Shown here piece by piece: positions 1-58,088 of a stretch of DNA of 58,088 nucleotides. Each line of letters begins with the position of its first letter. Positions within the stretch are counted from its first letter, which is position 1. The translations under genes were made by a program, and so were the position numbers. This stretch comes from Candidatus Desulfatibia profunda (GTDB lineage: Bacteria; Desulfobacterota; Desulfobacteria; Desulfobacterales; UBA11574): contig JACNJH010000207.1 in the NCBI GenBank assembly GCA_014382665.1, positions 1 through 58,088 on the forward strand. Direction: 5' to 3'. A model generated the notes under the pieces. The model was not told the origin of the DNA and made no database searches. It was given only the letters and a program-made list of their open reading frames with translations.

Positions 1-232
1 ATAAAACAATTAAAGGAATTGCAATTAATTTCACAAACTGTTATTACAATTTATCTAAATTAATCAAATAATTTAAATAGATTAGAAATTGTAATATTAA
101 TTTGCAAATATAAAGTTTCTATTTATATATAGATAACGAATTTGTGGTACTAATATTGCGTAAAAAATATTAAAGTTTTAGGAAAATTTTCCGAAATTAT
201 TTAAACAGCTAACAATTTTTGTTAAAAAGTTC

Positions 233-260
233 TTGACAATATAAACTCTAATGATAAACT
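233..260 (+). promoter_or_regulatory. sigma70-type promoter upstream of the structured RNA units and NYN gene
   Basis: TTGACA (233-238), 16-nt spacer, TG-n-TAAACT (255-260, extended -10); predicted start ~266-270, just before unit 1. Confidence 0.6.
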
Positions 261-272
261 TATTAATACTTT

Positions 273-328
273 AGAATACCCTCTGGCGTTGTCCCACCAC
301 AAGGCGTGAGTGGATAAACAACGTCAGA
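273..328 (+). ncRNA. structured RNA unit 1 (AGAATACCC + hairpin)
   Basis: TCTGGCGTTGT pairs with ACAACGTCAGA (one G-U); inner CCAC/GTGG and CAC/GTG stems; homologous to unit 2. Confidence 0.55.
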
Positions 329-351
329 TTAGTATATTAAAAGACAATTTG

Positions 352-413
352 AGAATACCCCATGGCGTTAACCCAACACATAGTAAATGTGAGTTGGGGC
401 CTTGACGTCATGG
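352..413 (+). ncRNA. structured RNA unit 2 (AGAATACCC + hairpin)
   Basis: CCATGGCGTTAA pairs with TTGACGTCATGG (two G-U); inner CCCAA/TTGGG and CACAT/ATGTG; compensatory changes relative to unit 1. Confidence 0.55.
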
Positions 414-420
414 TAGAAAT

Positions 421-458
421 AACAAAAAATCACCAGAATCTGGTGATTTTTTGTTTTT
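421..458 (+). terminator. intrinsic terminator-like hairpin between the RNA units and NYN
   Basis: perfect 17-bp inverted repeat AACAAAAAATCACCAGA / TCTGGTGATTTTTTGTT followed by T run. Confidence 0.75.
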
Positions 459-470
459 GGAGGTGTAAAT

Positions 471-1016
471 ATGGAAAAGGTTTCTGTTTTTATTGATGGG
501 GGCTATCTGGATCATATAATCCAGGATATTGGCAAAAAAGTTGACTATTCAAAGTTGGCAAGGAAATTGTGTGGAAGCGATAATTTTATGCGTGCCTATT
601 ATTATCATTGCCTTCCATACCAAAGCGATCCTCCAACAGAAGAAGAGAAAACTCGCTTTAGTAAAGCAAGCGCTTTTTTTGACCGGCTAAAAAGATTGGA
701 TAGATTCCAGATTCGTTTAGGAAAGTTGGCAAAAAGAGGCAATTATTCAGATGGAAATCCTATACTTATTCAAAAAAGAGTAGATGTTTATCTTGCAACC
801 GATCTTGTAAAATTTAGCGCACGAAAAGGAATGGATCAAGCGGTATTGCTTACCTCTGATAGTGACTACGTCCCCGCAATTGCAGCTTCAAAAGAATTTG
901 GAGTGATTGTAAAATTGGCATATTATGACAATCTTTCTATAAACCAAGAGTTGCTTGATGCATGTGATGAAAGGTTTTCTTTTTCAGCAAGCTTTTTCGA
1001 TGATATTTTAAGATAA
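471..1016 (+). CDS. NYN domain (LabA/DUF88, PIN-like) ribonuclease
   Basis: FIDGGY, QKRVDVYLATD and LTSDSDYVPAI acidic motifs; GGAGGT RBS; AT-rich. Confidence 0.9.
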   Translation: MEKVSVFIDGGYLDHIIQDIGKKVDYSKLARKLCGSDNFMRAYYYHCLPYQSDPPTEEEKTRFSKASAFFDRLKRLDRFQIRLGKLAKRGNYSDGNPILIQKRVDVYLATDLVKFSARKGMDQAVLLTSDSDYVPAIAASKEFGVIVKLAYYDNLSINQELLDACDERFSFSASFFDDILR

Positions 1017-1064
1017 AAAAGCTTTGAAAAAGCGGGCCGCCCATCAATTATAACATTCTTGTAT

Positions 1065-1226
1065 TTATTTCCGGCGAACTTCATCCAGCCAGTTGTCTAA
1101 CTTTTGGCGATATTCTGTATAATCGGTTTCCCTGCTGCAATGTTTGCAGGCAACTATATCTAAACCGCCATGCGCGACAATATCAGCCGTGTTACCGCAA
1201 AAGATGCAGACAATCTCCTTACTCAC
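1065..1226 (-). CDS. 53-aa zinc-ribbon protein (not in ORF track)
   Basis: GTG start overlaps IHF stop (GTGAGTAA); MSKEIVCIFCGNTADIVAHGGLDIVACKHCSRETDYTEYRQKLDNWLDEVRRK has two CxxC pairs. Confidence 0.6.
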   Translation of the reverse strand: MSKEIVCIFCGNTADIVAHGGLDIVACKHCSRETDYTEYRQKLDNWLDEVRRK

Positions 1227-1503
1227 CGTTAATCAAGCCTCTTAATTTCCCGGAGCATTTGAATATAACAATCCGCCGCGGCCTAAGCATCATATCATCG
1301 CCGGTGGCGGGATTGCGGCCTTTGCGCTGCTTTTTATCTTTTACGCAGAATTTGCCGAATCTGCTGATCATTACATCCTCCCCGGATGCCAGGGTCTTTT
1401 TCATGATTCCAAGCAGGGTTTCAACCGCTTTGCCGGATTGTTTATCGTCTAATCCGCTATTTTCGCTGATTTCTTCAACAATTTTCGCCTTGGTAAGTGT
1501 CAT
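1219..1503 (-). CDS. ihfA: integration host factor alpha-like / HU family DNA-binding protein
   Basis: MTLTKAKIVE...FGKFCV...RKGRNPATG motifs. Confidence 0.85.
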   Translation of the reverse strand: MTLTKAKIVEEISENSGLDDKQSGKAVETLLGIMKKTLASGEDVMISRFGKFCVKDKKQRKGRNPATGDDMMLRPRRIVIFKCSGKLRGLINGE

Positions 1504-1682
1504 ATTTGGTCCTTTGCGTGCTTTGTGCCTTCGCGTGAGACTATAAATTTGCGATTCGGTATGCCCCGCCCCGGTTGAGAATGAGAGTCAAAATGAAATA
1601 TCCGAATAATTTCAAAAAAATAGATATACAATTCTTTTCCAGAGGTCAAGACTGAATTTCATGTCAAATAGATACCACCATT

Positions 1683-1898
1683 CTATCGTTGATTAACGAT
1701 CCGCCTGATTTGGCGGACCGACATGCCCCAGCGCAGGGCCAGTTCATTGTGGTTGTGGCCTGTGAACTGGTTGCGGATGCGACGATTTCGTTCTTCGAGC
1801 TCCAGTTCTTTGATGGTCGGAATGGTGATGCGTATGCCGCCCAGCTCCTCGAACAGCCCTCGCTGAATGGCAAGTCCTGAAGCCGCTCCAAAAGGGTG
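1683..1898 (-). pseudogene. Mor/C-family transcription activator reading frame without a clear start
   Basis: frame reads ...LFEELGGIRITIPTIKELELEERNRRIRNQFTGHNHNELALRWGMSVRQIRRIVNQR*; in frame directly after the GIY-YIG TGA. Confidence 0.65.
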
Positions 1899-2147
1899 TC
1901 ATAGATGTTTTTTAGCAAAGGCCCGGCCTGAATGGGATTTGAGATACTTTTCGAATTTTGCAGCTTTTTCGCGGGAACGAAACCCTATGGCTGTTTCAAT
2001 TTTCCAAGGGCGATATTTGGAGGTGTGAGCAACTTGACCGTTGTTATGGGCTTTAAGTCTGGATTCCAGATTTTTCGTAAGCCCTGTGTAGTGGTGAGAT
2101 TCGTTTGTTTCACTGGCTAAAATGTAAACATAATAAAATTCGTTCAA
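1899..2147 (-). CDS. small standalone GIY-YIG nuclease
   Basis: YYVYIL...HHYTGLT...RLKAHN...FEKYLKSHSGRAF; TTG start. Confidence 0.85.
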   Translation of the reverse strand: MNEFYYVYILASETNESHHYTGLTKNLESRLKAHNNGQVAHTSKYRPWKIETAIGFRSREKAAKFEKYLKSHSGRAFAKKHL

Positions 2148-2165
2148 GCCATTGACTCTCCGTTG

Positions 2166-2710
2166 GCTTGCCAGCTCCGCCGTGGCAGTCTTCGTTCTTC
2201 ACTGCGTTTCGAACGAAGGATTCTTTATCTGGCTTGCCAAGGCGTAGTTCGAAACGCTTTTAGGGTTGTTATAGTGTAGCCCGGCTTCGCTTGCCAGCTT
2301 CGCCGTGGCAGTCTTCGTTCTTCACTGCGTTTCGAACGAAGGATTCTTTATCTGGCTTGCCAAGGCGTAGTTCGAAACGCTTTTAGGGTTGTTATAGTGT
2401 AGCCCGGCTTCGCTTGCCAGCTTCGCCGTGGCAGTCTTCGTTCTTCACTGCGTTTCGAACGAAGGATTCTTTATCTGGCTTGCCAAGGCGTAGTTCGAAA
2501 CGCTTTTAGGGTTGTTATAGTGTAGCCCGGCTTCGCTTGCCAGCTTCGCCGTGGCAGTCTTCGTTCTTCACTGCGTTTCGAACGAAGGATTCTTTATCTG
2601 GCTTGCCAAGGCGTAGTTCGAAACGCTTTTAGGGTTGTTATAGTGTAGCCCGGCTTCGCTTGCCAGCTTCGCCGTGGCAGTCTTCGTTCTTCACTGCGTT
2701 TCGAACGAAG
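2166..2710. repeat. tandem array of ~4.4 x 123-bp palindrome-rich units
   Basis: GCCGTGGCAG recurs at 2179, 2302, 2425, 2548, 2671; units identical by eye except one base in the leftmost copy and the array ends. Confidence 0.95.
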
Positions 2711-2712
2711 AC

Positions 2713-3068
2713 TGGTGGAGGCGGCGGGAGTCGAACCCGCGTCCGGAAATCTTCCGCACAAGCTTCTACATACTTATCCTGAATTTTGGCATTCGCCTTT
2801 TCAAGTCTCCTCCAGGCGCGATACTTGAAAGGCTATCCCGTAAGATGGTTCGCCGGTCCGGTAACAGGATTTAGGGACCGGCTATCCTGCTTGTCGACGC
2901 CCTTGCCGGATTAGCAGGAATGGTCCAACAGGGCGTTAGCCATTAAGCGGCTAATGCGTAGCTATAATCGTCTGCGATTATGTTTAGTTTCCCACCGTTT
3001 TTACAAGCTGGCAGGCGCTTGGTATGCAACTTGAGCTTCTTTATCCCCGTCGAAGCCGTTTCGCCCCC
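2713..3068 (-). ncRNA. ssrA: tmRNA
   Basis: 5' GGGGGCGAAACGGCTTCGACGGGG; 3' GGTTCGACTCCCGCCGCCTCCACCA; tag frame ADDYSYALAA* at 2975-2943; next to smpB. Confidence 0.97.
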
Positions 3069-3190
3069 ATATTGTGAAAGAACATTTTACCCAAGCCGAG
3101 CGTTTTAAATTATAGACTTGAAAATCGCTCAATTTGGGTTTTATTTAATATTGATATTAATCCACTTGCAAAGAGATGTCAATGTTTACC

Positions 3191-3652
3191 TTATTTATAT
3201 TCTTTTTTGGACCTTTCCAAGTCCCGTTCCTGATCGCGCCTTCTGATGGATTCACGCTTGTCATACTTGCGTTTACCTTTGGCAAGGGCCAGGGTCAGTT
3301 TGACCTTTCCACTTTGAAAATAAACCTTTAGGGGGATCAGGGAGTACCCCTTTTCATTGACCTTGGCGTAGAGCTTGTTGATTTCATATTTATGCAAGAG
3401 CAGCTTTTTTCTTCTTAAGGAATCATGATTATCATAAGACGCAAAGGGATAGGGACCGATGTGCATCTGGTAAACAAACACCTCTCCGTGTTTTATCCTG
3501 GCATAGGCATCCTTAAGGTTGACGCGGCCGAGCCGTAAGGATTTGACTTCGGTTCCCAGCAGAACCATCCCCGCCTCGTAAACATCCTCGATAGAATAGT
3601 TATGCCGGGCTTTTCTGTTTTCAGCGACGATCTTTATATGGCTTGAATTCAA
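3191..3652 (-). CDS. smpB: SsrA-binding protein
   Basis: NRKARHNY, GTEVKSLR, RKKLLLHK, GKRKYDKRE. Confidence 0.97.
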   Translation of the reverse strand: MNSSHIKIVAENRKARHNYSIEDVYEAGMVLLGTEVKSLRLGRVNLKDAYARIKHGEVFVYQMHIGPYPFASYDNHDSLRRKKLLLHKYEINKLYAKVNEKGYSLIPLKVYFQSGKVKLTLALAKGKRKYDKRESIRRRDQERDLERSKKEYK

Positions 3653-3696
3653 AAGGTATTATCCCCTAATTGACGACATTAATCAGTTGACCAATT

Positions 3697-5466
3697 TTAT
3701 CTTGAGGTAAATAGTTTGTCGGAAAGAATACGGCCGTAATTTTCCTGCACCAGCTCCATGATGCCTTTGGTCGAGGTTTTCTTTAGAACTTCCTTTAACA
3801 GGGAGCGGGCCTCTGTTACCGAAAGAGATCGTATCATTTTCTTGGCCGCCGGTATGGATTGCGGGTTCATGCTCAAATTTTCCATCCCCAATCCTAAAAG
3901 GATCGGCAGATTGATCGGGTCCCCGGCCATTTCACCGCACATAAAGACATTGATACCGGTATCTTTGGCCACATCGGCAACATGTTTGACCATGCGGATG
4001 ATAGCAGGATGCAGTGGTTGATACAGATGGGCAACCTTCTTGTTCACCCTATCCACCGCGAGGGAAAACTGAATCAGATCGTTGGTGCCGATACTGAAAA
4101 AATCAACATCTTTTGCCATTACATCCGCCAGGATCGCTGCTGAAGGAACCTCGATCATAATTCCGACTTCGATCTCCGGGTCAAAATCGACACCTTCCTT
4201 TTCCAGAGAAGTTGCCGCCTCTTTCAAAATCCTTTTGGCCTCAAGAATTTCTTCATGACATGAGATCATGGGAAGCAAAATCCTGACATGGCCGTACGCA
4301 GAGGCCCTTAAGATGGCCCGCAATTGAGTCTTGAATATATCGGGTTTTTGCAGGCAGTAGCGAATACCGCGCAGCCCTAAAACGGGATTGGTCTCGTCGG
4401 AATTCGATGTGAAGGAAGCCGCTTTATCACCGTCGATATCGAGCGTTCGAATCGTTACCGGCCGGGGCGTCATGACCTCGACGACATCTTTGTATTTATC
4501 AAAGAGCTCGTGTTCACTGGGAAAATCAGGCCTGCTCAAATATTGAAACTCCGTCCGGTAAAGGCCGATGCCGTCTCCGCCGTAGGCCATAACCGATACA
4601 ACCTCTTCCGGAAGCTCGATGTTGCCCATCACCTGCAGCAACACACCGTCCAGGGTCTCTGCCGGCAGATGACTTTCTCGCGAAATAACCGCTTTATGCG
4701 CTTCATACTCGGCCTTGCGTTCTTCGAACCGGATCAGGGTCTGGTCGGTGGGATTAATAATAACAATCCCGGAGGTGCCGTCCACAATGATGATGTCATC
4801 GTTTTTAATAATGCGGGTTGCGTTATCAAGGCCCAGAACCGCAGGAATCTCAAGGGTACGGGCAATGATGCCGGTGTGTGATGTCTTGCCGCCGCGATCG
4901 GTGACAAAGCCCATGACCTTTTCCAGTTGAATCTGGCTGGTCTCTGCGGGAGAAAGGTCAAAAGCAACCAGGATGACACGTTTGTTGATCGAAGCGATAC
5001 TCTCGGCTTCGGCTCCGACCAGATTCCGCATAATACTCTCCGATACATGGCCGATGTCGTCAGCCCGACTCCGCAGGTAAGGATCGGTCATATTGCTGAA
5101 CATCGATTTTAGGTCCGATACCGCCATTTTGAGTGCCCATTCGGCATTGAGCTGCTCATTTTCGATGGTCTCGATTGTCCGTCCATACAGCATCTTGTCT
5201 TTGAAAAGCACCATATGGGACTCAAGAATGTGGGCATGCTGGCGCAGGTCCTCGGGTGTTTGTTCAATGATGGATTGAAGCTCGTCTTTGGCTTTCTTTA
5301 CAGCGGCCTTGAAACGTTTTATTTCGTCTTTTATACTCGTTTCACTGACAAAATATTTCTCGACAACGTCCACACCTTCCCTGCCGACCAGATATGCTTT
5401 TCCGATACATACACCCGGTGAGGCAGCGATGCCATGGAGTTGTATTTCTTTGTCGTCGGTATTCAT
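3697..5466 (-). CDS. ptsI: PTS enzyme I (PEP-protein phosphotransferase)
   Basis: GGKTSHTGI phospho-His motif, GLYRTEF, NPVLGLRGIR, FSIGTNDL, CGEMAG. Confidence 0.95.
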   Translation of the reverse strand: MNTDDKEIQLHGIAASPGVCIGKAYLVGREGVDVVEKYFVSETSIKDEIKRFKAAVKKAKDELQSIIEQTPEDLRQHAHILESHMVLFKDKMLYGRTIETIENEQLNAEWALKMAVSDLKSMFSNMTDPYLRSRADDIGHVSESIMRNLVGAEAESIASINKRVILVAFDLSPAETSQIQLEKVMGFVTDRGGKTSHTGIIARTLEIPAVLGLDNATRIIKNDDIIIVDGTSGIVIINPTDQTLIRFEERKAEYEAHKAVISRESHLPAETLDGVLLQVMGNIELPEEVVSVMAYGGDGIGLYRTEFQYLSRPDFPSEHELFDKYKDVVEVMTPRPVTIRTLDIDGDKAASFTSNSDETNPVLGLRGIRYCLQKPDIFKTQLRAILRASAYGHVRILLPMISCHEEILEAKRILKEAATSLEKEGVDFDPEIEVGIMIEVPSAAILADVMAKDVDFFSIGTNDLIQFSLAVDRVNKKVAHLYQPLHPAIIRMVKHVADVAKDTGINVFMCGEMAGDPINLPILLGLGMENLSMNPQSIPAAKKMIRSLSVTEARSLLKEVLKKTSTKGIMELVQENYGRILSDKLFTSR

Positions 5467-5475
5467 AATATCGGT

Positions 5476-5757
5476 TTACTCCTCGAAACCTTTTTCAACG
5501 AGTTTCACAAGATCGTTCAATTTTTCAAGATCCGCGCGATCGTTAATTTTTATTGTTATCTTCGAACCCTGCACACAGACCAGCGTGAGGATGTCGATAA
5601 TGCGCGAGGCATCGGCTTTGGTATCGTCCTTTATAATCCAGATATTTGATTTGGCGTTTTGGACACATTTTGCAATTTTTGCTGCCGCCCTGGCATGCAA
5701 ACCAAGCGTGTTAACGATGACAACCTCCCTGGTGAGTTCCTTATCCAAGCCGTCCAT
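5476..5757 (-). CDS. ptsH: phosphocarrier HPr
   Basis: NTLGLHARAA (His15 motif); directly upstream of ptsI. Confidence 0.9.
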   Translation of the reverse strand: MDGLDKELTREVVIVNTLGLHARAAAKIAKCVQNAKSNIWIIKDDTKADASRIIDILTLVCVQGSKITIKINDRADLEKLNDLVKLVEKGFEE

Positions 5758-6170
5758 AGCATACGTTTTATTTTGATATTCCGCCCGGATACCATGTCAC
5801 GGTAATTCCAGAAGCCTGATACGTTGTGTTTTTTAGCACATTTTCTGGGCAGTCTTCATGAAATATTCGGGATAAAATACAACCCTAATTGAGCGTAAAC
5901 CAATCGGATCTTTCGGCATCCTCGACTTTCGCTCAACCAAGGTGCAACCATGAAGTTTCCGGATGGGAACCGATGACAAAAAACGAAAAATTTTTGACGG
6001 AAAATATAAATTTTTTATCAACCTCCTTTGTATTTGTCAATCTGTAATCATTGACAAAAGATAGAATAGCTGTTAAAAATTTTATTTTTGAATATTACAT
6101 ACAACATCTTGAAATTGCAACAAATTATTTTTGTGTGTTTCAAACGATCGCCAGAGCAGGGAGAAAAAAC

Positions 6171-6398
6171 ATGAAGGAAAAAATAGTGATTTACGGCAAG
6201 GATACCTGACCCTATACAACTGAGGCTCGTGAAGCTTTTGCCCAAAAAGGCCGGAAAGTGGAATATTATGATGTGCGCCTTGATGCCGGCAGGATGGACG
6301 CTATGCTGAAATATTCCGACGGCGTGCGTAAGGTTCCGGTCATTGTTGACCAGGGCAAGGTCACCATTGGATTTAACGGCAAAACATGAGGGGTTTAG
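6171..6398 (+). CDS. glutaredoxin-like UXX-star selenoprotein with two Sec (not in ORF track)
   Basis: MKEKIVIYGKDT-TGA(6207)-PYTT...VPVIVDQGKVTIGFNGKT-TGA(6387)-GV-TAG; GGGAG RBS; Trx-fold UxxT and C-terminal UGV*. Confidence 0.8.
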
Positions 6399-6403
6399 GT
6401 AGA

Positions 6404-6420
6404 TTCGGCTGGAGGCCGAA
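6404..6420 (+). promoter_or_regulatory. candidate bacterial SECIS hairpin for the second UGA
   Basis: TTCGGC-TGGAG-GCCGAA, 14 nt after TGA 6387-6389, with a G-rich loop. Confidence 0.5.
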
Positions 6421-6502
6421 CTGTTACCATCCATAAAAGGCTCTTTTTCCGATTTATGAATTGGAAACAATACTATTTGATTACCAAAGAAAAGGGAAGA
6501 CT

Positions 6503-7162
6503 GTGAACAGATTGGAAAAACAATTTTTGATTGACGAATTCAAAATCGGAGAAGCCTGGCGGCTGTTCAAAATCATGGGAGAATTTGTTGAAGGGATCGA
6601 TACACTCCATGAAATAGGTCCTGCCGTGACTTTCTTCGGTTCTGCCAGAATAAAACCCCGTGATCCGATATATAAAAAAACCGAAGAAATCGCAGCGCTT
6701 TTTGCCAAAAACGACTTCGCCGTCATCACCGGCGGGGGTGGGGGTGTTATGGAGGCTGCCAACAAAGGGGCTGCCGAGGCGGGGGGGACTTCCGTTGGGC
6801 TGAATATTCTGCTGCCGTTTGAGCAAAAACCGAACCAATATGCCAATATTAAACTCGATTTCAAATACTTTTTTATCCGCAAGGTCATGTTTATTAAATA
6901 TGCCACCGCCTACATTATCATGCCCGGTGGCTTCGGTACCCTGGATGAGCTTTTTGAGGCCGTAACGCTGATTCAAACCCAACGAATCAGACCGTTTCCG
7001 CTGATTTTGGTCGGTTCCGACTACTGGAGAGGGCTGATCGACTGGATTAAATCTTATTTGCTTGCAGAAAAACGGATATCACCGAAAGATCTCGATATCC
7101 TGCAGGTCATGGATGATACTGAAGAAATATTCAAGGCGGTGCAAAAAGTGGTGATTCTTTAA
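6503..7162 (+). CDS. LOG family (Rossmann-fold) nucleotide phosphoribohydrolase
   Basis: TGGGGGVMEAANKGA, FFIRKVMF, PGGFGTLDE; likely GTG start at 6503 (track starts 6461). Confidence 0.9.
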   Translation: MNRLEKQFLIDEFKIGEAWRLFKIMGEFVEGIDTLHEIGPAVTFFGSARIKPRDPIYKKTEEIAALFAKNDFAVITGGGGGVMEAANKGAAEAGGTSVGLNILLPFEQKPNQYANIKLDFKYFFIRKVMFIKYATAYIIMPGGFGTLDELFEAVTLIQTQRIRPFPLILVGSDYWRGLIDWIKSYLLAEKRISPKDLDILQVMDDTEEIFKAVQKVVIL

Positions 7163-7163
7163 A

Positions 7164-7236
7164 TTTGAATTCCCCGCTGCTTGTCGAAGCGGAGCGTAGA
7201 TCCCGCCAGATCGGGGCAGCGCGGGATGAATTCAAA
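7164..7236. repeat. REP-like palindromic element
   Basis: TTTGAATTC-CCCGCTGC ... GCAGCGCGGG-ATGAATTCAAA; a related CCGCAGC-CTAT-GCTGCGG lies at 7294-7311. Confidence 0.55.
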
Positions 7237-7529
7237 TAAAAGATAGTAACCTCTTTAAGGCGAAAGTGCGGTTAGCCTTTCGCCAAACTGATCCCGCAGC
7301 CTATGCTGCGGAAGTTTCATAAAATCGTAACACGATTTTATTTCTCTTGATTAATAGGAAATATTTTACAATAATACGTTACGATAAGTGAATGATATTC
7401 AGAAAATTATTAAGATACAGAGTCAAGTTTGGCCGGCTGGTAATTATTAAGATCTTCGGATCTCTTTTTTTTGTGAACTCGTTGGCCGCCGGAAGTCTGG
7501 TGCGTTCGTGAAAAGGAAGGCAGAGGATA

Positions 7530-8351
7530 TTGGGAGTATCTGGTGAAACTAAAACGCGAGACGTTCTCCTGGAGTTCGAAGACATTCACATGAGCTTTGG
7601 GAAGGTTCTTGCGCTGGCCGGCGTGAACCTGAAAATCAGAAAAGGGGAGATTCATTCCGTGATCGGGCCCAACGGTGCCGGCAAGACGGTAATGATGAAC
7701 TGTGTCAACGGTCTTTACAGGCCGCAGCAGGGAAGTATTTATTATAAAAAGCAAAAGATTAATAAACTCAAACCTTACCAGCGGGCTATGCTGGGAATTG
7801 CCCGAACGTTTCAAAAAGTTGAAGTTTTTGGCGGTATGACCGTGCTCGACAACATCCGCCTGGGTCGTCATATCCATTATAAATTCGGCGTTATCAGCGG
7901 ATCATGGTATGCCGGCAAAACCGCCCGGGAAGAAATTAAGCATCGCAGCTTTATCGAAGAAGAAATTATAGATCTTCTGGAGATCGAACATATTCGCCAC
8001 AAACCGGTCGGGATGTTGCCGTACGGCTTGCAAAAACGCGTCGAACTGGGCCGGGCCCTGGCCCTGGAGCCTGAACTTCTGATCCTTGATGAACCCCTGG
8101 CGGGCCTCAATCTCGAAGAGGTCGAAGACATGGCCAGATTCATACTAGACATCAATGAAGAAGAGCGCTGGAAGATTACCTGCCTTCTTGTCGAGCACGA
8201 TATGGGCGTGGTGATGGACCTTTCCGATCGTGTTTTTGTGCTCAATTTCGGCAACATGATCATAGACGGCACGCCCGATGAGGTTCAGAATCATCCCGAG
8301 GTGATCAAAGCCTATCTGGGGGAAGAGGATCTGTATGCCACACGCAGATAA
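7530..8351 (+). CDS. branched-chain-type ABC transporter ATPase (LivG-like)
   Basis: GPNGAGKT, LPYGLQKR, LILDEP, LVEHD; start uncertain. Confidence 0.92.
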   Translation: MGVSGETKTRDVLLEFEDIHMSFGKVLALAGVNLKIRKGEIHSVIGPNGAGKTVMMNCVNGLYRPQQGSIYYKKQKINKLKPYQRAMLGIARTFQKVEVFGGMTVLDNIRLGRHIHYKFGVISGSWYAGKTAREEIKHRSFIEEEIIDLLEIEHIRHKPVGMLPYGLQKRVELGRALALEPELLILDEPLAGLNLEEVEDMARFILDINEEERWKITCLLVEHDMGVVMDLSDRVFVLNFGNMIIDGTPDEVQNHPEVIKAYLGEEDLYATRR

Positions 8352-8378
8352 AACAGGACAAGGCCCAAGCGGATAGAT

Positions 8379-10286
8379 ATGGACATCAGCAAAGATCTGA
8401 CAATTCCCAAGCTGTTTTATGAAAAGGCCAAGAAATACGGCAAGCATAGAATTGCCATGCGGGAAAAAGAGCATGGTATCTGGCGTCCGATCTCATGGCA
8501 TGATTATTTTGAAAATGTCAAATACCTCACCTTGGGACTTATCCGTCTGGGCCTTAATCGCCAAGATAAAGTCGCCATGATCGGTGTTAACCGCCCGGAA
8601 GGCCTGTGGGCCGAGATGGCCACCATCTGTGCCGGAGGCATTGGCGTCTGGCTGTTCCAGGACTCCTTGATTGAGGAAGTCAAGTATATTATTGAGCATT
8701 CCGATACCAAATTTTTGTTCGGCGAGGGCCAGGAAGAAGTCGACAAAGCCATTTCAATTTTCGATGAATGCCCCAAGCTGAAAAAGATAATATGGGACAA
8801 CCCCAAAGGGATGCGAAATTATGATCAGGACATTCTCATCAGCCTTAAAGAAGTGCAACAAATGGGCCGGGAACTTGAAAAGGAAAAGCCGGATCTGTTT
8901 GAAGAGATAATCAATACGGGGCACGGGGATGACGTGGCACTTCTTTTTTATACTTCAGGAACGACCGCGCTGCCCAAAGGTGCGCTGCTGTCGCATTATA
9001 ACATGTTGACCATGGGCAGCAATCTCATGGCCGTCGATCCCTGTTACGAGACCGATGATTACGTGTCGTATCTTCCATTTGCCTGGATCGGCGAGCAGAT
9101 GATGTCGATTTCCTGCGGCCTGCAGATCGGATACACCATCAATTTTCCCGAAGATCCTGAAACCGCCCAGGAGAACATCCGTGAGATCGGCCCGCATGTG
9201 ATGTTCGCGCCGCCGCGCATGTATGAGCAAATGACCCGCACGGTCCAGGTCAGATACCTGGATGCTTCCTGGATAAAGCGCAAGTGTTACGAGATTGCCA
9301 ACAAAATCGGTTATCACGTGGCCGACCTTAAATTTCAAAAAAAAACGGTCCCCTGGTTCTGGATGCTCCTGGAACGGCTGGTCTACATCGGTGTCCAGAA
9401 AAAACTAAAGGATCACTTGGGGCTTTCGCGTGTGCGCAATGCCTATACAGGCGGGGCCGCCATGGGGCCCGATCACTTTCGTTTCTTTCATTCCCTGGGT
9501 GTCAATCTAAAGCAGATTTACGGGCAGACGGAAATCGCCGGGATTTCGGTGGTCCACCGCAAAGGAGACATCAAATTTGACACGGTTGGCATTCCGATTC
9601 CGGGAACCGAGATAAAAATCACCGCTGACGGCGAAATTCTCAGCAAGAGCCCATCGGTTTTTTTGGGGTATTATAATAATCCGGAGGCAACCGCCCAGAC
9701 CCTCAAAGACGGCTGGCTCCATTCCGGCGACAGCGGATTTATCGACGACGACGGTCACCTGGTTGTTTTTGACCGCTCTAAAGACGTCATGACCTTAAGC
9801 GACGGCCGGACCTTTGCGCCTCAGTATCTGGAAACCCGCTTGAAGTTCAGTCCGTATCTGAGGGATTCTTGGGTTATCGGCGACAAGCGCCCTTACGTAA
9901 CGGCGGTCGTTTGTATCGATTATTCGGTAGTCGGCAGGTGGGCCGACGAGAAAAAACTTACGTATACCAGCTATTCGGAGCTGTCGCAGAAACCCGAAGT
10001 CTATGACCTTGTGGAAGAACAGATCCGGCGGGCCAACAAAGATCTTCCCGAAGTCGCCAGGATCAAAAGGTTTATCAACCTGTACAAAGAATTCGATGCC
10101 GATGATGATGAACTCACGCGCACTCGGAAACTGCGACGGTCGTTTGTGGAAAAACGCTATGAGGACATTATGGATGCCCTTAACTCAGACCAGGATCATG
10201 TGCACATTGACACCACCATTACCTATGAGGACGGGCGCGTATGCCATATTAAGACGGATTTGCATATTCGAACCGTAACGGATTGA
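8379..10286 (+). CDS. long-chain acyl-CoA synthetase (AMP-binding)
   Basis: YTSGTTALPKG, YGQTE, GWLHSGD. Confidence 0.9.
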   Translation: MDISKDLTIPKLFYEKAKKYGKHRIAMREKEHGIWRPISWHDYFENVKYLTLGLIRLGLNRQDKVAMIGVNRPEGLWAEMATICAGGIGVWLFQDSLIEEVKYIIEHSDTKFLFGEGQEEVDKAISIFDECPKLKKIIWDNPKGMRNYDQDILISLKEVQQMGRELEKEKPDLFEEIINTGHGDDVALLFYTSGTTALPKGALLSHYNMLTMGSNLMAVDPCYETDDYVSYLPFAWIGEQMMSISCGLQIGYTINFPEDPETAQENIREIGPHVMFAPPRMYEQMTRTVQVRYLDASWIKRKCYEIANKIGYHVADLKFQKKTVPWFWMLLERLVYIGVQKKLKDHLGLSRVRNAYTGGAAMGPDHFRFFHSLGVNLKQIYGQTEIAGISVVHRKGDIKFDTVGIPIPGTEIKITADGEILSKSPSVFLGYYNNPEATAQTLKDGWLHSGDSGFIDDDGHLVVFDRSKDVMTLSDGRTFAPQYLETRLKFSPYLRDSWVIGDKRPYVTAVVCIDYSVVGRWADEKKLTYTSYSELSQKPEVYDLVEEQIRRANKDLPEVARIKRFINLYKEFDADDDELTRTRKLRRSFVEKRYEDIMDALNSDQDHVHIDTTITYEDGRVCHIKTDLHIRTVTD

Positions 10287-10367
10287 TGAATTCGAAAAAA
10301 GTCGAATTCATCTTACAAAACACCCTCGTAAAAAGGTCGCTTTTCTGACTTTTTGCGAGACCATCAA
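10283..10367. mobile_element. 85-bp MITE-like element
   Basis: imperfect TIRs TTGATGAATTCGAAAAAAGTC / GACTTTTTGCGAGACCATCAA; left end contains the synthetase stop TGA. Confidence 0.6.
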
Positions 10368-10403
10368 TTTTCAACAGCCAATTTCCATTAAAGGAGAAAA
10401 CAG

Positions 10404-11288
10404 ATGGATGTGTTTTTGATGACCCTGACAACGGGTATCATGGTCGGCGGCATCTATGCACTCATTGCCCTGGGGTGGGTGCTGATCTATAAATGTTCGG
10501 GTGTGCTGAACCTGGCAATGGGCGAGATGACCCTCATCGGTGCCTATATTTCCTTGAGTTTTTATTCCATGGGCGTTCCCTTTCTGCTGGCGCTGCTGCT
10601 CTCGGTGATCATCGGGCTGGTTCTGGGTATTCTGACCGAAAGAATTTTTTTGGACCGGCTGATCGGCGAGCCTGTTCTGACGGTGATCATGGTCACGGTG
10701 GGCCTAAGTTTTTTCTTTAAAGGTACCGTGGAATTTATCTGGGGAACCGATACGCGGGTATTTGCGCCACCGGTTTTTTCTTTAGAACCGTTTATCATCG
10801 GCCCCCTGATCATCAGCCGGGTCTACCTGTGGAGCTTTGTAGCCGCCATGCTGCTGTTATGTATTTTTGTATGTTTTTTCAAATATACCCGCTGGGGGCT
10901 TGCCATGCAAGCCACGGCCGACGATGAAATGGCGGCGCTGTCTCTGGGGGTGAGCGCCCGCTTTGTGTATGCGGCCGCCTGGGCCATTGCCTTCATGGCC
11001 GCCGGTGTCGGTGGAACCCTTTTGGGAAACATCAACGGGCTTAACATTTCGGTCGGTTACCTGGGACTGCTGGTCCTGCCGGCCGTGGTGCTGGGCGGAC
11101 TGAATTCGGTGCCCGGAGCCATCGTGGGCGGCATCATTATCGGCATTTTGCAGAACTTTTGCGGGGCCTACCTGGACAAGTACTTTCCGGGAGGCGTCAA
11201 AGAAGTTGCCCCGTTTGTGTTTATGGCCGTTTTCCTGCTCTTTAAGCCTCACGGCCTCTGGGGCTGGGAGCGGATTGAGAGGGTATAA
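10404..11288 (+). CDS. ABC permease (LivH-like)
   Basis: GGIYALIALG, LNLAMGE, hydrophobic helices. Confidence 0.9.
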   Translation: MDVFLMTLTTGIMVGGIYALIALGWVLIYKCSGVLNLAMGEMTLIGAYISLSFYSMGVPFLLALLLSVIIGLVLGILTERIFLDRLIGEPVLTVIMVTVGLSFFFKGTVEFIWGTDTRVFAPPVFSLEPFIIGPLIISRVYLWSFVAAMLLLCIFVCFFKYTRWGLAMQATADDEMAALSLGVSARFVYAAAWAIAFMAAGVGGTLLGNINGLNISVGYLGLLVLPAVVLGGLNSVPGAIVGGIIIGILQNFCGAYLDKYFPGGVKEVAPFVFMAVFLLFKPHGLWGWERIERV

Positions 11289-11366
11289 TTTGTCATTCGT
11301 CATTCGCCATTGGTCATGGGTCAAAACATAGCGGGTGAAATCCAATGACAAATGACCAATGACAAA
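11289..11366. repeat. heptamer-repeat palindrome
   Basis: TGTCATT/CGTCATT/CGCCATT/GGTCATG facing CAATGAC/AAATGAC/CAATGAC. Confidence 0.7.
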
Positions 11367-11383
11367 CGAACGGAGTGAGTTTT

Positions 11384-12484
11384 ATGTCAACAACCTGGCT
11401 TCCGTGCGGCGTTTACCATCAAAATTATTCCCAGGAGCATGCCTGGTGGCAGACAAATTTCATCCGGGGAAAGATGATCCTGCTTTTCTTGACCCTGTTC
11501 GTTTTCATTCCCTTGTTGGCAGATTCCTACTGGATTAGTATCTGCAATCAAATCGGCTATACGGTACTGGGGGCGCTGGGCGTGCAGCTTCTGATCGGTT
11601 ACTGCGGCCAGATCACTTTAGGGCATGCCGCATTTTTAGCCGTGGGCGCCTACACCAGCACCCTGCTGATCCTCGAATTCCCCTGGCCGAAATTCATGAT
11701 GGAATACGGCATTGCCTATCCGCTCAGCATCCTGATTGCGGCCCTGGTAGCCGGTATCTGGAGCGTGCTGTTCGGGCTGCCTTCGGCCAGGGTCAAGGGG
11801 TTCTATCTGATTTTAACGACCATGGCGGCCCAGTTCATTACCGTTGATTTTTTCATCTCCGGGTACGTCAGCCAGATCGGCGGCCGCGGGCAGGCCTTTT
11901 CCTTGCCGCTGGGTACCATCAAGGTGGGACCGTGGGTCATCGACACCGATCTTAAGATTTATTTCATGATGCTTGTGCTGGTAATCATCTGCGTCATGAT
12001 CATGGCCAATCTCCTGCGTTCCAGGGTCGGCCGGGCCTGGGTGGCGATCCGGGACAATGATATTTCGGCTGAAGTTATGGGGATCAATGTTATCAAATAT
12101 AAACTTTTCGCGTTTTTTGTGGCCGGATTTATCGGCGGAATCGCCGGGGCGTTCTGGATCAGCAACCTGGCAGCCATCAGCCCCGAACATTTTCCCTGGT
12201 TCTGGTCGCTGTGGCTGGTGGGCGTGATTCTGATCGGGGGGGTGGGATCCCTGCACGGCGCCATTTTCGGTTCGATATTCATGGTAGTGGTGATGGAGCT
12301 TTTGCAACTGGCCGTCATGCCCCTTGCAGATTTATACCCCAAGCTTTTAATGGACTTTCTGTTTATCAAAGAGGCTGCCTTTGGCCTGGCCATCTGCGTA
12401 TTTATGATATTTGAGCCCAAAGGCCTGGCCTACCGCTGGTGGCAAATTAAAAACTACTTTAATCTGTGGCCGTTTTCGTATTAA
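11384..12484 (+). CDS. ABC permease (LivM-like)
   Basis: GQITLGHAAF, GRAWVAIRDN, EPKGLA. Confidence 0.9.
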   Translation: MSTTWLPCGVYHQNYSQEHAWWQTNFIRGKMILLFLTLFVFIPLLADSYWISICNQIGYTVLGALGVQLLIGYCGQITLGHAAFLAVGAYTSTLLILEFPWPKFMMEYGIAYPLSILIAALVAGIWSVLFGLPSARVKGFYLILTTMAAQFITVDFFISGYVSQIGGRGQAFSLPLGTIKVGPWVIDTDLKIYFMMLVLVIICVMIMANLLRSRVGRAWVAIRDNDISAEVMGINVIKYKLFAFFVAGFIGGIAGAFWISNLAAISPEHFPWFWSLWLVGVILIGGVGSLHGAIFGSIFMVVVMELLQLAVMPLADLYPKLLMDFLFIKEAAFGLAICVFMIFEPKGLAYRWWQIKNYFNLWPFSY

Positions 12485-12590
12485 CCTAGCAACCATTCAA
12501 CCAATTAACGAAACGAAGGGGGGTGATAAATCCGAAACTTTGGCAGAAACCCACTGGAAAGGATACTCTCTGAAAAAGGGGGAAAAAGTT

Positions 12591-13838
12591 ATGAGCATTA
12601 AAACTGTGTTGTCGAAGGTTTTCATATTGCTATTGGCCGTGGCCTTAGTTGCAGGATTTTTTCCCAATACCGAGGCCGCAACGATAAACGTCGGAGCGCT
12701 CAACGATATGACCGGAGCAACTTCGGATGTCGGCAAAGATTATGCCATGGGCATCGCCGAAGCGATTCACTATGTGAATGACAACGGTGGTATCAACGGC
12801 AAACAGATCAAGCTGTACCAGTTCGATTATGGCTATCGTGTGCCCGAGGCGCTCACCAAGTACAAGCTGTTTAAACGACTCAATTGCGTGGCCGTTCTGG
12901 GATGGGGAACCGGTGATACCGAAGCGCTTTCACCCACGGTGACCAAAGATAAAATGCCCTATGTCTCGGCCTCCTATTCGGCCCATTTGACGGACCCGAA
13001 AAAGACACCTTACAACCTTTTTTTTGCCACGGATTACTCGTCCAATGCCAGAGCCGCCATTACGGCCTGGTTTAACAACAAGTGGCCCAAGCACCCGGAT
13101 TACGGGAAAAGAAAACCAAAATTTGTCTGCTCCTACCATTCTGCAATTCCGTATTGTAACGCTCCCATCAAGGCCGTCAAGGATCAGGCCGAACTTTTAG
13201 GCTTTGAAATCGGTCCGGATCAGAACGTAACGCTTTTTGCGATTGACACCAAGAGCCAGGTTCTGGCCATGAAGGATTTTGGGGCCGACCTGGTATGGCA
13301 CGGCAACACCACCATGTCGGTGGCCGCCACCGTCCGGGATGCCTATGTCCTGGGGCTGAAGGCCGATCATATCGCCAACAACTGGGGATTTGACGAGAAC
13401 CTGCCCCGCTTGGCCGGCAAGGCTTCCGAGGGGGTCATGGGAGCTGCCGTCTGTGCGTTTTTTGGTGAAAAAGTTCCGATGATGGACAAGGTTGTTGAGT
13501 ATGCCAAAAAATACAACCCCGGCGTACCCTTGGAAAAACGCCTGATTCGCACCGTGCAGGGCTGGGGCGATGTATTGATTTTATGGGAAGCCTTAAAGCG
13601 CGCCGATAAAGCCGGGGATCTCAGCGGCGAGGGCATCCTGAAGAAAGGATTCGAAACCATGAGTAATTTCGACATCGGCCTGGGCGCTTCACCGGTCAGC
13701 TTCACAGCAACGGACCACCGGGTTGCAGGAAAAGTGCCGATATACGAAATCAAAGACGGAAAGTTTGTCCTGGTTGAGCGGGTCGATTTGAAAGGAACCT
13801 GGCCGGACAAATGGGCCAACGAGTGGCTCGGCTGGTAA
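12591..13838 (+). CDS. ABC substrate-binding protein (Liv/PBP1 type)
   Basis: signal peptide MSIKTVLSKVFILLLAVALVAG; DMTGATSDVG; likely start 12591. Confidence 0.88.
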   Translation: MSIKTVLSKVFILLLAVALVAGFFPNTEAATINVGALNDMTGATSDVGKDYAMGIAEAIHYVNDNGGINGKQIKLYQFDYGYRVPEALTKYKLFKRLNCVAVLGWGTGDTEALSPTVTKDKMPYVSASYSAHLTDPKKTPYNLFFATDYSSNARAAITAWFNNKWPKHPDYGKRKPKFVCSYHSAIPYCNAPIKAVKDQAELLGFEIGPDQNVTLFAIDTKSQVLAMKDFGADLVWHGNTTMSVAATVRDAYVLGLKADHIANNWGFDENLPRLAGKASEGVMGAAVCAFFGEKVPMMDKVVEYAKKYNPGVPLEKRLIRTVQGWGDVLILWEALKRADKAGDLSGEGILKKGFETMSNFDIGLGASPVSFTATDHRVAGKVPIYEIKDGKFVLVERVDLKGTWPDKWANEWLGW

Positions 13839-13948
13839 ATCCGGTAAAGTGGTAAATGGTTGAATCGTTAAATTGGAATCTTTGATCATCCGATTTGACT
13901 ATTTAACGAAGATACCATTCACCAACCCCCCAAGGAGGTCGCAGGGAT

Positions 13949-14761
13949 TTGTCGAACAACGAACCGATCTTGAAAATCAACAACATTGAGGTCAAGTATC
14001 ACGAGGTCATTCTGGTTATTAAGGGTGTTTCCATTGAGGTGCCCAAAGGGGGTATTGTGGCCCTTCTGGGGGCCAACGGGGCCGGTAAGAGCACGACCCT
14101 TAAAGCGGTTTCGGGCCTGTTGAAACACGAAAACGGCGAGGTTACCGATGGGTCGATAGAATTTATGGGACAGCGCATTGAAAGGATGGGTGCCGAAAAG
14201 ATCGCCAAAATGGGCATCGTCCAGGTCATTGAAGGACGCAGGGTATTCGAGCATCTGACCGTGGAGGAAAACCTCAAAGTGGGTGCCCATATGAAAAAGC
14301 GCGGCAGGTCTGTCAAGGAGGGACTGGAAATGGTTTATAGCTACTTTCCACGTCTGAAAGAAAAGCGCCGTGAAACCGCCGGTTTTATCAGCGGCGGTGA
14401 ACAGCAGATGACAGTGGTCGGACGCGCCTTGATGACCAGTCCCGAACTGATCCTTTTAGATGAGCCTTCCATGGGTCTGGCGCCGCTGTTGATTCATGAA
14501 ATTTTTAAAATCATTACCCGGCTCAATCACGAGGAGAATATTTCAATCCTTTTGGTGGAACAGAATGCCAAGCTGGCCTTAAGTGTTGCTCCGTATGCCT
14601 ATGTGATGGAGAACGGCCGCATCGTCATGGACGATACTGCCGAAAAGCTCATGGAAAACCCGGATATCAAAGACTTCTATCTGGGTCTGACCGATGTTGG
14701 GGGACGAAAAAGTTTTCGGGATGTGAAGCATTATAAGCGAAGGAAAAGATGGCTAACCTAA
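13949..14761 (+). CDS. ABC ATPase (LivF-like)
   Basis: GANGAGKST, ISGGEQQM, LLDEPSMGLAP, VEQNA. Confidence 0.92.
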   Translation: MSNNEPILKINNIEVKYHEVILVIKGVSIEVPKGGIVALLGANGAGKSTTLKAVSGLLKHENGEVTDGSIEFMGQRIERMGAEKIAKMGIVQVIEGRRVFEHLTVEENLKVGAHMKKRGRSVKEGLEMVYSYFPRLKEKRRETAGFISGGEQQMTVVGRALMTSPELILLDEPSMGLAPLLIHEIFKIITRLNHEENISILLVEQNAKLALSVAPYAYVMENGRIVMDDTAEKLMENPDIKDFYLGLTDVGGRKSFRDVKHYKRRKRWLT

Positions 14762-14789
14762 CCCTTGAGGAGAATAAGGGAGGAAAAAA

Positions 14790-15386
14790 ATGAATAAAAA
14801 ATCAAAACTGTTGACAATGCTGAGCCTCATCGTTATCGCTGCATTGTTGTTTGGCTGTGCCGGTATGGCGGCAAAGCCGACCGAGAAAAATTTTAAGGCA
14901 CCGGTTGTCACCCTTGATTCCATGGAAGTTGCGCATGCCTTCGGATATTGGTACTATGCAAAGAGCGTAGAACCCACCAAGGGGACAGCGGGGGACGTGG
15001 GCGCACCGCTTGATCTGGCATTCACGTTTAACATCGAGAATCCTAATGAATACCCGGTGCAGATGGAAAAAATTACATTTGACGTTGCCTTTGAAGACTT
15101 TGATGTCAATACGGTCGGTTCCACGGCGACGCAGTGGATACCCGCGGGTAAAACCAACCAGGTCAAGGTGCATGCTCACTTTGATGTGAGACAGACCCTG
15201 TTAAGCTTGCTGGTTACCGGCGGCTTCAAGCTACAGGAAAAGAACACCAATGCCTGGGCTCAACTCGAAGCCTGGTGGACCGAAATTCCGGAATACGCCG
15301 TCCCCATCTATGTAAAGGGGGGCTCGGCGTTGTTCAAGGCGGACGGTCTGGGCAAGGTGGTGTCCTTCAGCGCCAATTTACCTTGA
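14790..15386 (+). CDS. lipoprotein with LEA_2/WHy-like domain
   Basis: lipobox LLFGC; FNIENPNEYPV motif. Confidence 0.6.
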   Translation: MNKKSKLLTMLSLIVIAALLFGCAGMAAKPTEKNFKAPVVTLDSMEVAHAFGYWYYAKSVEPTKGTAGDVGAPLDLAFTFNIENPNEYPVQMEKITFDVAFEDFDVNTVGSTATQWIPAGKTNQVKVHAHFDVRQTLLSLLVTGGFKLQEKNTNAWAQLEAWWTEIPEYAVPIYVKGGSALFKADGLGKVVSFSANLP

Positions 15387-15427
15387 TAAAACAAAACGAT
15401 ATACGAGCTTCCAAAAATTGCCGGCTT

Positions 15428-15466
15428 CATGTTTCGGGTTAGGGGTTACCCCTAACCCGGAACATG
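15428..15466. repeat. near-perfect palindrome / terminator-like hairpin
   Basis: CATGTTTCGGGTTAGGGG-TTA-CCCCTAACCCGGAACATG. Confidence 0.6.
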
Positions 15467-15470
15467 CTAA

Positions 15471-15761
15471 CCCGGATATTTCACAAAAATTTTTCAGCGG
15501 AATTAATTTTTATAATAAAATATATTAGTTAAAACCAAGTTAGAGTTCGATTGCCAAGGTACAATTTGTACCCATAGATTTTTATTCTTTTTTGCTGACA
15601 AATTTTTGCCCTTCGGGTGCTGCCTGAAGCGCCCATTTGCTGCGTTACCTGCCCGCCGTACAAGACTTTGGCAGGCGGGTCAGTGGCTTGCGGTAGATAT
15701 ATTACAGCTGCGCTCCTGAATGCCTTGCAAATGAACGCCTCAGTTGCATGAAATTTCCGGG
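15471..15761. mobile_element. 291-bp MITE with CTAA target duplication
   Basis: TIRs CCCGGATATTTCA / TGAAATTTCCGGG; CTAA at 15467-15470 and 15762-15765; internal inverted repeat TGAAGCGCCCATTTGC / GCAAATGAACGCCTCA. Confidence 0.7.
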
Positions 15762-15860
15762 CTAACCGGTTTAAAAAAGCCGGCAACAAACGCAGGGCGC
15801 ACAGAGAAACTCGTGGCATTTTTCTGTGCGCCGCGTTTTGGGGGGGTTGAGGTTGTAGAC

Positions 15861-17384
15861 ATGGGACTTTATGATTTTACCGTTTATGACGCGATCCAAC
15901 GCAATGCGATCAGCTTCGGCGACAAACTCGCCTGGTTCGAGGCTGAAGACGGCAGGATGATAACATTTTTTCAGTTTAAAGAGAAAGTCGATCGTTTGGC
16001 TTACGGCCTGCAGCAAGCAGGCATTACCAAAGGCGACCGGATTGGGGTTTTGGGAAAAAACAGCCTTGAATATTTCTTGCTTTACGGCGCGGCTGCCGCC
16101 GTCGGAGCCATTATGCTGCCGATCAACTGGCGACTTTCAGCCGATGAAGTCAGCTATAATCTTGCCGATGGTGAACCTGTGGCCGTCTTTGCCGATAGAG
16201 AATACCAGGAGTTGATCAAAGGATTCCAAGACAGACTCCCGTCGGTTCAACACTATTTCAATCTCGAACGCGCCGGACAAGGCTTTGTAAAGTTCGAATC
16301 TTTAATGGACAATGCCGGTGATGTCGCGCCGGCGGATGTTTGCAATGACGACGGCTTTGTCATCATTCACACAGCAGCTGTAGCCGGGAATCCCCGGGGG
16401 GCCGTATTGAGCCACGGCAATCTGTTGTGTGCCAATCTGCATCTAAATCATTACTTGAATCTGACGTGTGAAGATGTTCACCTCAATCTTTTGCCCATGT
16501 TCCATATGGGCGGGTTGATGATGGCTTTCAGCGGTTTTCATGCCGGCGCCCTGAATGTCAACATGAGCCGGTTTGACGCTGAAAAGGCCGTCCATCTGAT
16601 CGAGGAGAAAAACGTATCGATCATGTTCGATTTTTCTCCGATTTTAGGATCCATCCTGGAGCAACAGGAGAAATCCGGCAAAACCATCCATTCTCTCAAA
16701 GCGGTGATCGGACTGGAAACCCCTGACACCATAGCAAAGTATCAGCAAGTAACCGGCGGAACGTTTTACTGTTTGTACGGACAGACCGAAACATCCGGCC
16801 TGGCCACGCTGGGACGCTACAATGATCGGCCGGGCAGCGCCGGAAAAATGATCCTGTTGGGTCAGGTGCGGCTTGTCGATGATTACGACCGTCCGATAGC
16901 GCCCGGGCAGACCGGCGAGATTACCCTAAAGGGCCCCATGGTCTTTAAAGGATACTGGAATCTTCCTGAGGATAATGCCCATACCTTCCGGGGCGGCTGG
17001 CATCATACCGGGGATTTGGGACGTTTCGATGAGCAGGGGTTCCTGTGGTATGCCGGCCGTAAACCGGAAAAGGAACTCATCAAACCGGGCGGTGAAAATG
17101 TTTATCCGGCTGAGGTGGAGAAGGTGATCCTGCAGCATCCGGCAATCGAACAGACAGTGGTCTTCGGTGTTCCTGACCCCAGGTGGAAAGAAGGAATTAA
17201 GGCGGTCTGTCGTTTAAAAAGCGGGCAAAACCTTAACGCCCGGGAGCTGATCGATTTTGTCGGCCAGCGTATCGCCCGTTACAAGAAACCGCAATACGTC
17301 CAGTTTGTAACCGATTTCCCTCTGCTTGAAGACGGCACTCCCGACCGGGCCAGGATCAAGGATCTGTATGGGGGGGAGCAGTAA
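15861..17384 (+). CDS. acyl-CoA synthetase (AMP-binding, FadD/CaiC-like)
   Basis: HTAAVAGNPRG (variant P-loop), YGQTE, HTGDLG, GGENVYPAEVE; likely start 15861. Confidence 0.88.
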   Translation: MGLYDFTVYDAIQRNAISFGDKLAWFEAEDGRMITFFQFKEKVDRLAYGLQQAGITKGDRIGVLGKNSLEYFLLYGAAAAVGAIMLPINWRLSADEVSYNLADGEPVAVFADREYQELIKGFQDRLPSVQHYFNLERAGQGFVKFESLMDNAGDVAPADVCNDDGFVIIHTAAVAGNPRGAVLSHGNLLCANLHLNHYLNLTCEDVHLNLLPMFHMGGLMMAFSGFHAGALNVNMSRFDAEKAVHLIEEKNVSIMFDFSPILGSILEQQEKSGKTIHSLKAVIGLETPDTIAKYQQVTGGTFYCLYGQTETSGLATLGRYNDRPGSAGKMILLGQVRLVDDYDRPIAPGQTGEITLKGPMVFKGYWNLPEDNAHTFRGGWHHTGDLGRFDEQGFLWYAGRKPEKELIKPGGENVYPAEVEKVILQHPAIEQTVVFGVPDPRWKEGIKAVCRLKSGQNLNARELIDFVGQRIARYKKPQYVQFVTDFPLLEDGTPDRARIKDLYGGEQ

Positions 17385-17477
17385 ACAGCAAGCAGACTCC
17401 CCGCAACCCGTTTTTTTGGCGAATCAGCAGGTTCAAATCCATGTTTTCTATATATTCGGCATTATGGCCTATAATCT

Positions 17478-17888
17478 TCAGCCCGCAAATGTCATTTTGG
17501 GAGAAAGCAGATCCTTGATTGCTTTGTCAAGTTCAGAAAGTTCAAATGGTTTTTCCAATACCTTATCAGCCTGGGTTTCAATGGCGAACGCTTCAGGATA
17601 CGCCCCCCATCCGGTTATGGCTATAACCGGCGTATCAGGGAATTTTTGCTTAATTGTTAAAATAAGGTAATTTCCACTTATTTTGGGCATAACCAGATCT
17701 GTTATAACCAGATCAAATCCTTGTTTTTCAGTTTCAAGCAATTTCAGTCCTTCCAAGCCGTCAAAGGCAGAGACAACATCATACTTTAAATTGCTTAAGA
17801 AATCGTAAAGCATGGCCATAAGCTGCTTGTCGTCATCAATTATCAGCAACTTAAATGGCATATTGATTTTGTTCAATCCGCTACCCAA
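17478..17888 (-). CDS. single-domain response regulator
   Basis: LIIDDD, VITDLVMP, ITG, LEKPF. Confidence 0.85.
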   Translation of the reverse strand: MGSGLNKINMPFKLLIIDDDKQLMAMLYDFLSNLKYDVVSAFDGLEGLKLLETEKQGFDLVITDLVMPKISGNYLILTIKQKFPDTPVIAITGWGAYPEAFAIETQADKVLEKPFELSELDKAIKDLLSPKMTFAG

Positions 17889-18030
17889 TTTGGTTTTTTT
17901 CCATTATTATCGGAAAGCGCCGATACTGCAACCGGTGACAATTACTGTTCTAATATCAAAAACAAACCAGCCAGTCAATCTGTAAGATTTATAAAATATT
18001 ATATAATTTTAGGACAAAAAGGTCTTTAGA

Positions 18031-18489
18031 TCACTTGTCTTTGGTCAACTGCCGGTAGGCGGCTTCGATTTCCTTAAAGCGTTTTTCCGCCAGCTTGCGA
18101 AATTCTTCGCCCAGATGCTGAACTTTGTCGGGATGGTATTGGTTTGCGAGTTTGCGGTAGGCTTGCTTGATCTCTTCAGGGGAGGCGTTTCTTTCGATAT
18201 TCAGGACGGTATATGGATCTATTGGTCCGGAGGATTCATCAAACCCTGATTCGGCCCCCGGTTTTTTTTTCGAATGCTGTTTATTACGCTCGTTACCAAA
18301 GGCTTGACGGCTGTTATCATAACTTTGATACCCGGCCCGCTTTTTTTTCTGGGCGTTAAAAAACTGCCACGCAAGCCACAGAATAATCAGATCATCGATC
18401 CAGCCCCAGCCGACGATAAAATCGGGCAGAATGTCATATGGAATTAAAGCATAAGCTATCGCTAAAAATGCTAGTAAAATTCTCACCAT
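18031..18489 (-). CDS. DUF1232/YkvA-like membrane anchor + DnaJ domain protein
   Basis: PYDILPDF..GWIDD, then YTVL...HPDK J-domain motif. Confidence 0.8.
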   Translation of the reverse strand: MVRILLAFLAIAYALIPYDILPDFIVGWGWIDDLIILWLAWQFFNAQKKKRAGYQSYDNSRQAFGNERNKQHSKKKPGAESGFDESSGPIDPYTVLNIERNASPEEIKQAYRKLANQYHPDKVQHLGEEFRKLAEKRFKEIEAAYRQLTKDK

Positions 18490-18572
18490 GATTTTCAGGA
18501 GAATCCTGCGGAGGCGGATTGCGGGTAGTCTTTAATGGCTTACGAGCTTCATTAGACCTGGTTCGAAAAATA

Positions 18573-19070
18573 TCAGGGCTTGCCCAAAAAATGATCCTGG
18601 CGCCGGACTTCGTTCTTACTGTGAGGTTTTAAACGGCCGATGGTGCCGCATTCCGGACACACGATTTCTGTCGGCATTTCATCAACGGAAATTTCGATAG
18701 TTGCTTTACATTTGGCGCATTTGAGGGTCTTTTTCTTTTTTTCCTCCGGTTCGGCAGTGCTTTCAGAAACAGGTTCTTCCTGGACGTCAGCTTCGATGAA
18801 TGCCATAATCGCTTTGCGCACACAGGTTAAGTCGTCCCCGCCCCCGAGTGCTTTGAGTTTTTCATAATCGGCGTTGTGGATAACAAGTTTGGTTTCGATT
18901 GTATGTGAATTTTCCAGAGCCTTGTTGAGTTCTTCCAGGGCGATTGCCAGGCTTGAGAACTTCATATCGCCGGCATCCATTTTTTCTTTAATCCTGCCGG
19001 TCAGGTTCTCAACCGAAAGCCACTGACCTTCAAAGTTTATTTTGCCTTCTTGCAGATTGATATCACTCAT
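18573..19070 (-). CDS. hypothetical protein with C-terminal zinc ribbon
   Basis: CAKC...CPEC; likely ATG at 19070 after AGGGG. Confidence 0.7.
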   Translation of the reverse strand: MSDINLQEGKINFEGQWLSVENLTGRIKEKMDAGDMKFSSLAIALEELNKALENSHTIETKLVIHNADYEKLKALGGGDDLTCVRKAIMAFIEADVQEEPVSESTAEPEEKKKKTLKCAKCKATIEISVDEMPTEIVCPECGTIGRLKPHSKNEVRRQDHFLGKP

Positions 19071-19107
19071 ATTTTTCCCCCTTTTTTGGGCTGAGCGCAT
19101 CAGGCGC

Positions 19108-19125
19108 GTGAAATATCCGGGCTAA
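19108..19125. repeat. solo copy of the 15471 MITE terminus
   Basis: GTGAAATATCCGGG-CTAA, exact inverse of 15471-15484 plus the same CTAA. Confidence 0.55.
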
Positions 19126-19397
19126 CGCCCCCGTGACTCGACTGCGCTCACCGAAGCCTTGTTGGAGCATAGCACAAATCCCCTTTCCGGGGCTGCGGAG
19201 AGCTTCAATCAGTCTTTTTAACAAATTCAGGCGACGCGCTTCCTTCATACCAAATTCAAAATGACTCTAGCAAATCTTTGATTTTTTGTCCACAGATATC
19301 GTCATCTGCTTCAGTACCGCACCATTTATATCGGTTCTCAAAATTTCGTTTCGATTCAATACCGAGTTATTCAAAGACTTGTTTTGACACACTGAAA

Positions 19398-19471
19398 CGG
19401 TTGGCCGGTTTGCCCGTTGGCCCGTACATCAATGAAAACCGGCAAACCGGACACGGGCAAACGGGCAAACC
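19398..19471. repeat. octamer-repeat palindrome
   Basis: CGGTTGGC/CGGTTTGC/CCGTTGGC facing ACCGGCAA/ACGGGCAA/ACGGGCAA. Confidence 0.65.
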
Positions 19472-19512
19472 CTTGTAACAATGCAATAGCCTGTTCATTC
19501 CTTACGGTTTGT

Positions 19513-21903
19513 TCAATAGGTTTTTGCGCTGATAAAGGCCAATAAATACGCGGCCGCCGCACAGGCTATAATTGTGTGAATACCCAGGCTAAGCGCAATC
19601 TGGGCGCATGCAATCGACGTTAAAACCGAAGCACACCCGTTTGCAGCCCAGGCATAGGCCCGTTCGCCCGGGCTTTTAAACAGATACCGCATGCCCAAAG
19701 GGAAAGGCAGACCTGCCAGGAAACCTGCCGGGATCAGCAGCAGGATTGCCGTCAAATAACGAAAGACGGTGGAAAGCCCTATTATTCGATGGACAAGAAG
19801 GTCAAAGCCGAAGAATATAAGGGTTAGAACGACAATAAGGGCCAGCAGAGCATTTCGCAGGCCGCAAGGCCCGATGTTCCGGGACCAGTAGCCTCCAAAT
19901 CCGGAAGAAACCAGAATCACCGTAAGCACGACGGTGAAGCTGACCACCGGATCTCCGAAGATATAGATATATTTTTTGATAAAGAAGAGTTCAACAAACA
20001 TGTATCCGACACCGACCGCCAAAAAATAAAGGATGTGGATAAAGTTTGGTTTTTGACTTTCTTTTGGGATTGCTGCCAGTGGAAGCACCAGCAGGAGGGC
20101 GCTAACCGCCAAAGCCTCAACAAAGACGACGGCAACGACGATTTCACCGGACATAAAAAGAGCATAAAACCGACTGCCGGTGCTTTGGTAAAGCGTTTTC
20201 AGTTTGGTCCATTTGAGGAACCTGCCGGGAAAGGGGCGGTTGTCGGTCTGAGGGGAGATATCTAACAGATAGGCTTTAAAGTAGTCGTTTTCTGTTCCGG
20301 AGCGATAGGCCTGGGCAAGGCGGTTGATTTCCAGAAAATGAAACGGCGCTTCGAACTTGTTGAATTGGTTGGCCGATCGACGGGCAAGGCCCTCAAGATA
20401 AATCCAGTCGAAGTTTCGATTCCGGGCAAACTCTGCCAACATTTTTGTGTCCGGCAGGGGCCGGGCCGAGACCATCAGGGTATAGGTGTTCCAGTTGCGC
20501 AGCATGGCGATGTGATGCTCGGGCCGCTCGATCCCGATGGATCTGAGACTTTCGTAGGCCGAAGCCCACATCCGGATTGAATCGGACGGCGGAAGCAGCA
20601 GTTTTCGTGCAATGATAAGGATCCCATCTGTTTTCAAATGCTTTAAGTATTGGGTAAAGGCTTCGACGGTAAAAAGGTATTCCTGGGTGAGGGCGGCGGA
20701 ACCGGGAAGCGTGGCTCCCCAGTTTTCCACGTGGATAATGTCGAAGCGTTTATCTGAACGCGCAAGAAACATGCGGGGTGACTGGTTTATCACCGGAATG
20801 CCGTAATGCTGCTGGAGCACGCGGGCGATTTGAGGATGCTCTTGAACAATGGTGATTTCTTTGGCGCCGGAAGCCAGGGCGCAGGGGATGCCCAATCCTC
20901 CGGCACCGTGCAGGATCAGGAGGAGGTTTTCAGGATTGGGAGCCAGCAGATATCCTGCGTAAGGGAGGGTGAAACCGGTAAACCGCCTGTCTGCCGGATG
21001 CCGCAGGCTGTAGAGGACGAAAGGATCGTCACCGTCCTTAAACATAATCCCTTGGCCGGGAAGCGTGTCAGTAAATTTAAGGCTCAATCCCGGTGCAAAG
21101 CGGACATACGGACTTTGAACGGTGTCGATTCTGCCCCTTATGCCGCTGGTGGTTGCGGTGATCCGGGTATCGGGGAACTGGAGCATCTGGCTGAGGCCTT
21201 TGTAAGGCGAAGGTCTCACTGCGATGGTGCTGCCATTGCTGGAAGCGATAAGGCCGGCGACAAGAAAGATTCCAAGAGCCGAAATCTGAAGGGCAAAGCG
21301 TTTCCGGCGGAAGGCGCGTGAGGGTGGTGGCTGCTTTTCGAGCGAGGCTGGTTTTCCGAAAGGCACTAGTATCAAAGGAATGAGGGCCGCAAAGATGACC
21401 AGCCGGCCTTCACCGCAAAAAGGAAGCAGGGGGACCGGAAGAATCGCCCCGCAGGCCGAACCGGCCATGCTGGCGAAGTAAATCAGGCCGGTCTTTTCAG
21501 GAAAATACGCATATGCAACCGAGACGACCAGGCCGGTAAAGAAGAACGGTAAGGATAAAAGCAGATAGGCGCTCAAAAGATAAAGCGTCTGAACCGGTTC
21601 CAGCGGCAACCTGAAATAGTCGAGAGGGATTCGGTTCAAAACGACAAACGCGGTGATTGCGCTGATGCTGTAAAGGATAATAATTGTTGTGGTGGGAACG
21701 ATTGCGGCAAGTTTTTTCCCGCAGCCTTGTTGGCGTGTATCCAGAATATTCAAAACCGTGCCGCTGGCGGCCAGTCCAAAGAGGGCAATGCTGATGACCA
21801 TAAAGGAAAGATGGTTCCATTGCGCGATAGAAAAGACCCTCGTAAGCAGAACTTCAAACATAAGCGCGGAAAGTGAAAGCAAAAAAACGGCTGCCAATGT
21901 CAT
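19513..21903 (-). CDS. polytopic membrane protein with spermidine-synthase-like SAM-binding domain
   Basis: N- and C-terminal hydrophobic helices around LLILHGAGG / FDIIHVE / FTVEAF. Confidence 0.75.
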   Translation of the reverse strand: MTLAAVFLLSLSALMFEVLLTRVFSIAQWNHLSFMVISIALFGLAASGTVLNILDTRQQGCGKKLAAIVPTTTIIILYSISAITAFVVLNRIPLDYFRLPLEPVQTLYLLSAYLLLSLPFFFTGLVVSVAYAYFPEKTGLIYFASMAGSACGAILPVPLLPFCGEGRLVIFAALIPLILVPFGKPASLEKQPPPSRAFRRKRFALQISALGIFLVAGLIASSNGSTIAVRPSPYKGLSQMLQFPDTRITATTSGIRGRIDTVQSPYVRFAPGLSLKFTDTLPGQGIMFKDGDDPFVLYSLRHPADRRFTGFTLPYAGYLLAPNPENLLLILHGAGGLGIPCALASGAKEITIVQEHPQIARVLQQHYGIPVINQSPRMFLARSDKRFDIIHVENWGATLPGSAALTQEYLFTVEAFTQYLKHLKTDGILIIARKLLLPPSDSIRMWASAYESLRSIGIERPEHHIAMLRNWNTYTLMVSARPLPDTKMLAEFARNRNFDWIYLEGLARRSANQFNKFEAPFHFLEINRLAQAYRSGTENDYFKAYLLDISPQTDNRPFPGRFLKWTKLKTLYQSTGSRFYALFMSGEIVVAVVFVEALAVSALLLVLPLAAIPKESQKPNFIHILYFLAVGVGYMFVELFFIKKYIYIFGDPVVSFTVVLTVILVSSGFGGYWSRNIGPCGLRNALLALIVVLTLIFFGFDLLVHRIIGLSTVFRYLTAILLLIPAGFLAGLPFPLGMRYLFKSPGERAYAWAANGCASVLTSIACAQIALSLGIHTIIACAAAAYLLAFISAKTY

Positions 21904-22018
21904 GGGATATCTTTGCGTTGATTGTAGTTGTTTAGGTTTTTGAAACCAAGAGTTCTTTCAGTAAAAATTTAATTATACCTGAAGCGATCAATATTTCAAG
22001 AAGCTAAACTCTTACCAT

Positions 22019-22774
22019 TTATTTTATCCTTTCGCTTGATGTTCGTGATGAGGAATTCCGGCTGAGGGCGCGGCCGGTCATGGGGACGAAAAGAACGCCG
22101 GTAATTTGTTGAATCAAATAGTCGTCGCCGTTTTTGGTAACCAAAGAAAGGTTCTGATAGCTGAAAGGATTGCCCAAGGGGAGAATGAGCCGCCCGTGGT
22201 TTTTAAGCTGCTTTAGCAGCGGCGGCGGGATGTGGTCGATGGCGGCGGTGATCATGATGCCGTCAAAAGGGGCTGCTTCAGGCCAGCCGAAGTAGCCGTC
22301 GCCGCGGCGGGTTTTGACGTTGGAAAAGTCCATCGACCGCAGCAAGTTGTCGGCTGTTTCGAAAAGTTTCTCCTTGATTTCGATGGTGTAAACTTCTTTG
22401 GCGATCCTGGCGAGAACGGCGGCCTGGTAACCGGAACCGGTTCCGATTTCCAGAACGCGCTGGTCTCCTTTAAGCTTCAGGCATGCGGTCATGAGAGCGA
22501 CGATATAGGGTTGAGAAATGGTCTGGCCTTGACCTATGGGAAGGGGATGGTCATCGTAAGCCTGGTTTATAAGCGCTTGGGGCACAAAAAGATGCCGGGG
22601 AACGGCGGTCATGGCGGAAAGGACGTTAGGATCGGAGATGCCGCGCAAACGGATCTGATACTCGACCATATTTTCTCTGGCCTTTTGGTACTGGGGGGTG
22701 TCTCCTGATGTTGCGGCGATGAGGAGCAGAGGGAGGAGTGTGAGGGTCAAAAAAGCAAGAAAGGATCTTTTCAT
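22019..22774 (-). CDS. pcm: protein-L-isoaspartate O-methyltransferase with N-terminal signal/anchor
   Basis: [30 protein letters not shown]. Confidence 0.92.
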
Positions 22775-22980
22775 GGCGCAGCTCCTGTCCCGAATATTTT
22801 AGGCAACTATAAAATAAAGTCTTTTACAAGGCAAATCAATTCGGATTTGGGTTGCAGTTTTTTTGTTTTCATCATACAGTACCCCACTAATTAGAGGCAG
22901 AGGGCGTTGAACCCGCACGCTCTTGTCTAAATTTAGCATGCGGACCTAAATCGTTACAGAAAAAGAGGAGATTACTAGAG

Positions 22981-23883
22981 ATGATCATTACTGACCGGGC
23001 AGCAATCGTTGGCCCCATGCGGCTGCCGTTTCTCGTCTTGCCTCCGGCCTGTGTTGCCCTGGGTGCAGCTACGGCAGCATGGTCGGGCAGCAAAATAAAT
23101 CTGCTTTACCTTTTCATAGCCTTTGTCGGAGCAGTCTCTGCCCACATCAGCGTCAACGCTCTCAACGAGTATGACGATTTCAAGAGCGGTCTGGACTTCA
23201 ATACCCGACGAACACCGTTCAGCGGCGGAAGCGGCACGTTGCCTGCAAAACCGGATAAAGCCCATGTTGCCTTTATTACCGGTATGATCAGCCTGGCAAT
23301 TACAGCCCTTATCGGCATATACTTTACCTATATCAGGGGGTTGGGGCTTTTACCCCTGGGTCTGCTTGGCCTGTTTATTATCGTTGCCTATACGAGATGG
23401 CTTACCCGCAGCCCCTTTTTGTGTTTGATTGCTCCAGGCCTGGGATTCGGCCCTTTAATGGTAATGGGCACCGACTTTGTTCTGACCGGTTCATACTCAT
23501 GGACTTCTTTTGTTGCCTCCCTGGTTCCGTTTTTCCTTGTGAGCGATCTTTTGCTTTTGAACCAGTTTCCGGACGTTGAAGCGGATCGGGAGATCGGCCG
23601 ACACCACTTGCCGATTGCCATCGGCAAAGAGGCCAGCGTAAAGGTTTACGGTGCATTTCTTGCCGCTGCGTATGCGGCGATTGTGGTAGGATATCTGGCC
23701 GGGGTCCTTCCGTCGGCAAGCCTCGTGGCCCTTGTTTCGATTGTTCTGGCGGTATCTACCGTAAAAGGCGCGGCCCGACATGCCGGAGATATAACCAAAT
23801 TGATACCCTACATGGGCCGAAACGTTGTTATCAATATCGCAACGCCGGTGTTGCTTGCGATCAGTCTTTTTGTCGTCAGTTAA
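22981..23883 (+). CDS. UbiA/MenA-family prenyltransferase
   Basis: NEYDDFKSGLD and NQFPDVEAD motifs, multiple TM helices. Confidence 0.8.
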   Translation: MIITDRAAIVGPMRLPFLVLPPACVALGAATAAWSGSKINLLYLFIAFVGAVSAHISVNALNEYDDFKSGLDFNTRRTPFSGGSGTLPAKPDKAHVAFITGMISLAITALIGIYFTYIRGLGLLPLGLLGLFIIVAYTRWLTRSPFLCLIAPGLGFGPLMVMGTDFVLTGSYSWTSFVASLVPFFLVSDLLLLNQFPDVEADREIGRHHLPIAIGKEASVKVYGAFLAAAYAAIVVGYLAGVLPSASLVALVSIVLAVSTVKGAARHAGDITKLIPYMGRNVVINIATPVLLAISLFVVS

Positions 23884-24051
23884 GCCGAATAGTTCTATTT
23901 TACGAGCACTTGTGACGAGTTTTATCCGCCTTTGGCGTGATCGCGCGGTTTACAACGGGATCATCCGACGGCGATAATATATTTAAGCCTTTTTCATTAT
24001 TGGTTGTAGCCGCAAGGCCATGTTTGTTCATGCAAATAGCGGAGGGATAAG

Positions 24052-25254
24052 ATGCCGGGCAGATTGCCCGAAAACTTTAACAACTGGCTGGTGGAAGTGC
24101 GCCGCTGGTTTCACCGGTTTCCCGAACCGGCTTACCGGGAAGAAAAGACCGCAGTCAGAATTTGCGAAATACTAGATTCTTTCGGTGTACCCTTTCAAAC
24201 CGGTGTCGGCAAAACCGGCGTGGTGGCGACACTCAGCGCCCGGCGATCCGGAGCAGTCGTGGCCTTTCGGTCCGACATGGATGCCTTGCCCCTGGAAGAG
24301 GCCAACGAAGTTCCTTATAAGTCCCAGCATCCAGGATGCATGCATGCCTGCGGTCATGACGGTCATATCACCATCGCCCTGGGCGTCATTCGCTGGCTGG
24401 TGGAAAGGAACTGGCCTCAAAAGGGCTGCGGCACGATTCTCTTTATCTTCCAGCCGGCCGAAGAAGGCGGAGCCGGTGCCAAGGCCATGCTGGAGAGCGG
24501 CATTTTCGACACACTGCCGGTGCAAGCTGTTTTCGCCGGCCACATGTATCCTGAACTCCCTGTCGGGAATATCGGAATCGCCCCGGAAATCAGCAACGCC
24601 GCAACCAACAGCATCAGCATTCGGCTAAAGGGCAGGGGCGGCCACGGCGCCCACCCCCATCAATGTATCGATCCCATCGTCGCAGGAGCATATCTGGTCA
24701 CCCAGTTGCAGACGCTCATCAGCCGGGAACTGCCTCCCCTGGAAAGTGCCGTACTCACCATCGGACGATTCGAGGCCGGCACAGCATCAAACATTATTCC
24801 CGAAGAGGCCGTTCTGGAAGGGACTCTGCGAACCCTTCGCCCTGAAATACGGGAAAAAATGATCACACGGCTTCAACAGATGGTAAAGGGTGTGGAGCTG
24901 TCTCACAATGTTAATGCAACACTTCAGCTTGCCCCGGGCTATCCGGTGCTGATCAATGATTCCAAGCTCGTAAAGCATACCCGGGATGTTGCCGCAGAAG
25001 TGCTCGGTGCTGACCATGTCCATTCGCTGTTGCCCAGGATGGGAGCCGAGGATTTTGCGTATTTTTGCGAAAAATGGGGCGGGATCATGGTGGGGCTTGG
25101 CTGCCACGATCCTAAGCAAGGAATGCAGCATGGCCTGCATTCTCCGCACTTTGACTTCGATGAAACTGTCCTGGAAGTGGGGACCCGGCTGTTCGGCAAC
25201 ATTTTGACGCGGTATCTGGAAAAATTCCCGGTTCGTCCGGATTTAGGGTCTTGA
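24052..25254 (+). CDS. M20D amidohydrolase
   Basis: RSDMDALP, MHACGHDGH, QPAEEG, GGHGAHPH, AEDF. Confidence 0.9.
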   Translation: MPGRLPENFNNWLVEVRRWFHRFPEPAYREEKTAVRICEILDSFGVPFQTGVGKTGVVATLSARRSGAVVAFRSDMDALPLEEANEVPYKSQHPGCMHACGHDGHITIALGVIRWLVERNWPQKGCGTILFIFQPAEEGGAGAKAMLESGIFDTLPVQAVFAGHMYPELPVGNIGIAPEISNAATNSISIRLKGRGGHGAHPHQCIDPIVAGAYLVTQLQTLISRELPPLESAVLTIGRFEAGTASNIIPEEAVLEGTLRTLRPEIREKMITRLQQMVKGVELSHNVNATLQLAPGYPVLINDSKLVKHTRDVAAEVLGADHVHSLLPRMGAEDFAYFCEKWGGIMVGLGCHDPKQGMQHGLHSPHFDFDETVLEVGTRLFGNILTRYLEKFPVRPDLGS

Positions 25255-26460
25255 AATCATCAAAACGGCAGAGGCTTTGCTTAAGCGCTTCAGACGTTGG
25301 GGGTCCACTTCCACGCCCAGACCAAAACCATTTAGAGGGCCGGCCTTACCTCCCGAACCAAAAGTTACATTTTTGAAGGTGATGTTTTCCTTTAACATGA
25401 ATTCGTCATAGGAGCCTTCATAAAATAAGGCATCGCCGCAGAGCAGGCAGAGCACCCTGCCGACGGCAGATAGCAGCCCGGATTCGCCCATATGGCAGCC
25501 AATCTGGAAATGAATCCTGTTTTGGCGTAAATAGTTGATCAGTTTGAGTGAATTTCTAATACCGCCGCATTTAGACAGTCTGATGTTGATCATTTTATAG
25601 CAGCCCTCTTTGACAATCTTTTTTATGTCTTTTAAAGAGCATGCCGACTCATCGGCCATCAGGGTGACGCCGGATGATTGCAGCATGCCGGCAAAATCGG
25701 CCAGATCCGAGTCGTTCGGTGTCATGGGCTGCTCAAGCACCTTAACCTCATACTTGCTGAGCAATGGTATGTGCTGATATGCCAACGCACGGTTCCAGAC
25801 GCCGTTTACGTCCACCTTCAGCTCGCAATCATCTCCAAACACATGGTGGACCGTTTCGATGATTTCTTTGTTCTGGGCATAGTCTTTGCCCATCTTCAAT
25901 TTCAGCCGGTGTATTTCCTTGCTTTTGATCAGCCGGCTGAATTCCAGAATTTTCGATTTGCGGACCAATGGAATCCCCGCGCCGTAAAAGACCGAACCGG
26001 TTAAAAAATCCTTGGGGAAGTATTCGATGATGGATGTGCCCCGGTGTTTACCCACAGCATCCAGCAGGGCGGTTTCAATTGCGCAGATTGCTGAATTTTG
26101 GTCCTTTCCGTTAGAAAGCCTGTCAACGAAATCCCAGATTTGCGAAACGTCATTCAACTCCCAGGGGAAATTGTCCTGCCGGGCAAAACGGCAAATACTT
26201 TCGACAGCGCTGTCCTGTGATTCTCCGGTTACGTAGGATCTGGGAGCACCTTCTCCGTATCCTTTAATCGCGCCTTTTTCGGCAATCACTTCGACAATGA
26301 TATTATTGGCCGAGAGTCTTTTCCTCAGGGAGTGAGAAAACTCGTCTGAAAACGGAAGTGAAACCGGGTATAGCTTAACCTGGTCTATTTGCATGCTGTA
26401 AGCCCTCGTATCAATTCTGCGTAAATCAAAAAAACGAGCCCCGAGATCTTGGTGTTTCAT
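25243..26460 (-). CDS. enolase superfamily (muconate cycloisomerase / dipeptide epimerase-like)
   Basis: KLKMG, DVN, EQP, DES, RLSKCGG; start may be ATG 26394. Confidence 0.8.
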   Translation of the reverse strand: MKHQDLGARFFDLRRIDTRAYSMQIDQVKLYPVSLPFSDEFSHSLRKRLSANNIIVEVIAEKGAIKGYGEGAPRSYVTGESQDSAVESICRFARQDNFPWELNDVSQIWDFVDRLSNGKDQNSAICAIETALLDAVGKHRGTSIIEYFPKDFLTGSVFYGAGIPLVRKSKILEFSRLIKSKEIHRLKLKMGKDYAQNKEIIETVHHVFGDDCELKVDVNGVWNRALAYQHIPLLSKYEVKVLEQPMTPNDSDLADFAGMLQSSGVTLMADESACSLKDIKKIVKEGCYKMINIRLSKCGGIRNSLKLINYLRQNRIHFQIGCHMGESGLLSAVGRVLCLLCGDALFYEGSYDEFMLKENITFKNVTFGSGGKAGPLNGFGLGVEVDPQRLKRLSKASAVLMISRP

Positions 26461-26512
26461 GGGGCAGGCAGCATTCCCCGTTCGCCCGCGATCCCTTTTT
26501 CAGTAGGGTTCT

Positions 26513-28501
26513 TCAAACCGGAGCGGATTGATCAGGGGGAGTCTTCGGCAATTTTAAGGTAAATATGGTCCCTTTATTCTCATCGCTTTTTACTTCGATA
26601 ATTCCGTGATGGTCTTGCATATTTTGATGGGCAATAAACAGGCCGAGACCGGTCCCGCTATGGATGGTACTCTTGTGTCTTGTTGTAAAATAGGGGTCGA
26701 ACACCTTGTCGATATAGGCGGGAGGAATTCCGGGGCCATTGTCTTTAATTTCGATCTGAACAAAATCAAGTTTTCCTTTTTCGACACAACTTTTTGTAAC
26801 AAGCTCGATTTTTCCTCCTTCAGGCGTAAAGTCGACCGCATTTGAAAGCAGGTTCAGAATAATCTGTTTCATTTTTTCAGTATCCATCCAAACCGAATTA
26901 ATACCAGGATCAAATTTCCGGATGACTTCAACTTTTTTGGCATTGCTCTGAGGGGAAATGAGCAAAGTCATTTTATTGATCAGGTCATGAAGATCACTGT
27001 ATTCGAAATGCGATTCTTTAGTGTTGACCAAATTCAGAAGTTCTGTGACGAGGTTGTTTACCCGTATGGTTTCTTCCAGGGCAATCTTATGAAAGTCCCT
27101 GCGGAATTCCAGATCGTCATATTTCTTCGGCAGCATCTGCATGAAGGTCCCGATGGCGGTCATGGGGTTCTTAATCTCATGGGCCAGTCTGGCAGCCAGG
27201 TTCCCCAGGAAGGAGAACTTTTCCATTCTGCTGATCAGGGCTTGTGATCTTTTCAGCTCAAGCATCTGTTCCTGGAGCTGGCTGTAAAGCCTGGCGTTTT
27301 CAATGGCGATAGCGATCTGGGGCGCAAACACTTCCAGGGTTTCCCGGGTTTCATTAGGGACTCCGTCATTATCAACCGCGTCCGTGGCGATAACCCCGAT
27401 TACCTTGGAGCGTGTAATTAAGGGAACCACGAACACCGAAGCCGGTTTCCCGTAAGTTAACATGATGTTATCTTTTCTTAAGCTAGAGCTTTTTACTTCA
27501 GGCACATATTCCGGCCGGCCGGTACTGGCGACCCTGGCTAAAATGTTACTTAAACGATCCAGGGATACCTTGTAATTTTTCATCTGTTCCGGCATTTCAC
27601 CGTCAAAACCCACGCCGTGAATATATTCAAGACAGCCTTCGTTTTCATTCACAAGCATGATGATGGCCCGGTGGATATGGCAGGCATTGGAAAGGATGTT
27701 CATGATAACCGTTAACAGAGGTTCCAGGTCCAGTACGGAAAGAATCGCCTTGCCTGTTTCTTGGATAGCCAGGAGCTGTTTTATTTTTTGATTCAGCTCT
27801 ATGTTCAGCCGATAGACCTCACTATATTTTTCCTCGATAAGCTCTTTGTCTTTTTCAATTTCCGTTAACGTTTCCATCAAAACGGATTTTGGCGTGAAAA
27901 ACCCCGAAAAAATTCCCTCCAACCTGTTTTTGTTTGCCCATTTTAAATGGTATTCGCAATATAAAACGCCGTCAAAGTAGCATTTTTTTTCTTCAAGCGT
28001 CAGTGGCTTTGCTCCCCACGTGGTTGGAATGAATGCATAAACCCCCTGATTGTACAGGCATATGTCTCTGGACACATCCATTTGGGGATTCCAGTGTAAT
28101 CTTAAGATGGCGCTGTTCTTTTCCAATTCAACCAGTTCTACTTCCTTGTTCCTGTTCCATTTGGCATTGATCCTTTGAACGTTTTTAAGAACTCTGTGAT
28201 GCGACCCGAAAACTTTTACAATTAAGCTTTTAAAGCCCAGATCAATCTTCTCGACGGCATGCTGGGCAATTTTAAAAGGAGCCAGTTCGTCATTAAGAAT
28301 CAATTTGGCTCGACGGTATAACTTGGAAATGACGGTACAGGAGATCCAATTGTTGGGATCGCATAAAAAACCTTCCGGGTTCGACAGGCGGTCAATCTCG
28401 GGGTCAAGGTCCCTTAATAAAGCGGAACAGTCGCCGTTATTATGCTTCTGGACATAATCCAGGATTACTTTGGAATTGATACAGCTTGTTTCCTTTTCCA
28501 T
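26513..28501 (-). CDS. soluble histidine kinase (N-terminal unknown/V4R-like domain, GAF, HisKA, HATPase)
   Basis: LAHEIKNP, NLLSNA, DNGPGI, GTGLGL; no obvious TM segment. Confidence 0.88.
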   Translation of the reverse strand: MEKETSCINSKVILDYVQKHNNGDCSALLRDLDPEIDRLSNPEGFLCDPNNWISCTVISKLYRRAKLILNDELAPFKIAQHAVEKIDLGFKSLIVKVFGSHHRVLKNVQRINAKWNRNKEVELVELEKNSAILRLHWNPQMDVSRDICLYNQGVYAFIPTTWGAKPLTLEEKKCYFDGVLYCEYHLKWANKNRLEGIFSGFFTPKSVLMETLTEIEKDKELIEEKYSEVYRLNIELNQKIKQLLAIQETGKAILSVLDLEPLLTVIMNILSNACHIHRAIIMLVNENEGCLEYIHGVGFDGEMPEQMKNYKVSLDRLSNILARVASTGRPEYVPEVKSSSLRKDNIMLTYGKPASVFVVPLITRSKVIGVIATDAVDNDGVPNETRETLEVFAPQIAIAIENARLYSQLQEQMLELKRSQALISRMEKFSFLGNLAARLAHEIKNPMTAIGTFMQMLPKKYDDLEFRRDFHKIALEETIRVNNLVTELLNLVNTKESHFEYSDLHDLINKMTLLISPQSNAKKVEVIRKFDPGINSVWMDTEKMKQIILNLLSNAVDFTPEGGKIELVTKSCVEKGKLDFVQIEIKDNGPGIPPAYIDKVFDPYFTTRHKSTIHSGTGLGLFIAHQNMQDHHGIIEVKSDENKGTIFTLKLPKTPPDQSAPV

Positions 28502-28544
28502 TTAATGACCCAAAAGCGAAGGAAATGTCCTTTATTTAAAATGC

Positions 28545-29999
28545 CTACTGAACGCTTTTACTCAATAAGGCATAACATGACCCGGGCAATCCGGATGCAA
28601 TCTTTCTTACGGGACGGCTTCCCAGCGCGAGCATTAATTTATTGTTGCAATATGGCCACAGCCGTCTGCGGCGCCTGATAAACCTTGCCAATAAAATCAG
28701 GAAAGTTTCATAGTTTTTTTGGTATCTGACATGGCTTCTGGTATAGAACCTGAACGCTTTCTCATTAAAAGGCTCAATAATACGATCCTTGAGCGCCCTG
28801 TCGTAGATGGGCGTGCCCGGAAAGAAAGCCAGAAAAAAAATGTTGATCCGAACATGCAGCGGCAAATCAAGAATATATTTATATGTCTGGATGATGTCAT
28901 CCGGGGTTTCGTATGGGTTGTCGATGATAAAATCAAGAAGAAGATCAAGGCCGTGGGTCTTATGGTACGATGCGAGCTGATGAACAACAGCCTTGGTTCT
29001 GGACAGCCTGATCCTGCGATGGTACACTTCATCAAGAGTCTGCTGACTCCCCGACTGGACGCCCATCTGGACGACCTTCAGGCCGGAATCCAAAAGGACT
29101 TCCATCTTTTCCTTATGATAGGTGTTTGCACTTACAGCAATACCAAAAGGGAGACCGATGCTCTTTTTATATTTTCGGGCGAAATGCGCCAACTGTTTTT
29201 TGGACCGCATGAAAAAATCGTCATCACCGAAAACAACAACTTCAATAAAATCGAGATGCTCAAGGGTATGTTCGAGTTCCTCGATGACGCGGTCGATACT
29301 GTAAAATCGCATGGTATTGCGGCCGAACAATGTGATGTAGCGGCTGTTATTGCAATAGGAACATTGATGCGGGCAGCCCCGGGACGTAATGAAGTATAAG
29401 ACCGGTACATTATACGGATAACCTGCCAGCCTTTCCTTGAGCAACGTCTTGGTCATTTGGAAAAGCCCCTGATCCAGCAGGAATTGTTCGTCCAAGTTGT
29501 AATCGTAGTATGGCAAACCGTCAAGATCGGCGAAAGGCGCTAAGACTTCGTTCACCAAAGGCGTGCCATTCACATTAAACGCCATGTTTGGCGTATGGAG
29601 ATAATCGGTGCCTGCTTCCAATCTGTTCGCGAAATCAACGGCCGCCTGGTCGCCTTCGGAAAAACAGATGCCATCGGCGTAGCGAAGCCCGAGCTCTGGG
29701 ACTGAAATGCAATGGGGGCCTCCCCATATCACTTTCATTCCGGGAAATTTCTTGTGAATATATTGAGTGACCTGTACGGCCCGAACCGCATAGCTGCTAT
29801 AAACGGCAACCATGACTAGGTCGGACTCAGCGAGCATTTCGTCTAGCGGCTCGAGTTCGTCTGCATTGTAGTCCAGCGGTTCAGGCCTGGATAAAAATAC
29901 GCTTTTTACCCGATGGCCGGCTCGTTTCAACAACGCTGAAATAAGACGGGAGCCGTCAGAAGACTGTCGACCGGAGACATTGATCAGTACAATATTCAT
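28545..29999 (-). CDS. B12-binding radical SAM protein
   Basis: RGCPHQCSYC, GDDDF, GVQSGS; N-terminal cobalamin-binding-like domain. Confidence 0.88.
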   Translation of the reverse strand: MNIVLINVSGRQSSDGSRLISALLKRAGHRVKSVFLSRPEPLDYNADELEPLDEMLAESDLVMVAVYSSYAVRAVQVTQYIHKKFPGMKVIWGGPHCISVPELGLRYADGICFSEGDQAAVDFANRLEAGTDYLHTPNMAFNVNGTPLVNEVLAPFADLDGLPYYDYNLDEQFLLDQGLFQMTKTLLKERLAGYPYNVPVLYFITSRGCPHQCSYCNNSRYITLFGRNTMRFYSIDRVIEELEHTLEHLDFIEVVVFGDDDFFMRSKKQLAHFARKYKKSIGLPFGIAVSANTYHKEKMEVLLDSGLKVVQMGVQSGSQQTLDEVYHRRIRLSRTKAVVHQLASYHKTHGLDLLLDFIIDNPYETPDDIIQTYKYILDLPLHVRINIFFLAFFPGTPIYDRALKDRIIEPFNEKAFRFYTRSHVRYQKNYETFLILLARFIRRRRRLWPYCNNKLMLALGSRPVRKIASGLPGSCYALLSKSVQ

Positions 30000-30014
30000 T
30001 AATCGCCTTTTTGT

Positions 30015-30983
30015 TTAACCGATGGAAGGTTGCAGCAGTCCGATTGCCGACGGTGCTTTAAATTTGATGTCAGCAGGTGTAAACATATCAAGTTCCGGAT
30101 ATTTCTTCCACAAATACCATTCTTGAGGATATTTGTATATACACTCTTCCAACAATTTTAAGACAACCGCGCCGACAGATCGATCAGCGTGTTGCCGAAG
30201 CTGTTTTGCGATTTGTACCAATGAGGTTGCAATAAAACTGTATCGCTGCTGGTCATTTCGATGCATAACACCAAAAACAACGGCAGCGGGCCATCGTTTC
30301 GACAAGATGTCGATGGTTCTGTCCAGGCTGATCGGTTTGCCCAAAAATAATATCCGATTATGTCGAGAAGGTTTCCATTCGTCGATTTCGTCACATTGGG
30401 TAATGACAATTCGATTCTCTTTAAGGTCCTTACAAATTGTTTTTACAATATTGGGCTCAAAGTCGGCGTCGATTATTTTGACGTTAAAATGCTCCGCTTG
30501 CTGCAAGGATACTTGACGCAAACGTTTTGATTTAAACTTGGCAACAATTGTTACCGGATAGTTGTTGGCACCCAGAAAAGCGGGAATAAACTCAACCCCG
30601 CCATAGTGCCCGGTAATTAAAAGAACACCTTTACCCCTGGCAAGCCCTTGTCGGACAGCATCCAGACCCGCACCTTCGATATGAGTGTTGATAAAAGCCC
30701 GCAATATTTTGGCGGCGGAAAAGGCATTAAAAATCTTTTCATAATAATGGTATAAAATTCCCCGAAAAATGTCCTTTGTTATGGATTTGATTTCATGGTG
30801 CTGCTTGCAACCGCCGAATGCGGTTTGCACAGCCGTTTTAATTTTCGATGTTTCCGCTCCGTTAAAGAAAAAATATAATCTTCCCAGAAAGCTTATGTAA
30901 TAGAGCGTGATTCTCCATCCCAGCAGCCGGCATAGAAAAATATTAAACCGGCATTGCAAAAAAGAACTTAAGTTGATCTTCAT
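30015..30983 (-). CDS. LpxL-like / lysophospholipid acyltransferase
   Basis: LLITGHYGGVE (Hx4E) motif; QEWYLW. Confidence 0.75.
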   Translation of the reverse strand: MKINLSSFLQCRFNIFLCRLLGWRITLYYISFLGRLYFFFNGAETSKIKTAVQTAFGGCKQHHEIKSITKDIFRGILYHYYEKIFNAFSAAKILRAFINTHIEGAGLDAVRQGLARGKGVLLITGHYGGVEFIPAFLGANNYPVTIVAKFKSKRLRQVSLQQAEHFNVKIIDADFEPNIVKTICKDLKENRIVITQCDEIDEWKPSRHNRILFLGKPISLDRTIDILSKRWPAAVVFGVMHRNDQQRYSFIATSLVQIAKQLRQHADRSVGAVVLKLLEECIYKYPQEWYLWKKYPELDMFTPADIKFKAPSAIGLLQPSIG

Positions 30984-31421
30984 GACGATTCCTCCTTGCT
31001 TAAAAAGGTTGACCGGCCTGCTATCCTCCGCGAAGCACTAACGCACGCCGGAATTTCCGCTCTTTGTTAGGGCGCAGAGTTTCACATCATTGAGCTCAAC
31101 ACTAAAAAAGATTAAACGGGCATTCAGATTGCTGTTGCAGCTCATTTTTTGCCCGCACCAACGAAGAAGTCTATTGGCTAACAAATTAAAAAGTTGGAGT
31201 TCTTTGTTTAGGTATAATTTCTCTCAAAAAACATGCCAAAACCTGAGACATCGGGTTTCGGGCGCAAAAATTAGCAAACATATCCTGATAACATTGAACG
31301 CCGGCAGGATGCAACGCCTTTATTTCATGGGAATTCCAGCCATCCCGACATAATATGTCAACAGCTCGTATCTACCCGTCGCGCGTGCAGGCGATGCAAA
31401 TGGCAACCGGCAATGCTTAAA

Positions 31422-31470
31422 AAAAATGCACAGAAAAATGTGCGCCATGCATATTTTTCTGTGCATTTTT
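31422..31470. promoter_or_regulatory. paired palindromic sites, candidate sigma54-activator enhancer
   Basis: perfect 18-bp IR AAAAATGCACAGAAAAAT / ATTTTTCTGTGCATTTTT, readable as two TGCAY-N8-GTGCR boxes. Confidence 0.5.
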
Positions 31471-31839
31471 ACCGGCTCTTTGATTGACGGACCTGAAATT
31501 TTATGCTGGGATGAACTGTTAATGAATTTTATTGATGGAAATACCTTGTCATTTTATGAAAGATGCCGGGCAAAAGCAGCAATTCATATCGAAATCTAAA
31601 GAAAAAATCGTTTGCACCAAAAAAAATGGCATGCAATTTGAATGTGCAACACATATTGCGGTTTTAGAGGTTATCTGTCCGGCCACGGCGGTTCCGGCGG
31701 CAGTAGTTGAACTGTAACAGCGAGCGAATATTAACATAGCAGAATTCCTTACAGTCGAAGATTTTCTGTAGAGCTTGTTGAAGCAAAGCGAAAATCCCGA
31801 CGAGTCCCGGAGAAATTCTTCAAACAAAAAGAGAATGTT

Positions 31840-33198
31840 GTGATGATGAATAACAAGGCTTCCATTCTGGTCGTTGATGATGAACATGGCGTTCGCCAGT
31901 CATTTAACATGGTGTTAAAAGATCAATACAATGTCCTGTTAGCAGGCACAGGGGAACAAGCAATTGATATTTTAACAAAAAATTCCGTCGATCTCATTTT
32001 GCTGGACATCCTTTTGCCGGATATTAACGGCCTTGATCTTCTGGAAAAACTGATGGAAACCGATCCGAATACGGAAATCATCATGGTAACCGCTGTTAAT
32101 GACGTTCAGGTGGCGGTAAGGGCGATTAAACTGGGCGCTTATGAATATATCATTAAACCCTTTGTCGTGGACGAAGTGCTGACCGTAATTCAGCGGGCTT
32201 TGGAAAAACGAAGTCTGAAAAAGGAGGTGGCCTATCTCAGGAACGCGCTGGAAAGGTATCATCTTTTTGAAAAGATGGTCGGTCAAGATAAAAAAATGCT
32301 AAAGATTTTTGAATTAATATCGACGCTTTCTCAAAGCGACGGTACGGTCATTATCCAAGGGGAAAGCGGAACCGGTAAAGAACTGGTTGCCAGGGCCATG
32401 CACAACAGGGGACCGCGCAGAGGCCATCCGTTTGTGGTCATCAATTGTGCAACCATCCCGCCGACACTGATGGAAAGCGAAATCTTCGGCCATAATAAAG
32501 GGGCATTTACAGGAGCCATCACCACCAGTATCGGCAAGCTTGAAATTGCAGATAGGGGGACCGTTTTTCTTGATGATATTGATTCTCTGGATATCAATAT
32601 GCAAGCCAAGCTCCTCAGGGTCATTCAGGAGAAGGAGTTCGAAAGACTGGGGAGCAACAAGGTGATCAAGGCAGATGTCCGATTTGTGGCGGCTTCCAAT
32701 AAAGACCTTAAGCAAATGATTTCAGCGGGTAGATTTCGTGAAGATCTTTATTATCGCCTGAATGTTTTTCCTGTCAAGCTGCCGCCGTTGAGAGAACGAA
32801 GGGGTGATATCCCCTTATTGTTGAATCACTTTTTGGAACTGTACGCTAAAAAGACCGGGAGTCCCCCTAAAGAAATTTCAGAGCAAGCCATGGCTGTTTT
32901 CAAGGAATATGATTGGCCGGGAAATGTCAGAGAACTTCAAAACATGGTGGAAAGGTTGTGTACCATTACAAGGAATTCAATCATCCAGCGTAAGGATATT
33001 GCCGCTTATAACATGCATAAAACTGAAATTAAGGACATGATGCTTAAAGAAGCCGTAAGCACCTTTGAAAAACAGTACATCCTGGAAGTACTTGACAGCG
33101 TCAACTGGAATCGAAAAAAAGCGGCCGAGAAATTAGGTATCCACCGCAACACCCTTTTGACCAAAACGGCTGAACTCGGCCCGAATTTGAAAAAATGA
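31840..33198 (+). CDS. NtrC-family sigma54-dependent response regulator
   Basis: receiver domain, GESGTGKE, GAFTGA, FREDLYYRLNV, C-terminal HTH. Confidence 0.93.
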   Translation: MMMNNKASILVVDDEHGVRQSFNMVLKDQYNVLLAGTGEQAIDILTKNSVDLILLDILLPDINGLDLLEKLMETDPNTEIIMVTAVNDVQVAVRAIKLGAYEYIIKPFVVDEVLTVIQRALEKRSLKKEVAYLRNALERYHLFEKMVGQDKKMLKIFELISTLSQSDGTVIIQGESGTGKELVARAMHNRGPRRGHPFVVINCATIPPTLMESEIFGHNKGAFTGAITTSIGKLEIADRGTVFLDDIDSLDINMQAKLLRVIQEKEFERLGSNKVIKADVRFVAASNKDLKQMISAGRFREDLYYRLNVFPVKLPPLRERRGDIPLLLNHFLELYAKKTGSPPKEISEQAMAVFKEYDWPGNVRELQNMVERLCTITRNSIIQRKDIAAYNMHKTEIKDMMLKEAVSTFEKQYILEVLDSVNWNRKKAAEKLGIHRNTLLTKTAELGPNLKK

Positions 33199-33521
33199 AA
33201 AAAAGAAGCCACAAAGTATCTCACCCGTATTTCTCGCCAGCCTGATTCCTATCTTCGCCCGGCTGAAAACCAAAGAAGCTTTCGCCGGTTTTCTCGCCAT
33301 TACAGGCATTTATTTCAAGGATCGATTCGTTTTACAATTTAAATCTTTTTTTTTCATTTATTCTTGACATGAATTTGCAAGTTGATTATAGGTTTTGCCT
33401 TACATAATTTTTTGCTGAATAGATACCGAAAGCAGCTTTTCGTTAGTTTTCATTGTTTTAGGATAGGGGTCCGGGTATCATAGCCGGGCGAAAATCGACA
33501 GTTTGAGGAGCGGTCCGGAAG

Positions 33522-34088
33522 ATGAGGTTGAACGATCTATTGGCGCAAAGAAAAGCTTCTATTGTCAAAAAGTGGTTTGCCATGGTGATCGAGACCTATC
33601 CTGCCGACACCGCCCAGTTTTTAAAAAGCCAGAAAGATCCTTTTGCCAACCCTGTGGGCAGAACCATTTTGCGCAGTTTGGAACCGCTCTTCGACGAACT
33701 CTTGGGAGGCATGGATGGTGAGACGCTGGCATCCCTCCTCGATCCGATCATCAGAATCAGGGCTATTCAAAGTTTTTTCCCCTCACAAGCCATCGGATTT
33801 ATTTTTTTCTTAAAAAATGCCGTTCGAGAAAATTTAATCAAAGAAATTGCTGAAAATAAGATTGCCGCTGAGCTGCTTGTTTTCGAGTCAAAGATTGACC
33901 AACTCGGTCTGATTGCGTTTAACCTTTACATGAAGTGTAGAGAAAAAATTTACGACCTCAAGGCCAATGAGATCAGAAACCGAACCCTCAGGGCCTTTGA
34001 GAGGGCGGGTTTGGTGAGTGAACTGCCGGAGGTTGAGCCGGTTTTGGAACCTATTAACTTTACGAAGGAGGCTTCAAACAACAGCTAG
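33522..34088 (+). CDS. RsbRD N-terminal-like domain protein preceding dsrM
   Basis: KDPFANPVG, IIRIRAIQ motifs; position ahead of dsrM. Confidence 0.65.
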   Translation: MRLNDLLAQRKASIVKKWFAMVIETYPADTAQFLKSQKDPFANPVGRTILRSLEPLFDELLGGMDGETLASLLDPIIRIRAIQSFFPSQAIGFIFFLKNAVRENLIKEIAENKIAAELLVFESKIDQLGLIAFNLYMKCREKIYDLKANEIRNRTLRAFERAGLVSELPEVEPVLEPINFTKEASNNS

Positions 34089-34193
34089 ATTTGCGCGAGC
34101 CCGGCAAGGTTTTTTTGTGTTGCTGCTGCCTGAAAAGATTACGGGCGGATCCGGTTTGTTGGCATGAAGCCGTAGCAGTGAGGTAATTGAATA

Positions 34194-35231
34194 ATGAATA
34201 TCAGTTACTTGTATTCCCTTATAGCGGTTATCGTGCTTGCTCTGTTTGCCTATGTGGGCTCCAAAGTAACAGGGGGTGAAGCGCTTTTCGGCCTTATCCT
34301 GCCGTTTCTGGCTGCCGTCACTTTCCTTGTGGGTTTTATTTACCGCATCGTAGACTGGTCACGTTCGCCGGTGCCTTTTCGAATTCCCACAACCTGCGGC
34401 CAGCAGAAGTCTCTGCCCTGGATCGAGTCTGCATGCATAGACAACCCGAGCACTACCGGCGGTGTGATTGCGCGGATGTTTCTGGAAATCGTCTTTTTCC
34501 GATCATTATTCCGCAATACCCAGTGCGAGCTCAAAGAGGGAGATAAGCTTTCCTACCGGTGGGAAATATGGCTGTGGGTCGGCGCCCTGGCTTTTCACTG
34601 GGCGTTCTTTACTGTCGTGGTAAGGCACTTGCGGTTCTTTATGGAACCGGTCCCGGTCTGCCTCAAGGTGCTGGAAAAATTGGACGGGTTTCTTCAGATC
34701 GGTATGCCGGGGCTGATGCTGTCCGGCGTCGTCCTGCTGGCCGCCGTAGCCTTTTTATTTTTAAGAAGACTGTTTACACCTCATGTGCGATATATTTCCC
34801 TGGCTTCGGACTATTTCCCGCTCTTTCTGATTATTGGCATCGCCTTTACCGGCATCCTGATGCGCTATTTCACCAAGGTGGAAATTGTAAATGTCAAAGC
34901 GTTCACCATGGGACTGGTCACACTTAAGCCCCATGTTCCCCATGGTATCGGGGGTATTTTCTATGTTCATCTGTTTTTGGTCTGCATCCTTTTGGCCTAT
35001 TTTCCCTTCAGCAAGCTCATGCATCTGGGAGGGATCTTTATGAGTCCCACGAGAAACCTGACCACCGACAGCCGCGCCAAAAGGCACATCAATCCGTGGA
35101 ATTACCCCGTGAAGATTCATACCTACGATCAGTATGAAGATGAATTCAGGGAGAAAATGATAGAAGCCGGCCTGCCGGTCGACAAAATGGTTGAGGCCCA
35201 AGCGCCTGAGGAATCAGAGGAAAAGGAGTAA
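34194..35231 (+). CDS. dsrM: DsrM membrane cytochrome b
   Basis: PFRIPTTCGQQ, AFHW, PFSKLMH, PTRN. Confidence 0.93.
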   Translation: MNISYLYSLIAVIVLALFAYVGSKVTGGEALFGLILPFLAAVTFLVGFIYRIVDWSRSPVPFRIPTTCGQQKSLPWIESACIDNPSTTGGVIARMFLEIVFFRSLFRNTQCELKEGDKLSYRWEIWLWVGALAFHWAFFTVVVRHLRFFMEPVPVCLKVLEKLDGFLQIGMPGLMLSGVVLLAAVAFLFLRRLFTPHVRYISLASDYFPLFLIIGIAFTGILMRYFTKVEIVNVKAFTMGLVTLKPHVPHGIGGIFYVHLFLVCILLAYFPFSKLMHLGGIFMSPTRNLTTDSRAKRHINPWNYPVKIHTYDQYEDEFREKMIEAGLPVDKMVEAQAPEESEEKE

Positions 35232-35234
35232 AGA

Positions 35235-36887
35235 ATGTCAGACACACCCACTCCGGAAGAACTGTTGTCGAACATCGCCCCCAAACCGCCCCAAACGGGA
35301 TGGATGGATACCCCTGTCGACATAAAAAAAGGAATCTATTGCTACGCGGCGAACCCTAAGAGCGTTGAATACGTCGGTCTGCCCCACGCCAGGCCGTGGA
35401 ACCCCGTTGAACAAGACTGGGCCCTGCCGGACAACTGGCAGGAGATCATTACCCAAGGTTTCAGAGAACGGCTTGACCGCTTTCGTTCCGTGAAGGTCTT
35501 CATGGACATCTGCGTGCGTTGCGGGGCCTGTGCCGATAAATGTCACTTTTTTATAGGATCCGGTGACCCCAAAAACATGCCGGTTCTGAGGGCCGAACTT
35601 TTGCGTTCGGTGTATCGCAATGATTTTACGGCTGCCGGCAAGATCATCGGATCCCTCGGGAAGAGCTTTAAAAAGATCGTCGGTGCCAGGGAACTGACCC
35701 TGGATGTGCTGAAAGAATGGTGGTACTATCTTTTTCAATGCTCCGAGTGCCGCCGCTGTTCGGTATTCTGCCCGTACGGCATCGACACGGCCGAGATTAC
35801 CATCATGGGCCGCGAGCTTTTAAACCTCATCGGCCTGAATATCGACTGGATCGCCACGCCGGCGGCCAATTGCTACCGTACCGGGAACCATCTCGGCATT
35901 CAACCCCATGCCTTCAAGGATATGCTCGATTTCTTCACCGATGATATCGAAGAAATCACCGGTGTCCGCGTGGAACCCAATTTTATGAAAAAAGGCGCCG
36001 ATATCCTTTTTATCACCCCTTCGGGTGATGTGTTCGCCGATCCCGGAACGTATACCTGTATGGGGTACATGATGCTATTTCACTACCTGCGGGAAAAATA
36101 CGGTTTCGACATTACCTGGAGCACGTATGCATCCGAGGGCGGCAACTTCGGCTTTTTTACCTCCCACGAAACCATGAAGCGGCTGAACGCCAAAATGTAC
36201 GCCGAAGCCAAGCGCCTGGGCGTAAAATGGATCCTGGGCGGCGAGTGCGGCCACATGTGGCGGGTCATTCACCAGTACATGGATACCATGAACGGCCCGG
36301 CCGATTTTCTGGAAGAGCCGGTGTCTCCGATTACCGGCACCAAATTTGAAAATGCCAAATCGACCAAGATGGTCCATATCGCCGAGTTCGTCGCCGACCT
36401 TATCAAACACGATAAACTGGAGCTGGACCCCAGTCGAAATGATCATTTGAAGGTTACCTTTCACGATTCGTGCAACGTATCCCGCGGTATGGGAATGTTC
36501 GAGGAACCCCGGTATGTCATCAAAAACGTCTGCAACAATTTTTTTGAGATGCCGGCCAACACCATCCGGGAGCAGACCTTCTGCTGCGGCAGCGGCAGCG
36601 GCCTGAATGCCGGGGAGAATATGGAGCTGAGGATGCAGGGGATATTACCCCGAGCCAATGCGGTCAAATATGTTCACGAAAAGCACGGCGTGAACATGCT
36701 GGCCTGTGTGTGCGCCATCGACCGGGCGGCCCTGCCGACAGGAATGCAATACTGGGTTCCCGAAGTCGATGTTACCGGCATGACCGAGCTGGTGGCCAAT
36801 GCACTGATCATGCCCGGCGAAGGAAAGAGAACGACGAACCTGCGCAGCGAGCCGCTGCCGGGAATGGAGGATGATGATGCCGAATAA
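35235..36887 (+). CDS. dsrK: DsrK iron-sulfur (CCG) protein
   Basis: CVRCGACADKC, CSECRRCSVFC, GECGH, HDSC, CCG. Confidence 0.95.
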   Translation: MSDTPTPEELLSNIAPKPPQTGWMDTPVDIKKGIYCYAANPKSVEYVGLPHARPWNPVEQDWALPDNWQEIITQGFRERLDRFRSVKVFMDICVRCGACADKCHFFIGSGDPKNMPVLRAELLRSVYRNDFTAAGKIIGSLGKSFKKIVGARELTLDVLKEWWYYLFQCSECRRCSVFCPYGIDTAEITIMGRELLNLIGLNIDWIATPAANCYRTGNHLGIQPHAFKDMLDFFTDDIEEITGVRVEPNFMKKGADILFITPSGDVFADPGTYTCMGYMMLFHYLREKYGFDITWSTYASEGGNFGFFTSHETMKRLNAKMYAEAKRLGVKWILGGECGHMWRVIHQYMDTMNGPADFLEEPVSPITGTKFENAKSTKMVHIAEFVADLIKHDKLELDPSRNDHLKVTFHDSCNVSRGMGMFEEPRYVIKNVCNNFFEMPANTIREQTFCCGSGSGLNAGENMELRMQGILPRANAVKYVHEKHGVNMLACVCAIDRAALPTGMQYWVPEVDVTGMTELVANALIMPGEGKRTTNLRSEPLPGMEDDDAE

Positions 36888-37284
36888 CAAGAAGATGTAT
36901 GATTCAGGGAAAGTTATTGCCGGCCTTGTGATCTTGGTAGTACTGCTGACCTTTCCTTTCTGGTACAACCTTGGAAAAGCTGCTCCGGCACCTGAACCCA
37001 AGCTGAGTGAAAAGGCCAAAGCGGCCAAAGAGTGCGTTGAATCCAAAGCATACATGACGGCCGGGCACATGCAGCTTCTGAATGAATGGAGGGATACGGT
37101 TGTACGCAATGCCCAAAGAATTTATGTAAACAGCAGCGGGAAGAAATACGAAATGAGTCTTTCCAACACCTGTCTGGATTGTCACACGGATAAGGCCGAA
37201 TTTTGTGACAAGTGCCATAATTATGCTGCGGTAACCCCTTACTGCTGGGATTGCCATGTTGATCCGAAGAAGGAGGCGATGTAA
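36877..37284 (+). CDS. dsrJ: DsrJ triheme cytochrome c
   Basis: CLDCH, CDKCH, CWDCH; HMQLLNEWRD. Confidence 0.92.
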   Translation: MPNNKKMYDSGKVIAGLVILVVLLTFPFWYNLGKAAPAPEPKLSEKAKAAKECVESKAYMTAGHMQLLNEWRDTVVRNAQRIYVNSSGKKYEMSLSNTCLDCHTDKAEFCDKCHNYAAVTPYCWDCHVDPKKEAM

Positions 37285-38075
37285 TGGAAAGCAGCAGAAG
37301 AAGCTTCTTGAAAATAGCTGGGATTTCGGTGCTGGGTTTGGGAGCCAAACCGGTACTGGATGTGATGGCCTCATCGGGTGAAGAGCATGGCGAAGCTTTA
37401 AAACCCAGCGCCATGAAGGGCGAGCATGTCCTCACAGCCAAACGCTGGGCCCTGGTCGTCGACACCCGCAAATTCGAGTCCGAAGCAGATCTGGAGCCGA
37501 TGATCGAGATCTGCCACAAGATCCATAATGTTCCCAAACTGGAAAATAAACGGCATGAAATCAAGTGGATCTGGACGGAAGAATTCAAACACGCCTTTTC
37601 CACGCAGGAAAACGAGTTTGTCGATGATAGGGTCGAACATTTGCCGTTTTTGACCCTTTGCAACCATTGTGAAAAGCCGGCCTGTGTCAGGGCTTGCCCG
37701 ACAAAGGCAACCTTTAAACGCGAAGACGGGATTGTGCTGATGGATTTTCATCGCTGCATCGGCTGCCGGTTCTGTATGGCGGCCTGCCCCTATGGATCCA
37801 GGAGCTTCAATTTCAGGGATCCGCGTCCCTTTATCAAGGAGACCAATCCCAAATTTCCCACGCGGATGAAAGGGGTTGTTGAAAAATGCAACTTCTGCGC
37901 CGAAAGACTGGCCGTCGGAAAACAGCCTGCCTGTGTGGAGGTGTCCAAGGGCGCCCTGACCTTCGGTGACCTTGAGGACCCTGAATCTGAAGTCAGAAAA
38001 CTGCTGAGATCCAATTTCACCATTCGTCGCAAACCGGCCCTGGGCGCTGGGCCATCAGTATTTTATATCGTATGA
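37284..38075 (+). CDS. dsrO: DsrO periplasmic ferredoxin
   Basis: Tat SRRSFLK; CNHCEKPACVRAC; CIGCRFCMAAC. Confidence 0.93.
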   Translation: MESSRRSFLKIAGISVLGLGAKPVLDVMASSGEEHGEALKPSAMKGEHVLTAKRWALVVDTRKFESEADLEPMIEICHKIHNVPKLENKRHEIKWIWTEEFKHAFSTQENEFVDDRVEHLPFLTLCNHCEKPACVRACPTKATFKREDGIVLMDFHRCIGCRFCMAACPYGSRSFNFRDPRPFIKETNPKFPTRMKGVVEKCNFCAERLAVGKQPACVEVSKGALTFGDLEDPESEVRKLLRSNFTIRRKPALGAGPSVFYIV

Positions 38076-38082
38076 GGTGGTT

Positions 38083-39246
38083 ATGCTTGAAAAGGCGATT
38101 TTAGGAAGCAAGAGATACTATGGATGGATGACGGTCTTGCTGGCCGTTATCGGCGTAGGCGTTGCCTGTTATCTGTGGCAGTTTCAATTCGGCCTGGGGA
38201 TTACAGGCATGAGCAGGGATGTCTCGTGGGGGTTTTACATTGCCCAGTTTACATTTCTGGTTGGTGTGGCTGCATCGGCCGTAATGGTGGTTCTGCCCTA
38301 CTACCTGCATAACTATAAAGCATTCGGCCGGATAACAATCCTGGGCGAATTTCTGGCAGTTGCTTCGGTAACCATGTGTATTTTGTTTATCTTTGTTGAC
38401 CTCGGCCAGCCTACTCGGGTCTTTAACGTCCTTTTGTACCCGACCCCCAATTCGGTTCTTTTCTGGGATATGATTGTTTTAAACGGATACCTGTTTCTGA
38501 ACATCGTTATCGGCTGGAACGTGCTGGAGGCGGAACGCAACAATGTTGCGCCGGCGGGCTGGCTGAAGCCGCTGATTTATCTTTCGATACCATGGGCCGT
38601 CAGTATCCATACGGTTACAGCCTACCTTTACTGCGGCCTTCCGGGCCGGGGTTTCTGGCTGACGGCCATCCTGGCGCCGCGCTTTCTTTCTTCGGCCTTT
38701 GCTTCCGGTCCGTCCTTTTTGATTCTGCTGTGCTTCCTTGTCCGCAAGCTGACCAAGTTTGACCCGGGCAAGGAACAGATCCAGTCGCTCGCCAAGGTCG
38801 TGGCTTATGCCATTTGCATCAATGTGTTTTTCTTTTTGTGCGAAGTTTTTGTGGTGTTCTACAGCAGGATTCCCGAGCATATGGATCATTTGATATACCT
38901 CTTTGCCGGACTGCACGGACATGGTGCCCTGGTTCCCTGGATGTGGACTTCGATGATATTGATGGTGGTTTCGATTATTTTGCTGGTCAATCCGATAACG
39001 CGCAAGAATGAAAACGTCCTGATCGTCGCCTGTATCACCGTTTTTATCGGCACCTGGATCGACAAGGGACTGGGAATGATTTCCGGCGGCTTTGTTCCCA
39101 ATCCGATGCATCATGTTACTGAATACATCCCGACCATTCCTGAACTGGCCATTTCAATCGGTGTATGGGCCACCGGCTTCTTGGTGTTGACCGCCCTGTT
39201 CAAGATCGCCGTATCGATCAAGGAAGAGGTTAGCGGTGTCGCCTAA
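38083..39246 (+). CDS. dsrP: DsrP (NrfD family)
   Basis: MSRDVSWG, DLGQP, WAVSIHTVTA. Confidence 0.93.
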   Translation: MLEKAILGSKRYYGWMTVLLAVIGVGVACYLWQFQFGLGITGMSRDVSWGFYIAQFTFLVGVAASAVMVVLPYYLHNYKAFGRITILGEFLAVASVTMCILFIFVDLGQPTRVFNVLLYPTPNSVLFWDMIVLNGYLFLNIVIGWNVLEAERNNVAPAGWLKPLIYLSIPWAVSIHTVTAYLYCGLPGRGFWLTAILAPRFLSSAFASGPSFLILLCFLVRKLTKFDPGKEQIQSLAKVVAYAICINVFFFLCEVFVVFYSRIPEHMDHLIYLFAGLHGHGALVPWMWTSMILMVVSIILLVNPITRKNENVLIVACITVFIGTWIDKGLGMISGGFVPNPMHHVTEYIPTIPELAISIGVWATGFLVLTALFKIAVSIKEEVSGVA

Positions 39247-39261
39247 ACGGCTGACGAATAT

Positions 39262-39308
39262 TTGAAATCAAAAGGGGCATCTAAAAAAGATGCCCCTTTT
39301 GATTTCAA
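39262..39308. terminator. bidirectional intrinsic terminator
   Basis: perfect IR TTGAAATCAAAAGGGGCATC / GATGCCCCTTTTGATTTCAA between convergent genes. Confidence 0.85.
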
Positions 39309-39331
39309 GGCCTGCAAGCTTAACATACCAT

Positions 39332-39433
39332 TTATTTAGTTTCTTTTTTTTGTTTTTTCTTTTTGGGACGGGTTTTGCCGTGGCTGCCTCTTGCGATTTT
39401 GCCGCGTTTTGTCCTCAAGTCGCCTTTTCCCAT
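39332..39433 (-). CDS. 30S ribosomal protein bTHX family, 33 aa (not in ORF track)
   Basis: MGKGDLRTKRGKIARGSHGKTRPKKKKQKKETK with AGGAGG RBS; matches the GKGDxxTxRGKIxRGxxGKxRP pattern. Confidence 0.85.
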   Translation of the reverse strand: MGKGDLRTKRGKIARGSHGKTRPKKKKQKKETK

Positions 39434-39507
39434 TTAAAAACCTCCTGTTTGTCATTCGTTTATCATTTATAAACTGTAAGCGCAAGTACTGACGCCTCCA
39501 AGCCTCT

Positions 39508-40521
39508 TTACAGTCCGACCCCATGGATCCAGGCACCGCAATGGCTGCATCGATGGTCCTTGATCAGGTTTTGCCTGACGTGAAATTCCCACCTGTCGAT
39601 GAGGATATGGCCGCACTGGTAACAAAATGTTTTTTCCCCGGTCTCGCCCGGAACATTTCCAAGATAAACATATTTTAATCCTGCTTTGATACCGATTTCT
39701 CTGGCAGCCAAAAGGGTTCCGAGCGGAGTAGAAGGCCGATCCGTCAACTTGTAAGTGGGATGAAACCGGCTGATATGCCAGGGTGTTTCACTGCCCAGAT
39801 CGTTCACCAAAAAGGCGGCCAGCGCTTCAAGCTCCTTTTTATCATCGTTTAACCCCGGAATCAGCAAGGTGGTAATCTCCACAAAAATGTCCAAAGATTT
39901 CATAAGTTTTAAAGCTTCCTTGACATGCTCCAGCTTGGCTCCACAATAGGTTTTGTAGAAATCCGGGGTAAAGCCTTTCAAGTCGACATTGGCGGCATCA
40001 AGATAGGGACTTATCATGCGCAAAGCTTCAGCGGTCATGTATCCGTTGGTTACAAAAACATTCCGGATTTCCTTTTGGTTGGCAAGCTTTGCGGTTTCAA
40101 AAGCAAATTCGAAAAATACGGTCGGCTCGGTATAGGTATAGGCGATACTTTGGCAGCCGGTTTTTAGGGCCTGATTGACAACCTCTTCCGGGGTACAGTC
40201 TTTGCCCATAATCAGCCCCTTATGATCAGCAGGCATTTGGGCGATATCGGCGTTCTGGCAAAACAGGCACCTGAAGTTGCAACCGACGGTGGCGATGGAG
40301 TAGGAAAGACTTCCCGGATACAGGTGATATAGCGGCTTTTTTTCAATGGGATCTACGGCTTGAGAAATTAGCCTTCCATAAACCAGTGTTTTCAATGTTC
40401 CTTCCTGGTTTTCGCGGACATTGCATATGCCACGCCCGCCCTCCTTGATGACACAGCGGTGGTTGCAAAGATTACATTTTACCTTCTGATCCCCCAAAGA
40501 TTCATAAAGATAAGCTTCCAC
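39508..40521 (-). CDS. amrS: AmmeMemoRadiSam radical SAM enzyme
   Basis: CNLCNHRC, GICNVR, DPIEKKPLYH, CNFRCLFC, HISRFHP. Confidence 0.9.
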   Translation of the reverse strand: MEAYLYESLGDQKVKCNLCNHRCVIKEGGRGICNVRENQEGTLKTLVYGRLISQAVDPIEKKPLYHLYPGSLSYSIATVGCNFRCLFCQNADIAQMPADHKGLIMGKDCTPEEVVNQALKTGCQSIAYTYTEPTVFFEFAFETAKLANQKEIRNVFVTNGYMTAEALRMISPYLDAANVDLKGFTPDFYKTYCGAKLEHVKEALKLMKSLDIFVEITTLLIPGLNDDKKELEALAAFLVNDLGSETPWHISRFHPTYKLTDRPSTPLGTLLAAREIGIKAGLKYVYLGNVPGETGEKTFCYQCGHILIDRWEFHVRQNLIKDHRCSHCGAWIHGVGL

Positions 40522-40545
40522 AATTAGGTCTCCTGGATCCAGGTC

Positions 40546-40625
40546 GAAAGCTCAAAGCTAAAAGCAGGTAAGAGTTCAGATACTTGCTTATGATTTGAGC
40601 TTTCGGCATTGAACATTGAGCTTTC
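40546..40625. repeat. heptamer-repeat palindrome
   Basis: GAAAGCT/CAAAGCT/AAAAGCA facing TGAGCTT...TGAACAT/TGAGCTT. Confidence 0.55.
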
Positions 40626-41372
40626 CTATCCTACCATAGCACCGGTCGAAGGTTTGGCACGGCAAGGGATCGGCAGAGGTCTGGTTCTAAAGCGGGGAAC
40701 AAGGGTTACCACCATGCCGGCAAAAGCTCCGAAAGGACAGCGTTGGGCCAGATGGGATCGTTCTATCCGGTATGCGAATTCACCAGAAACAGAGGGCAAC
40801 TGACAAACGGTTCTCCAGGATATGGGCGGATCTCCCAAAATGGACCGGATATTTTTTTTCAGTTCCCAGATACTGAAAAAATGGGCGTGGTTGTAAATGG
40901 TTTCAACAAACAAACCTTTAACTCGCCGCTGAATTCCTTTGATCGCATAGCGGTTCAAGAATCCCAAAAACAGTTTGTCTTTGGCAACCCGGCAGGCTTC
41001 TTCAAGCGCTTTTTGAGGAGCTTCAACAAATTCCAGGGTGGTAACGAGGCAGGCATGGTTAAACGAATTGTCATCAAACGGAAGGTCTTCGGCAAATCCG
41101 CGGTGCAGATCTGCGCGATTACCCAAGTTCTTTTTAGCGATGGCCAGCATATATGGTGACGGATCGATACCTGTCGCCTGAAGCCCTATTTCCAGGAAGG
41201 GGAGAAGGCTTACACCGGTCCCGCAACCGATATCGAGTACGGTTTCTCTCTTTTTCGGCTGGAGCATGTCGATCATCAGACGGCTTTCGAGGTCGGCCGC
41301 AAATCTATTGTCCGGCAGTTCGTACCATTCCTCGCAAGCCTTGGCGTCATTGAAATCGAATACATAGCCCAT
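40626..41372 (-). CDS. class I SAM-dependent methyltransferase
   Basis: VLDIGCGTG, AEDLPFDDNSF, LEFV; likely start 41372. Confidence 0.85.
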   Translation of the reverse strand: MGYVFDFNDAKACEEWYELPDNRFAADLESRLMIDMLQPKKRETVLDIGCGTGVSLLPFLEIGLQATGIDPSPYMLAIAKKNLGNRADLHRGFAEDLPFDDNSFNHACLVTTLEFVEAPQKALEEACRVAKDKLFLGFLNRYAIKGIQRRVKGLFVETIYNHAHFFSIWELKKNIRSILGDPPISWRTVCQLPSVSGEFAYRIERSHLAQRCPFGAFAGMVVTLVPRFRTRPLPIPCRAKPSTGAMVG

Positions 41373-41417
41373 GCATGCTAATTTAGAGGAAAAAACCGGT
41401 TTTATCAAGGGGAAAAC

Positions 41418-42341
41418 TCAGTTAAGGATGTATTTTGTGGGATTGACCGGGATGCCTTTTAGGTAAACCTCATAATGCAGATGGGGTCCGGTACTACGAC
41501 CTGTATTGCCAAGCAGGGCAATCGTTTCCCCTCTTTTTACCGTTTCGCCGTTTTTCTTTAAGGCCTTTTGAATATGAGCATACCGGGTAACGATCCCATG
41601 GTTGTGGTCGATTACAATAAAATTGCCCCGGAAAATATTGGCACCGGTAAACGCTACGATTCCATCCGCCGGAGCAACAACCGGTGCACCCTCAAGATTT
41701 GCAATATCTAATCCCTTATGAAATTCGCGCACGCCGGTATACGGTGATAGGCGGTAGCCAAATTGTGATGTTATCCACCCCTTGGCCGGGCAGATGGTAG
41801 GGGTGGAGTAAAAAAGATCTCGTTTTTCTACAAGATATTTTAAAAGAAAGTCAAACCGTTTTACCTGATTGGTTGAAACAAGCTCAAGCTGCGGCGTCTG
41901 TATATGCATTTCGCGAAGCAAACTGTTATGTTTGCTCGTGAGCGGAATTTGGGTGTCGAGATCTTCAGGGACCGAACCACCCACACCAAAGAGCTCCTCT
42001 TGGCCGGCGGGCGTGTCAATATTGGCAATGATTCTTATCGTATTTTCAAAATCATTCAAGGCCGACAACTTAGACTTTAGCGTGTTGATCTCATCTGCAA
42101 AGAATTGAATCTGCCTGCGCTGGTTGATGATTTCGCCAAGTTGCTCGGTATTTTTTTTATTATATTTTTGGTTCGTAATAAAGTTTTTCTTGAAATGATA
42201 GTAATCGGAAACAGCGAAAGCCAAAACTATCAGGCAAGTCATAAAACAGAGGCTCATAGACCGAAAAAAGGACCTTGAGACGGTGACCTGCTTTATTGAG
42301 CCTGTATTGTTTAAAATTATAAAGGAAATCGTCTCGCGCAT
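41418..42341 (-). CDS. M23 family peptidase with N-terminal anchor and coiled coil
   Basis: FHKGLD, TRYAH, STGPHLHYEV; likely start 42341. Confidence 0.88.
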   Translation of the reverse strand: MRETISFIILNNTGSIKQVTVSRSFFRSMSLCFMTCLIVLAFAVSDYYHFKKNFITNQKYNKKNTEQLGEIINQRRQIQFFADEINTLKSKLSALNDFENTIRIIANIDTPAGQEELFGVGGSVPEDLDTQIPLTSKHNSLLREMHIQTPQLELVSTNQVKRFDFLLKYLVEKRDLFYSTPTICPAKGWITSQFGYRLSPYTGVREFHKGLDIANLEGAPVVAPADGIVAFTGANIFRGNFIVIDHNHGIVTRYAHIQKALKKNGETVKRGETIALLGNTGRSTGPHLHYEVYLKGIPVNPTKYILN

Positions 42342-42628
42342 TTTTACCAAACTCCAATCAAACCAAAAGTATTTGTCCTGTATTTGCAAAAAGCATGCAA
42401 AAGATGGAAATTTCTTTGCAAACAGCAATATAATATATAAATTACAAGATGTTAGAACAATCTTTTTGGCTGCCGAAGTATCAAGGCTTTGCGGCAACTA
42501 TTTGACACTTATGGAATTTTCATTTTGAGAATCAGTATAGAAAGCAAAAGGGGAGAAAGGGAATATGCGGCAGCCCCTTTAAGGGGGCCTTGCTCATGCC
42601 AGGCCTTATGGGCGTGATCTCTGATGCT

Positions 42629-44128
42629 TTACAGCTCTTCGATTTTTGCGGTGTCACTTTTTTCCGGAGTTGGGCGCTTCTTTTTGTGCCGGGATCTTTT
42701 TTTCTTCTTTTTGGGGCCACCTGGAATCGTATGTGTATCGGATTCGGCCGCGGCGTTCAACTCCGGGCCAAAACCGAATAAACTTCCGGGAAAGGAACCC
42801 GCTTCGGTTTTTGGGGAACTCTTCGGGCTCATGGAGCATTTTTCTTCGCGTTTGGGTTCCCGTTTCCGAAAAGGTTTTCTCCCTCTGCCTTTTCTCGCGA
42901 ATGGGACCAGCTTTGACTTATCTTTGGCAACCCATTCGTCTTCGGGCCAAATTACCGGAATTTTGAAGCCCAGCATTTCCTCGAGCGGTTCGAGATGAAA
43001 GACATATTTCTCACAGGCCAATGAAAGTGCTCGCCCGGTCTTTCCCGCTCTGGCGGTCCGTCCGATCCGGTGGATATAGTTTTCGACATCCTGCGGGAGG
43101 TCATAGTTGATAACGTGGCTGATGTCCTCAACATGGATACCTCGCGAAGCCACGTCCGTAGCCACCAGTATTTTGATTCGGCCGTTTTTGAACAACTCCA
43201 TGAGCCTGAAACGTTTGCGCTGGGGCAGGTCACCGGTGATGCCCTCGGCCGGCCAGCCGTTGTCCTTGAGTTTGCGGGCAAGCCATATTACGCCGGCCTT
43301 GGTATTGACAAAGATCAGAATCCGGTTCCAGTCTTCCCTTTCCAGCAGTCCCAGAAGCAGAGGCAACTTATTTTCGGAGTCGATGTGAAACAGGAACTGC
43401 TCAATTCCCTCAACCGTAATTTCCTCGGGAGTAACGGATATAAATTCGGGCAGGTTCATGTATTCATAGGTCAGTTCCAGGACGCGGTAGGAAAGTGTTG
43501 CTGAAAAAAGCATGGATTGTCTTTTCTCATAATGGGGAAGCTTGCGCAAAATATAGCGCATATCCTTTGAGAAACCAAGGTCCAGAAGACGGTCGGCCTC
43601 ATCGATGACTACGATGTTGATGCCTGATGCTTTGAAAATGCCCTGTTTGAAGTAATCGATAATCCGGCCGGGTGTGCAGATGACGATGTCCGTACCCTGC
43701 CGAAGGATTTCGGCCTGCTTGCGGTAATCAACGCCGCCTAAGACATTTGCCAGGGTCAGGCCGGTATGGCGGCCGATGCTTGCGGCTTCCTCGTAAATCT
43801 GGAGGGCCAGTTCCCGCGTGGGGGCCACAATGAGGGCCGACGGCAGCCCGGCGTTTTGATGGGGTAATGCCAAAAGCCTGGTAAAAACGGTCACCAGAAA
43901 AGCGGCCGTCTTTCCTGTGCCGGTCTGGGCCTGGCCCGCAATATCACGGCCCGTGAGGGAAACCGGCAGTACCTGGGCCTGAATCGGGGTGCAGTATGTA
44001 AAACCGGTATCCCTTAATCCGTTCAGGATTTCTACCGGAAGGTTGAACTCATCGAATTTCGTCCGGGTCAAAAAGTTTGGTTTATCCCGGCGTTGAGTAA
44101 GTTCTGGTGATTCTGTTTCATTCATCAT
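42629..44128 (-). CDS. DEAD-box RNA helicase (RhlB-like)
   Basis: AQTGTGKT, PTRELA, DEAD, SAT, HRIGRTAR; basic C-tail; likely start 44128. Confidence 0.92.
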   Translation of the reverse strand: MMNETESPELTQRRDKPNFLTRTKFDEFNLPVEILNGLRDTGFTYCTPIQAQVLPVSLTGRDIAGQAQTGTGKTAAFLVTVFTRLLALPHQNAGLPSALIVAPTRELALQIYEEAASIGRHTGLTLANVLGGVDYRKQAEILRQGTDIVICTPGRIIDYFKQGIFKASGINIVVIDEADRLLDLGFSKDMRYILRKLPHYEKRQSMLFSATLSYRVLELTYEYMNLPEFISVTPEEITVEGIEQFLFHIDSENKLPLLLGLLEREDWNRILIFVNTKAGVIWLARKLKDNGWPAEGITGDLPQRKRFRLMELFKNGRIKILVATDVASRGIHVEDISHVINYDLPQDVENYIHRIGRTARAGKTGRALSLACEKYVFHLEPLEEMLGFKIPVIWPEDEWVAKDKSKLVPFARKGRGRKPFRKREPKREEKCSMSPKSSPKTEAGSFPGSLFGFGPELNAAAESDTHTIPGGPKKKKKRSRHKKKRPTPEKSDTAKIEEL

Positions 44129-44569
44129 GATAAAGTAATTATACGCGTTTACATTTATTTTGCAAGCAGCTATATCGACATTGTGATTTGCCCCGGCCGG
44201 CTGCTCGAACTCGGCTGCTCTAAAAAGCCGACATGGGCTGGATGAAAGCAATGGCATCCTGCTGACAGAGGCACCCCAAATATTTATTCACACCCGATTG
44301 GCTGTTTCCAAAAAGGCTGAACTCCGTGTCTGTTCCATTTTCAACTTGAGAAATATCAGTTCCTATTTATAAAAATGAGAATTCAGAATACTTATTTTTA
44401 TATTTGCTATTTTTTCAAGTAGTTGCTTTCAATTATAGACCCTGATAAACCATAACCCGCTAATTGTCGCAAAAAATCGGATCTGTCAGTTCCGATTATA
44501 ATACGGACGGACGAGCATTTATGTGCGCAACCATCTAAAATAACTGAAAAATATATCATCACCATGTTT

Positions 44570-44585
44570 TGGCATAGCTTTTGCT
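44570..44585 (+). promoter_or_regulatory. sigma54 promoter upstream of the KamA cluster
   Basis: TGGCATAGCTTTTGCT: GG-N10-GC with consensus flanks. Confidence 0.75.
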
Positions 44586-44696
44586 GTTTCGCTCACTATA
44601 AAGGTTGAAAACAGCCTTTAATTTTAAAAATCTCAAATCTTAAAGTGGGCAGATGATATTTTTAATTTAACGCCTTTTTTAAAAGAGGAGAAAAAG

Positions 44697-45983
44697 ATGC
44701 GATCCGCAAAAAATGTTAGCACCCCATCAGCCCGATTGATACCGGAGAATGAAGAAGAACCTCCGGGTAGTATAAGTCCCGCCGCAAGGACCTCGCCTGC
44801 CAAAGTCTTGTTTTTTGAACCCTCGATCATATCGCGTGCCAAGTCATTTAAAAAACAGAATAGCATAACATCGGCTTTTCGCCGAAAATTTTTTCCAATG
44901 GTTTCAGATAAACAGTGGAATGACTGGCACTGGCAGGTCATAAACAGAATTTGCAGGCCGGATCAACTAGGGCGGTTTCTCAACCTTTCGCAGGCAGAAC
45001 AAAATGCATTCAAGCACTCAAGAAAATTGCCGTTGAGCATTACGCCTTATTACATGAGCCTATTGAATTCTAACGATCCCGATCAGCCCCTTCGCCGGTC
45101 GGTCGTTCCCACCGAGCACGAATTTTCTAAAATGCCGGAAGAAGAAGATGATCCCCTGGGTGAAGAAAGCCAGAGCCCTTTGCCGGGGCTGGTACACCGT
45201 TATCCGGACCGCGTTCTCCTGCTGGTGCTCGACTTTTGTACAACTTATTGCCGTTATTGTACGCGCTCTCGTTTGGTGGGCAAAGGTGCGATTCTTCCCA
45301 GTCAGAGCCGTCTGGAGCGGGCCATTGAATATATTCGCAACACACCCTCGATCCGCGACGTGCTTCTTTCGGGAGGGGACCCGCTGACGTTGAGCGACCG
45401 GAAATTAGACTGGCTTTTGGCGCGCCTTCGAGAAATTCCACATGTGGAAATCATTCGCATCGGCACCAAAATTCCGGCCGTGCTGCCCCAGCGCATCACC
45501 CCTCAGCTTGTTCGGGTTTTCAAGAAATATCACCCCTTGTGGATGAGCCTCCACTTTACCCATCCCGAGGAGTGTACCCCGGAAGCTTACCGGGCCTGCG
45601 GCATGCTGGCGGACGGAGGTATTCCTTTAGGGTCGCAAACCGTGCTTCTCAATGGTATTAATAATAATGTGGATACAATGAAAGCCCTCGTACATCATCT
45701 CATGAAGATGCGCGTCCGGCCTTATTATTTGTATCAGTGTGACCCGATTTCAGGATCGCGTCATTTTCGAACCAGCGTCGAAAACGGTTTGGAAATCATT
45801 CGAGGACTGCGAGGGCATACCAGCGGTTACGCGGTTCCCAATTATGTCATTGATGCGCCTAAAGGCGGCGGCAAGATACCGGTGATGCCGGATTATGTCG
45901 TCGGCTATCAGGGCAATGAGCTTATTTTAAGAAATTATGAAAACAAAGAGTTTCGATATACGGATTCGGCATGTCGTGTCTAG
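44697..45983 (+). CDS. KamA-family radical SAM aminomutase
   Basis: LVHRYPDR, CTTYCRYC, LSGGDPL, YYLYQCD, GGGKIP. Confidence 0.92.
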   Translation: MRSAKNVSTPSARLIPENEEEPPGSISPAARTSPAKVLFFEPSIISRAKSFKKQNSITSAFRRKFFPMVSDKQWNDWHWQVINRICRPDQLGRFLNLSQAEQNAFKHSRKLPLSITPYYMSLLNSNDPDQPLRRSVVPTEHEFSKMPEEEDDPLGEESQSPLPGLVHRYPDRVLLLVLDFCTTYCRYCTRSRLVGKGAILPSQSRLERAIEYIRNTPSIRDVLLSGGDPLTLSDRKLDWLLARLREIPHVEIIRIGTKIPAVLPQRITPQLVRVFKKYHPLWMSLHFTHPEECTPEAYRACGMLADGGIPLGSQTVLLNGINNNVDTMKALVHHLMKMRVRPYYLYQCDPISGSRHFRTSVENGLEIIRGLRGHTSGYAVPNYVIDAPKGGGKIPVMPDYVVGYQGNELILRNYENKEFRYTDSACRV

Positions 45984-46016
45984 CGATTCAGCATGCCGTG
46001 AGGTGCGAAAACCATT

Positions 46017-46502
46017 ATGGGTACCACAAAAAATTTATGCGCGGACTGCTCCAGCCATCAAAAAACGTGCTGTCAGGAAAGGGACATCTATCTTACACCC
46101 GGAGATTTAAAACGAATACAAGAATATGTCAGAAATGAAAATTTCTATGAATTTCGCATTCCTTCAGATCCATCATACCTGGCAGTCACTGATGATCCGA
46201 TGTGGAAAGAACATGTCTTCAGGTTAGACAATACTCGTCGCGTATTAAAACAGGACCCGGTCGGAAACTGTATCTTTCTATCTCCAAACGGCTGCATCAT
46301 GTCGATAAATGAGCGGCCCCTTGTGTGTCGCCTCCATCCTTATGAGTACAATGCGGATGGATTATGTGAAAGGCTGGTTCCGGAGTGCCCGGTGTATTTG
46401 CTCGAATCGGGAATAACCCTTCAGGATGCGATAGGGTTAAATCCTGACCAGGCATTGCAGTGGCACTATCTGCTGTATTCAGAAATTCTTATGGAGCACT
46501 AA
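46017..46502 (+). CDS. YkgJ-like Cys-cluster (Zn/Fe-chelating) protein
   Basis: CADC...CC, CIFL...GC, RPLVCRLHP. Confidence 0.8.
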   Translation: MGTTKNLCADCSSHQKTCCQERDIYLTPGDLKRIQEYVRNENFYEFRIPSDPSYLAVTDDPMWKEHVFRLDNTRRVLKQDPVGNCIFLSPNGCIMSINERPLVCRLHPYEYNADGLCERLVPECPVYLLESGITLQDAIGLNPDQALQWHYLLYSEILMEH

Positions 46503-46506
46503 AACC

Positions 46507-47493
46507 ATGCGAATCGGGCTCACATATGATTTGCGGTCTGAATATCTTGCATTGGGATATAGCGAGGAAGAAACCGCCGAATTTGATCGTGACGACACCA
46601 TCTTTGCGATTGAGAACGCGTTAGAAACACTGGGCCACATACCCGTACGGATCGGAAATGTACGCAAGCTGATCGAATATCTATCCCGCGGCGAACGTTG
46701 GGATCTTGTGTTTAACATTGCCGAGGGGTTGAACGGCGTTTCCCGTGAAGCACAGATTCCTGCCATTTTAGATGTTTATGGAATTCCCTATACGTTTTCC
46801 GACCCGCTGGTGATGGCGCTGACGCTTCACAAGGGAATGACCAAACACATTATTCGAGACCATGGTTATCGAACCTCGGTTTTTTGTGTTATTGAGCACC
46901 CTGAGGAAGTGTCGGACATTTCTTTTGCCCCCCCTTTTTTCGTTAAGCCGGTAAGAGAAGGGACCGGCAAAGGGATTTCACCGGCATCTATTATCCAGGA
47001 GCCTGAAATGCTGCCAAGGGCCTGTGAAACCCTTATTGTTGCATATAAGCAGCCGGTTCTGGTGGAGCAATTTTTACCGGGCCGGGAATTTACCGTCGGC
47101 ATCCTCGGAACAGGCAGAGATGCTAAAGCGTTGGGGACGCTTGAGATTGTGCTGCTGGAGGGCGCCGAGACGAATGTTTATTCCTATGTGAACAAGGAAT
47201 ATTGCGAGGAGCTTGTGGAATACCCTCTGGTTTTGCCGGATAACGACAAACAGGTTCGGGAAGCGGAAGAGCTTGCGCTGGCATGCTGGCAGGCTCTTGG
47301 ATGTCGCGATGGCGGAAGGGTGGACCTGCGCTGCGACGCAAACGGAGATCCTTGCTTTCTCGAAGTAAATCCTCTGGCCGGGCTGCATCCCGAACATTCC
47401 GATTTGCCGATTCTCTGCAACCGCCTTGGTATACCCTACCTGGAGTTGATTGACCGGATTCTTTCGTCTGCCGCCACCCGGATACAGATGTGA
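46507..47493 (+). CDS. D-Ala-D-Ala-ligase-like ATP-grasp enzyme
   Basis: FVKPVREGTGKG, EQFLPGREFTV, RVDLR, EVNPLAG. Confidence 0.88.
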   Translation: MRIGLTYDLRSEYLALGYSEEETAEFDRDDTIFAIENALETLGHIPVRIGNVRKLIEYLSRGERWDLVFNIAEGLNGVSREAQIPAILDVYGIPYTFSDPLVMALTLHKGMTKHIIRDHGYRTSVFCVIEHPEEVSDISFAPPFFVKPVREGTGKGISPASIIQEPEMLPRACETLIVAYKQPVLVEQFLPGREFTVGILGTGRDAKALGTLEIVLLEGAETNVYSYVNKEYCEELVEYPLVLPDNDKQVREAEELALACWQALGCRDGGRVDLRCDANGDPCFLEVNPLAGLHPEHSDLPILCNRLGIPYLELIDRILSSAATRIQM

Positions 47494-47510
47494 AAAGGCG
47501 GGGCAACAGG

Positions 47511-47654
47511 AGAGACCTTTGCAAAACGCCCCCTTTTGCCCAATTTCTGCGTCAGACTCAGATTTTAATCCTCGAAATACTCTATGTATTCCTGTGGCTA
47601 AAATCTTCGTCTTCCTTGAACTTGAACAAAATTGAACATTTTTCAAAGGTCTCT
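47511..47654. mobile_element. 144-bp MITE inside the KamA operon
   Basis: TIRs AGAGACCTTTGCAAAA / TTTTCAAAGGTCTCT; AGG on both flanks; internal hairpin. Confidence 0.7.
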
Positions 47655-47666
47655 AGGAGCTAAGCG

Positions 47667-49241
47667 GTGCGTGTCGCTATTCTTCTCAATGCAGTCACAG
47701 ATAAAAGCACTCCGGACGAACAAGATGTCATTGTTCAGGCTGAGTCTGTTTCGGCCGCGCTGCTCCAGCTCGGCCATACACCTGAACTTCTGTCCTGTGA
47801 CCTGGATCTGGCATCCTTGCGGCAAAGGCTTGAAAACATACAACCGGATGTTGTTTTTAATCTGGTGGAATCTTTGGAAGGCAAGGGAAAATTAATTCAT
47901 CTGGTGCCGTCGTTGCTGGATGTCATGGGAATCCCCTACACCGGCTCTGCGAGCGAATCCATCTACTTATCTTCTCATAAGGTGATGGCCAAAGAAAAGA
48001 TGTTGTCATCCAATCTGCCGACCCCTGACTGGATCGGACCCTACCCTTCAGAGCATACATCACACTGCGGCTTAAAAAGCACCTCCAAAAGAAGCAAAGA
48101 AACCATCTGGATCATTAAATCCGTATGGGAACATGCATCCATCGGCCTGGATGACAATGCCCTGATAACCGTTGAAAACGATAATGCCCTGACCGATCAT
48201 ATCAAAGAGCGATATTTTCATTTTGGCGGTGCCTGCTTTGCCGAACAGTATATTGAAGGACGGGAGTTTAACCTTTCGCTGCTGGCGGGCCCGGACGGTC
48301 CCGAGGTCTTGCCGCCGGCGGAAATTCTGTTTGAAGGGTACCCGGAGAATAAGCCCAGAATTGTAGGGTACAGTGCCAAATGGGATGATCGATCGTTTGA
48401 CTATCATCATACCCCCCGGCGTTTCGATTTTCCTCACGGCGACGGACCACTTTTGGCAAAACTTGAGGACATGGCACTTCGCTGCTGGCGGCTGTTCGGG
48501 CTTGGAGGATATGCGCGCGTCGATTTTCGCGTTGATAACGATAAAAACCCCTGGATTTTGGAGGTGAACACCAATCCGTGCCTTTCTCCGGATGCGGGTT
48601 TTGCGGCTGCGCTCAACCGGTTGGGAATGAGTATCATCCATGCCGTCAGGCGGATTCTGGACGATGCTTTCAGAAATAGAACCAAGGATTCGGCCGGGGC
48701 GGTCAGGCCGCAATCGTTCGATTCCGTTATCCTGACTTCTGAAAAAGAATCCACGACATCCGGCGTCTTTTTCCGTTATGCCGTCACCCCCGAGGATACC
48801 CAAAATGTCCGCCAACTGACGTCGGCAACCGGTTTTTTCAGCGAACCGGAAGTCGAAGTTGCCGTTGAACTCGTTGAGGAGCGGTTGGCAAAAGGCACGG
48901 CAAGCGGTTATTACTTTGTTTTTGTAGATCGAGAAAATCGGTTGGCCGGCTATGCTTGCTACGGACCGATTCCGTGCACAGTGTCCGGCTATGATCTTTA
49001 TTGGATTGCCGTGCATCCGGAGTTTCAAAAAAAAGGACTGGGCAGAACGATATTCAACGAAACCGAAAGATTGATTCGTGAAGCCGGCGGAACGCGGATA
49101 TATGCCGATACATCCCAAAAGCCACAATATGACGACACGCGTGCATTTTACGATCGTTGTGGATTTGATATTGCGGCCGTGCTCGAAGATTTTTTTGATC
49201 GCGGCGACGGCAAGGTGATTTACGCCAAAAGCATAGCCTAA
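47667..49241 (+). CDS. ATP-grasp ligase fused to a GNAT acetyltransferase
   Basis: IKSVWEHASIG, EQYIEGREF, EVNTNP, then YWIAVHPEFQKKGLG and FYDRCGF. Confidence 0.88.
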   Translation: MRVAILLNAVTDKSTPDEQDVIVQAESVSAALLQLGHTPELLSCDLDLASLRQRLENIQPDVVFNLVESLEGKGKLIHLVPSLLDVMGIPYTGSASESIYLSSHKVMAKEKMLSSNLPTPDWIGPYPSEHTSHCGLKSTSKRSKETIWIIKSVWEHASIGLDDNALITVENDNALTDHIKERYFHFGGACFAEQYIEGREFNLSLLAGPDGPEVLPPAEILFEGYPENKPRIVGYSAKWDDRSFDYHHTPRRFDFPHGDGPLLAKLEDMALRCWRLFGLGGYARVDFRVDNDKNPWILEVNTNPCLSPDAGFAAALNRLGMSIIHAVRRILDDAFRNRTKDSAGAVRPQSFDSVILTSEKESTTSGVFFRYAVTPEDTQNVRQLTSATGFFSEPEVEVAVELVEERLAKGTASGYYFVFVDRENRLAGYACYGPIPCTVSGYDLYWIAVHPEFQKKGLGRTIFNETERLIREAGGTRIYADTSQKPQYDDTRAFYDRCGFDIAAVLEDFFDRGDGKVIYAKSIA

Positions 49242-49334
49242 AGTTGTATCAAACCTGGAAACTGCCGCTATTACCCCTTTGACCAATCCTCTGTTGCCTG
49301 TTATGCTTTATCGGTTCTCAATATTCCGTTCCGA

Positions 49335-49658
49335 TTTAAGGAACTGGAACTGATGAAGCCGTCCGCATATCTGATTAACACCTCACGGGGACCGGTAATC
49401 GATGAAAGGGCGCTTTTAAAGGCCCTTGAGAACCGGGTGATATCCGGAGCCGGTCTGGATGTATATGAACATGAACCTGAATTGACTCCCGGTCTTTCAG
49501 CGCTTGACAATGTGATTCTTCTTCCCCATATAGGCAGCGCTACCGTCGAAACCCGCACAAAAATGGCGATGATGGCCGCCCAAAATCTTTTGGCTGGACT
49601 GAAAGGGGAAACACCGCCCAACTGTTTGAACTGTGCCGACCTTTGTGATAACAAATAA
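49335..49658 (+). pseudogene. 5'-truncated D-2-hydroxyacid dehydrogenase (glyoxylate/glycerate reductase-like)
   Basis: only the C-terminal part is present: KELELMKPSAYLINTSRG, GLDVYE, LPHIGSA; no GxGxxG region upstream. Confidence 0.8.
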
Positions 49659-49695
49659 AATCGCTGAGCGATTTTATAAAACGTCCCGCTTAAAG

Positions 49696-49732
49696 CAGGA
49701 CTAATAAAATAATATCCCTTTATTTAGTCCTG
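49696..49732. terminator. hairpin after the dehydrogenase remnant
   Basis: CAGGACTAATAAA / TTTATTTAGTCCTG. Confidence 0.45.
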
Positions 49733-49739
49733 AAAAACT

Positions 49740-49984
49740 TGGTCCTCTGGGCCAGGTCAGAGTTAACTGGCTTTGCCAAAGACCTTTAAAAGTGCCTTAA
49801 GTTTGAAGTGAGCTAAAGTGCGCTAAAGTTAAGGAATTCTATCAATTATATAAAAAATAATGGAGCGAAGCGACTCCGTAACTTTAGGCACTTTAGCTCA
49901 CTTAAGGCACTTCGAACTTGTCCAATTTTCAGAAAAGCAGCCCCCCTTTCAGGGGCAAACCAAAGCCTGGTCCTCTGGGCCAGG
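49740..49984. repeat. long nonamer-repeat palindrome bracketed by 17-bp direct repeats
   Basis: IR arms spanning 49790-49912 (AAGTGCCTTAAGT...GCTAAAGTTA); TGGTCCTCTGGGCCAGG at 49740 and 49968. Confidence 0.7.
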
Positions 49985-50039
49985 ATTCTTTACTATAGCG
50001 GCGAAGCCGCGTTTTAAAAAATCATGGAATGATTTTTTT

Positions 50040-51269
50040 ATGAAAGAATTTTTTAAGGTTACAGACTTAGAAAAGGTTCTTGCATATGCATCCGACTTCC
50101 CCAGGGTTGATATCGAAGAGGTTCCGCTGGACAAGGCTGCCGGCCGGATTCTGGCGGAAGATATCGTTTCGGACTTTGATCTTCCGGATTTTGAGCGATC
50201 TACCATGGACGGTTACGCTGTAAAGGCTGCATCTACTTTTGGTTCGACAGAAGGGAATCCTGCTTATCTTGCCATAAAAGGCGTTGTTGAGATGGGGGAA
50301 TCGCCCGCATTTTCAATCGCACCCGGTGAAGCTGCTAAAATATCCACCGGCGGTATGCTGCCGGATGGGGCCGACAGTGTTGTCGTGATTGAACATACCG
50401 AGGCGGTTGACGACGTCACGATAGAAGCATACAAAAGCGTTGCTCCGGGACAGAACGTGCTGGCAAAGGGCGAAGATGTCCAAAAGGGTGATATTATGCT
50501 CACCTGCGGCCGGAAACTCAGATCCCAGGAAACCGGCCTTCTGGCGGCCTTCGGCAGAGAAACGATTCGTGTCTTTCGCCGGCCGGTTATCGCCATTATC
50601 TCCACCGGCGATGAAGTGGTCCCGATAAATGAAATCCCCGGACCCGGCCAAATCCGCGATATCAATTCCTATACGCTGGCGACCCTGGTGCAGGGTGCCG
50701 GCGGTGTTCCGATAATGCTCGGGATTGTCGGCGACAACATTGACGAGCTTTTCGAAAGATGCACAACGGCACTGGCCCAATCCGACATGGTCCTGATTTC
50801 AGGGGGAAGCAGTGTGGGCACCCGCGATTTTACCATCGAGGTGCTTGCGGCCCTGTCCGATGCTAAAATCCTGGTTCACGGCATTTCCATCAGTCCCGGC
50901 AAGCCCACCATTCTGGCCAGGTCGGGCAACCAGGCAATTTGGGGCTTGCCCGGCCATGTGGTATCCGCCATGGTCGTTTTTGAAATCGTTATCCGGCCGT
51001 TTATTGAACGTATCGCCGGCCTTTCAGCGGAACATAAAAACGTTTTCAAACTTTCCGCCCTGCTCAGCAGAAACCTTTCGTCGGCACAAGGGCGTATCGA
51101 TTATGTCCGGGTGCGGCTCGTTGAAAAAGAAGGGGTTCTATGGGCGGAACCGATCCTGGGGAAATCGGGCCTTATCCATACCATGGTAAAGGCCGACGGT
51201 CTGATCGAGATCGGTATCAACTCGGAAGGTTTGGACAAGGGCACTGAAGTTGAAGTCATTCTTATTTAG
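50040..51269 (+). CDS. moeA: molybdopterin molybdenumtransferase
   Basis: STMDGYAV, ISTGG, STGDE, SGGSSVG, PGKP, GLPG; likely start 50040. Confidence 0.92.
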   Translation: MKEFFKVTDLEKVLAYASDFPRVDIEEVPLDKAAGRILAEDIVSDFDLPDFERSTMDGYAVKAASTFGSTEGNPAYLAIKGVVEMGESPAFSIAPGEAAKISTGGMLPDGADSVVVIEHTEAVDDVTIEAYKSVAPGQNVLAKGEDVQKGDIMLTCGRKLRSQETGLLAAFGRETIRVFRRPVIAIISTGDEVVPINEIPGPGQIRDINSYTLATLVQGAGGVPIMLGIVGDNIDELFERCTTALAQSDMVLISGGSSVGTRDFTIEVLAALSDAKILVHGISISPGKPTILARSGNQAIWGLPGHVVSAMVVFEIVIRPFIERIAGLSAEHKNVFKLSALLSRNLSSAQGRIDYVRVRLVEKEGVLWAEPILGKSGLIHTMVKADGLIEIGINSEGLDKGTEVEVILI

Positions 51270-51370
51270 ACAGGATTAACAAGATGGACTTGATTATTTG
51301 TTTTTAACAGTTTCATCAGGAAACTGTTAAAAATTAAAAGGAAATCCTCAAATATCCTGTCGATCCTGTC
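51269..51370. repeat. intergenic nested palindrome
   Basis: GACAGGAT ... ATCCTGTC(x2) enclosing TTTTTAACAGTTTC / GAAACTGTTAAAAA. Confidence 0.55.
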
Positions 51371-51446
51371 AAAAATGCATTTTATAATCTTTGTGAACTT
51401 CGTGTTCTTCTTGGTTTAAACCAGTTCACAGACAAATCGGGGAAAA

Positions 51447-53375
51447 ATGAGTCATAAGCGCAACATATATCTACAGATGAAGACCCTGAAAGAGGCTCGT
51501 GCCATCCTCTTTGACGCGTTTCCGGCATCCGGAGTTCTTTTAAGCGAAACAGTTCCGGTGCCGGACGCTGTCGGCCGGGTACTGGCCGAAGCGGTCGCGG
51601 CCGAGATTTCTTCACCCAATTTCCATTCGTCGGCCATGGACGGCATTGCCGTGAAAGCCCGAACGACATTTGGAGCCTCTGAAACCAAACCCAGGGAACT
51701 TGTGGTGGGCCGGGATGCCTTTTTTATCAATACCGGTCATGTAATGCCGAAAAACACCGATGCGGTGATTATGATCGAGCACGTCAATGTTCTGGAGGAA
51801 CGCCGTGTTCAAATCGAGGCCCCGGTGTTTCCGTGGCAGAACGTCAGGAAGATGGGCGAAGACATTGTGGCCACGGAGCTTTTGTTTCCCAGGAACCATG
51901 TTATTACACCGTATTGCCTCGGCGCCCTGCTTTCCGGAGGTATTTTTAAGGTTGTTGTGCGCAAAAAGCCGAAAGTGCTCATCATTCCAACCGGCAGTGA
52001 GCTGGTGGACTGGCGCGTAACAGCCCTTGAAGATCTTCAACCCGGGCAGGTGCTCGAAACCAATTCTTTTCTGCTGGGGAAACTGGTCGAATCCTATGGC
52101 GGGGAGTTTGTTCGCCATGAAATCCTAAAAGATGATCATGATCAGATCAAACAGGCGATCGACAGGGCCATAAGGGGCGATATAAACGTGGTTCTGGCCG
52201 TGGGCGGGTCATCGGCAGGGTCCGAGGATTATGCCAGGGGCGTCATCGAAGATCTGGGCAGGGTGCTCGTTCACGGTGTAACCATTATGCCCGGAAAACC
52301 GGTTATCATCGGCGCTGTCGGCGGCACGCCGGTATTTGGCATCCCGGGATACCCGGTATCGGCCATCATTGCCTTTGAGCAGTTTGTCGGCCCGCTGATC
52401 TTAAGGATGCTGGGACAACCCGAAAGGGAGCGCCCCGGTGTTCAAGTTGAACCGACCCGCAAAATCGCATCCAAACTCGGGGTTGAAGAATTCGTGCGGG
52501 TAAAGCTCGGGACTGTCGGCAACAAGGTTGTGGCCACTCCCCTGCCCAGAGGGGCGGGATGCATCACCACCATCACCGAGGCCGACGGTATTATCCGGAT
52601 ACCCAATCACGTGGAAGGGCTTAACATTCATGAACCGGTTACGGCGGAACTGCTGCGCCCCCTGTCAACCGTGAACAACACGATTGTGGTTGTCGGCAGC
52701 CACGACAACACCCTGGATGTTCTGGCCGACCAGATCCGGGCCGGCCATAGCAACCTTGTCCTTTCTTCGAGCCATGTCGGCAGCATGGGCGGGCTGATGG
52801 CCATTAAAAAAGGGGTGTGCCATCTGGCCGGATCCCATCTTTTAGATACCGAAGACGGCACGTACAACATTTCCTATATCAAAAAGCATCTTCCCGATGT
52901 CAGGGTAAGATTGGTGAACCTGGTCTTTCGGGATCAGGGTTTGATCGTAGCGCGCGGGAATCCTAAGGGCATCCAGGGAATCGAAGACCTGGCGCGCGAG
53001 GATATCACGTTTATCAACCGTCAGGCCGGCTCCGGCACCAGGGTTTTGCTCGATTACAACTTGCAGCAGCTTGGTATCGATTCCGCCGGGATCAGCGGGT
53101 ATGAAACCGAAGAGTTTACCCACATGTCCGTTGCCGTGGCGGTGCTCGGCGGAACCGCCGATGCAGGCTTAGGGATCTATGCGGCTGCAAAGGCTTTAAA
53201 GTTGGATTTTATTCCGGTGGTTACCGAACAGTACGATCTGGTCATTCCCCAAATATATTTCGAGTCGCCGAACATTAAAGTGTTGCTTGAGACCATTAAC
53301 ACCCAGGCCTTTAAAACACGGGTCGAAGCCCTGGGCGGATACAGCACCGCAATAACAGGTGAAATGATCATATAA
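51447..53375 (+). CDS. moeA: MoeA fused to a periplasmic-binding-protein-like (PBP) domain
   Basis: SAMDGIAV, PGKP, PGYPVS, then GSHD, GSMGGL, NRQAGSGTR. Confidence 0.9.
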   Translation: MSHKRNIYLQMKTLKEARAILFDAFPASGVLLSETVPVPDAVGRVLAEAVAAEISSPNFHSSAMDGIAVKARTTFGASETKPRELVVGRDAFFINTGHVMPKNTDAVIMIEHVNVLEERRVQIEAPVFPWQNVRKMGEDIVATELLFPRNHVITPYCLGALLSGGIFKVVVRKKPKVLIIPTGSELVDWRVTALEDLQPGQVLETNSFLLGKLVESYGGEFVRHEILKDDHDQIKQAIDRAIRGDINVVLAVGGSSAGSEDYARGVIEDLGRVLVHGVTIMPGKPVIIGAVGGTPVFGIPGYPVSAIIAFEQFVGPLILRMLGQPERERPGVQVEPTRKIASKLGVEEFVRVKLGTVGNKVVATPLPRGAGCITTITEADGIIRIPNHVEGLNIHEPVTAELLRPLSTVNNTIVVVGSHDNTLDVLADQIRAGHSNLVLSSSHVGSMGGLMAIKKGVCHLAGSHLLDTEDGTYNISYIKKHLPDVRVRLVNLVFRDQGLIVARGNPKGIQGIEDLAREDITFINRQAGSGTRVLLDYNLQQLGIDSAGISGYETEEFTHMSVAVAVLGGTADAGLGIYAAAKALKLDFIPVVTEQYDLVIPQIYFESPNIKVLLETINTQAFKTRVEALGGYSTAITGEMII

Positions 53376-53426
53376 TAGAAAAGCCTGTTCTGGCGGATGT
53401 AGTAGAAGAAGCTTTATGGTTTGGTT

Positions 53427-53852
53427 ATGGGGATTAGAAAAAAATATAAGTTAATTGACCATACGGCCGATTTCGGCATCCATGTGTTTGGATCCGATCC
53501 AAAAGAGCTGTTTGTTAATGCGGCCCATGCCGTGTTCGATATGCTGACCCAGATCGATGCGCTCAAGGGACGGGAGACCGCTGACCTGCGGGTCGCCGGT
53601 GATGACTGGTCCGACCTGATGGTCAACTGGCTCAGAGAGCTGTTATACCTGTGGAACGGCCGGGAACTTCTGGTTAAAAAAGTACACATTTATTCTATAT
53701 CTGAAACCGAACTGGCTGCAACGCTTGAGTTGGATCCGTTCGACCCGGACCGGCATATCATCAAAATGGAAATCAAGGCGGTAACCTACCACCAGATCCA
53801 GGTCAAATGCGGCCCTAAAGGCTGGGAAGCAAAAATCATCTTCGACGTATAA
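53427..53852 (+). CDS. archease
   Basis: DHTAD, EIKAVTYH, terminal IIFDV. Confidence 0.9.
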   Translation: MGIRKKYKLIDHTADFGIHVFGSDPKELFVNAAHAVFDMLTQIDALKGRETADLRVAGDDWSDLMVNWLRELLYLWNGRELLVKKVHIYSISETELAATLELDPFDPDRHIIKMEIKAVTYHQIQVKCGPKGWEAKIIFDV

Positions 53853-53974
53853 TCGAACCCTTTTCCATCCTATTGGCAACTTGTTGCGAGATCATGAAAA
53901 TATTTGTACATTTATACAAAAATATCTGGAGTTTTTTGTATGTTTATGTAAAATACTACAACACTTAGAGAGGC

Positions 53975-55045
53975 TTACTCGATCATTTTTTTACATTCAG
54001 GACATTCCTGGCTGCAATTCGGGCAGAGCGGGTGGAGGTGGCGGCAAAAATGAACGCTAAAGGTGCTGAGACCGCAACCCCGGCACACCTGGGGATCTAA
54101 AAGTTTGTTGGCCGGATTGTAAATCAGGGAAAGACGCTGCAGCTTTCTGCCGACGGATACCCGATACAGAACTTTGACGGCCGGGGTGTGGATCAGCATA
54201 GCACCGCAAAGTTTTAGGTTGACGCGTATGCTGTATTTTTTAAACAGATCGTCGGTTTTTCGCGCCAGTTCATCCGGTAGCAAGCCTATTTTTTGTTGGC
54301 GCTCCTGGATCAGTTGTGCGGAAAGCCCGGGTCTTTCAAGGCTTGCTTTCATCTCCTGTTCCAGATCGGTATAATATTCTTCCAGGCTGGTCACATCACG
54401 GCGAAGCCTTCGGTTCATACTGTTCCGAAACGGTGCGATTTCTTCTGCCAGGTCCGCCTCTAGATGGCATCCGACCCATTCTATGATTCTCTGAATCCTT
54501 TCTTCTTCCCAGTTAACCGGTTTTTCTTTGGTTTGAAACTCGCTGACCGCCAGCCCTATATTCTGCTCCATGTCAGCAATCCGGGCTCCGTTTTCAAGAT
54601 TGAATATCAGTTTGATAAGACCTTCCTTTTGTTCATCGCTCTGGGCCGAATACTTACACGCCAGCAGCAGGTATTCGGTCCGAACCTCTGCAAAGCTTTC
54701 AACCTTGCCCACAGCGCCGTGAAAGGTAAACTGATTGCGGATCAGGCGATCAAACCCCTGGCTTTTAAGATAATCAAAGTGCAGATGGCATTCGACCAAC
54801 GGCGCCGCTTCGCAAGCTGCATTTACTATTTTGTCCAGCAAGGATGAACCAAAATTAATCGAACAGATTGAATCTGAATCTGGAACTGTGTCGATTTGAA
54901 TGAATTCAGCCGTTTCGAGCATTTTGGAGAGACGGTCAGACAGAAGCACGTCAAAACCTTTGCTGCTTTTTTCTATTATCGCGCCACGATTTTCAAGAAA
55001 CCGACAGACAAAACGCTCTAATGAATGATCTGAATCAAATCTCAT
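53975..55045 (-). CDS. YqhG-like partner of the SNF2 helicase, with a C-terminal Cys/His cluster
   Basis: overlaps the helicase stop; CRGC..FCRHLHPLCPNC..CPEC; family call from recall only. Confidence 0.5.
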   Translation of the reverse strand: MRFDSDHSLERFVCRFLENRGAIIEKSSKGFDVLLSDRLSKMLETAEFIQIDTVPDSDSICSINFGSSLLDKIVNAACEAAPLVECHLHFDYLKSQGFDRLIRNQFTFHGAVGKVESFAEVRTEYLLLACKYSAQSDEQKEGLIKLIFNLENGARIADMEQNIGLAVSEFQTKEKPVNWEEERIQRIIEWVGCHLEADLAEEIAPFRNSMNRRLRRDVTSLEEYYTDLEQEMKASLERPGLSAQLIQERQQKIGLLPDELARKTDDLFKKYSIRVNLKLCGAMLIHTPAVKVLYRVSVGRKLQRLSLIYNPANKLLDPQVCRGCGLSTFSVHFCRHLHPLCPNCSQECPECKKMIE

Positions 55046-57368
55046 AGTTTTCTCCGAACAGCTTCTCATCTAAAGCCTTGGTCTTTTCATATCCGGTTTT
55101 GTTTTGCTTCAGACGGGTGGCCAGTTGGTCGAATCTTTTTTTTCTTTCGGTGTCGGAAACCGATTGGATCCAGATATCATAAACCATATCGGAAAATTCC
55201 TTCTCGCCCTGGATACGACCCAGGATCATGTCGATTTCGCCGATGACCATCTCAAACATGTTGATCTTTTTGTCAAGCACTTCGAGAATATAGTCCTCGG
55301 CGCTGCCTGCGGCACACAGATTGTAAACAGTAACTTCCTTTTCCTGCCCGATCCGGTGGATGCGGCCGATACGCTGCTCGATCTTCATTGGATTCCATGG
55401 AAGATCATAGTTAATCATCTGGTGGCAGAACTGGAGATTTCGACCTTCCCCGCCGATCTCCGTAGTCAGTAAAACGTTTGCTTCCTCCGCGAATTTTTTT
55501 ATCTGTTCATCCTTGCTGCGGTTGTCCAGACGCCCGTGAAACAGGGCATGGGGAATTTTATTCCACGATAAAAAATCCGACAAATGATCCAGCGTACCCA
55601 TATATTTGACAAAGATGATTTTTTTCTCAAAAGACGATCCTAACAGCTTCAGCAGCACCCGGTTTTTGCGAGTATCATCCATGGAACGGCACAGGTTGTT
55701 AATGACCTGAATCTCCTTTTGATGATGCAGCGGAAGGTCTTTATTGCCTAGTATCCGCGACAGTGTCAGGTTTACAGCCTGCGGGGATGATCCGGCTTCG
55801 GCCAGCAAGTGCTTAAGCAATAGCTTATGTCCGGTTCCATCAGTGGCATTGATATCTTGAACCAGTCCGGTAATTCTCTCGTATAGTTCTTTTTCACTCC
55901 TGCTCGGATCCACTCGGATGGTATGGGCGAAACGCGGCGGCAGCCCGATTTTGGCCAGCGCACGCGTGTTGCGAATCATAACCTCTCCCAGAAGTGCCTT
56001 GAGCCGGCTGCGATTCTGGGGATCGGTGGGGTCACCGCGCGTCATGAATTCCTTGCGAAATTCAGAAGCTGTCTTTAATTGTCCGGGTTTCAGCAATGTA
56101 ATTAGATTATAAAGCTCCATCAAATTGTTCTCCACCGGTGTGGCCGTCAGCAGCAGCAAAAATCTTTTTTTCAAAGTATTGACCAGTTTCCAGTTGAGAG
56201 TGCTCCGGTTTTTAAGGTGGTGGGCCTCATCAACGATGACCATGTCATATTCCCGTGCAGTAACATGCGAGAAGTTTTTCGTTGATTTGGCTAAGTTAAT
56301 AGATGCCAGAATAAAAGGTTCCTGCCAGAAGCGATCTCCTTTGGTGCGGCAGTCCGGATCATCGGTGGATGGAAAATCGAGTCCGAATTTCGTCCGTAAC
56401 TCTTCCTTCCACTGGCTCACAAGCGAGGTAGGGGTTAAAATCAGGGCACTTTTCACCATTCCCCGCTGAATATATTCCTTAAGGACGATGGATGCTTCAA
56501 TGGTTTTCCCAAGGCCCACCTCATCCGACAGCAGGGTGCGTCCGCGAAAGCGTTTTAACACCTTACGGGCCGTCTCTTCCTGGTACCATAAAGAGCGAAC
56601 ACCTTGCAGGTTTGCAAGACAGATAAGGTTTTCAAAAGATTCCTTGAATCGGATTTGATAGCCTTCCAGGGCAAGGTTATAATTTTCATAAGACGTGAAA
56701 TGTCCCCGGCACAAAGGTTCCGTAAAAGAGGCGGCATCCACTTCAATGGATATCGGTATTTGCGGAAGCGGGGCCCTGTCTGCCGGTTTTTTAAAAGGTT
56801 CGCTTTGGGGTACCGGATTTACAGGTTCGACGGTTTCAGTCAGGCTAGGCTTCAGGCTCATTGCAGGGCGGGTGCCGGCCGGCTTTTTTAAAAACTCCAG
56901 CTGTGCCCGGCAGTATTGCTGAAGATTAACCATGGAGGATCGTATCTTGCGTTTATTTCGGATCTTCATTTCAGGGAGCAGACCCAGTACCTGCTCGGCA
57001 ACCTCCAGCGCCTGTTCATATTGTTTGTCCTTTGCCAAAAATTCACATAATATAATTAACCGTTCATCTTCTATCTTTCCGATGTTGTAAAGCCTTAAAA
57101 GCCCTTTGCCCATAAAGTCCGGCCGGTCCATTTCATGGCCCAGGTCTGCCATCGCCGCAAGCATATCCGGGTTATCCGGATCATACCTTAAAGCTTTCAT
57201 TACAAGCGTCAATGCTTTTTCATGATCCATCTGGTTCCAATACCACAGCGCCGCACTAAAAAAATAATCGGCCTTTTCCTTTTGGATGTTAACCACCAGT
57301 TTGTTTCGCCGCTCTTTGAGTTTGGCTTTCCGTTTGGTTTGTCTTTTTTTTGATTTTAACTTTGCCAT
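55035..57368 (-). CDS. SNF2/DEAD-like helicase with TPR-like N-terminus (YqhH-like)
   Basis: DEVGLGKT, DEAHH, LTATP, GGEGRNLQ, WNPMKIEQRIGRIHR. Confidence 0.9.
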   Translation of the reverse strand: MAKLKSKKRQTKRKAKLKERRNKLVVNIQKEKADYFFSAALWYWNQMDHEKALTLVMKALRYDPDNPDMLAAMADLGHEMDRPDFMGKGLLRLYNIGKIEDERLIILCEFLAKDKQYEQALEVAEQVLGLLPEMKIRNKRKIRSSMVNLQQYCRAQLEFLKKPAGTRPAMSLKPSLTETVEPVNPVPQSEPFKKPADRAPLPQIPISIEVDAASFTEPLCRGHFTSYENYNLALEGYQIRFKESFENLICLANLQGVRSLWYQEETARKVLKRFRGRTLLSDEVGLGKTIEASIVLKEYIQRGMVKSALILTPTSLVSQWKEELRTKFGLDFPSTDDPDCRTKGDRFWQEPFILASINLAKSTKNFSHVTAREYDMVIVDEAHHLKNRSTLNWKLVNTLKKRFLLLLTATPVENNLMELYNLITLLKPGQLKTASEFRKEFMTRGDPTDPQNRSRLKALLGEVMIRNTRALAKIGLPPRFAHTIRVDPSRSEKELYERITGLVQDINATDGTGHKLLLKHLLAEAGSSPQAVNLTLSRILGNKDLPLHHQKEIQVINNLCRSMDDTRKNRVLLKLLGSSFEKKIIFVKYMGTLDHLSDFLSWNKIPHALFHGRLDNRSKDEQIKKFAEEANVLLTTEIGGEGRNLQFCHQMINYDLPWNPMKIEQRIGRIHRIGQEKEVTVYNLCAAGSAEDYILEVLDKKINMFEMVIGEIDMILGRIQGEKEFSDMVYDIWIQSVSDTERKKRFDQLATRLKQNKTGYEKTKALDEKLFGENYEI

Positions 57369-57617
57369 AAATAATGCTTATATGCAGGAACAGGAAAAGA
57401 TCATATCATGTTATCCGGCCGCCCTTTTTATATCAACTCATTTGCCAGGCAGTGACGACCATGTGGCTTAATACCACAATTGTATCCATATTGTAAAATA
57501 TTTGAGATATTATTCTCCACATGTTATGTTTCGTAATAATGTCCTGTTAAATAATCCTATTCAAAATTGCGCTATATAAACAGCTGGAGGCGTGATGAAA
57601 AAAAGGTAGCTGTAGAT

Positions 57618-58088
57618 ATGAAAAAAGCCAAAATAGCACTAAAACCTTATCTGGATACAATCGCCGGCTATTGCAGCACTCTTTCAAATCAAGAGCTGAT
57701 AGAAATTATAATCAATCTTGCGAAGGATGTTTCGACCTCGGACAGGGCCAAATTCTTGGAAAAAATTGAATCATCACTCCCTGATCGCAGACCGGCAGCG
57801 GTGCCTGAAGCAGATCCGGTTGAGCAGATCCTTGACGATATTGGAGCGCTTAAGGAAAACATTGAGGAAAGAATCAACTCCATCGAAGACGGGAGTTACT
57901 GGGATGATCCTGATGACTGGCAAGATGACCGATATTATGATGAAGAGCCTGATTATATCAGCCAGGATCAAGTTGAAGATCTGGGATCTTTTTTGCCTGC
58001 CTGGAACAAGGTTTTGGCCAAAAAAGAAACAAATCCGAACGATTTTCAGTCGATGACGGCCTGGGTATATCTTTTTACGGTGAGATCG
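57618..58088 (+). CDS. hypothetical acidic protein, open at the window end (not in ORF track)
   Basis: MKKAKIALKPYLDTI...SIEDGSYWDDPDDWQDDRYYDEEPDY; no stop in 157 codons. Confidence 0.65.
   Translation, partial: MKKAKIALKPYLDTIAGYCSTLSNQELIEIIINLAKDVSTSDRAKFLEKIESSLPDRRPAAVPEADPVEQILDDIGALKENIEERINSIEDGSYWDDPDDWQDDRYYDEEPDYISQDQVEDLGSFLPAWNKVLAKKETNPNDFQSMTAWVYLFTVRS

Follow-up and report, generated by a model that had tools for sequence, protein, structure and literature searches.

The closest described counterpart of the locus analyzed here is AbiF/RCd22, from the Clostridioides difficile prophage phi027, in which the abiF motif (RF03085) is associated with an Abi_2 protein and a SigA promoter is followed by two hairpin motifs of 33 and 35 nt lying 19 nt apart, a Rho-independent terminator, an RBS and the toxin gene (PMC12373285). 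The short RNA is the main transcript of that system, no processing is seen between the two motifs, and RCd22 acts both in cis, via termination, and in trans, via protein binding (PMC12373285). RNA antitoxins are also part of the type III toxin-antitoxin systems ToxIN, CptIN and TenpIN (PMC3401426, PMC5086642, PMC8860590, PMC13682666). Finally, PhoH2 (PIN_4-PhoH) includes clades with lineage-specific structured ncRNAs located 5' or 3' of the gene, in a preprint that makes no mention of NYN (bioRxiv 10.64898/2026.10.21.760802, Fig. S14).

In this work, we analyzed a locus within a stretch of 58,088 nucleotides from Candidatus Desulfatibia profunda (contig JACNJH010000207.1; hereafter, the window), which contains a gene for a LabA-like NYN protein. 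These proteins are very common and, to our knowledge, almost none of them has a known function or substrate; neither an RNA partner of a LabA-like protein nor a toxic LabA-like NYN protein was found in the literature searched. A first-pass annotation had read the locus as a promoter followed by tandem covarying RNA hairpins, a terminator and an NYN nuclease gene, an order reminiscent of type III systems. The features identified are the following:

233 to 260, forward strand: sigma70-type promoter (TTGACA at 233-238, 16-nt spacer, TAAACT at 255-260, with the TG of an extended -10)
273 to 281, forward strand: single-stranded 5' tail of unit 1, AGAAUACCC, unpaired in the fold
282 to 328, forward strand: hairpin unit 1 (P1 282-292/318-328, P2 294-297/310-313, P3 298-300/306-308; A309 bulged)
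329 to 351, forward strand: A/U-rich inter-unit linker, starting with UUAG, the conserved 3' flank of unit 1
352 to 359, forward strand: 5' tail of unit 2, AGAAUACC
360 to 413, forward strand: hairpin unit 2 (P1 360-371/402-413, P2 372-377/393-398, P3 379-382/388-391)
421 to 458, forward strand: intrinsic terminator (16-bp stem 421-436/440-455, loop AAU, U-run; -19.3 kcal/mol)
459 to 463, forward strand: Shine-Dalgarno sequence GGAGG, 7 nt 5' of the ATG
471 to 1016, forward strand: NYN nuclease gene (LabA-like, PIN-like fold; 181 aa; DxD-type acidic site intact)

The promoter match by itself is weak evidence, as the region is AT-rich and 13 promoter-like sites were found where 5.7 were expected. 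Comparison adds to it, however: the TTGAC of the -35 box is invariant in three aligned homologous leaders and recurs in three others (L118, L120 and L122). Transcription probably starts near 271-273, at about the AGAAUA of unit 1; this word of the family motif is the AGAAUACCC tail, which is conserved across phyla (alignments A6 and A10). A search of RNA-seq runs yielded none covering the window or Brevibacillus, and the Geobacillus runs, available as contigs of flat depth, are not informative about transcript ends. The two units, described by the annotation as homologous and 79 nt apart, form a direct repeat (270-301/349-380) with 81% identity and 79 nt from start to start, and have in common the words AGAATACCC, TGGCGTT, CCCA-N-CACA, GTGAGT and ACGTCA. 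The covarying pairs that it had named (TC/GA versus CA/TG at the stem base and GT/AC versus AA/TT at the stem top) are correct in the predicted fold. The 266-470 segment folds at -78.2 kcal/mol (z = -8.2), with 0 of 200 shuffles as good, the tandem leader precedes NYN in 7/7 close homologue contigs, and double, compensatory changes affect 12 of the 44 pairs of the tandem leaders. The tandem hairpin leader is thus not a product of chance. Neither is it a genome-wide repeat, since its words are confined to this locus in the genome and looser matches stay at the level of the reversed-pattern control. An additional helix between the 3' flank of unit 1 and the AAUAC tail of unit 2 was considered and discarded, as it folds no better than shuffles in 6/6 leaders; apparent covariation in this linker helix (GUAU/AUAC, GGCA/UGCC) can be seen by eye.

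The terminator announced at 421-458 was also found, and the sequence of its stem varies while pairing is kept in 6/6 homologous leaders. Pairing between its A-tract and U-tract gives it a bidirectional shape, and a simple terminator scan missed 421-455 because the U-tract pairs with the upstream A-tract. The GGAG of the Shine-Dalgarno sequence is conserved in homologous leaders and, since the sequence abuts the terminator U-tract, NYN should be translatable from read-through transcripts only.

The ~60-nt units of the window are lineage-specific elaborated copies of a core hairpin of ~38 nt, 5'-AGAAUA-N4-CYGNCGUUC-loop-GGAUGNCRG-N2-AG, whose stem sequence is conserved, whose loop is variable and whose hairpin is flanked on both sides by conserved single-stranded tails. 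P1 of unit 1 holds the family core GGCGUU/AACGUC, and units 1 and 2 score 78.1 and 69.4 bits, respectively, with covariance model R1, and 27.6 and 23.4 bits with core model R2. Most relatives have one hairpin copy, so that tandem repetition is not a defining feature, and two directly abutting 35-38-nt units are present in other lineages (L014, L030, L039 and L022). Hence, of the tandem covarying hairpins originally proposed, the covariation and the tie to NYN hold, whereas the tandem form does not define the family. The annotation had suggested looking for conservation and covariation upstream of NYN homologues, and both are there: in the family alignment 95.3% of the cells are paired and double changes occur at 7 of the 10 pairs, values matched by 0 of 500 shuffles, and slid controls collapse. 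We conclude that the RNA is real, structured and covarying. Furthermore, wobbles are conserved at two positions (G.U, 32 of 42 sequences; U.G, 35 of 37), which indicates that the constraint acts on the RNA of the forward strand. These wobbles bear directly on the possibility that the hairpins, being inverted repeats located just 3' of the promoter, are a DNA-level element serving as repressor operator sites: on the opposite strand they would read as A-C mismatches, the compensatory changes preserve RNA pairing, and the loop varies from 4 to >30 nt, so that we find this explanation hardly credible.

The annotation could not establish whether the motif was already in Rfam, and it corresponds to no Rfam 15 family. 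Nothing was obtained at E <= 1 on window positions 266-415, no gathering-score match on 20 homologue loci, and nothing meaningful at E <= 10 on L033. Two candidates were rejected: IS128 (30.9 bits against a cut-off of 80), which matched the terminator and not the hairpins, and the rimP-leader (24.6 bits against a cut-off of 47; E 0.53, chance level), which lay on the terminator and reached only the last bases of unit 2. In the literature searched we found no paper describing the motif.

As for the protein, its annotation as an NYN nuclease with intact acidic residues is supported by Pfam PF01936 (62.3 bits against a cut-off of 24.2) and by the invariance of D9, D105, D111, D130, S131 and D132 in 38 homologues. 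NYN is the only Pfam domain found, and the AF2 model (pLDDT 95.3) has 2qip as its best PDB match (E 7e-9), in agreement with the earlier statement that this nuclease is not ToxN-like. The protein shares domain, fold and intact acidic residues with LabA-like NYN proteins such as Vibrio VPA0982 (PDB 2qip), but the signature RAYYYHCLPYQ sets its subfamily apart. Among the PADLOC profiles of candidate defence proteins, HEC-09 (E 4.5e-7, 27.7 bits, residues 1-142 only) and the NYN model (E 3.3e-6) gave weak matches, with scores that appear far too weak for membership.

The association between this RNA and the NYN subfamily is extensive. A recognisable version of the motif lies beside nearly all of 80 NYN homologues, distributed over more than 10 phyla that include Planctomycetota, Chloroflexota, Armatimonadota, Gemmatimonadota, Bacillota, Pseudomonadota, Acidobacteriota, Saccharimonadota and Thermodesulfobacteriota. 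Model R2 matches about 45 of these 80 loci, on the same strand and 50-90 nt upstream of NYN, and most of the R2-negative loci carry recognisable variants in the same position. At about 30 distant loci, AGAAUA begins 6-8 nt after the end of a consensus promoter. The order that had been recognised in the window, with promoter, motif at +1, strong terminator, Shine-Dalgarno sequence and NYN, is kept in 26 of the 30 loci checked, where the terminators range from -9.5 to -28 kcal/mol (25 of the 26 being no weaker than -14.5). Whole-genome scans with the model returned 1-2 matches per genome at E <= 0.1, a threshold at which four genomes with lower-scoring copies gave none, and the matches corresponded to NYN loci or to a stand-alone RNA copy, bar one weak in-gene match. 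No conserved protein neighbour or partner was detected among 147 flanking ORFs. On the NYN tree, whose clades mix phyla, the RNA variant classes require 16 changes versus 44 with shuffled labels; these are crude regex classes, many "none_seen" loci having model matches, and the tree is reliable for the clustering statistic and for clean clades only. Taken together, these results reveal a near-universal and specific link of the RNA to the NYN family, and an RNA and a protein that evolve and transfer together.

A promoter followed by a structured RNA, a terminator and a gene is also the classical layout of an attenuator, and tandem units recall tandem riboswitches; accordingly, the hairpin might respond to a small molecule, or to a factor of host or phage origin, and control read-through at the terminator. 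Nonetheless, the motif shows no pairing with the terminator's 5' arm (1 of 26 loci below -1.64 and a mean z of -0.20, relative to shuffled arms), both elements are separated by a gap of 0-24 nt of variable sequence, and a 10-bp hairpin with a free loop leaves little room for a ligand pocket. In addition, the motif is also found downstream of NYN (six loci) or alone, and we deem a riboswitch-like or factor-dependent attenuator very unlikely.

From these last arrangements, the RNA can be seen to behave as an independent gene. At 6/6 loci inspected in one Clostridia/Peptococcaceae NYN clade, NYN is followed 60-260 nt downstream by the RNA, which has its own TTGACA-17-TAnAAT promoter and terminator and no co-directional gene after it. 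In this clade, NYN is served by a promoter of its own and preceded by a short leader. In Anoxybacillaceae, the RNA accompanies 9/9 intact NYN genes, and 14 more copies (23 in total) are found without an intact NYN, which in these cases is truncated after 17-24 codons, internally deleted (residues ~9-125), frameshifted or gone. NYN has thus been truncated or deleted at least five times in this family with the RNA persisting, and a matching deletion junction, with 365 nt skipped inside NYN, is present in contigs of one public run. The stand-alone copies have intact promoters, except for the old remnants L129 and L130, in which the promoter and core of the RNA are also decaying, indicating that the RNA is not kept indefinitely without NYN. 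That NYN is never found without the RNA is partly forced by the upstream layout, as the sole promoter lies upstream of the RNA. The asymmetry itself, NYN being lost and the RNA kept, looks like the decay of a toxin and its antidote.

An RNA located downstream of NYN or standing alone favors a trans-acting partner over a purely cis-acting leader. Leader-based feedback is well established for ribonucleases, such as RNase III (rnc leader), RNase E (rne 5' UTR) and the eukaryotic NYN/PIN-type Regnase-1. By analogy, NYN could recognise its own leader hairpin(s) and cleave or destabilise the read-through mRNA, keeping its own level constant, with the short RNA as a by-product or competitor; the annotation had placed such a possible cleavage at AGAAUACCC. 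The presence of the motif in the NYN leader at most loci and the combination of conserved stem sequence and variable loop, which suggests protein recognition, would fit such self-regulation. It is difficult to reconcile, however, with the Clostridia clade in which the two are separate genes, NYN with a promoter of its own and the RNA downstream, or with the intact promoters of stand-alone copies, and it has no need for a strong constitutive terminator between hairpin and gene. We therefore consider self-regulation exclusively in cis unlikely, albeit worth keeping in mind.

The excess of RNA copies over intact NYN genes in Anoxybacillaceae (23 versus 9) might instead mean that the RNA is the working part, either as a regulator, with AGAAUA as its seed, matured or turned over by NYN, or as a cofactor or activator for target choice by NYN. 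The conserved single-stranded tails on both sides of the hairpin would be in line with this, as would the absence of NYN from 4 or 5 of the 10 high-scoring metagenome copies that have enough downstream sequence to hold it. In the pattern scan from which metagenome copies were drawn, only 11 among the 80 matches listed reached at least 32 bits and most were due to chance, which makes the pattern alone unusable as a detector, the covariance model being usable. Against an RNA acting as the working part, the Anoxybacillaceae stand-alone copies still contain NYN stubs and are visibly what remains of RNA-NYN cassettes, loss of the RNA promoter and core is under way in the oldest ones, there is no spacer-like variable part that could serve as a guide, and the loop tolerates from 4 to >30 nt. 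We judge this possibility rather improbable.

The module is patchily distributed, as for accessory genes: it is present in 1 of 81 relatives of the window's genome and in 11 of 48 Anoxybacillaceae. In the window it adjoins the tmRNA gene, a usual site of island integration, and other copies adjoin HKD+Snf2, Uma2, HicB, YgjP-like and AAA_25/HTH_17 genes, many flanking genes being ordinary metabolic ones. One stand-alone RNA copy adjoins a phage prohead protease gene. Homologues of the NYN subfamily were absent from 50,697 phage records and nearly so from 72,556 plasmids (two distant homologues), and no true motif copy was found in IMG/VR. The 23 pattern matches obtained in IMG/VR were not accepted as phage-borne copies, as they are, by a rough estimate, about the number expected by chance, score 15-27 bits versus 30-52 for true copies, and have no NYN nearby. 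This absence from phages and near-absence from plasmids is unusual for addiction or abortive-infection modules, and an anti-phage role of the NYN-RNA module is only weakly suggested by its context.

Altogether, the best explanation of these results is that 266-458 encodes a small structured RNA, consisting of two elaborated copies of the motif, as the dedicated partner of the downstream NYN. By analogy with described systems, we give an even chance to a module of type III-like design, with AbiF/RCd22 as its nearest counterpart, whose RNA, present in excess, would bind and restrain the nuclease and whose terminator would limit nuclease expression. In such a module, a strong promoter would start transcription at about the AGAAUA of unit 1 and most transcripts would end at the terminator (421-455), so that free RNA, of ~190 nt in the window and ~80-90 nt in single-unit relatives, would accumulate in large excess. 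The nuclease would be translated from rare read-through transcripts only. The RNA would bind NYN and hold it inactive, as type III antitoxins and AbiF/RCd22 do, probably by means of CGUUC/GGAUG, the invariant core of the upper stem, which includes the G.U and U.G wobbles, together with the single-stranded AGAAUA and AG flanks, and the nuclease would be released if the RNA became scarcer or less stable. Transcript start and stop points, RNA-NYN binding, and inhibition and toxicity of NYN are what we infer in this scheme. It is tempting to go further and speculate, with a confidence somewhat short of even, that we are dealing with a hitherto undescribed class of RNA-protein toxin-antitoxin systems that follow type III logic and are present in many phyla, with a PIN-like toxin and a ~38-nt hairpin as a single-hairpin antidote, where the terminator would set the RNA-to-nuclease ratio, lineages like that of the window would have duplicated and enlarged the hairpin, and stand-alone RNAs might be protective or counter-defence decoys.

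A strictly linked, covarying and family-specific RNA provides a first concrete handle on the function of LabA-like NYN proteins. Were the RNA to restrain the nuclease, the PIN-like superfamily would join ToxN-like and AbiF proteins among the targets of protein-binding RNA antitoxins, and a simple hairpin would be enough, without a repeat array or a pseudoknot. The natural variants (single, abutting-tandem, enlarged-tandem, upstream or downstream and stand-alone) may help to work out the rules of recognition, and the motif is a clean candidate for a new family entry in an RNA database.

Compared with known systems, the PhoH2 RNAs also have a PIN-like nuclease as partner, but both the protein family and the RNAs differ from those of NYN. 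ToxIN, CptIN and TenpIN share with the window the order of promoter, RNA unit(s), terminator and endoribonuclease gene, including the terminator between RNA and nuclease gene (26 of 30 loci here), and the single-stranded tails that flank a folded core. On the other hand, their near-identical repeats contrast with the two diverged copies of the window (81% over 32 nt) and the mostly single ones of its relatives, some of which (L014, L030, L039 and L022) do have directly abutting 35-38-nt units; their RNA is a pseudoknot and the one described here a hairpin; and the window's nuclease is NYN/PIN-like, and not of the ToxN, CptN or TenpN type, according to Pfam and to the comparison of the AF2 model with the PDB. 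NYN nucleases are metal-dependent hydrolases, unlike ToxN, so that the product-bound inhibition of ToxIN need not apply. With respect to AbiF/RCd22, the protein is NYN instead of Abi_2/HEPN-like, and no match to RF03085 appears in the window or in 20 loci, whereas the layout of promoter, two hairpins, terminator, RBS and protein gene is the same in both.

The promoter, the two homologous hairpin units 79 nt apart and the terminator that the first-pass annotation had placed ahead of an NYN gene (a small LabA-like nuclease gene, PIN-like in fold) were all recovered near the start of the window at the coordinates it had given, and Pfam identifies the gene that follows the terminator as NYN. The elements are:

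233-260 (+): promoter TTGACA-16-TAAACT with an extended -10 TG (promoter scan)
270-301 and 349-380 (+): direct repeat, 81% identical, 79 nt start to start (repeat search)
282-328 (+): hairpin unit 1, long and three-part, preceded by single-stranded AGAAUACCC (fold)
360-413 (+): hairpin unit 2, long and three-part, preceded by single-stranded AGAAUACCC (fold)
421-436/440-455 (+): terminator, 16-bp stem and U-run (fold, repeat search)
directly after the terminator (+): GGAGG and ATG, at the start of ORF 471-1016
471-1016 (+): NYN ORF, 181 aa (Pfam PF01936, 62.3 bits against a cut-off of 24.2)

The window starts at a contig end, which leaves 232 nt visible 5' of the promoter. The predicted folding energy of the 205-nt leader is -78.2 kcal/mol (z = -8.2 relative to shuffles), and the Rfam search that the same annotation had proposed returned no family for the hairpins in Rfam 15, even at E <= 1. 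The AlphaFold2 model of NYN is confident (pLDDT 95.3), and among PDB entries it clearly resembles only VPA0982, a LabA-like NYN protein (2qip, E 7e-9); the acidic residues D9, D105, D111, D130 and D132 are invariant among the homologues. PADLOC matches of the protein were weak only (HEC-09, 4.5e-7; NYN, 3.3e-6).

The closest NYN proteins, 69-78% identical to that of the window, are known only from metagenomes. The same leader, consisting of a TTGAC promoter, two long hairpin units, a terminator, a Shine-Dalgarno sequence and NYN, was present in 7/7 close-relative contigs examined (L089, L091, L118/L119, L120/L121, L122 and the 5'-truncated L123). Each unit resembles its counterpart in the other contigs, first with first and second with second, indicating that the duplication is older than this clade. 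RNAalifold recovered both hairpins and the terminator from six leaders, with pairing kept through two-sided changes in 12 of the 44 pairs; the terminator stem differs entirely in sequence between contigs and preserves its pairing. One database protein, P0004 (199 aa), fits its contig only with TGA read as tryptophan (L118 705-1304, L119 649-1248); its normal 181-aa frame begins further in, and the 18-residue N-terminal extension probably arose because the gene was called with a different genetic code.

A covariance model of the long window units gave weak matches just 5' of distant NYN homologues, which proved to be a compact 38-nt element, 5'-AGAAUA-N4-CYGNCGUUC-(4-8-nt loop)-GGAUGNCRG-N2-AG. 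The window units are elaborated forms of this short, widespread motif: they score 27.6 and 23.4 bits with R2, the covariance model of the core hairpin, and their lineage has doubled the unit and carries, in place of the tetraloop, an additional arm of two helices (P2-P3) that contains a conserved UGAG. Of 80 homologue loci, drawn from one genome per species, about 45 match R2, nearly always 50-90 nt before the NYN start and on the same strand, and most R2-negative loci hold recognisable variants at the same position, for instance CCAUCGUUCC...GGCACGGUGGG in Alphaproteobacteria and Acidobacteriota, where the U.G wobble has become a U-C or U-U mismatch. In alignments fitted to the model, 95.3% of the cells of the core helix are paired, 7 of its 10 pairs show double changes, none of 500 shuffles was as good, and the signal was lost when the partners were slid as a control. 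The first-pass annotation had suggested looking for conservation and covariation upstream of NYN homologues, and both are borne out by this core. The stem top is nearly invariant (C-G, G.U, U-A, U.G, C-G), with free covariation in the pairs below it; the wobbles imply that the + strand RNA, not the DNA, is the constrained molecule. This is a real RNA motif.

The layout is also conserved. Roughly 30 loci were inspected; in these, 6-8 nt separate the end of a consensus sigma70 promoter from AGAAUA, a spacing by which the transcript would begin with the motif. After a gap of 0-24 variable nt, a strong intrinsic terminator (-9.5 to -28 kcal/mol) follows in 26/30 loci, and then a Shine-Dalgarno sequence and NYN. 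Pairs of units that abut directly are found in Gemmatimonadales (L014) and Beta/Gammaproteobacteria (L030, L039, L022), so that the unit number varies between one and two. The motif has no alternative pairing with the 5' arm of the terminator (mean z = -0.20, 26 loci), which together with a position that is not always in a leader makes a riboswitch-type switch unlikely. Indeed, in a clade from Clostridia, Peptococcaceae and Dethiobacter, NYN is preceded by a short leader and a promoter of its own in 6/6 loci inspected (L034, L077, L038, L027, L043, L044), and the motif, 60-260 nt 3' of the NYN stop codon, has a separate TTGACA-17-TAnAAT promoter and is followed by a terminator and then by convergent genes or nothing. 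The RNA is an independent gene. Self-regulation through cleavage of the leader, as is the case for RNase III, RNase E and Regnase-1, is plausible for the upstream layout but leaves this separate downstream gene unexplained, and we consider it rather unlikely.

Whole-genome scans with the covariance model gave 1-2 matches per genome at E <= 0.1, all of them NYN loci or a stand-alone RNA copy bar one weak match inside a coding region; four genomes with lower-scoring motif copies gave no match at this threshold. Among 147 flanking ORFs, many of them plain metabolic genes, no Pfam family recurred beyond a handful, and the RNA is the only conserved neighbour of NYN. On a maximum-likelihood NYN tree the RNA variant classes are strongly clustered (16 changes vs 44 with shuffled labels) and the long-tandem class is one clade (support 100/99). 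The NYN clades mix phyla, that of the mismatch-U variants comprising Alphaproteobacteria, Acidobacteriota, Gemmatimonadota and Chloroflexota; RNA and protein thus move and evolve together. Altogether, the RNA and one NYN nuclease family form a two-part module, of which the window holds a duplicated, enlarged form. The window's own genome has three further PF01936 matches (contigs C224, C148 and C165; best C224:12875-13306, 128.9 bits), and the whole-genome scan found no RNA motif near them.

The cassette is an accessory element: among 81 genomes sharing the family or order of the window's genome, only 1 has it. In Anoxybacillaceae, intact NYN is present in 9/48 species and C-terminal stubs in 2, and the RNA model finds 23 copies in 18 species. 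The RNA stands before every intact NYN, and the surplus copies mark sites at which NYN was destroyed by several independent routes: truncation after 17-24 codons (L125, L131), internal deletion with a frameshift (residues about 9-125; L133, L134), complete removal (L126, L127, L128, L132) or fusion into the next gene (L124). The genomes of L124-L134 are G003, G097, G102, G104, G111, G113, G120, G126, G137 and G139. In the older remnants L129 and L130 the RNA promoter is lost and the invariant core mutated, so the RNA is evidently not kept for long once NYN is gone. Contigs of the public sequencing run X23 join position 1514 of L033 to 1880, skipping 365 nt inside NYN; the junction is similar to the internal deletion that two other Geobacillus-type genomes (L133, L134) carry as a fixed change.

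In a motif-first metagenome sample, NYN lies downstream of 6 of the 10 copies that score at least 32 bits and have enough downstream sequence to judge; the remaining high-scoring copies adjoin an IS200 transposase, a SecB-like gene or a prohead protease gene. On L194, a 36-bit copy without NYN (619-658) lies directly 5' of an ORF (741-1814) with a weak Caudovirus prohead protease match (Peptidase_S78, E 1.6e-4), a single case that may be a phage-borne stand-alone RNA. L195 (160-197) and L150 (226-263) carry the motif, a promoter and a following hairpin without NYN, with a SecB-like gene about 850 nt downstream on L195; SecB-like chaperones are found in toxin-antitoxin-chaperone systems.

Many stand-alone copies would suit an RNA that is itself the effector, with NYN as its processing enzyme, but these copies are visibly decaying and we regard this as quite improbable. 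The nuclease, in turn, is often destroyed and was never seen without the RNA, which, along with the layout, the separate gene and the co-evolution, argues for the logic of a protein-binding, type III-like RNA antitoxin. This is the best available reading, and we give it about an even chance. A strong promoter would produce the RNA from +1, a constitutive terminator would follow it, the nuclease would be translated from read-through transcripts only, and the RNA would be able to act from a separate gene.

The tmRNA gene of the window (2713-about 3080, minus strand) has the cassette on its 3' side, and tmRNA genes are usual sites of island integration. Between them are:

1065-1226 (-): 53-aa zinc-ribbon ORF, convergent with NYN and overlapping the next gene (weak, sub-threshold Lar-like match)
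1219-1503 (-): HU/IHF-type DNA-binding protein gene, convergent with NYN (Pfam E 4.7e-26)
1899-2147 (-): small GIY-YIG gene (Pfam E 3.5e-16)
2160-2712: 123-bp tandem array of ~4.4 near-identical units, directly after the tmRNA 3' end and reaching to the GIY-YIG gene

The same short ORFs arise from each 123-bp unit. The HU/IHF-type gene, the zinc-ribbon ORF and the tmRNA position suggest an integrated island, cut off by the contig end, with the NYN cassette within it. Elsewhere, the closest homologue adjoins YgjP-like, AAA_25 and HTH_17 genes and another adjoins HicB; in Anoxybacillaceae the next gene encodes an HKD+Snf2 helicase (PADLOC C3a139, E 2e-91), with a Uma2 nuclease nearby. In three Anoxybacillaceae species a block of ~97% conservation opens with this helicase gene and has the RNA at its left edge; the upstream flank is wholly different between the three. 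The search of 50,697 phage records found no homologue of the subfamily, that of 72,556 plasmids only two (~30% identical), and IMG/VR yielded no true motif copy; this near-absence and the metabolic neighbours argue against a mobile or defence role.

The RNA motif is absent from Rfam 15 and from the literature searched, in which no paper connects NYN proteins with type III systems or with an RNA partner. NYN is not mentioned in two recent large-scale surveys of intergenic elements, one of which describes an analogous structured-RNA association for PhoH2 PIN-domain proteins (bioRxiv 10.64898/2026.10.21.760802). The first-pass annotation had read the locus as a type III-like order with a different nuclease. 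The order holds, since ToxIN, CptIN, TenpIN and abiF share this layout with the window module; membership does not, as the toxin fold of the three type III systems differs from NYN and the NYN-partner RNA, unlike theirs, is usually single and not a pseudoknot. Nor does the locus belong to the abiF family, as it lacks an RF03085 match and an Abi_2 domain. Nevertheless, the closest tested case is AbiF/RCd22 of the Clostridioides difficile prophage phi027, where a SigA promoter is followed by two hairpin motifs (33 and 35 nt, spaced by 19 nt), a terminator, an RBS and the toxin gene. Its main transcript is the short RNA, which reduces toxin expression in cis and, in trans, binds the protein directly and so neutralises it (PMC12373285).

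Follow-up and report, generated by a model that had tools for sequence, protein, structure and literature searches.

The window analyzed here, the whole 58,088-nt stretch of a Candidatus Desulfatibia profunda contig, carries a tmRNA gene, an array of tandem repeats, a small GIY-YIG nuclease gene, and a fragment of a Mor-family gene, all on the minus strand (Table 1). The tmRNA tag is ADDYSYALAA according to ARAGORN and the Rfam annotation, and the 3′ CCA of the gene abuts the repeats. A consensus scan of the minus strand identified a single promoter-like site, TTGACA-17-TAATAT, upstream of both the tmRNA gene and the sequences that follow it, plus a weaker match (9/12) within the tmRNA gene at 3006-2977. 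From the tmRNA 3′ end to the stop codon of the nuclease gene, neither promoter-like nor terminator-like sites were detected on this strand. The Mor fragment spans positions 32 to 94 of the 107-position profile, lacks a start codon of its own, and is the mark of what the inserted sequences displaced. An integrase-borne island at the tmRNA gene was considered but found no support within the window. The ORF list and domain search gave no tyrosine integrase (or any other integrase) between positions 1 and 2713, and the tmRNA 3′ end is not duplicated anywhere in the window as an att site would be; the contig ends 1.9 kb beyond the nuclease ORF, and a distant attR may lie past that point.

A tandem array of noncoding leader units

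In the whole window, TRF detected only this array, with a period of 123 bp, 4.4 copies, 99% matches, and no indels. It begins two bases past the tmRNA CCA, those bases being G1 and T2 of the first unit, and ends 18 nt ahead of the TTG start codon of the 82-aa ORF. The initial annotation, which was based on the letters of the DNA, had described such an array directly after the CCA, in the orientation of the nuclease gene and without variable spacers, and had proposed alternative structures for each unit. These observations were confirmed: array and gene share the minus strand, both the local hairpin pairing GTCTTCGTTC/GAACGAAGAC and the long-range pairing GTTCGAAACG/CGTTTCGAAC are present, and the ORF list and a reading of the sequence revealed neither variable spacers in the array nor an ORF running through it. 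A coding repeat was rejected because, although 123 nt equal 41 codons, each unit contains stops in every frame.

Each unit can be divided into part A, 53 nt long, which holds the P1 hairpin and the first portion of the P2 hairpin, and part B, 70 nt long, which holds the remaining leader and a remnant of the ribosome-binding site. The three internal units are identical, and the ORF-proximal unit differs by one mismatch. In unit 2, the first 2 to 3 nt are replaced, which weakens P1. The terminal unit lacks its interior: a shared TGGCAAGC links the P1 hairpin and the first part of P2 directly to the final box, behind which lies the ribosome-binding region AACGGAGAGTCAATGGC; the same layout was found at a homologous locus, L046.

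Table 1. Features of the tmRNA-nuclease locus (window coordinates)
Feature	Position	Strand	Basis
Mor-family gene fragment, 5′-truncated, directly behind the GIY-YIG stop	1686..1898	-	PF08765, E=2.3e-16
GIY-YIG nuclease gene, 82 aa, single domain, TTG start at 2147	1899..2147	-	PF01541, E=3.5e-16
Terminal leader unit, internally deleted	2148..2220	-	Sequence reading; weak R1 match, 25.6 bits, at 2102-2220
Tandem leader array, 123 bp x 4.4, layout A(BA)4	2166..2710	-	TRF; unit comparison; within-genome BLAST
Leader unit 4	2227..2343	-	R1, 95.8 bits
Leader unit 3	2350..2466	-	R1, 95.8 bits
Leader unit 2	2473..2589	-	R1, 95.8 bits
Leader unit 1, complete, G1 directly after CCA	2596..2712	-	Covariance model R1, 107.9 bits, E=3e-29; helix covariation in 46 homologues
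Final box ACTACGCCTTGGCAAGCCAG, unit 1	2617-2598	-	Covariance model R1
P2/P3 hairpin, unit 1	2678-2648	-	Covariance model R1
Pseudoknot strand X, unit 1	2705-2697 with X″ 2625-2617	-	Covariance model R1
P1, unit 1	2712-2706 with 2686-2680	-	Covariance model R1
tmRNA gene (ssrA)	2713..3068	-	ARAGORN; Rfam RF00023, 183.4 bits
Sigma-70-like promoter (predicted), upstream of tmRNA	3154..3182	-	Consensus scan, 10/12 matches

The window derives from a 293-contig MAG assembled from short reads, and a 31-mer graph cannot span exact 123-bp repeats, so the array might reflect a single unit that was over-collapsed or over-expanded during assembly, a concern already raised by the initial annotation. We analyzed k-mer depth in Logan contigs of metagenome runs, one of which is possibly the source sample of the window. 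A 153-nt unitig was recovered from three runs belonging to three different studies; its length equals the period plus k-1, as expected when a perfect 123-bp tandem repeat collapses. The depth of this unitig exceeded that of both flanking contigs by 2.3- to 3.8-fold (302 versus 80 to 86, 20.5 versus 5.7 to 6.8, and 44 versus 12 to 19), compared with a multiplicity of 4.09 predicted from the assembled array. In a fourth run from a fourth study, a 147-nt piece had a depth of 60 versus 21 to 28 (2.1- to 2.9-fold). This depth of ∼2 to 4 times the flanks in four runs from four studies, together with homologous arrays in other assemblies, makes an assembly artifact highly improbable. The repeat unit is thus present at roughly 2 to 4 copies in the sampled populations, and the 4.4-copy array is the largest amplification among the loci examined.

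Conserved fold of the leader

Across 46 homologues, the ∼115-nt leader has four covarying helices and a 9-bp pseudoknot. Pairing reached 94.7% in P1 and 99.1% in P2, versus 26 to 43% in slid controls; the observed values were reached by 0 of 500 shuffles, and all nine pseudoknot pairs were changed on both sides among the homologues. Four of the window's units fit the family fold, comprising P1, X:X″, a P2/P3 hairpin with a GWAG/CGAAG loop, and the final box ACTACGCC..GGCARGCC, at R1 scores of 95.8 to 107.9 bits. Unit 1 of the window is among the 46 sequences from which the model was built, which makes its score circular in part; the remaining 45 are independent. Conserved nucleotides are located in P1, the P2 hairpin, and the 3′ box. 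The segment at columns 17 to 29 is variable and often pairs with X, and in many members it extends P1 to a perfect 15-bp hairpin; the linker before X″ consists of 20 to 30 variable nt. Double changes were observed for both of the alternative pairings Y:Y′ and Y:Y″. In homologous loci, the start codon lies 0 to 30 nt past the final box, often without a Shine-Dalgarno sequence.

Over all helices, 28 G-U and 38 A-C mismatches were counted, versus 11 and 8 in the nested helices, where G-U amounts to 1.4%, compared with ∼6% in tRNA stems of the same genomes (ARAGORN brackets). The near-pure Watson-Crick covariation hints that the helices act at the DNA level; the G-U/A-C comparison rests on few mismatched cells. 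Rfam searches of positions 1-8000 (E≤1) and of positions 2120-2730 (E≤10) matched only the tmRNA.

A family of cassettes docked on tRNA and tmRNA genes

The initial annotation had predicted that the unit would be associated with GIY-YIG genes and tRNA/tmRNA 3′ ends elsewhere, and this association was found both in the same genome and at 80 loci from many phyla. On another contig of this genome (C264), the CCA of tRNA-Pro(UGG) is followed by a single leader and then by a GIY-YIG gene with 60% identity to that of the window, and three relatives (G037, G010, and G007) have the same order of RNA gene, leader, and GIY-YIG gene. In total, at least 466 stretches encode GIY-YIG relatives, of which the best 80 loci were analyzed; the family, termed here the tRNA/tmRNA-end GIY-YIG cassette, is defined from these 80 loci and does not correspond to a published family. 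A same-strand RNA gene is located directly upstream in 62/80 (36 tmRNA and 26 tRNA genes), and nine different RNA genes serve as hosts among the best 80 loci. P1 starts at position +1 after the RNA 3′ end in 53 of these 62 loci and at most 5 nt away in 7 more. The window locus follows the same rule, with G1 at 2712 directly after the CCA at 2715-2713, and where CCA is not encoded, the leader starts after the discriminator base. The proteins share 55 to 81% amino acid identity across Desulfobacterota, Planctomycetota, Verrucomicrobiota, Cloacimonadota, Ignavibacteriota, Acidobacteriota, and Gammaproteobacteria. The cassette comprises a folded leader of ∼115 nt and an 82-aa Slx1/UPF0213-type GIY-YIG gene, docked exactly on tRNA/tmRNA 3′ ends. 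We found no description of a tRNA-linked small GIY-YIG cassette in the literature.

A single leader unit is the norm in the family, and arrays are the exception. Tandem expansion of the unit, which the initial annotation had suspected, nevertheless recurs in other lineages, including G024 (120 bp x 3.1), L115 (123 x 2.8), L081 (119 x 2.3), L051, L064, and L057. In five independent arrays, one unit gives way to the next at P1 position 3-4, at GNC|TTCG. At L086, the entire cassette is repeated 2.2 times, and several loci (L117, L095, L110, and others) carry a second leader copy after the stop codon. The array of G024 is not accompanied by a detectable nuclease gene, which indicates that the nuclease is unneeded for array maintenance.

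The GIY-YIG domain (PF01541) occupies residues 5 to 75 of the 82-aa protein, and 72 of 76 aligned relatives have exactly this length. The motifs YVY, YTG, R, HN, and FEKYLKSHSGR are conserved in ≥90% of the 76 proteins, with all catalytic hallmarks kept, and the ORF following the leader ends in the ..FEKYLKSHSGRAF.. C terminus typical of the family. The best PDB matches were 1zg2 (UPF0213; E=2e-5) and Slx1, so that by sequence the protein is Slx1/UPF0213-like; it shares the minimal GIY-YIG domain of UPF0213/prokaryotic Slx1-like BH0048 (PDB 1zg2), its best match among solved structures. Its family comprises 1,070 clusters at 50% identity (E≤1e-10). E. coli YhbQ is another UPF0213/prokaryotic Slx1-like protein. 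Stand-alone GIY-YIG proteins of 80 to 100 aa form a very large group, of which the Ssn branch was characterized only in 2025, and our literature search found neither an agreed function for them nor a description of a tRNA-end link or a leader for UPF0213/Slx1-like proteins. In a 2006 phylogenomic study, prokaryotic Slx1-like proteins were treated as mostly vertical repair enzymes (PMC1564403), a view that differs from the cassette interpretation developed here.

Dispersed hairpins and patchy distribution

Copies of the central hairpin, both tandem and dispersed, are also found at a distance from any tRNA or GIY-YIG gene. Its pattern has 22 matches in this genome versus 1 for a control pattern, and the hairpin CCCGGCGTAGCC..GGCGAAGCCTGGG is present seven times on contig C48, six times on C102, and three times on C145. 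The element was initially called REP-like, and the central hairpin does behave as a REP-type dispersed repeat in this genome. In other genomes, hairpin copies of 28 to 36 nt are inserted within leader loops. A conserved sequence of ∼100 nt lies behind the hairpin arrays on C48, C102, and C266. The genes beside these three arrays were not informative in the ORF listing.

Among relatives, the tmRNA 3′ flank is occupied by integrase islands, terminators, or GIY cassettes. A homologue (E≤1e-8) was detected in only 18/61 relatives, and only a few of these carry the cassette at the tmRNA site. Older remnants of GIY 3′ ends lie downstream in three genomes (G037, G036, and G024), and the tRNA-Pro cassette of this genome is followed downstream by a type I restriction-modification locus, which is variable. 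No pair of empty and filled sites with conserved flanks on both sides was obtained. The cassette is characterized by precise docking, patchy presence among close relatives, conserved helices, independent spread of its hairpin, and A(BA)n anatomy, features that are consistent with a selfish, horizontally moving element that may actively target tRNA ends. A GIY-YIG nuclease alone cannot perform strand transfer.

ORF RNA was detected in two metatranscriptomes, where a 217-nt ORF contig with adapters at both ends is probably a single amplified fragment. In metatranscriptome contigs, which lack read ends, the array RNA was 10^3- to 10^4-fold less abundant than tmRNA and near the background of neighboring DNA/mRNA.

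DISCUSSION

Comparison with known systems

The closest parallel is SsnA of Neisseria meningitidis, a 94-aa single-domain GIY-YIG nuclease of the cd10448 (GIY-YIG_unchar_3) clade that binds its hairpin as ssDNA only and cuts just upstream of it (Chenal et al. 2025; PMC11893778). As in the Ssn system, the protein is a single GIY-YIG domain of 80 to 95 aa without a DNA-binding domain, and the gene is accompanied by same-orientation hairpin repeats that spread through the genome and cluster (PMC11893778). Along with the shared GIY-YIG fold, the 82-aa protein and SsnA agree in size, single-domain organization, and Y/Y/E spacing. The SRM-gene-SRM arrangement of Ssn resembles the leader-ORF-leader arrangement at L117, L095, and other loci, and the SsnA cut a few nucleotides 5′ of the bound hairpin would correspond in position to the tRNA/cassette junction (PMC11893778). 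Several features set the two apart, however. The published SRM motif, HGTCWYN(0-2)YYVSBRHN(0-5)WNVSBRGN(0-2)RNCYNB, matches 0 of 54 leaders and has 25 matches in the genome versus 13 to 16 in shuffles; the repeat here is a 115-nt multihelix module with a pseudoknot, unlike the SRM hairpin of Ssn; and ∼22 dispersed hairpins compare with hundreds of NTS copies in the Ssn system. The Ssn paper makes no mention of tRNA (PMC11893778), whereas the cassette described here is docked at +1 of tRNA/tmRNA ends.

Further systems share individual traits with the cassette. Seg proteins, the free-standing GIY-YIG homing endonucleases of T-even phages, exceed 200 aa, have a C-terminal DNA-binding domain, and cut double-stranded target DNA, and their genes lack a structured leader. 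The protein studied here, by contrast, belongs to the Slx1/UPF0213 branch and consists of nothing but an 82-aa catalytic domain, with no C-terminal DNA-binding domain; like Seg genes, its gene occurs only sporadically at a fixed site when close relatives are compared. REP/RAYT and IS200/IS605 systems, which the Ssn paper also discusses (PMC11893778), involve short, ssDNA-acting hairpin repeats that are tied to one nuclease gene and cluster in arrays; IS200/IS605 elements insert immediately 3′ of a short fixed target, and base pairing of their own ends sets the cut sites. This mode of targeting parallels the CCA docking and the long-range X:X″ and Y:Y″ pairings of the leader. The REP/RAYT and IS200/IS605 enzymes are HUH/Y1 transposases with covalent intermediates, which GIY-YIG enzymes do not form, and the gene at this locus is a GIY-YIG gene rather than the REP-flanked HUH Y1 transposase-like gene that defines REP/RAYT systems. 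Among the Seg genes, SegB is a selfish GIY-YIG gene in the tRNA gene cluster of T4/T6, patchily distributed among relatives, and its cleavage has been reported to drive segmental tandem amplification of nearby DNA (PMC13096335). SegB amplification offers a precedent for nuclease-stimulated arrays.

Origin of the array and alternative explanations

We favor, with modest confidence, an explanation in which the noncoding leader of a ∼0.4-kb mobile, homing-type cassette was recently and locally amplified in tandem to give the array, the cassette's nuclease recognizing its own DNA hairpins, as in Ssn. The cassette would be expressed by read-through from the strong RNA-gene promoter, and the conserved RNA gene could provide a homology anchor for moves between genomes. 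The helices would act as ssDNA hairpins that are recognized and nicked by the cassette's own nuclease, a step modeled on SsnA and its SRM hairpins. The array may have arisen from an ancestral A-B-A layout, of the kind seen in L046 and L040, in which the leader core was flanked at either end by a P1 hairpin, so that the hairpins formed direct repeats. Unequal recombination between the A copies, or replication slippage, would then have yielded A(BA)4, with possible stimulation by nicks at the hairpins, and the ORF-proximal unit would have been trimmed when the TGGCAAGC of P3 recombined with that of the final box. The extra leader copies are probably functionless in themselves, except that they offer the nuclease additional sites.

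An action of the leader as RNA, which we consider rather unlikely, would place it in a transcript shared with the tmRNA or tRNA and starting where the mature RNA ends. It could then be a 3′ trailer whose cleavage, by itself or by a nuclease, sets free both the tRNA and the GIY-YIG mRNA, a structured 5′ UTR that stabilizes the ORF mRNA and controls translation, or a protein-bound RNA, of which an array would give several units per transcript. The start of the element at +1 after the CCA or discriminator base, the lack of a terminator or promoter between RNA gene and ORF, the position of the start codon just beyond the final box, often without a Shine-Dalgarno sequence, the switch-like double changes in Y:Y′ and Y:Y″, and the detectable array and ORF RNA are all consistent with this view, and a 115-nt pseudoknotted fold behind a very strong promoter has the look of a functional RNA. 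HDV-like theta ribozymes also adjoin phage tRNA genes (Kienbeck et al. 2024; PMC10879173), and they resemble the leader as structured elements at a tRNA 3′ end with a P1 that starts at G1, encloses a strand pairing far downstream, and is followed by a large hairpin, an arrangement similar to a nested pseudoknot. An HDV-like ribozyme was nevertheless rejected although the topology fitted: there was no Rfam match at E≤10, HDV-like models included, no J4/2 cytosine but a long variable linker in the place of J4/2, and no conserved P3/L3/P1.1 core, the corresponding segment being variable and often a mere extension of P1 to the 15-bp hairpin. G-U pairs are not favored over A-C, while tRNAs of the same genomes have ∼6% G-U, the central hairpin has also spread far from tRNA and GIY-YIG genes, and the abundance of the array RNA is background-like, so that RNA-level explanations are weaker than the DNA-level cassette. 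The related proposal of the initial annotation, an array RNA processed into nuclease-bound units, was not supported: a single copy is normal, the Watson-Crick covariation shows no G-U excess, the array RNA lies 3 to 4 orders of magnitude below tmRNA, metatranscriptome contigs show no sign that unit RNAs accumulate, and SsnA acts on ssDNA rather than RNA (PMC11893778).

A nuclease gene that is immediately preceded by noncoding tandem repeats, with gene and repeats pointing the same way, also recalls a type III toxin-antitoxin-like or CRISPR-like RNA array that serves the nuclease. Such a function is hardly credible here, as it is contradicted by the single-copy state of most loci, the absence of variable spacers, the lack of the terminator between repeats and gene that is seen in ToxIN-like layouts, and the GIY-YIG DNA-nuclease fold, which is neither a ToxN/AbiE-type RNase nor a Cas protein. 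A further alternative dispenses with mobility, so that a domesticated, vertically inherited, and often lost nuclease gene would use tRNA promoters and the array would be a neutral duplication unlinked to the nuclease. Slx1-like proteins were seen as mostly vertical in the 2006 study (PMC1564403), slippage expands tandem repeats without any enzyme, and the G024 array persists without the gene. We nevertheless regard this alternative as improbable, given the 55 to 81% identity across the groups from Desulfobacterota to Gammaproteobacteria listed above, the nine RNA genes behind which the cassette is found, its presence in 18/61 relatives with few at the tmRNA site, the Mor gene truncated by the cassette in the window, and the stacked remnants of earlier copies.

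Implications of the proposed mobile cassette

More tentatively, and with less confidence than in the homing-type origin of the array, the leader and the 82-aa nuclease could together be a minimal autonomous mobile element, only ∼0.4 kb in size, that represents a new class and is aimed by its own DNA fold. A bare Slx1-like domain, guided by X:X″ and Y:Y″ pairing and by hairpin recognition, would nick ssDNA at the end of a heavily transcribed tRNA/tmRNA gene, at CCA|G or GNC|TTCG. Repair would then copy in the cassette, or only the hairpin or leader, and serial self-insertion, tandem leader arrays, and REP-like hairpin spread would be the result. If this is true, specificity resides largely in the DNA fold rather than in the protein and might be reprogrammable.

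For annotation, gene callers often stretch these ORFs into the leader, and tRNA/tmRNA 3′ flanks are usually read as integrase attachment sites only. A whole subfamily of GIY-YIG proteins comes with a conserved, covarying 115-nt module whose location is fixed by the final nucleotide of a tRNA or tmRNA gene. This module is a concrete candidate substrate for the nuclease. The 4.4-copy array represents a natural construct for nuclease binding or cutting sites and for nick-driven expansion. These results suggest that many "hypothetical nuclease" genes beside tRNAs are selfish cassettes.

Tandem array between the tmRNA and a GIY-YIG gene

The source assembly is a MAG of 293 contigs, of which the window is one complete contig (58 kb), and TRF found exactly one tandem repeat in it, an array with a 123-bp period. 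Read on the minus strand, the first unit starts at the G right after the tmRNA CCA, and 18 nt separate the far end of the array from the TTG start codon of an ORF that consists of the GIY-YIG domain alone; no frame is open through the array. The placement reported in the initial annotation was thereby confirmed, and the local and long-range pairings that it had named were both found in the unit. The layout is A(BA)4, where A (53 nt) comprises the hairpin GTCTTCGTTC..GAACGAAGAC plus TGCCACGGCGAAGCTGGCAAG, and B (70 nt) extends from CGAAGCCGGGC across a variable stretch as far as CGTTTCGAACTACGCCTTGGCAAGCCAG and ATAAAGAATCC. The array is very probably the amplified leader, or non-coding upstream part, of a cassette that pairs a folded leader with the nuclease gene.

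Features of the window and of other contigs (C numbers) of the source genome
Feature	Location	Strand	Details
smpB	3652-3191		directly upstream of tmRNA
tmRNA	3068-2713	-	ARAGORN and Rfam; normal tmRNA
Tandem array	2166-2710	- (reading)	TRF: period 123, 4.4 copies, 99% identical, no indels
GIY-YIG ORF	2147-1899	-	82 aa, TTG start, PF01541, E=3.5e-16
Mor-family fragment	1686-1898	-	PF08765, E=2e-16, profile 32-94 of 107
NYN-domain gene	471-1016		PF01936; preceded by hairpins (region 233-1016)
IS128 RNA match	417-458	both	weak, E ~0.003-0.01; hairpins ahead of NYN gene
Hairpin array	C48:1934-2212		x7, period 42
Hairpin array	C102:27-224		x6, period 34, cut by contig start
Hairpin array	C145:14390-14495		x3, period ~40 nt
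Hairpin single copies	C135:18567; C266:9742
Longer repeat, four near-identical copies	C17:8802; C227:25; C260:6998; C270:6292		contains CTTGTCCGGCGTAGCTCGAAGAGCGAAGCC
tRNA-Pro(GGG) locus	C81:20202-20750		tRNA, intrinsic terminator, distinct small GIY-YIG gene with internal TAA

A 31-mer graph represents a 123-bp tandem repeat without mismatches as a 153-nt unitig (123 + 30). In three public metagenome runs, each from a different study, the Logan contigs include such a unitig, at 3.5 to 3.8, 3.0 to 3.6, and 2.3 to 3.8 times the depth of its unique flanks. In a fourth run from a fourth study, a 147-nt piece reached 2.1 to 2.9 times the flank depth; one of the four runs may be the source sample of the window. 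An assembly artefact was rejected because the collapsed-repeat unitig is several-fold deeper than its flanks in runs from different studies. The unit depth is 2.1 to 3.8 times that of the flanks, versus a multiplicity of 4.09 predicted from the assembled array; therefore, the sampled populations carry several, possibly variable, copies.

Breadth of the cassette family

Relatives of the protein were searched in one genome per species, which yielded at least 466 stretches encoding them. The best 80 of these (54 to 81% identity) belong to Desulfobacterota, Planctomycetota, Verrucomicrobiota, Cloacimonadota, Ignavibacteriota/Bacteroidota, Acidobacteriota, Nitrospirota, Omnitrophota, Gammaproteobacteria, and others. 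ARAGORN called a same-strand upstream RNA gene in 62 of the 80 loci, a tmRNA in 36 and a tRNA in the rest (Ala 9, Pro 8, Val 3, Leu 2, and Cys, Lys, Ser, and Met 1 each). The first helix of the leader lies at +1 of the annotated RNA 3′ end in 53/62 and within 5 nt in 7 more; among the 18 loci lacking a called RNA gene, 9 have a tRNA-like 3′ end just before the leader, and most of the other 9 are cut by contig ends. Where the CCA is not encoded (Planctomycetota), the leader begins behind the discriminator base.

The protein is exactly 82 aa long in 72 of 76 relatives, and its catalytic set is intact, since YVY, YTG, R, HN, and FEKYLKSHSGR are kept in ≥90% of the 76 proteins. The family comprises 1,070 clusters at E≤1e-10 and 5,024 at E≤1e-3 among 1.84 billion representatives, and the closest solved structures are UPF0213 BH0048 (1zg2) and Slx1. 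An Rfam scan and literature searches found no Rfam family and no paper describing the cassette. Many database proteins of the family (among P0002 to P0150) are 100 to 135 aa long, with matches that start at residue 25 to 55; the extra length is apparently added by gene callers that carry the ORF upstream into the leader, which lacks stops.

Some loci in other genomes (L numbers) have unusual junctions. In L101 and L111 (Verrucomicrobiota, tRNA-Leu-UAA), a duplicated tRNA 3′ part (T arm, acceptor strand, CCA) precedes the leader, and in L111 each further leader copy follows ..TCTAACCA, resembling the tail of a GIY-YIG ORF that was deleted and joined to CCA. In L055 and L077, ..AATGGACGCCGCC(CA) replaces the tRNA in an AT-rich setting and looks like a collapsed tmRNA 3′ end fragment (GGACGC..CGCC..CCA).

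BLAST of the unit against its own genome returned one further partial copy, on C264, right behind the CCA of tRNA-Pro(UGG) and followed by a second GIY-YIG gene (60% identical). A covariance model (R1) built from the leader alignment A1 (below) detected the leader in the source genome at these two sites only: the window contig (C197) has four full units at 96 to 108 bits plus a truncated one, and C264 has a single unit scoring 92 bits. The same-order relatives G037, G010, and G007 have tRNA-Pro(UGG) followed by the same leader and gene; in G024 (same family, another genus), 3.1 copies of a homologous 120-bp unit follow the tmRNA 3′ end, and only the last ten codons of the GIY-YIG gene are left. 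BLAST and locus comparison thus tied the unit to GIY-YIG genes and tRNA or tmRNA ends on C264, in relatives, and in other phyla, as the initial annotation had anticipated. On C81, tRNA-Pro(GGG) is followed by a third small GIY-YIG gene, which belongs to another subfamily and carries an internal stop. Behind this gene is a short tandem repeat, GTGCGCCTCTGGAGCGCTT (~4 copies), and the gene's C-terminal motif, RKWLDKLE, is found again as a leftover downstream of the G037 and G036 cassettes.

Covarying fold of the leader

Base pairs were counted per helix in an alignment of 46 single-unit leaders of 103 to 124 nt (A1). P1 (7 bp) is 94.7% paired (pair 2-35: U-A 23, G-C 15, C-G 3), and P2 (7 bp, one bulge) is 99.1% paired (pair 41-87: C-G 29, U-A 14, A-U 3). 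The 9-bp helix X:X″ joins the strand just inside P1 to one ∼100 nt downstream, and both sides change in 9/9 of its pairs (pair 12-120: A-U 14, G-C 14, C-G 13); because X:X″ crosses P2, the fold is pseudoknotted. P3 is a variable hairpin closed by a conserved G-W-A-G / C-G-A-A-G internal loop, and the box ACTACGCCYYGGCARGCCA contains a short final hairpin. None of 500 shuffles matched the observed pairing, and sliding the partners by 1 to 3 columns reduced pairing from 90% to 26 to 43%. The P2 5′ strand can alternatively pair with the final box (Y:Y″); this second, mutually exclusive helix is also supported, the “bulged” base 43 covarying with column 133 (A-U 24, C-G 8, G-C 5). A permuted form, with P1 around an X hairpin plus a Y″ hairpin, occurs in L043, L055, L058, L065, and others. 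Rfam 15 gave no match to the leader, even at E≤10.

DNA-level versus RNA-level action

A constraint on RNA only would be expected to tolerate G-U and reject A-C, which a DNA-hairpin or both-strand constraint would not. The leader helices are almost purely Watson-Crick, with 28 G-U and 38 A-C among 1,372 helix cells; of these, 11 and 8, respectively, lie in the nested helices, where G-U makes up 1.4%, versus ∼6% in the tRNA stems bracketed by ARAGORN in the source genome and the 80 loci. Although mismatched cells are few, the lack of a G-U excess is a hint in favor of a DNA-level constraint. The P2/P3 hairpin (CCCGGCGTAGCC-N3-4-GGCGAAGCCTGGG) also occurs away from the leader in the source genome, in tandem arrays and single copies, none of which adjoins a tRNA or GIY-YIG gene. 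The pattern CGGCGYAG-N3-20-CGAAGCC has 22 matches there versus 1 for a control pattern, and mostly 0 to 1 in relatives (G052, 8; G020, 6). Hairpin copies of 28 to 36 nt, all beginning CTTG, lie inside leader loops of L057, L054, L102, L047, and L041. Read against the closest leaders without the mini-hairpin, the sites are W^AG or CT^AC (GGCGT^AGCTG in L057 versus L054 and L059; GAACT^ACGCC in L054 versus L059; the other three alike). These mini-hairpins look like tiny self-inserting elements, and their sites may mark nuclease cut positions. REP/SRM-type DNA repeats behave in this way, and the three observations point to leader helices that act as DNA.

A conserved ∼100-nt sequence (AAGTGTGTAAAAACTACACA...TTTTGTAAC...AATAATTTCCCTTG) lies behind the separate hairpin copies on C48, C102, and C266. 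In the longer repeat, CTTGTCCGGCGTAGCTCGAAGAGCGAAGCC continues as CTGAAGCTGAAAGCGAAGCC, the same mini-hairpin as the L057 insert, in C17, C227, and C260, not C270; in C17 and C260 the repeat reaches ∼150 nt further upstream (TTTTTCACGAG..GGGCGTCTCAAGCTCGCCCGACTTGTTGGGTCGT).

That the leader instead works as RNA is unlikely. No promoter-like or terminator-like site was found on the minus strand from tmRNA to ORF, and the GIY-YIG mRNA therefore probably arises by read-through from the tmRNA promoter. Among metatranscriptome contigs, the ORF and the repeat unitig were each found in two runs, at depths of 3 to 38 versus 10^4 to 10^5 for the tmRNA; in one run the repeat unitig was ∼5 times deeper than the adjacent smpB-side contig, roughly the copy number. 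These contigs gave no sign of abundant unit-length RNA, which speaks against the earlier suggestion of an RNA processed into nuclease-bound units.

Mobility and origin of the array

Among same-family and same-order relatives, the tmRNA 3′ flank is hypervariable: some have integrase-type islands there, others plain terminators or GIY-YIG cassettes with leaders of several types. Of 61 relatives, 18 have a homologue at E≤1e-8. The window contains neither an integrase nor a repeat of the tmRNA 3′ end. In frame behind the GIY-YIG stop are the C-terminal two thirds of a gene for a Mor-family transcription activator, lacking a start of its own. The cassette therefore appears to have displaced the 5′ part of an older gene, probably a Mu-like or island gene. 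Other GIY-YIG 3′ end remnants lie behind the ORF in G037, G036, and G024.

Tandem leaders recur (period × copies: G024, 120 × 3.1; L115, 123 × 2.8; L081, 119 × 2.3; L051, 110 × 2.2; L064, 124 × 1.9; L057, 155 × 1.8), and in L086 the entire cassette is repeated 2.2 times. A second leader stands just behind the stop codon in eight loci (L117, L095, L110, L096, L091, L090, L102, and L111), and thus leader-ORF-leader is a common state; in L117 the two leaders are almost the same sequence from P1 position 10 up to and including the ribosome-binding region. In the nearest tmRNA-linked relatives (L046, L040, and L052), another P1 hairpin stands behind the full leader, directly ahead of the ORF, in an A-B-A layout. 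Two direct A copies would suffice for unequal recombination or slippage to produce A(BA)n. Part of the ribosome-binding region survives in every internal unit of the window as ATAAAGAAT (compare AGGAAAGAAT in relatives), and each of these units restarts at P1 position 3-4, a boundary shared by G024, L081, L057, and L094. The octamer TGGCAAGC occurs in both P3 and the final box, and the ORF-proximal unit has an internal deletion between these two copies; L046 has an analogous deletion with other end points. Since three units are identical, expansion or homogenisation was recent; the G024 array is less uniform (96%), and no nuclease gene is detectable in that genome.

Among characterised systems, the Ssn family comes closest. 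Its member SsnA, a single-domain GIY-YIG enzyme of 94 aa, binds its own hairpin repeat solely in ssDNA form, cleaves a few nucleotides upstream of the hairpin, and ignores RNA and dsDNA; the ssnA gene is flanked by its repeats (PMC11893778). The published SRM motif was found in 0/54 leaders. By analogy the cassette may work like an Ssn system; the comparison is one of mode of action, not of family membership. Nicks by the nuclease might stimulate array expansion, for which SegB, a phage homing endonuclease reported to promote segmental amplification of anti-defence loci (PMC13096335), is only a possible precedent. The initial proposal of a REP-like, nuclease-associated element expanding at tRNA and tmRNA ends largely holds, given the +1 positions, recurrent arrays, and spread hairpins. 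On balance, we lean slightly toward a selfish cassette whose DNA hairpins would be the nuclease's own sites and whose array would have arisen by unequal recombination.

Follow-up and report, generated by a model that had tools for sequence, protein, structure and literature searches.

Does the cluster of acyltransferase, B12 radical SAM, soluble kinase and epimerase genes that faces an NtrC-type regulator gene in Candidatus Desulfatibia profunda form a circuit that makes and senses its own signal? In the original prediction, the enzymes would produce a modified acyl lipid or amino-acid signal, the kinase would detect it and a neighbouring M20 amidohydrolase might degrade it. The locus was examined within the window (i.e. 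the whole analysed stretch of 58,088 nucleotides of contig JACNJH010000207.1) and its homologues were surveyed in 301 genomes of the phylum. The functional link of the sensor with the enzymes, and the regulation, are well supported, whilst a diffusible signal, a degrading role of the M20 enzyme and a core role of the radical SAM enzyme are not supported. The reading that we favour, at somewhat better than even probability, is a sigma-54-dependent two-component switch controlling a specialised acyl-tailoring operon.

The ORF list and Pfam/NCBIfam searches bore out the described layout of four same-strand genes with short gaps, flanked by a divergent sigma-54 regulator and a convergent M20 amidohydrolase (Table 1). 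The acyltransferase gene comes first in the operon and the MR_MLE gene last. Intergenic gaps are 15, 43 and 52 nt, the last becoming 118 nt if MR_MLE starts at Met23. The 3' ends of the M20 and MR_MLE genes overlap by 12 nt, and a Pfam search placed a UbiA-family, MenA-like gene two genes off.

Table 1. Features of the locus, numbered from the first letter of the window
Feature	Position	Strand	Basis or remark
M20 amidohydrolase, convergent; probably outside the cassette	24052-25254	+	TIGR01891 group
Terminator-like hairpin, immediately 3' of the MR_MLE stop codon	25227-25241	-	
MR_MLE (MLE-subgroup enolase-superfamily enzyme), last operon gene, annotated ORF	25243-26460	-	PF13378 + PF02746
MR_MLE with likely true start Met23 at 26394	25243-26394	-	
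Cytoplasmic sensor histidine kinase	26513-28501	-	V4R/H-NOX-fold sensor (predicted), coiled-coil linker, GAF, HisKA, HATPase
Putative Zn site C148/E171/C174/C182 of kinase	27956-28060	-	Invariant residues and XylR-like spacing
Kinase N-terminal sensor domain, residues 1-200	27902-28501	-	AF2 model, pLDDT 81
Class B (B12-binding) radical SAM enzyme, optional tailoring gene	28545-29999	-	PF02310 + PF04055
LpxL/LpxM/PatA-type membrane acyltransferase, first operon gene; a specialised paralogue	30015-30983	-	PF03279, 58 bits
Sigma-54-like promoter TGGCATGTTTTTTGAG, directed at the acyltransferase operon	31223-31238	-	Equivalents in homologous intergenic regions
Tandem palindromic upstream activating sites, TGCACA-N6-TGTGCA x2, 21 bp apart	31427-31465	.	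Conserved in homologous intergenic regions
Candidate sigma-54 promoter TGGCATGCAATTTGAA of the regulator gene	31627-31642	+	Similar elements in related loci
NtrC-type sigma-54 activator, divergent from the operon	31840-33198	+	REC, AAA+ with GAFTGA, Fis-type HTH (HTH_8)

Conservation was assessed using thresholds of E<=1e-50 for the sensor domain and of at least 329 bits, followed by a clear score gap, for the MR_MLE subfamily; locus comparisons covered 20 phylum-wide loci, 47 loci with full flanks and 56 homologous intergenic regions. The sensor domain was detected in 30 of the 301 genomes (~10%), the acyltransferase subfamily in 29, all of them inside this set of 30, and the MR_MLE subfamily in 30, of which 28 were common to the sensor-domain set. 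The cluster conservation proposed as a check was thus observed for these three components, which occur nearly always together and are adjacent in 16-17 of the 20 phylum-wide loci despite a shuffled order. Acyltransferase and MR_MLE genes were each present in 44 of the 47 full-flank loci, a few loci being without one of them, and MR_MLE is often translationally coupled to its constant partners, the acyltransferase and the kinase. On the kinase side, the core varies and only the sensor domain stays constant: MAGs of Desulfobaccales and Syntrophobacterales carry this domain in fusion with a PAS(+GAF)-HisKA_3 kinase, still beside the acyltransferase and MR_MLE genes. All cassette homologues found were in uncultured MAGs, and no description of the cassette was found in the papers searched. 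The cassette is real and is conserved in uncultured sulfate-reducing bacteria.

The M20 gene was present in ten of the 47 loci, all of them near relatives with wider synteny (UbiA, DsrMK), and in none of the 20 phylum-wide loci. It is probably not part of the cassette, and its suggested role as signal-degrading partner is not supported. Radical SAM genes of the B12 class, of at least three types, were found in 26 of the 47 loci and were absent from 21. Mapped onto the tree of sensor domains, this pattern requires at least 9-16 gains, losses or swaps, some of them between near-identical sensors. This gene is optional and swappable, and therefore not essential to whatever the kinase senses; its assignment to the signal-making set is not supported.

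As first described, the kinase contains a GAF domain and no membrane segment. A hydrophobicity profile gave no N-terminal membrane segment, the sole hydrophobic peaks lying within GAF, and Pfam assigned GAF (residues 258-402), HisKA (433-492; H-box AHEIKNP) and HATPase (540-654) domains. The kinase core scored best against the AtoS/AtoC and NtrC systems, below the NCBIfam equivalog cut-offs. Residues 1-250 matched no Pfam family even at E<=10, the V4R (PF02830), XylR_N and H-NOX (HNOB) models included, and a PDB sequence search with a 27-sequence profile of the sensor domain gave no match. The structure prediction suggested for this region nevertheless yielded an AF2 model with a predicted H-NOX/V4R/Bet3 fold. 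H-NOX was the best structural match (Z 14.9, rmsd 2.9, 170 residues), and Foldseek TM scores of 0.64-0.72, normalised to the target, place the model within the H-NOX fold; Bet3 gave a Z of ~10. DmpR, PoxR and MopR were matched by Foldseek at E values of 1e-4 to 1e-3 but at low TM scores of 0.37-0.49, and none of their chains ranked among the 50 highest Z scores, a list headed by H-NOX.

The C..G...C motif on which the V4R-like assignment had been based, CYFDGVLYCEYHLKW, spans kinase residues 174-188, and C174, G178, C182, E183 and W188 are unchanged across 27 homologues. The assignment is supported as a predicted V4R/H-NOX fold with an invariant motif, and is not matched by the Pfam V4R and H-NOX models. 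Four residues, C148, E171, C174 and C182, are invariant in the same homologues, and the model places these putative zinc ligands on one helix (residues 145-162) and two strands (168-173 and 182-187). Their spacing (i.e. Cys-x22-Glu-x2-Cys-x7-Cys) is that of the XylR zinc site C149/E172/C175/C183, consistent with a putative structural zinc site like that of XylR-type sensors. His-ligated haem is unlikely, because no His occupies an invariant or near-invariant column among the 27 homologues as a haem-ligating proximal residue would.

The NtrC-type activator retains a REC domain with the acceptor Asp, an AAA+ domain with GAFTGA and a C-terminal HTH; it scored best against AtoC/NtrC, under the NCBIfam equivalog cut-offs, and rpoN is present in the genome. 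Its gene adjoins the cassette in 37 of the 47 loci, an attachment confined to one clade. At least one upstream activating site (UAS) was found in 46 of the 56 homologous intergenic regions, with a tandem pair in 33. Equivalents of the sigma-54-like operon promoter, whose -12 element reads TTGA versus the canonical TTGC, occurred in 45 of these regions, and the distance to the UAS was mostly 194-206 bp. For the regulator gene, a sigma-54 element was present in 20 of 56 related loci, many being canonical TGGCAT-N5-TTGCT, ~100 nt upstream of the gene. These patterns support conserved binding sites for the NtrC regulator and a sigma-54-like promoter before the operon. As the same UAS type was found at five unrelated loci of the genome, the regulator may act more widely than on the operon.

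The acyltransferase matched PF03279 at 58.1 bits (cut-off 22.3), possesses an N-terminal hydrophobic helix and has HX4E (H126...E131) and TxCDE motifs unchanged in 16 homologues; the top Foldseek matches of its AF2 model (pLDDT 85) were LpxM (5kn7, E 1e-12) and PatA. Its best NCBIfam name, lipid A lauroyl acyltransferase, was scored at 60 bits versus a cut-off of 248, missing equivalog level, and two stronger LpxL homologues lie elsewhere in the genome (198 and 125 versus 58 bits). With the subfamily in only 29 of 301 genomes, a role as the lipid A late acyltransferase of this genome was rejected. The protein is a divergent and specialised third paralogue. The radical SAM enzyme exceeded the cut-offs of PF02310 and PF04055, its CxxxCxxC motif reading CPHQCSYC. 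Its best NCBIfam matches (HpnJ, P-methyltransferase) were far under cut-offs, with no equivalog reached, and AprD4 and TokK were its PDB sequence matches.

Conserved residues assign MR_MLE to the MLE subgroup of the enolase superfamily. KxK (K187/K189), D217, E243, D270 and K297 are conserved, all except K187 being invariant in 17 homologues, and alignment to 1jpm, 3jva and 2p88 identified the MLE-subgroup KxK of strand 2, the Asp/Glu/Asp metal ligands and the strand-6 Lys. The best PDB matches of its profile were dipeptide epimerases and N-succinyl-amino-acid racemase (3jva, 2p88, 3q45, 1jpm), and every NCBIfam equivalog score was far below cut-off. An identity as MenC (o-succinylbenzoate synthase) was rejected on a score of 112 bits (cut-off 200) and the presence of a second MR_MLE, a men-operon paralogue, on the menD contig. 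An L-Ala-D/L-Glu type dipeptide epimerase was likewise rejected: strand-8 DxD binds the free N-terminal ammonium of a dipeptide (YkfB literature), and the family reads E-G-S at this position versus D-F-D in 1jpm and 3q45, which argues for an N-blocked or different substrate. Of the label 'epimerase', the enzyme subgroup and intact catalytic residues were confirmed, whilst epimerase/racemase activity is the likeliest rather than a proven function.

The analysis shows which genes are present, the folds predicted for them, unbroken catalytic motifs, joint occurrence across genomes and conservation of the regulatory DNA; from these we infer a ligand, acceptor, product, direction of sensing and phosphorylation partners as follows. 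The cytoplasmic kinase would bind a small hydrophobic molecule in its zinc-stabilised N-terminal domain of predicted V4R/H-NOX fold, with GAF as a possible second input, and would phosphorylate the NtrC-type activator. Bound to the tandem TGCACA-N6-TGTGCA sites, the activator would fire the sigma-54 promoter ~200 bp away, giving a single transcript for acyltransferase, radical SAM, kinase and epimerase, whilst the regulator gene is probably transcribed from its own, oppositely directed sigma-54 promoter, which would create positive feedback. The membrane-anchored LpxM/PatA-fold enzyme would transfer a fatty acyl chain to an acceptor, and the MLE-type enzyme would invert the alpha-carbon of a carboxylate, or otherwise use its enolate, most likely on an N-blocked amino-acid-like head group. 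Both are extra paralogues, the genome having LpxL and men-operon genes for housekeeping as well. An optional decoration, probably methylation, would come from the B12 radical SAM enzyme. The sensed molecule would be chemically linked to the acyltransferase/epimerase pair, as substrate or product, and the final product would most likely stay cell-bound, as an acylated lipid or a lipo-amino acid. An OlsB-type N-acyltransferase was not found in the genome and occurred in two of the 30 cassette genomes, leaving the route to a lipo-amino acid unexplained.

In the circuit as originally conceived, a diffusible lipid-like or acyl-amino-acid signal would be detected by the kinase in a quorum-sensing-like manner and degraded by M20. 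Such a signal seems unlikely: M20 is limited to syntenic near relatives, the cassette has no exporter, LpxL/PatA-type enzymes are makers of membrane-bound lipids, and near-identical sensor domains accompany different or no radical SAM genes, so that a tailored end product is an unlikely ligand. On the other side, the sensor is tightly co-inherited with both enzymes, positive feedback is likely with kinase and regulator behind sigma-54 promoters of one UAS, and swappable radical SAM tailoring could give signal 'dialects'. Furthermore, genes for FadL/TodX outer-membrane channels adjoin the cassette in 6-7 loci of a distant clade, and FadL takes up long-chain AHL signals in rhizobia according to one report (PMC9938287). 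In another reading, FadL would admit an outside hydrophobic compound, be it a fatty acid, an N-acyl amino acid or an acid derived from a hydrocarbon, which the kinase would sense and the enzymes would salvage, detoxify or incorporate. By analogy, the V4R-type regulators XylR and DmpR bind substrates of the pathways under their control (PMC7264223), and monoaromatic hydrocarbons are taken up by FadL channels, as another report describes (PMC7728783). Patatin, ketoacyl synthase and 3-hydroxyacyl-CoA dehydrogenase genes, each at a single locus, also fit this proposal. It is quite improbable, however, as the locus search found no FadL at loci of the window's clade, the core cassette is without CoA ligase, beta-oxidation or transporter genes, and a transferase of the LpxL type, dependent on acyl-ACP/CoA, belongs to anabolism.

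MR_MLE and M20 could alternatively act as a pair, with the other genes as bystanders, as in the Geobacillus NSAR pathway, where an N-acyl-amino-acid racemase and an L-aminoacylase convert D- to L-amino acids. The profile matches of MR_MLE to 2p88 and to NAAAR/OSBS enzymes, the aminoacylase/hippuricase group of M20 and the convergent genes with overlapping ends agree with this pairing. The M20 counts given above, the constant partnership of MR_MLE with acyltransferase and kinase, and the lack of a Pfam match to a GNAT succinyltransferase among the window-locus genes make it very improbable. Chance adjacency of housekeeping genes, i.e. a lipid A late acyltransferase and a menaquinone OSB synthase near the MenA-like UbiA gene, is hardly credible: it would explain the best NCBIfam names, both far under cut-offs, and the nearby UbiA-family gene, but is contradicted by the paralogue scores, the MR_MLE on the menD contig and the confinement of both subfamilies to the ~10% of genomes with the sensor. 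A 35-codon ORF in the window's leader, and RiPP methyltransferases among the weak NCBIfam matches of the radical SAM enzyme, raised the idea of a lipidated RiPP: a small precursor peptide encoded upstream would undergo radical SAM modification, epimerisation and acylation. A leader survey contradicted this idea, most homologous leaders being 50-100 nt without an ORF and peptide conservation stopping at close relatives, and with radical SAM genes missing from 21 loci its probability is negligible.

The favoured sigma-54-dependent switch shares features with several known systems. Like the 'A' domains (XylR_N + V4R) of XylR, DmpR, MopR and PoxR, the sensor is a cytoplasmic domain of ~200 residues with sigma-54 output; it has the zinc-ligand spacing of XylR, with a helix Cys followed by Glu-x2-Cys-x7-Cys on a beta hairpin, and the low-TM Foldseek matches noted above (6iy8, 5frw, 5kbh). 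Unlike that group, it is fused to a histidine kinase rather than directly to an AAA+ activator, lacks Pfam V4R/XylR_N matches, is predicted to be nearer in fold to H-NOX, and is partnered by an acyltransferase and an enolase-type enzyme rather than by aromatic catabolism. The best structural matches, H-NOX (haem NO/O2 sensors) and Bet3 (a palmitate-binding TRAPP subunit of H-NOX-like fold), both enclose a hydrophobic ligand, whereas the sensor differs from H-NOX in its conserved four-residue Cys/Glu site and in having neither an invariant His nor an HNOB match. The acyltransferase resembles LpxL/LpxM and mycobacterial PatA in family, HX4(D/E) dyad, N-terminal helix and predicted LpxM/PatA fold, and departs from them in occurring only in sensor-bearing genomes and in its coupling to an MLE-type enzyme. 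MR_MLE shares KxK, the Asp/Glu/Asp ligands and the second Lys with dipeptide epimerases and N-succinyl-amino-acid racemases, and differs in having E-G-S where dipeptide epimerases have DxD and in its sub-equivalog scores. Finally, the kinase-core and regulator scores and the layout of UAS and -24/-12 promoter are like those of AtoS/AtoC, ZraS/ZraR and NtrB/NtrC, from which the system differs in its soluble sensor of another predicted fold, its target genes and its sub-equivalog scores.

The window carries a minus-strand run of four co-oriented genes, from an LpxL-like acyltransferase through to an MR_MLE enolase-superfamily enzyme, identified from the ORFs and from Pfam/NCBIfam domain matches. 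This layout agrees with the original prediction, whose 'epimerase' is present and was refined to a protein of the MLE subgroup of the enolase superfamily. The acyltransferase, sensor kinase and MR_MLE genes, with an optional B12 radical SAM gene, are referred to here as the cassette. Intergenic gaps within the operon are 15, 43 and 52 nt, the last becoming 118 nt if MR_MLE begins at Met23, the likely start in an alignment with 16 homologues. No Rfam family, cobalamin riboswitch included, was found in 24000-33500. The DsrMK genes lying downstream identify the host as a sulfate reducer; 33522-36887 encodes an RsbRD_N-domain protein and then DsrM and DsrK, components of the DsrMKJOP complex, and in the closest relatives this block keeps its synteny with the cassette.

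Coordinates of the cassette genes, flanking features and regulatory sites (L056-L060 are other loci of the same genome)
Feature	Coordinates	Strand or orientation	Remarks
LpxL-like acyltransferase	30015-30983	-	
B12-binding radical SAM enzyme	28545-29999	-	
Histidine kinase	26513-28501	-	662 residues
MR_MLE enolase-superfamily enzyme	25243-26460	-	likely start Met23, coordinate 26394
Terminator-like hairpin			3' of the last (MR_MLE) stop codon
NtrC-type activator	31840-33198	divergent from operon	receiver domain, GAFTGA motif, Fis-type HTH
M20 amidohydrolase		convergent with operon	12-nt overlap with operon end
Upstream activating sites (UAS)	31427-31465		
Operon promoter, sigma-54-like	31238-31223	-	
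Candidate regulator promoter	31627-31642		
Tandem site	L056:1614-1653		
Tandem site	L057:2383-2421		
Tandem site	L058:5035-5074		
Tandem site	L059:5021-5060		
Tandem site	L060:4413-4452		

Conservation of the cluster was assessed by searching an identical set of 301 phylum genomes with three queries. The sensor domain, i.e. the kinase N-terminus, was detected in 30 genomes (E<=1e-50), the acyltransferase subfamily profile in 29, all of them within the sensor set, and the MR_MLE subfamily in 30 (>=329 bits, next scores 264 and below), 28 of which belonged to the sensor set. No P value is given for this co-occurrence because the genomes are related to one another; the pattern extends over at least a dozen families. 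Sensor kinase, acyltransferase and MR_MLE were neighbours in 16-17 of 20 loci fetched from this set, with gene order and orientation varying between clades. All homologues found come from uncultured MAGs. Among 47 loci flanked on each side by 4.5 kb or more (five duplicated between two collections), the acyltransferase and MR_MLE were each present in 44, NtrC in 37, any B12 radical SAM in 26 and a FadL-type channel in 6. In a distant clade, made up of MAGs of Desulfobaccales and Syntrophobacterales, the same sensor domain is joined to another transmitter, PAS(+GAF)-HisKA_3, and is still found next to the acyltransferase, with an overlapping MR_MLE gene. As the pairing survives this transmitter swap, the constant partner of both enzymes is the sensor domain itself rather than any one type of kinase or regulator. 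This constant pairing is the strongest argument for the sensor ligand belonging to the acyltransferase/MR_MLE chemistry.

A conserved ORF of 113-119 residues with no Pfam match lies directly 3' of MR_MLE in one family (f40) and is absent from the window (L031:7090-7443, L032:12786-13127, L035:2631-2972 and L036:6641-7000). A patatin-like phospholipase, or a ketoacyl synthase with a 3-hydroxyacyl-CoA dehydrogenase, stands beside the cassette at single distant loci (L041:13747-14949 and L049:12029-14312), which fits a lipid theme.

The M20 amidohydrolase, proposed originally as a signal-degrading part of the circuit, was absent from all 20 phylum-wide loci and present in 10 of the 47 overall. 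It adjoins the cassette only in near relatives, where UbiA and DsrMK are syntenic as well, and was rejected as a cassette member on account of this restriction and wider synteny. An NSAR/aminoacylase reading is contradicted by the same phylum-wide absence. The number of class B radical SAM genes between acyltransferase and kinase varies from zero to two, and these genes are of at least three types with a mutual identity of <30%. On a quick tree of sensor domains from 42 loci, radical SAM presence or absence required 9 changes, and all labels together 16, some falling between nearly identical sensors. This turnover indicates that the radical SAM step is an optional decoration, and that its outcome is probably not what the sensor recognises.

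Residues 1-250 of the kinase gave no Pfam match at a cut-off relaxed to E<=10 and matched no PDB entry by sequence; an N-terminal membrane helix is absent. When 27 homologues (38-61% identity) were aligned, the invariant residues were C7, N9, N51, W52, N116, K119, C148, N151, G153, W162, E171, C174, G178, C182, E183 and W188. An AlphaFold model built on this alignment (pLDDT 81) had H-NOX domains as its best structural matches (Foldseek E 1e-6; VIA Z 14.9, 170 residues, rmsd 2.9), with a Z of about 10 for palmitate-binding Bet3 and weaker matches to the phenol-sensing domains of DmpR, PoxR and MopR. The model places C148 in a helix and E171, C174 and C182 in the hairpin that comes next; the C-x22-E-x2-C-x7-C spacing is exactly that of the XylR structural zinc site (C149/E172/C175/C183), reported to be common to PoxR, MopR and DmpR (bioRxiv 10.1101/2021.01.17.427014; for DmpR, PMC7264223). 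From the fold matches and this spacing, the sensor domain is predicted to belong, as a divergent representative, to the V4R/H-NOX fold group, probably with a bound zinc and an enclosed hydrophobic ligand. The V4R-like motif was correctly assigned. No histidine was invariant in the domain across the 27 homologues, and a role as a His-ligated haem sensor is unlikely. Distant sensor-domain paralogues (E 1e-12 to 1e-16) adjoin non-cassette genes, namely molybdopterin oxidoreductases, enoyl-CoA hydratase, other radical SAM enzymes and a methyltransferase, and these neighbours gave no hint of the ligand. Two such paralogues (L150:5564-7696 and L157:8957-11089; 24-27% identical) belong to other kinases and neighbour molybdopterin oxidoreductase genes in a pair of genomes from one family; another (L156) comes after a methyltransferase, an NAD epimerase and two radical SAM genes of the B12 type.

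Both core enzymes are specialised paralogues. The genome encodes two stronger LpxL homologues elsewhere (198 and 125 bits as compared to 58 for the cassette acyltransferase) and a second MR_MLE on a menD-bearing contig, excluding a housekeeping LpxL/MenC identity; a futalosine pathway was also rejected, the marker Pfam family searched (PF02621) not being found. The acyltransferase keeps the HX4E dyad and its structural model matches LpxM and PatA. MR_MLE retains the KxK motif, three metal ligands and the second lysine, and its profile is nearest to dipeptide epimerases (3jva, 3q45, 1jpm) and N-succinyl-amino-acid racemase (2p88). Dipeptide epimerases have at strand 8 a DxD motif that holds the free amine of the dipeptide, whereas MR_MLE has E-G-S at this position, a replacement hinting at an N-blocked, amino-acid-like substrate. 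OlsB-type N-acyltransferases (PF13444) occurred in 2 of 30 cassette genomes and were not found in that of the window; this rarity led to rejection of a lipo-amino acid made by an OlsB/OlsF/GlsB-type enzyme and then O-acylated by the cassette. As no such enzyme accompanies the cassette, the first bond of any lipo-amino acid would have to come from the cassette's own transferase.

Regulatory DNA was compared across 56 homologous regulator/operon intergenic regions, allowing <=2 mismatches in the palindrome. At least one TGCACA-N6-TGTGCA palindrome was present in 46 regions and a tandem pair, 21-22 bp apart, in 33. An operon-facing TGGCA(C/T)-N5-TTGA(G/A/T) element occurred in 45 regions, mostly 194-206 bp from the UAS, and its non-canonical -12 (TTGA) is conserved among these homologous regions. 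Regulator-facing -24/-12 elements were found in 20 regions, in many cases as a canonical TGGCAT-N5-TTGCT some 100 nt ahead of the regulator gene. The genome encodes rpoN. A single UAS between two divergent candidate sigma-54 promoters would place kinase and regulator alike under positive feedback. The intergenic region of the window (30984-31839) is 856 bp long as compared to roughly 250-700 bp in most relatives, and its operon leader of about 240 nt contains a 35-codon ORF not conserved elsewhere. No conserved small ORF was present in the leader, and a RiPP precursor was rejected on this basis.

Five further loci in the same genome carry the tandem palindrome at the same 21-22 bp spacing, each with a sigma-54-like promoter 50-150 bp away; a reversed control pattern gave 0 matches. 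Their neighbouring genes comprise an ORF with a weak likeness to C92 amidases, after which comes a hybrid kinase ORF (so named from its BLAST matches to the kinase and NtrC of the window), along with a muramidase, a REC-nucleotide cyclase, a caspase-like peptidase and a GAF kinase. As the DNA-binding domain of NtrC has no close paralogue in this genome (next best 42-44% identical), the regulator may run a wider regulon.

The best-supported reading is a three-part switch from sensor through NtrC to sigma-54. A zinc-containing sensor of V4R/H-NOX fold would bind a hydrophobic metabolite connected with the acyltransferase/epimerase pair, perhaps as substrate or product, the kinase would then activate the NtrC protein, and sigma-54 transcription would raise the tailoring enzymes and the sensor itself. 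The cassette probably makes or handles an acylated lipid. That this product serves as a quorum signal, as originally proposed, is possible: FadL neighbours of the cassette in the distant clade lend some colour, FadL being known to take up long-chain AHLs (PMC9938287), but the M20 element of this proposal fails. The kinase may instead detect an imported compound and serve uptake or assimilation, which would agree with V4R precedent and the FadL neighbours, although an anabolic acyltransferase does not fit such a role.

A more far-reaching reading, which we regard as improbable, posits an undescribed class of acylated, stereo-inverted, lipid-like signal in uncultured sulfate reducers (Desulfobacterales, Desulfatiglandales, Desulfobaccales and Syntrophobacterales). 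The LpxL-type transferase and MLE-type epimerase would be its makers and the zinc-containing V4R/H-NOX-fold kinase its dedicated receptor, with swappable B12 radical SAM enzymes producing lineage variants. In this genome the regulator might then have a larger sigma-54 regulon that takes in genes for signalling and the cell wall.

Each part of the cassette belongs to a known family, and the combination was not found described in the papers searched (on V4R kinases, on the enzyme combination, and on enolase, acyltransferase and kinase together in Desulfobacteria). The cassette is present in about a tenth of sampled genomes of the Desulfobacterota, a phylum that dominates anoxic sediments, and the identities of ligand and product could add a new lipid or signal class to the biology of sulfate reducers. 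The ligand would also be one for a V4R/H-NOX branch that apparently binds neither haem nor phenols. In this combination, an XylR-like small-molecule sensor is carried by a histidine kinase and is inherited almost exclusively alongside an amino-acid-type epimerase and an LpxL-type acyltransferase that is not the housekeeping one.

Follow-up and report, generated by a model that had tools for sequence, protein, structure and literature searches.

An operon for a putative beta-lysine-based compound in Candidatus Desulfatibia profunda

A four-gene operon in a 58,088-nucleotide stretch of the Candidatus Desulfatibia profunda genome (hereafter the window) is tentatively read as a stress- or signal-inducible pathway that would make a small cytoplasmic beta-lysine-based compound. 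The operon lies downstream of the sigma-54 -24/-12 element TGGCATagcttTTGCT (44570-44585) and encodes, in order, a lysine 2,3-aminomutase-type enzyme (KamA), a YkgJ-type protein, an ATP-grasp ligase (ligase 1) and an ATP-grasp::GNAT fusion. Cassettes of this kind occur in hundreds of bacterial species, most of them anaerobes, and the operon is one such copy. The product is most likely a small, cytoplasmic N-acetylated beta-lysine amide or peptide, for which a role as compatible solute or charge buffer is favoured, the compatible solute being only one option among several.

The known fates of beta-lysine are few: an acetylated osmolyte, lysine fermentation, EF-P modification and some antibiotics. 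The cassette would add a further fate, via ribosome- and NRPS-independent ligases. The identity of the product would give a function to thousands of genes annotated as 'D-alanine--D-alanine ligase' or 'GNAT family N-acetyltransferase', would also set right misleading cell-wall annotations, and might bring to light a new solute or polycation that bears on the stress physiology of sulfate reducers. No description of the product was found in the literature searched, in agreement with a first-pass annotation of the DNA that knew of no characterised product for this gene set.

Operon layout and promoter architecture

The features of the locus are as follows.

44340..44408, + strand: AT-rich 69-bp element on the upstream margin of the conserved block of the cassette (comparison with L001)
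44476..44496, + strand: palindrome ATCGGAtctgtcagtTCCGAT, candidate UAS for an NtrC-type activator (conserved in L001)
44570..44585, + strand: sigma-54 -24/-12 element TGGCATAGCTTTTGCT (TGGCAT-N5-TTGCT; single strict match within the window)
44697..45983, + strand: kamA, lysine 2,3-aminomutase-type radical SAM/PLP enzyme (Pfam and NCBIfam matches)
44757..44768, + strand: E21-P22-P23-G24 motif of the KamA N-terminal extension, with acidic residues before it (cassette KamA alignment)
46017..46502, + strand: YkgJ-family (PF03692) protein with 8 invariant cysteines (Pfam match)
46507..47493, + strand: ligase 1, Ddl-like ATP-grasp enzyme (Dala_Dala_lig_C match)
47494..47666, + strand: 173-bp intergenic gap between ligase 1 and the fusion gene (sequence read)
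47667-49241, + strand: ATP-grasp::GNAT fusion gene, whole (Pfam and family matches)
47667..48701, + strand: ligase 2, the ATP-grasp domain of the fusion protein (family matches)
48759..49241, + strand: GNAT acetyltransferase domain of the fusion protein (Acetyltransf_1 match)

The sigma-54 promoter, KamA, the YkgJ protein, both ligases and the GNAT domain were all found where the first-pass annotation had placed them, and the last gene was confirmed as a fusion, with both domains matched. The description of a tight operon held for the gaps of 33 bp and 4 bp and not for the 173 bp preceding the fusion gene. That gap contained no sigma-54 site and no unusually stable RNA fold (z -0.46). An AGGAG sequence lies 8 nt 5' of the GTG start of the fusion gene.

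The promoter element has the GG-N10-GC core and the form TGGCAY-N5-TTGCW. One strict match was observed in the 58-kb window. Chance would give approximately 0.17, and at least one match arose in 17 of 100 shuffled windows; the match alone is therefore weak evidence. It becomes convincing because its distance to kamA is the same in three orthologous loci (L001, L005 and L002) and because a conserved palindrome lies upstream. The genome encodes rpoN (C188). The operon is real and is predicted to be under a sigma-54 promoter.

The palindrome, a candidate UAS of the TCGGAAC-N5-GTTCCGA type, is positioned 93 bp upstream of the sigma-54 match and occurs in exact form nowhere else in the 3.85-Mb genome. 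UAS-class motifs were present upstream of sigma-54 sites at 21 cassette loci, compared with one control region, at spacings of 40-400 nt that cluster near 70, 171-183 and 196-203 nt. For the cassette-adjacent activators of seven loci, the best match in this genome was C105:1889-3307 (48-61% identity), a gene followed by two UAS-type sites and a sigma-54 element. By sequence, this unlinked gene is the candidate for the cognate NtrC-type activator. The conserved promoter, UAS and activator architecture of the cassette is new here, and is a concrete handle on the inducing signal. Homology between the window and L001 starts at approximately 44322, and the AT-rich element is 90% identical between them, versus 77-81% for coding DNA.

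KamA and its relatives

The window KamA comprises Radical_SAM and LAM_C domains (Pfam), scores 345 bits against TIGR00238 (cut-off 199) and is 55% identical to the solved lysine 2,3-aminomutase 2A5H. The CxxxCxxC motif (C125/C129/C132) and the PLP lysine K337 are kept in this protein and in all of the aligned cassette orthologues. R134, D293 and D330 of 2A5H are also kept. All 34 cassette KamAs in a first set have them; in a second set D293 and D330 were present in 70/71 and R134 in 68/71, the remainder being alignment gaps. We take D293 and D330 of lysine 2,3-aminomutase to contact the epsilon-ammonium group, and R134 the carboxylate (Lepore et al. 2005, Ruzicka & Frey 2007). All of the lysine-specific residues are thus present, which bears out the earlier assignment to the beta-amino-acid-forming aminomutases and supports a lysine-type enzyme, as judged from sequence. 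Glutamate 2,3-aminomutases have Lys/Asn in place of D293/D330. Both aspartates are retained in the window KamA, which scored 438 bits against the corresponding model (TIGR04368, cut-off 650).

Phylogenetic analysis, which the first-pass annotation had suggested, placed the window KamA in a 100/100-supported clade made up of cassette KamAs only, separate from true AblA, a lysine-fermentation kamA and the Clostridium enzyme. From the tree and the gene context, it clusters with neither EpmB nor catabolic KamA.

The highest-scoring model was that of AblA (TIGR03820), and some cassette KamAs pass the AblA cut-off. Together with the presence of a GNAT domain, this would agree with an operon that makes only N-epsilon-acetyl-beta-lysine, as AblA/AblB do, the ligases being unrelated or regulatory. 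We regard this as very improbable. The window KamA scored 486.8 bits, under the cut-off of 525.4, whereas true AblA proteins score 755-770 bits and stand apart from it in the tree. The GNAT domain had no match to AblB (TIGR03827) at E<=0.001, while a genuine AblB of the same phylum (L175) scores 326 bits, and no cassette partner is better conserved than the ligases, which also occur as physical fusions with KamA and GNAT. The AblA/AblB system of Pelobacter carbinolicus (PMC3543383) has in common with the cassette a lysine 2,3-aminomutase step followed by GNAT acetylation, but the cassette has a GNAT unrelated to AblB and two ATP-grasp ligases as obligatory partners. A true ablA-ablB-mscS arrangement occurs separately in the same phylum (L175).

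It is highly improbable that KamA supplies beta-lysine for the modification of elongation factor P, the role of EpmB. The EF-P of this genome has a lysine-type KPGKGQA loop and EpmA is present; however, the KamA score against EpmB (TIGR03821) was 247.9 bits with a cut-off of 369.3, EpmA is encoded elsewhere (C212), another KamA paralogue (C101) is available, and the two ligases, the GNAT and the deacetylase described below would be left unexplained.

Ligases, acetyltransferase and deacetylase

The best family and PDB matches of both ligases were Ddl/Van ligases, with which they share the fold and the ATP/Mg catalytic residues (E. coli DdlB numbering: K97, K144, E180, E187, K215, R255, D257, E270 and N272). 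All nine are invariant in 29/29 ligase 1 orthologues, and in 39/39 for ligase 2 with the exception of E270 (38 E, 1 D). The residues expected of an active ligase in the ATP-grasp superfamily are present in both proteins, which are predicted to be functional. The substrate-binding residues, in contrast, are replaced. The D-Ala-binding positions E15/S150/Y216/S281/L282 read A/T/E/S/D in ligase 1 and D/A/W/A/G in ligase 2; the ligase 1 signature A-E-E-T-E-S-D is conserved, and W216 and G282 of ligase 2 are invariant.

Despite the Ddl/Van matches, we give almost no weight to the view that the ligases are cell-wall enzymes, making D-Ala-D-Ala or a variant peptidoglycan dipeptide, with kamA an accidental neighbour. 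The scores of 148 and 104 bits (ligase 1 and ligase 2) are far under the D-Ala-D-Ala ligase subfamily cut-off of 243 bits, the D-Ala1 triad E15/S150/Y216 and L282 have been replaced, a canonical ddl, with full-length identity of 42% to E. coli DdlB, is already present at C83:2907-3809, and fusions and kamA linkage recur across loci (see below). The sequences support the conclusion that neither is a D-Ala-D-Ala ligase. Such ligases, and a KamA grouping with EpmB or catabolic KamA, would have spoken against the first-pass reading of an N-acetylated beta-amino-acid peptide pathway, and neither outcome was seen. In that reading, the lysine-type aminomutase, the non-Ddl ligases and the orphan gene set stand, while the suggested cell-wall role has little support.

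The GNAT domain matched Acetyltransf_1 with 51.9 bits (cut-off 20.7) and has the acetyl-CoA loop (Q/R-x-x-G-x-G/A) as QKKGLG. It matched an uncharacterised Desulfovibrio GNAT (PDB 2R7H, E 1e-43) and is 51% identical to the C-terminal GNAT of a GNAT-HDAC-GNAT protein in L004.

A deacetylase partner is encoded unlinked in this genome (C144:3898-5691), with no sigma-54 site or UAS found at the gene. Its best PDB matches were acetylpolyamine amidohydrolases (6PHR and 3Q9B, E 7e-77), and the His-His dyad, the Asp/His metal ligands and the EGGY tyrosine are all readable. It differs from these enzymes, which act on small-molecule substrates, in an extra N-terminal domain. This domain is putatively GNAT-like by a RGGLGSALYERV-type motif; the protein had no Pfam GNAT match. 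In other genomes the deacetylase also occurs with a C-terminal GNAT.

The cassette across genomes and the proposed pathway

The scan of species-representative genomes gave at least 596 with relatives of ligase 1. Most belong to anaerobes from sediment and groundwater, under the labels of many phyla. Among 401 genomes drawn from the phylum, 99 have the ligase-2/GNAT pair. The partners adjoining the best 80 ligase-1 loci were ligase 2 (74/80), kamA (71/80), GNAT (57/80) and the deacetylase (22/80). Fusions among the cassette parts included KamA::ligase1 (P0134), YkgJ::ligase1 (P0129), ligase1::ligase2, ligase2::GNAT and GNAT-deacetylase-GNAT, the two ligases often being fused to each other; the first four tie the steps of the pathway together. 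The YkgJ-family protein is a recurrent but optional member, its gene lying between kamA and ligase 1 at 10/80 loci, Planctomycetota-labelled ones included. No PDB fold match was found for its AF2 model (pLDDT 84). The flanks of 128 loci showed no recurrent transporter, NRPS or precursor peptide, which fits an intracellular small molecule.

The pathway is built on the observed domains, catalytic residues, lost D-Ala specificity, fusions, gene order and promoter architecture. Beyond lysine, we infer the other substrates, the order of ligation, the acetylated atom and the physiological role. The NtrC-type activator (orthologue C105:1889-3307) would bind the palindrome at 44476-44496 and drive sigma-54 transcription from 44570. 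KamA would convert L-lysine to beta-lysine, which ligase 1, with its extra acidic pocket residues and its occasional fusion to KamA, would use in forming the first ATP-dependent amide bond. Ligase 2 would add a second amide bond, and the GNAT domain fused to it would acetylate a remaining free amine. The acetyl group could be removed again by the acetylpolyamine-amidohydrolase-type deacetylase, and the YkgJ cysteine-cluster protein may be an optional helper for the KamA/ligase-1 step. The two ligases and the acetylase/deacetylase pair would be equally compatible with an oligomeric product, with a polyamine conjugate or with an intermediate bound to protein. No osmotic-stress gene, such as the mscS beside ablAB in L175, was found to accompany the cassette; this, and the deacetylase gene lacking a sigma-54 site or UAS here, count against the proposed pathway.

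Several known enzymes offer parallels. Ngg (Sagot et al. 2010) is a bifunctional GNAT/ATP-grasp enzyme that reportedly makes N-acetylglutaminylglutamine for the osmolyte NAGGN. The likeness lies in an acetyltransferase and an ATP-grasp peptide ligase in one polypeptide, which yields a small N-acetylated peptide independently of ribosome and NRPS, but the cassette fusion has the reversed domain order, a Ddl-type ATP-grasp and beta-lysine as the predicted amino acid. The resemblance is one of architecture only, an Ngg-like family not being among the NCBIfam matches (the library may hold no Ngg model). MysD (mycosporine-like amino acids), carnosine synthase and the L-amino-acid ligases BacD/TabS are ATP-grasp small-molecule ligases that likewise couple carboxylates and amines on free small molecules, including beta-amino acids in the case of carnosine; to our knowledge, none is linked to a radical SAM aminomutase or uses beta-lysine.

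A polycation is an unlikely but not negligible alternative product: a short oligo-beta-lysine or a beta-lysyl-polyamine conjugate, its charge switched by GNAT and deacetylase, would serve as a polyamine substitute or as a nitrogen or charge reserve. The acetylpolyamine-amidohydrolase type of the deacetylase is consistent with this, the acidic residues gained in the ligase 1 pocket (E216 and D282) suit cationic substrates, and frequent ligase 1-ligase 2 fusion would be expected for iterative or paired action. At 17/128 loci the cassette's transcription unit also includes a small OB-fold protein, and charged polymers are common ligands of this fold. Iterative catalysis, however, is without supporting evidence, the deacetylase is found at just 22 of the 80 loci, and no polyamine biosynthesis or transport genes were linked to the cassette in the flanks of the 128 loci.

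The N-terminal extension of the window KamA is approximately 60 aa long. An E-P-P-[S/G] motif following an acidic run was present in 29/34 and 60/71 cassette KamAs of the two sets (89/105), across phyla and within otherwise non-conserved extensions, and PP is nearly always preceded by E rather than D. The motif was not found in 2A5H, in the paralogue C101 or in the single KamA::ligase1 fusion examined (P0134). Among accessory genes, only the activator is commoner than the OB-fold protein, several paralogues of which have signal peptides. This strictly conserved E-P-P and the frequent OB-fold protein in the transcription unit are unaccounted for by a purely soluble pathway.

Chemistry on a protein, in which beta-lysine or unmutated lysine is ligated to the KamA E-P-P glutamate or to the OB-fold protein, either in a LysW-like manner or as a new beta-lysylation, or else an extension that is a mere docking arm, would draw on the restriction of the motif to cassette KamAs and on the rank of the OB-fold gene. 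We consider it improbable: the ligases are Ddl-type, not RimK/LysX-type, the signal peptides would place several OB-fold paralogues outside the cytoplasm, the deacetylase is of a small-molecule type, and some cassettes have no KamA extension, no OB-fold protein or no adjacent kamA. Less probable again, and by analogy, beta-lysine would never be free. The ligases would use the E-P-P glutamate as the site of attachment, or at least as a docking arm. KamA would itself bear the substrate or product of its reaction, acetylation would protect, APAH-type deacetylation would release, and a dedicated sigma-54 activator would govern a regulon including small OB-fold proteins. In the LysW/LysX system of lysine biosynthesis, an ATP-grasp ligase joins an amino acid to a glutamate of a protein, from which a deacylase later frees it. 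Such a reading of the KamA extension would have its parallel there, but the cassette ligases are of another ATP-grasp family, there is no LysW-like protein, and the extension is part of KamA itself.

The cassette, its promoter and its activator

The cassette and its immediate surroundings in the window are as follows.

42629-44257, minus strand: DEAD-box helicase gene, the divergent upstream neighbour of the cassette
44476-44496: candidate UAS, palindrome ATCGGA-N9-TCCGAT, 93 bp upstream of the sigma-54 element
44570-44585, plus strand: sigma-54 -24/-12 element, a full match (TGGCATagcttTTGCT), 112 nt ahead of the kamA ATG
44697-45983, plus strand: kamA, 428 aa, Radical_SAM and LAM_C domains
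46017-46502, plus strand: YkgJ/CxxCxxCC protein, 161 aa
46507-47493, plus strand: ligase 1, Ddl-like ATP-grasp, 328 aa
47667-49241, plus strand: ligase 2::GNAT, 524 aa, a second Ddl-like ATP-grasp domain fused to a GNAT acetyltransferase
49353-49655, plus strand: D-2-hydroxyacid dehydrogenase remnant (Pfam 2-Hacid_dh_C positions 117-178 of 178)

The sigma-54 promoter and the four genes described in the first-pass annotation, including the ATP-grasp/acetyltransferase fusion, were all present. Its description of a tight operon holds for the first two intergenic gaps (33 and 4 bp), but not for the 173 bp ahead of the last gene. This longer gap showed no unusually stable RNA fold (z -0.46), and a scan for an internal promoter identified no sigma-54 site within it. 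Directly downstream of the cassette, only the C-terminal third of the dehydrogenase is retained, followed by a terminator-like palindromic hairpin (49655-49677). Two consecutive MoeA-type genes are present on the plus strand at 49860-53375, the second fused to a PBP-like periplasmic-binding-type domain (PF12727).

Homology to the closest relative, locus L001, runs from approximately 44322 to 49234, and the flanks are unrelated. As the homology ends at the block edges, the same 4.9-kb block, promoter included, has different surroundings in the two related genomes. The setting is consistent with a rearrangement that left the activator and deacetylase apart from the cassette. An AT-rich 69-bp element upstream of the UAS (44340-44408) was 90% identical to L001, compared with 77-81% for the coding DNA.

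The strict sigma-54 pattern matched once in the window, and 17 of 100 shuffled sequences yielded at least one match; taken alone, the single match is weak evidence. The distance from the site to kamA was unchanged in the related loci L001, L005 and L002, and the palindrome, of which the window holds the sole exact copy in the 3.85-Mb genome, was kept in L001. A gene for an NtrC-type activator (REC, AAA+ sigma-54-interaction and HTH_8 domains) often lies ahead of the cassette in related genomes. All seven cassette-adjacent activators tested had the same best match in the window's own genome, on another contig (C105:1889-3307; 48-61% identity). Divergently adjoining this activator gene are two palindromes of the same class as the window UAS, TCGGAAtagttagTTCCGA and cCGGAATccgagaTTCCGA (4689 and 4720), and a sigma-54 element (TGGCATgttcgTTGCT; C105:4905). 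Downstream of that element, C105 carries an OB-fold ORF (4996-5385), a CBM48 glycogen-binding protein (6024-6359) and what reads from the sequence as a glycogen phosphorylase (6572-9076).

A simple first scan, limited to 500 nt from kamA, picked up a sigma-54 site in the closest relatives only; the cassette promoter often lies 0.4-1.4 kb upstream of kamA, with small genes in between. Overall, a sigma-54-like site was present upstream of 30 of 123 cassette loci, and 21 of these 30 sites were preceded by TCGGAAC-N5-GTTCCGA-like palindromes, clustering near 70, 171-183 and 196-203 nt. In the control, made up of the regions on the opposite flank of the cassettes, 15 of 114 had a sigma-54-like site, and only 1 of these 15 had a palindrome as well. 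An rpoN gene was found in the genome. Based on the constant distance in relatives, the conserved palindrome, the activator orthologue, the comparison of loci with controls and rpoN, we infer that the window promoter is genuine and part of a conserved regulatory system, in which the activator would bind the UAS in response to an inducing signal.

No sigma-54 site or UAS was identified upstream of the unlinked deacetylase gene on contig C144, and co-regulation with the cassette is therefore not supported. An MFS transporter gene on contig C217 was considered as a member of the regulon; the UAS-like cluster upstream of it was weaker, with two mismatches per site, and was too weak to claim.

The aminomutase and the two ligases

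Over 361 residues, the window KamA shared 55% identity with the Clostridium lysine 2,3-aminomutase of solved structure. It retains the cysteines of the cluster, K337 as the PLP lysine, R134, D293 and D330; according to the published structure and to Frey's work, R134 binds the carboxylate, and D293 and D330 hold the lysine epsilon-ammonium. These residues were kept in all 34 cassette KamAs of a first set. In a second set of 71, D293, D330 and K337 were present in 70 and R134 in 68, the remainder being alignment gaps. The protein passed the NCBIfam KamA subfamily cut-off and fell below the equivalog cut-offs of AblA, glutamate-aminomutase, arginine-aminomutase and EpmB.

The first-pass annotation had allowed that KamA might cluster with EpmB or with catabolic KamA. 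In the maximum-likelihood tree, the window KamA lies in a 31-sequence clade of cassette KamAs only (support 100/100), separate from the Clostridium enzyme, from a true AblA (locus L175) and from the catabolic kamA of locus L182, which adjoins a 3,5-diaminohexanoate dehydrogenase gene. The tree covered these three reference groups, and the separation from EpmB and glutamate-aminomutase was judged by model scores alone. The L175 AblA is followed by AblB (326 bits) and by an apparent MscS-like channel gene. A role in EF-P modification is very unlikely for the window KamA, whose score lies below the EpmB cut-off; such a role is also unnecessary, given that the genome encodes an EpmA above cut-off (contig C212) and two further KamA paralogues. 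A second pairing of aminomutase and ligase is encoded on another contig (C201:1-2589, minus strand): a KamA-family protein scoring best as glutamate 2,3-aminomutase adjoins a 472-aa ATP-grasp_3 protein and has an N-terminal extension of approximately 150 aa that is cut by the contig end.

In the cassette KamAs, the N-terminus is extended by approximately 50-90 residues, unconserved except for an acidic run ending E-P-P-[S/G]. This motif was present in 29 of 34 and 60 of 71 cassette KamAs (E21-P22-P23-G24 in the window), and was missing from non-cassette KamAs and from the single KamA::ligase 1 fusion examined. Its absence from the fusion would fit a docking arm made superfluous when the two enzymes are joined. 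The reading of E-P-P as an EF-P stalling site was set aside: the residue ahead of PP is almost always E, and D before PP is a stronger stall motif than E.

The Ddl scores of ligase 1 (148 bits) and ligase 2 (104 bits) were well short of the cut-off of 243. The ligases were aligned with an E. coli DdlB sequence that agrees with the 1IOV match (residues 61-303 of 306) and that matches the ddl of this genome at 42%. Nine ATP, Mg and catalytic residues were invariant in 29 of 29 ligase-1 orthologues, and the same nine were invariant in 39 ligase-2 orthologues except for E270 (38 E, 1 D). At the D-Ala-binding positions E15/S150/Y216/L282, ligase 1 has A/T/E/D, within a conserved signature A-E-E-T-E-S-D, and ligase 2 has D/A/W/G, with W216 and G282 invariant. 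A canonical ddl is located elsewhere in the genome (C83:2907-3809). By these residue patterns, both proteins are predicted to be active-type ATP-grasp enzymes and not D-Ala-D-Ala ligases; the concern that they might simply make D-Ala-D-Ala is answered by the scores, the replaced residues and the separate ddl. The acidic residues gained by ligase 1 would match a cationic substrate, for example beta-lysine.

A third Ddl-like ATP-grasp protein, ligase-2-like and 28% identical, is encoded at C98:2283-3323 (plus strand). Next come a 170-aa protein with no Pfam match and a gene that by eye resembles isocitrate dehydrogenase kinase/phosphatase.

Cassette composition across genomes

Ligase-2/GNAT relatives, fused or adjacent, were present in 99 of the 401 genomes sampled across the phylum. 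When 40 loci were fetched with their flanks, kamA was nearby in 34 and a ligase-1 gene in 37. A ligase-1 profile scan matched at least 596 species-representative genomes, and the best 80 of these were labelled Desulfobacterota, Planctomycetota, Acidobacteriota, Bacteroidota, Spirochaetota, Nitrospirae and others. Among these best 80, all of them loci of metagenome-assembled genomes, the adjacent genes included kamA (71), ligase 2 (74), GNAT (57), an HDAC-type deacetylase (22) and ykgJ (10), with the order kamA-ykgJ-ligase 1 in all 10 ykgJ loci. A full-database phmmer search returned 735 relatives below 1e-30, and brought up a KamA::ligase 1 fusion (P0134), a YkgJ::ligase 1 fusion (P0129) and numerous ligase 1::ligase 2 fusions in both domain orders. 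When ligase 2::GNAT of the window and the GNAT-HDAC-GNAT proteins seen in relatives are added, at least one fusion connects each component with the next, and the cassette parts belong together.

YkgJ is a genuine optional cassette member. The protein carries eight invariant cysteines, and its AF2 model (pLDDT 84) had no fold match when compared with the PDB (best E 4.5).

The deacetylase partner, unlinked in this genome (C144:3898-5691), shared 57% identity across 575 residues with the protein encoded in the cassette of locus L004. It comprises an APAH-type HDAC domain and an N-terminal domain that is GNAT-like by motif, and among solved structures it comes closest to acetylpolyamine amidohydrolases (E 7e-77), enzymes whose substrates are small N-acetylated amines. 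The C-terminal GNAT of the L004 deacetylase matched the GNAT on the window ligase 2 (51% identity). An EF-P gene with a lysine-type KPGKGQA loop (C144:9415-9993) lies 3.7 kb from the deacetylase; this closeness is probably coincidental.

Across 128 loci, just two accessory families recurred on the same strand in the flanks: the activator (21) and a small OB-fold protein (17), the latter lying in many loci between the sigma-54 promoter and kamA. The OB-fold family has no Pfam model and shares the motif G-x-V-I-P-x-x-W-D ... V-x-V-T-G; some copies have signal peptides. Its AF2 model (pLDDT 90) gave generic structure matches only (RPA, SSB and the LysRS N-domain, TM about 0.6). The genes typically lie directly behind sigma-54 promoters (e.g. 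L004:4544-4840, and loci L054, L055, L073 and L080). The window's own genome has one copy on C105, behind the UAS and promoter of the activator, and two on contig C38 (C38:21475-22566).

Proposed pathway and known systems

In the proposed pathway, KamA would make beta-lysine and ligase 1 would place it into a first amide bond, a role suggested by the KamA::ligase 1 fusion and the acidic pocket. Ligase 2 would then form a second amide bond, the fused GNAT would cap a free amine, and the APAH-type enzyme would remove the cap again. YkgJ may act as a helper, perhaps a metal or redox partner, at the KamA/ligase-1 step. The flanks of the 128 loci held no recurrent transporter, NRPS or precursor peptide, which favours an intracellular small molecule as the product; we hold this reading tentatively, at somewhat short of even chances. 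The nearest rival, a polycationic oligomer or polyamine conjugate, appears unlikely. Protein-bound or carrier chemistry is rather improbable, and is kept alive by the E-P-P in the KamA extension and by the OB-fold protein ahead of kamA, both unexplained by a simple soluble pathway.

Two known systems come closest: AblA/AblB, through the type of first enzyme and the acetylation, and the Ngg enzyme of NAGGN synthesis, a single protein with ATP-grasp and GNAT parts that makes an N-acetyl dipeptide. Membership tests placed the genes outside AblAB, Ddl, EpmB and glutamate-aminomutase; the likeness to Ngg is one of architecture, and the NCBIfam matches included no Ngg-type family. We rate the cassette among ATP-grasp small-molecule ligase pathways, with a beta-amino acid as substrate. 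No description of the gene set was found in the literature searched, and within that literature the earlier remark that it has no characterised product stands. New for the window are the layout of activator, UAS and promoter, the unlinked positions of the activator and the deacetylase, and evidence for YkgJ as a genuine optional member.

Loci L078-L080 and L082, from genomes of family f22, had no adjacent kamA and kept the ligase-1 pocket signature as AEESESD. A high-scoring KamA (~610 bits) was present in the genome of L080 (G012) and in two others of the same family (G054 and G091); in the one such locus read (L178, in G054), it lies by eye between aminotransferase-like and acyl-CoA-synthetase-like genes. 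At L080:5755-8653 and L072:10979-12409, an M20-family dipeptidase/deacylase directly follows the ligases, replacing the HDAC-type deacetylase, and at L080 an MFS-type-looking transporter, judged from its sequence, comes after the M20-family gene.
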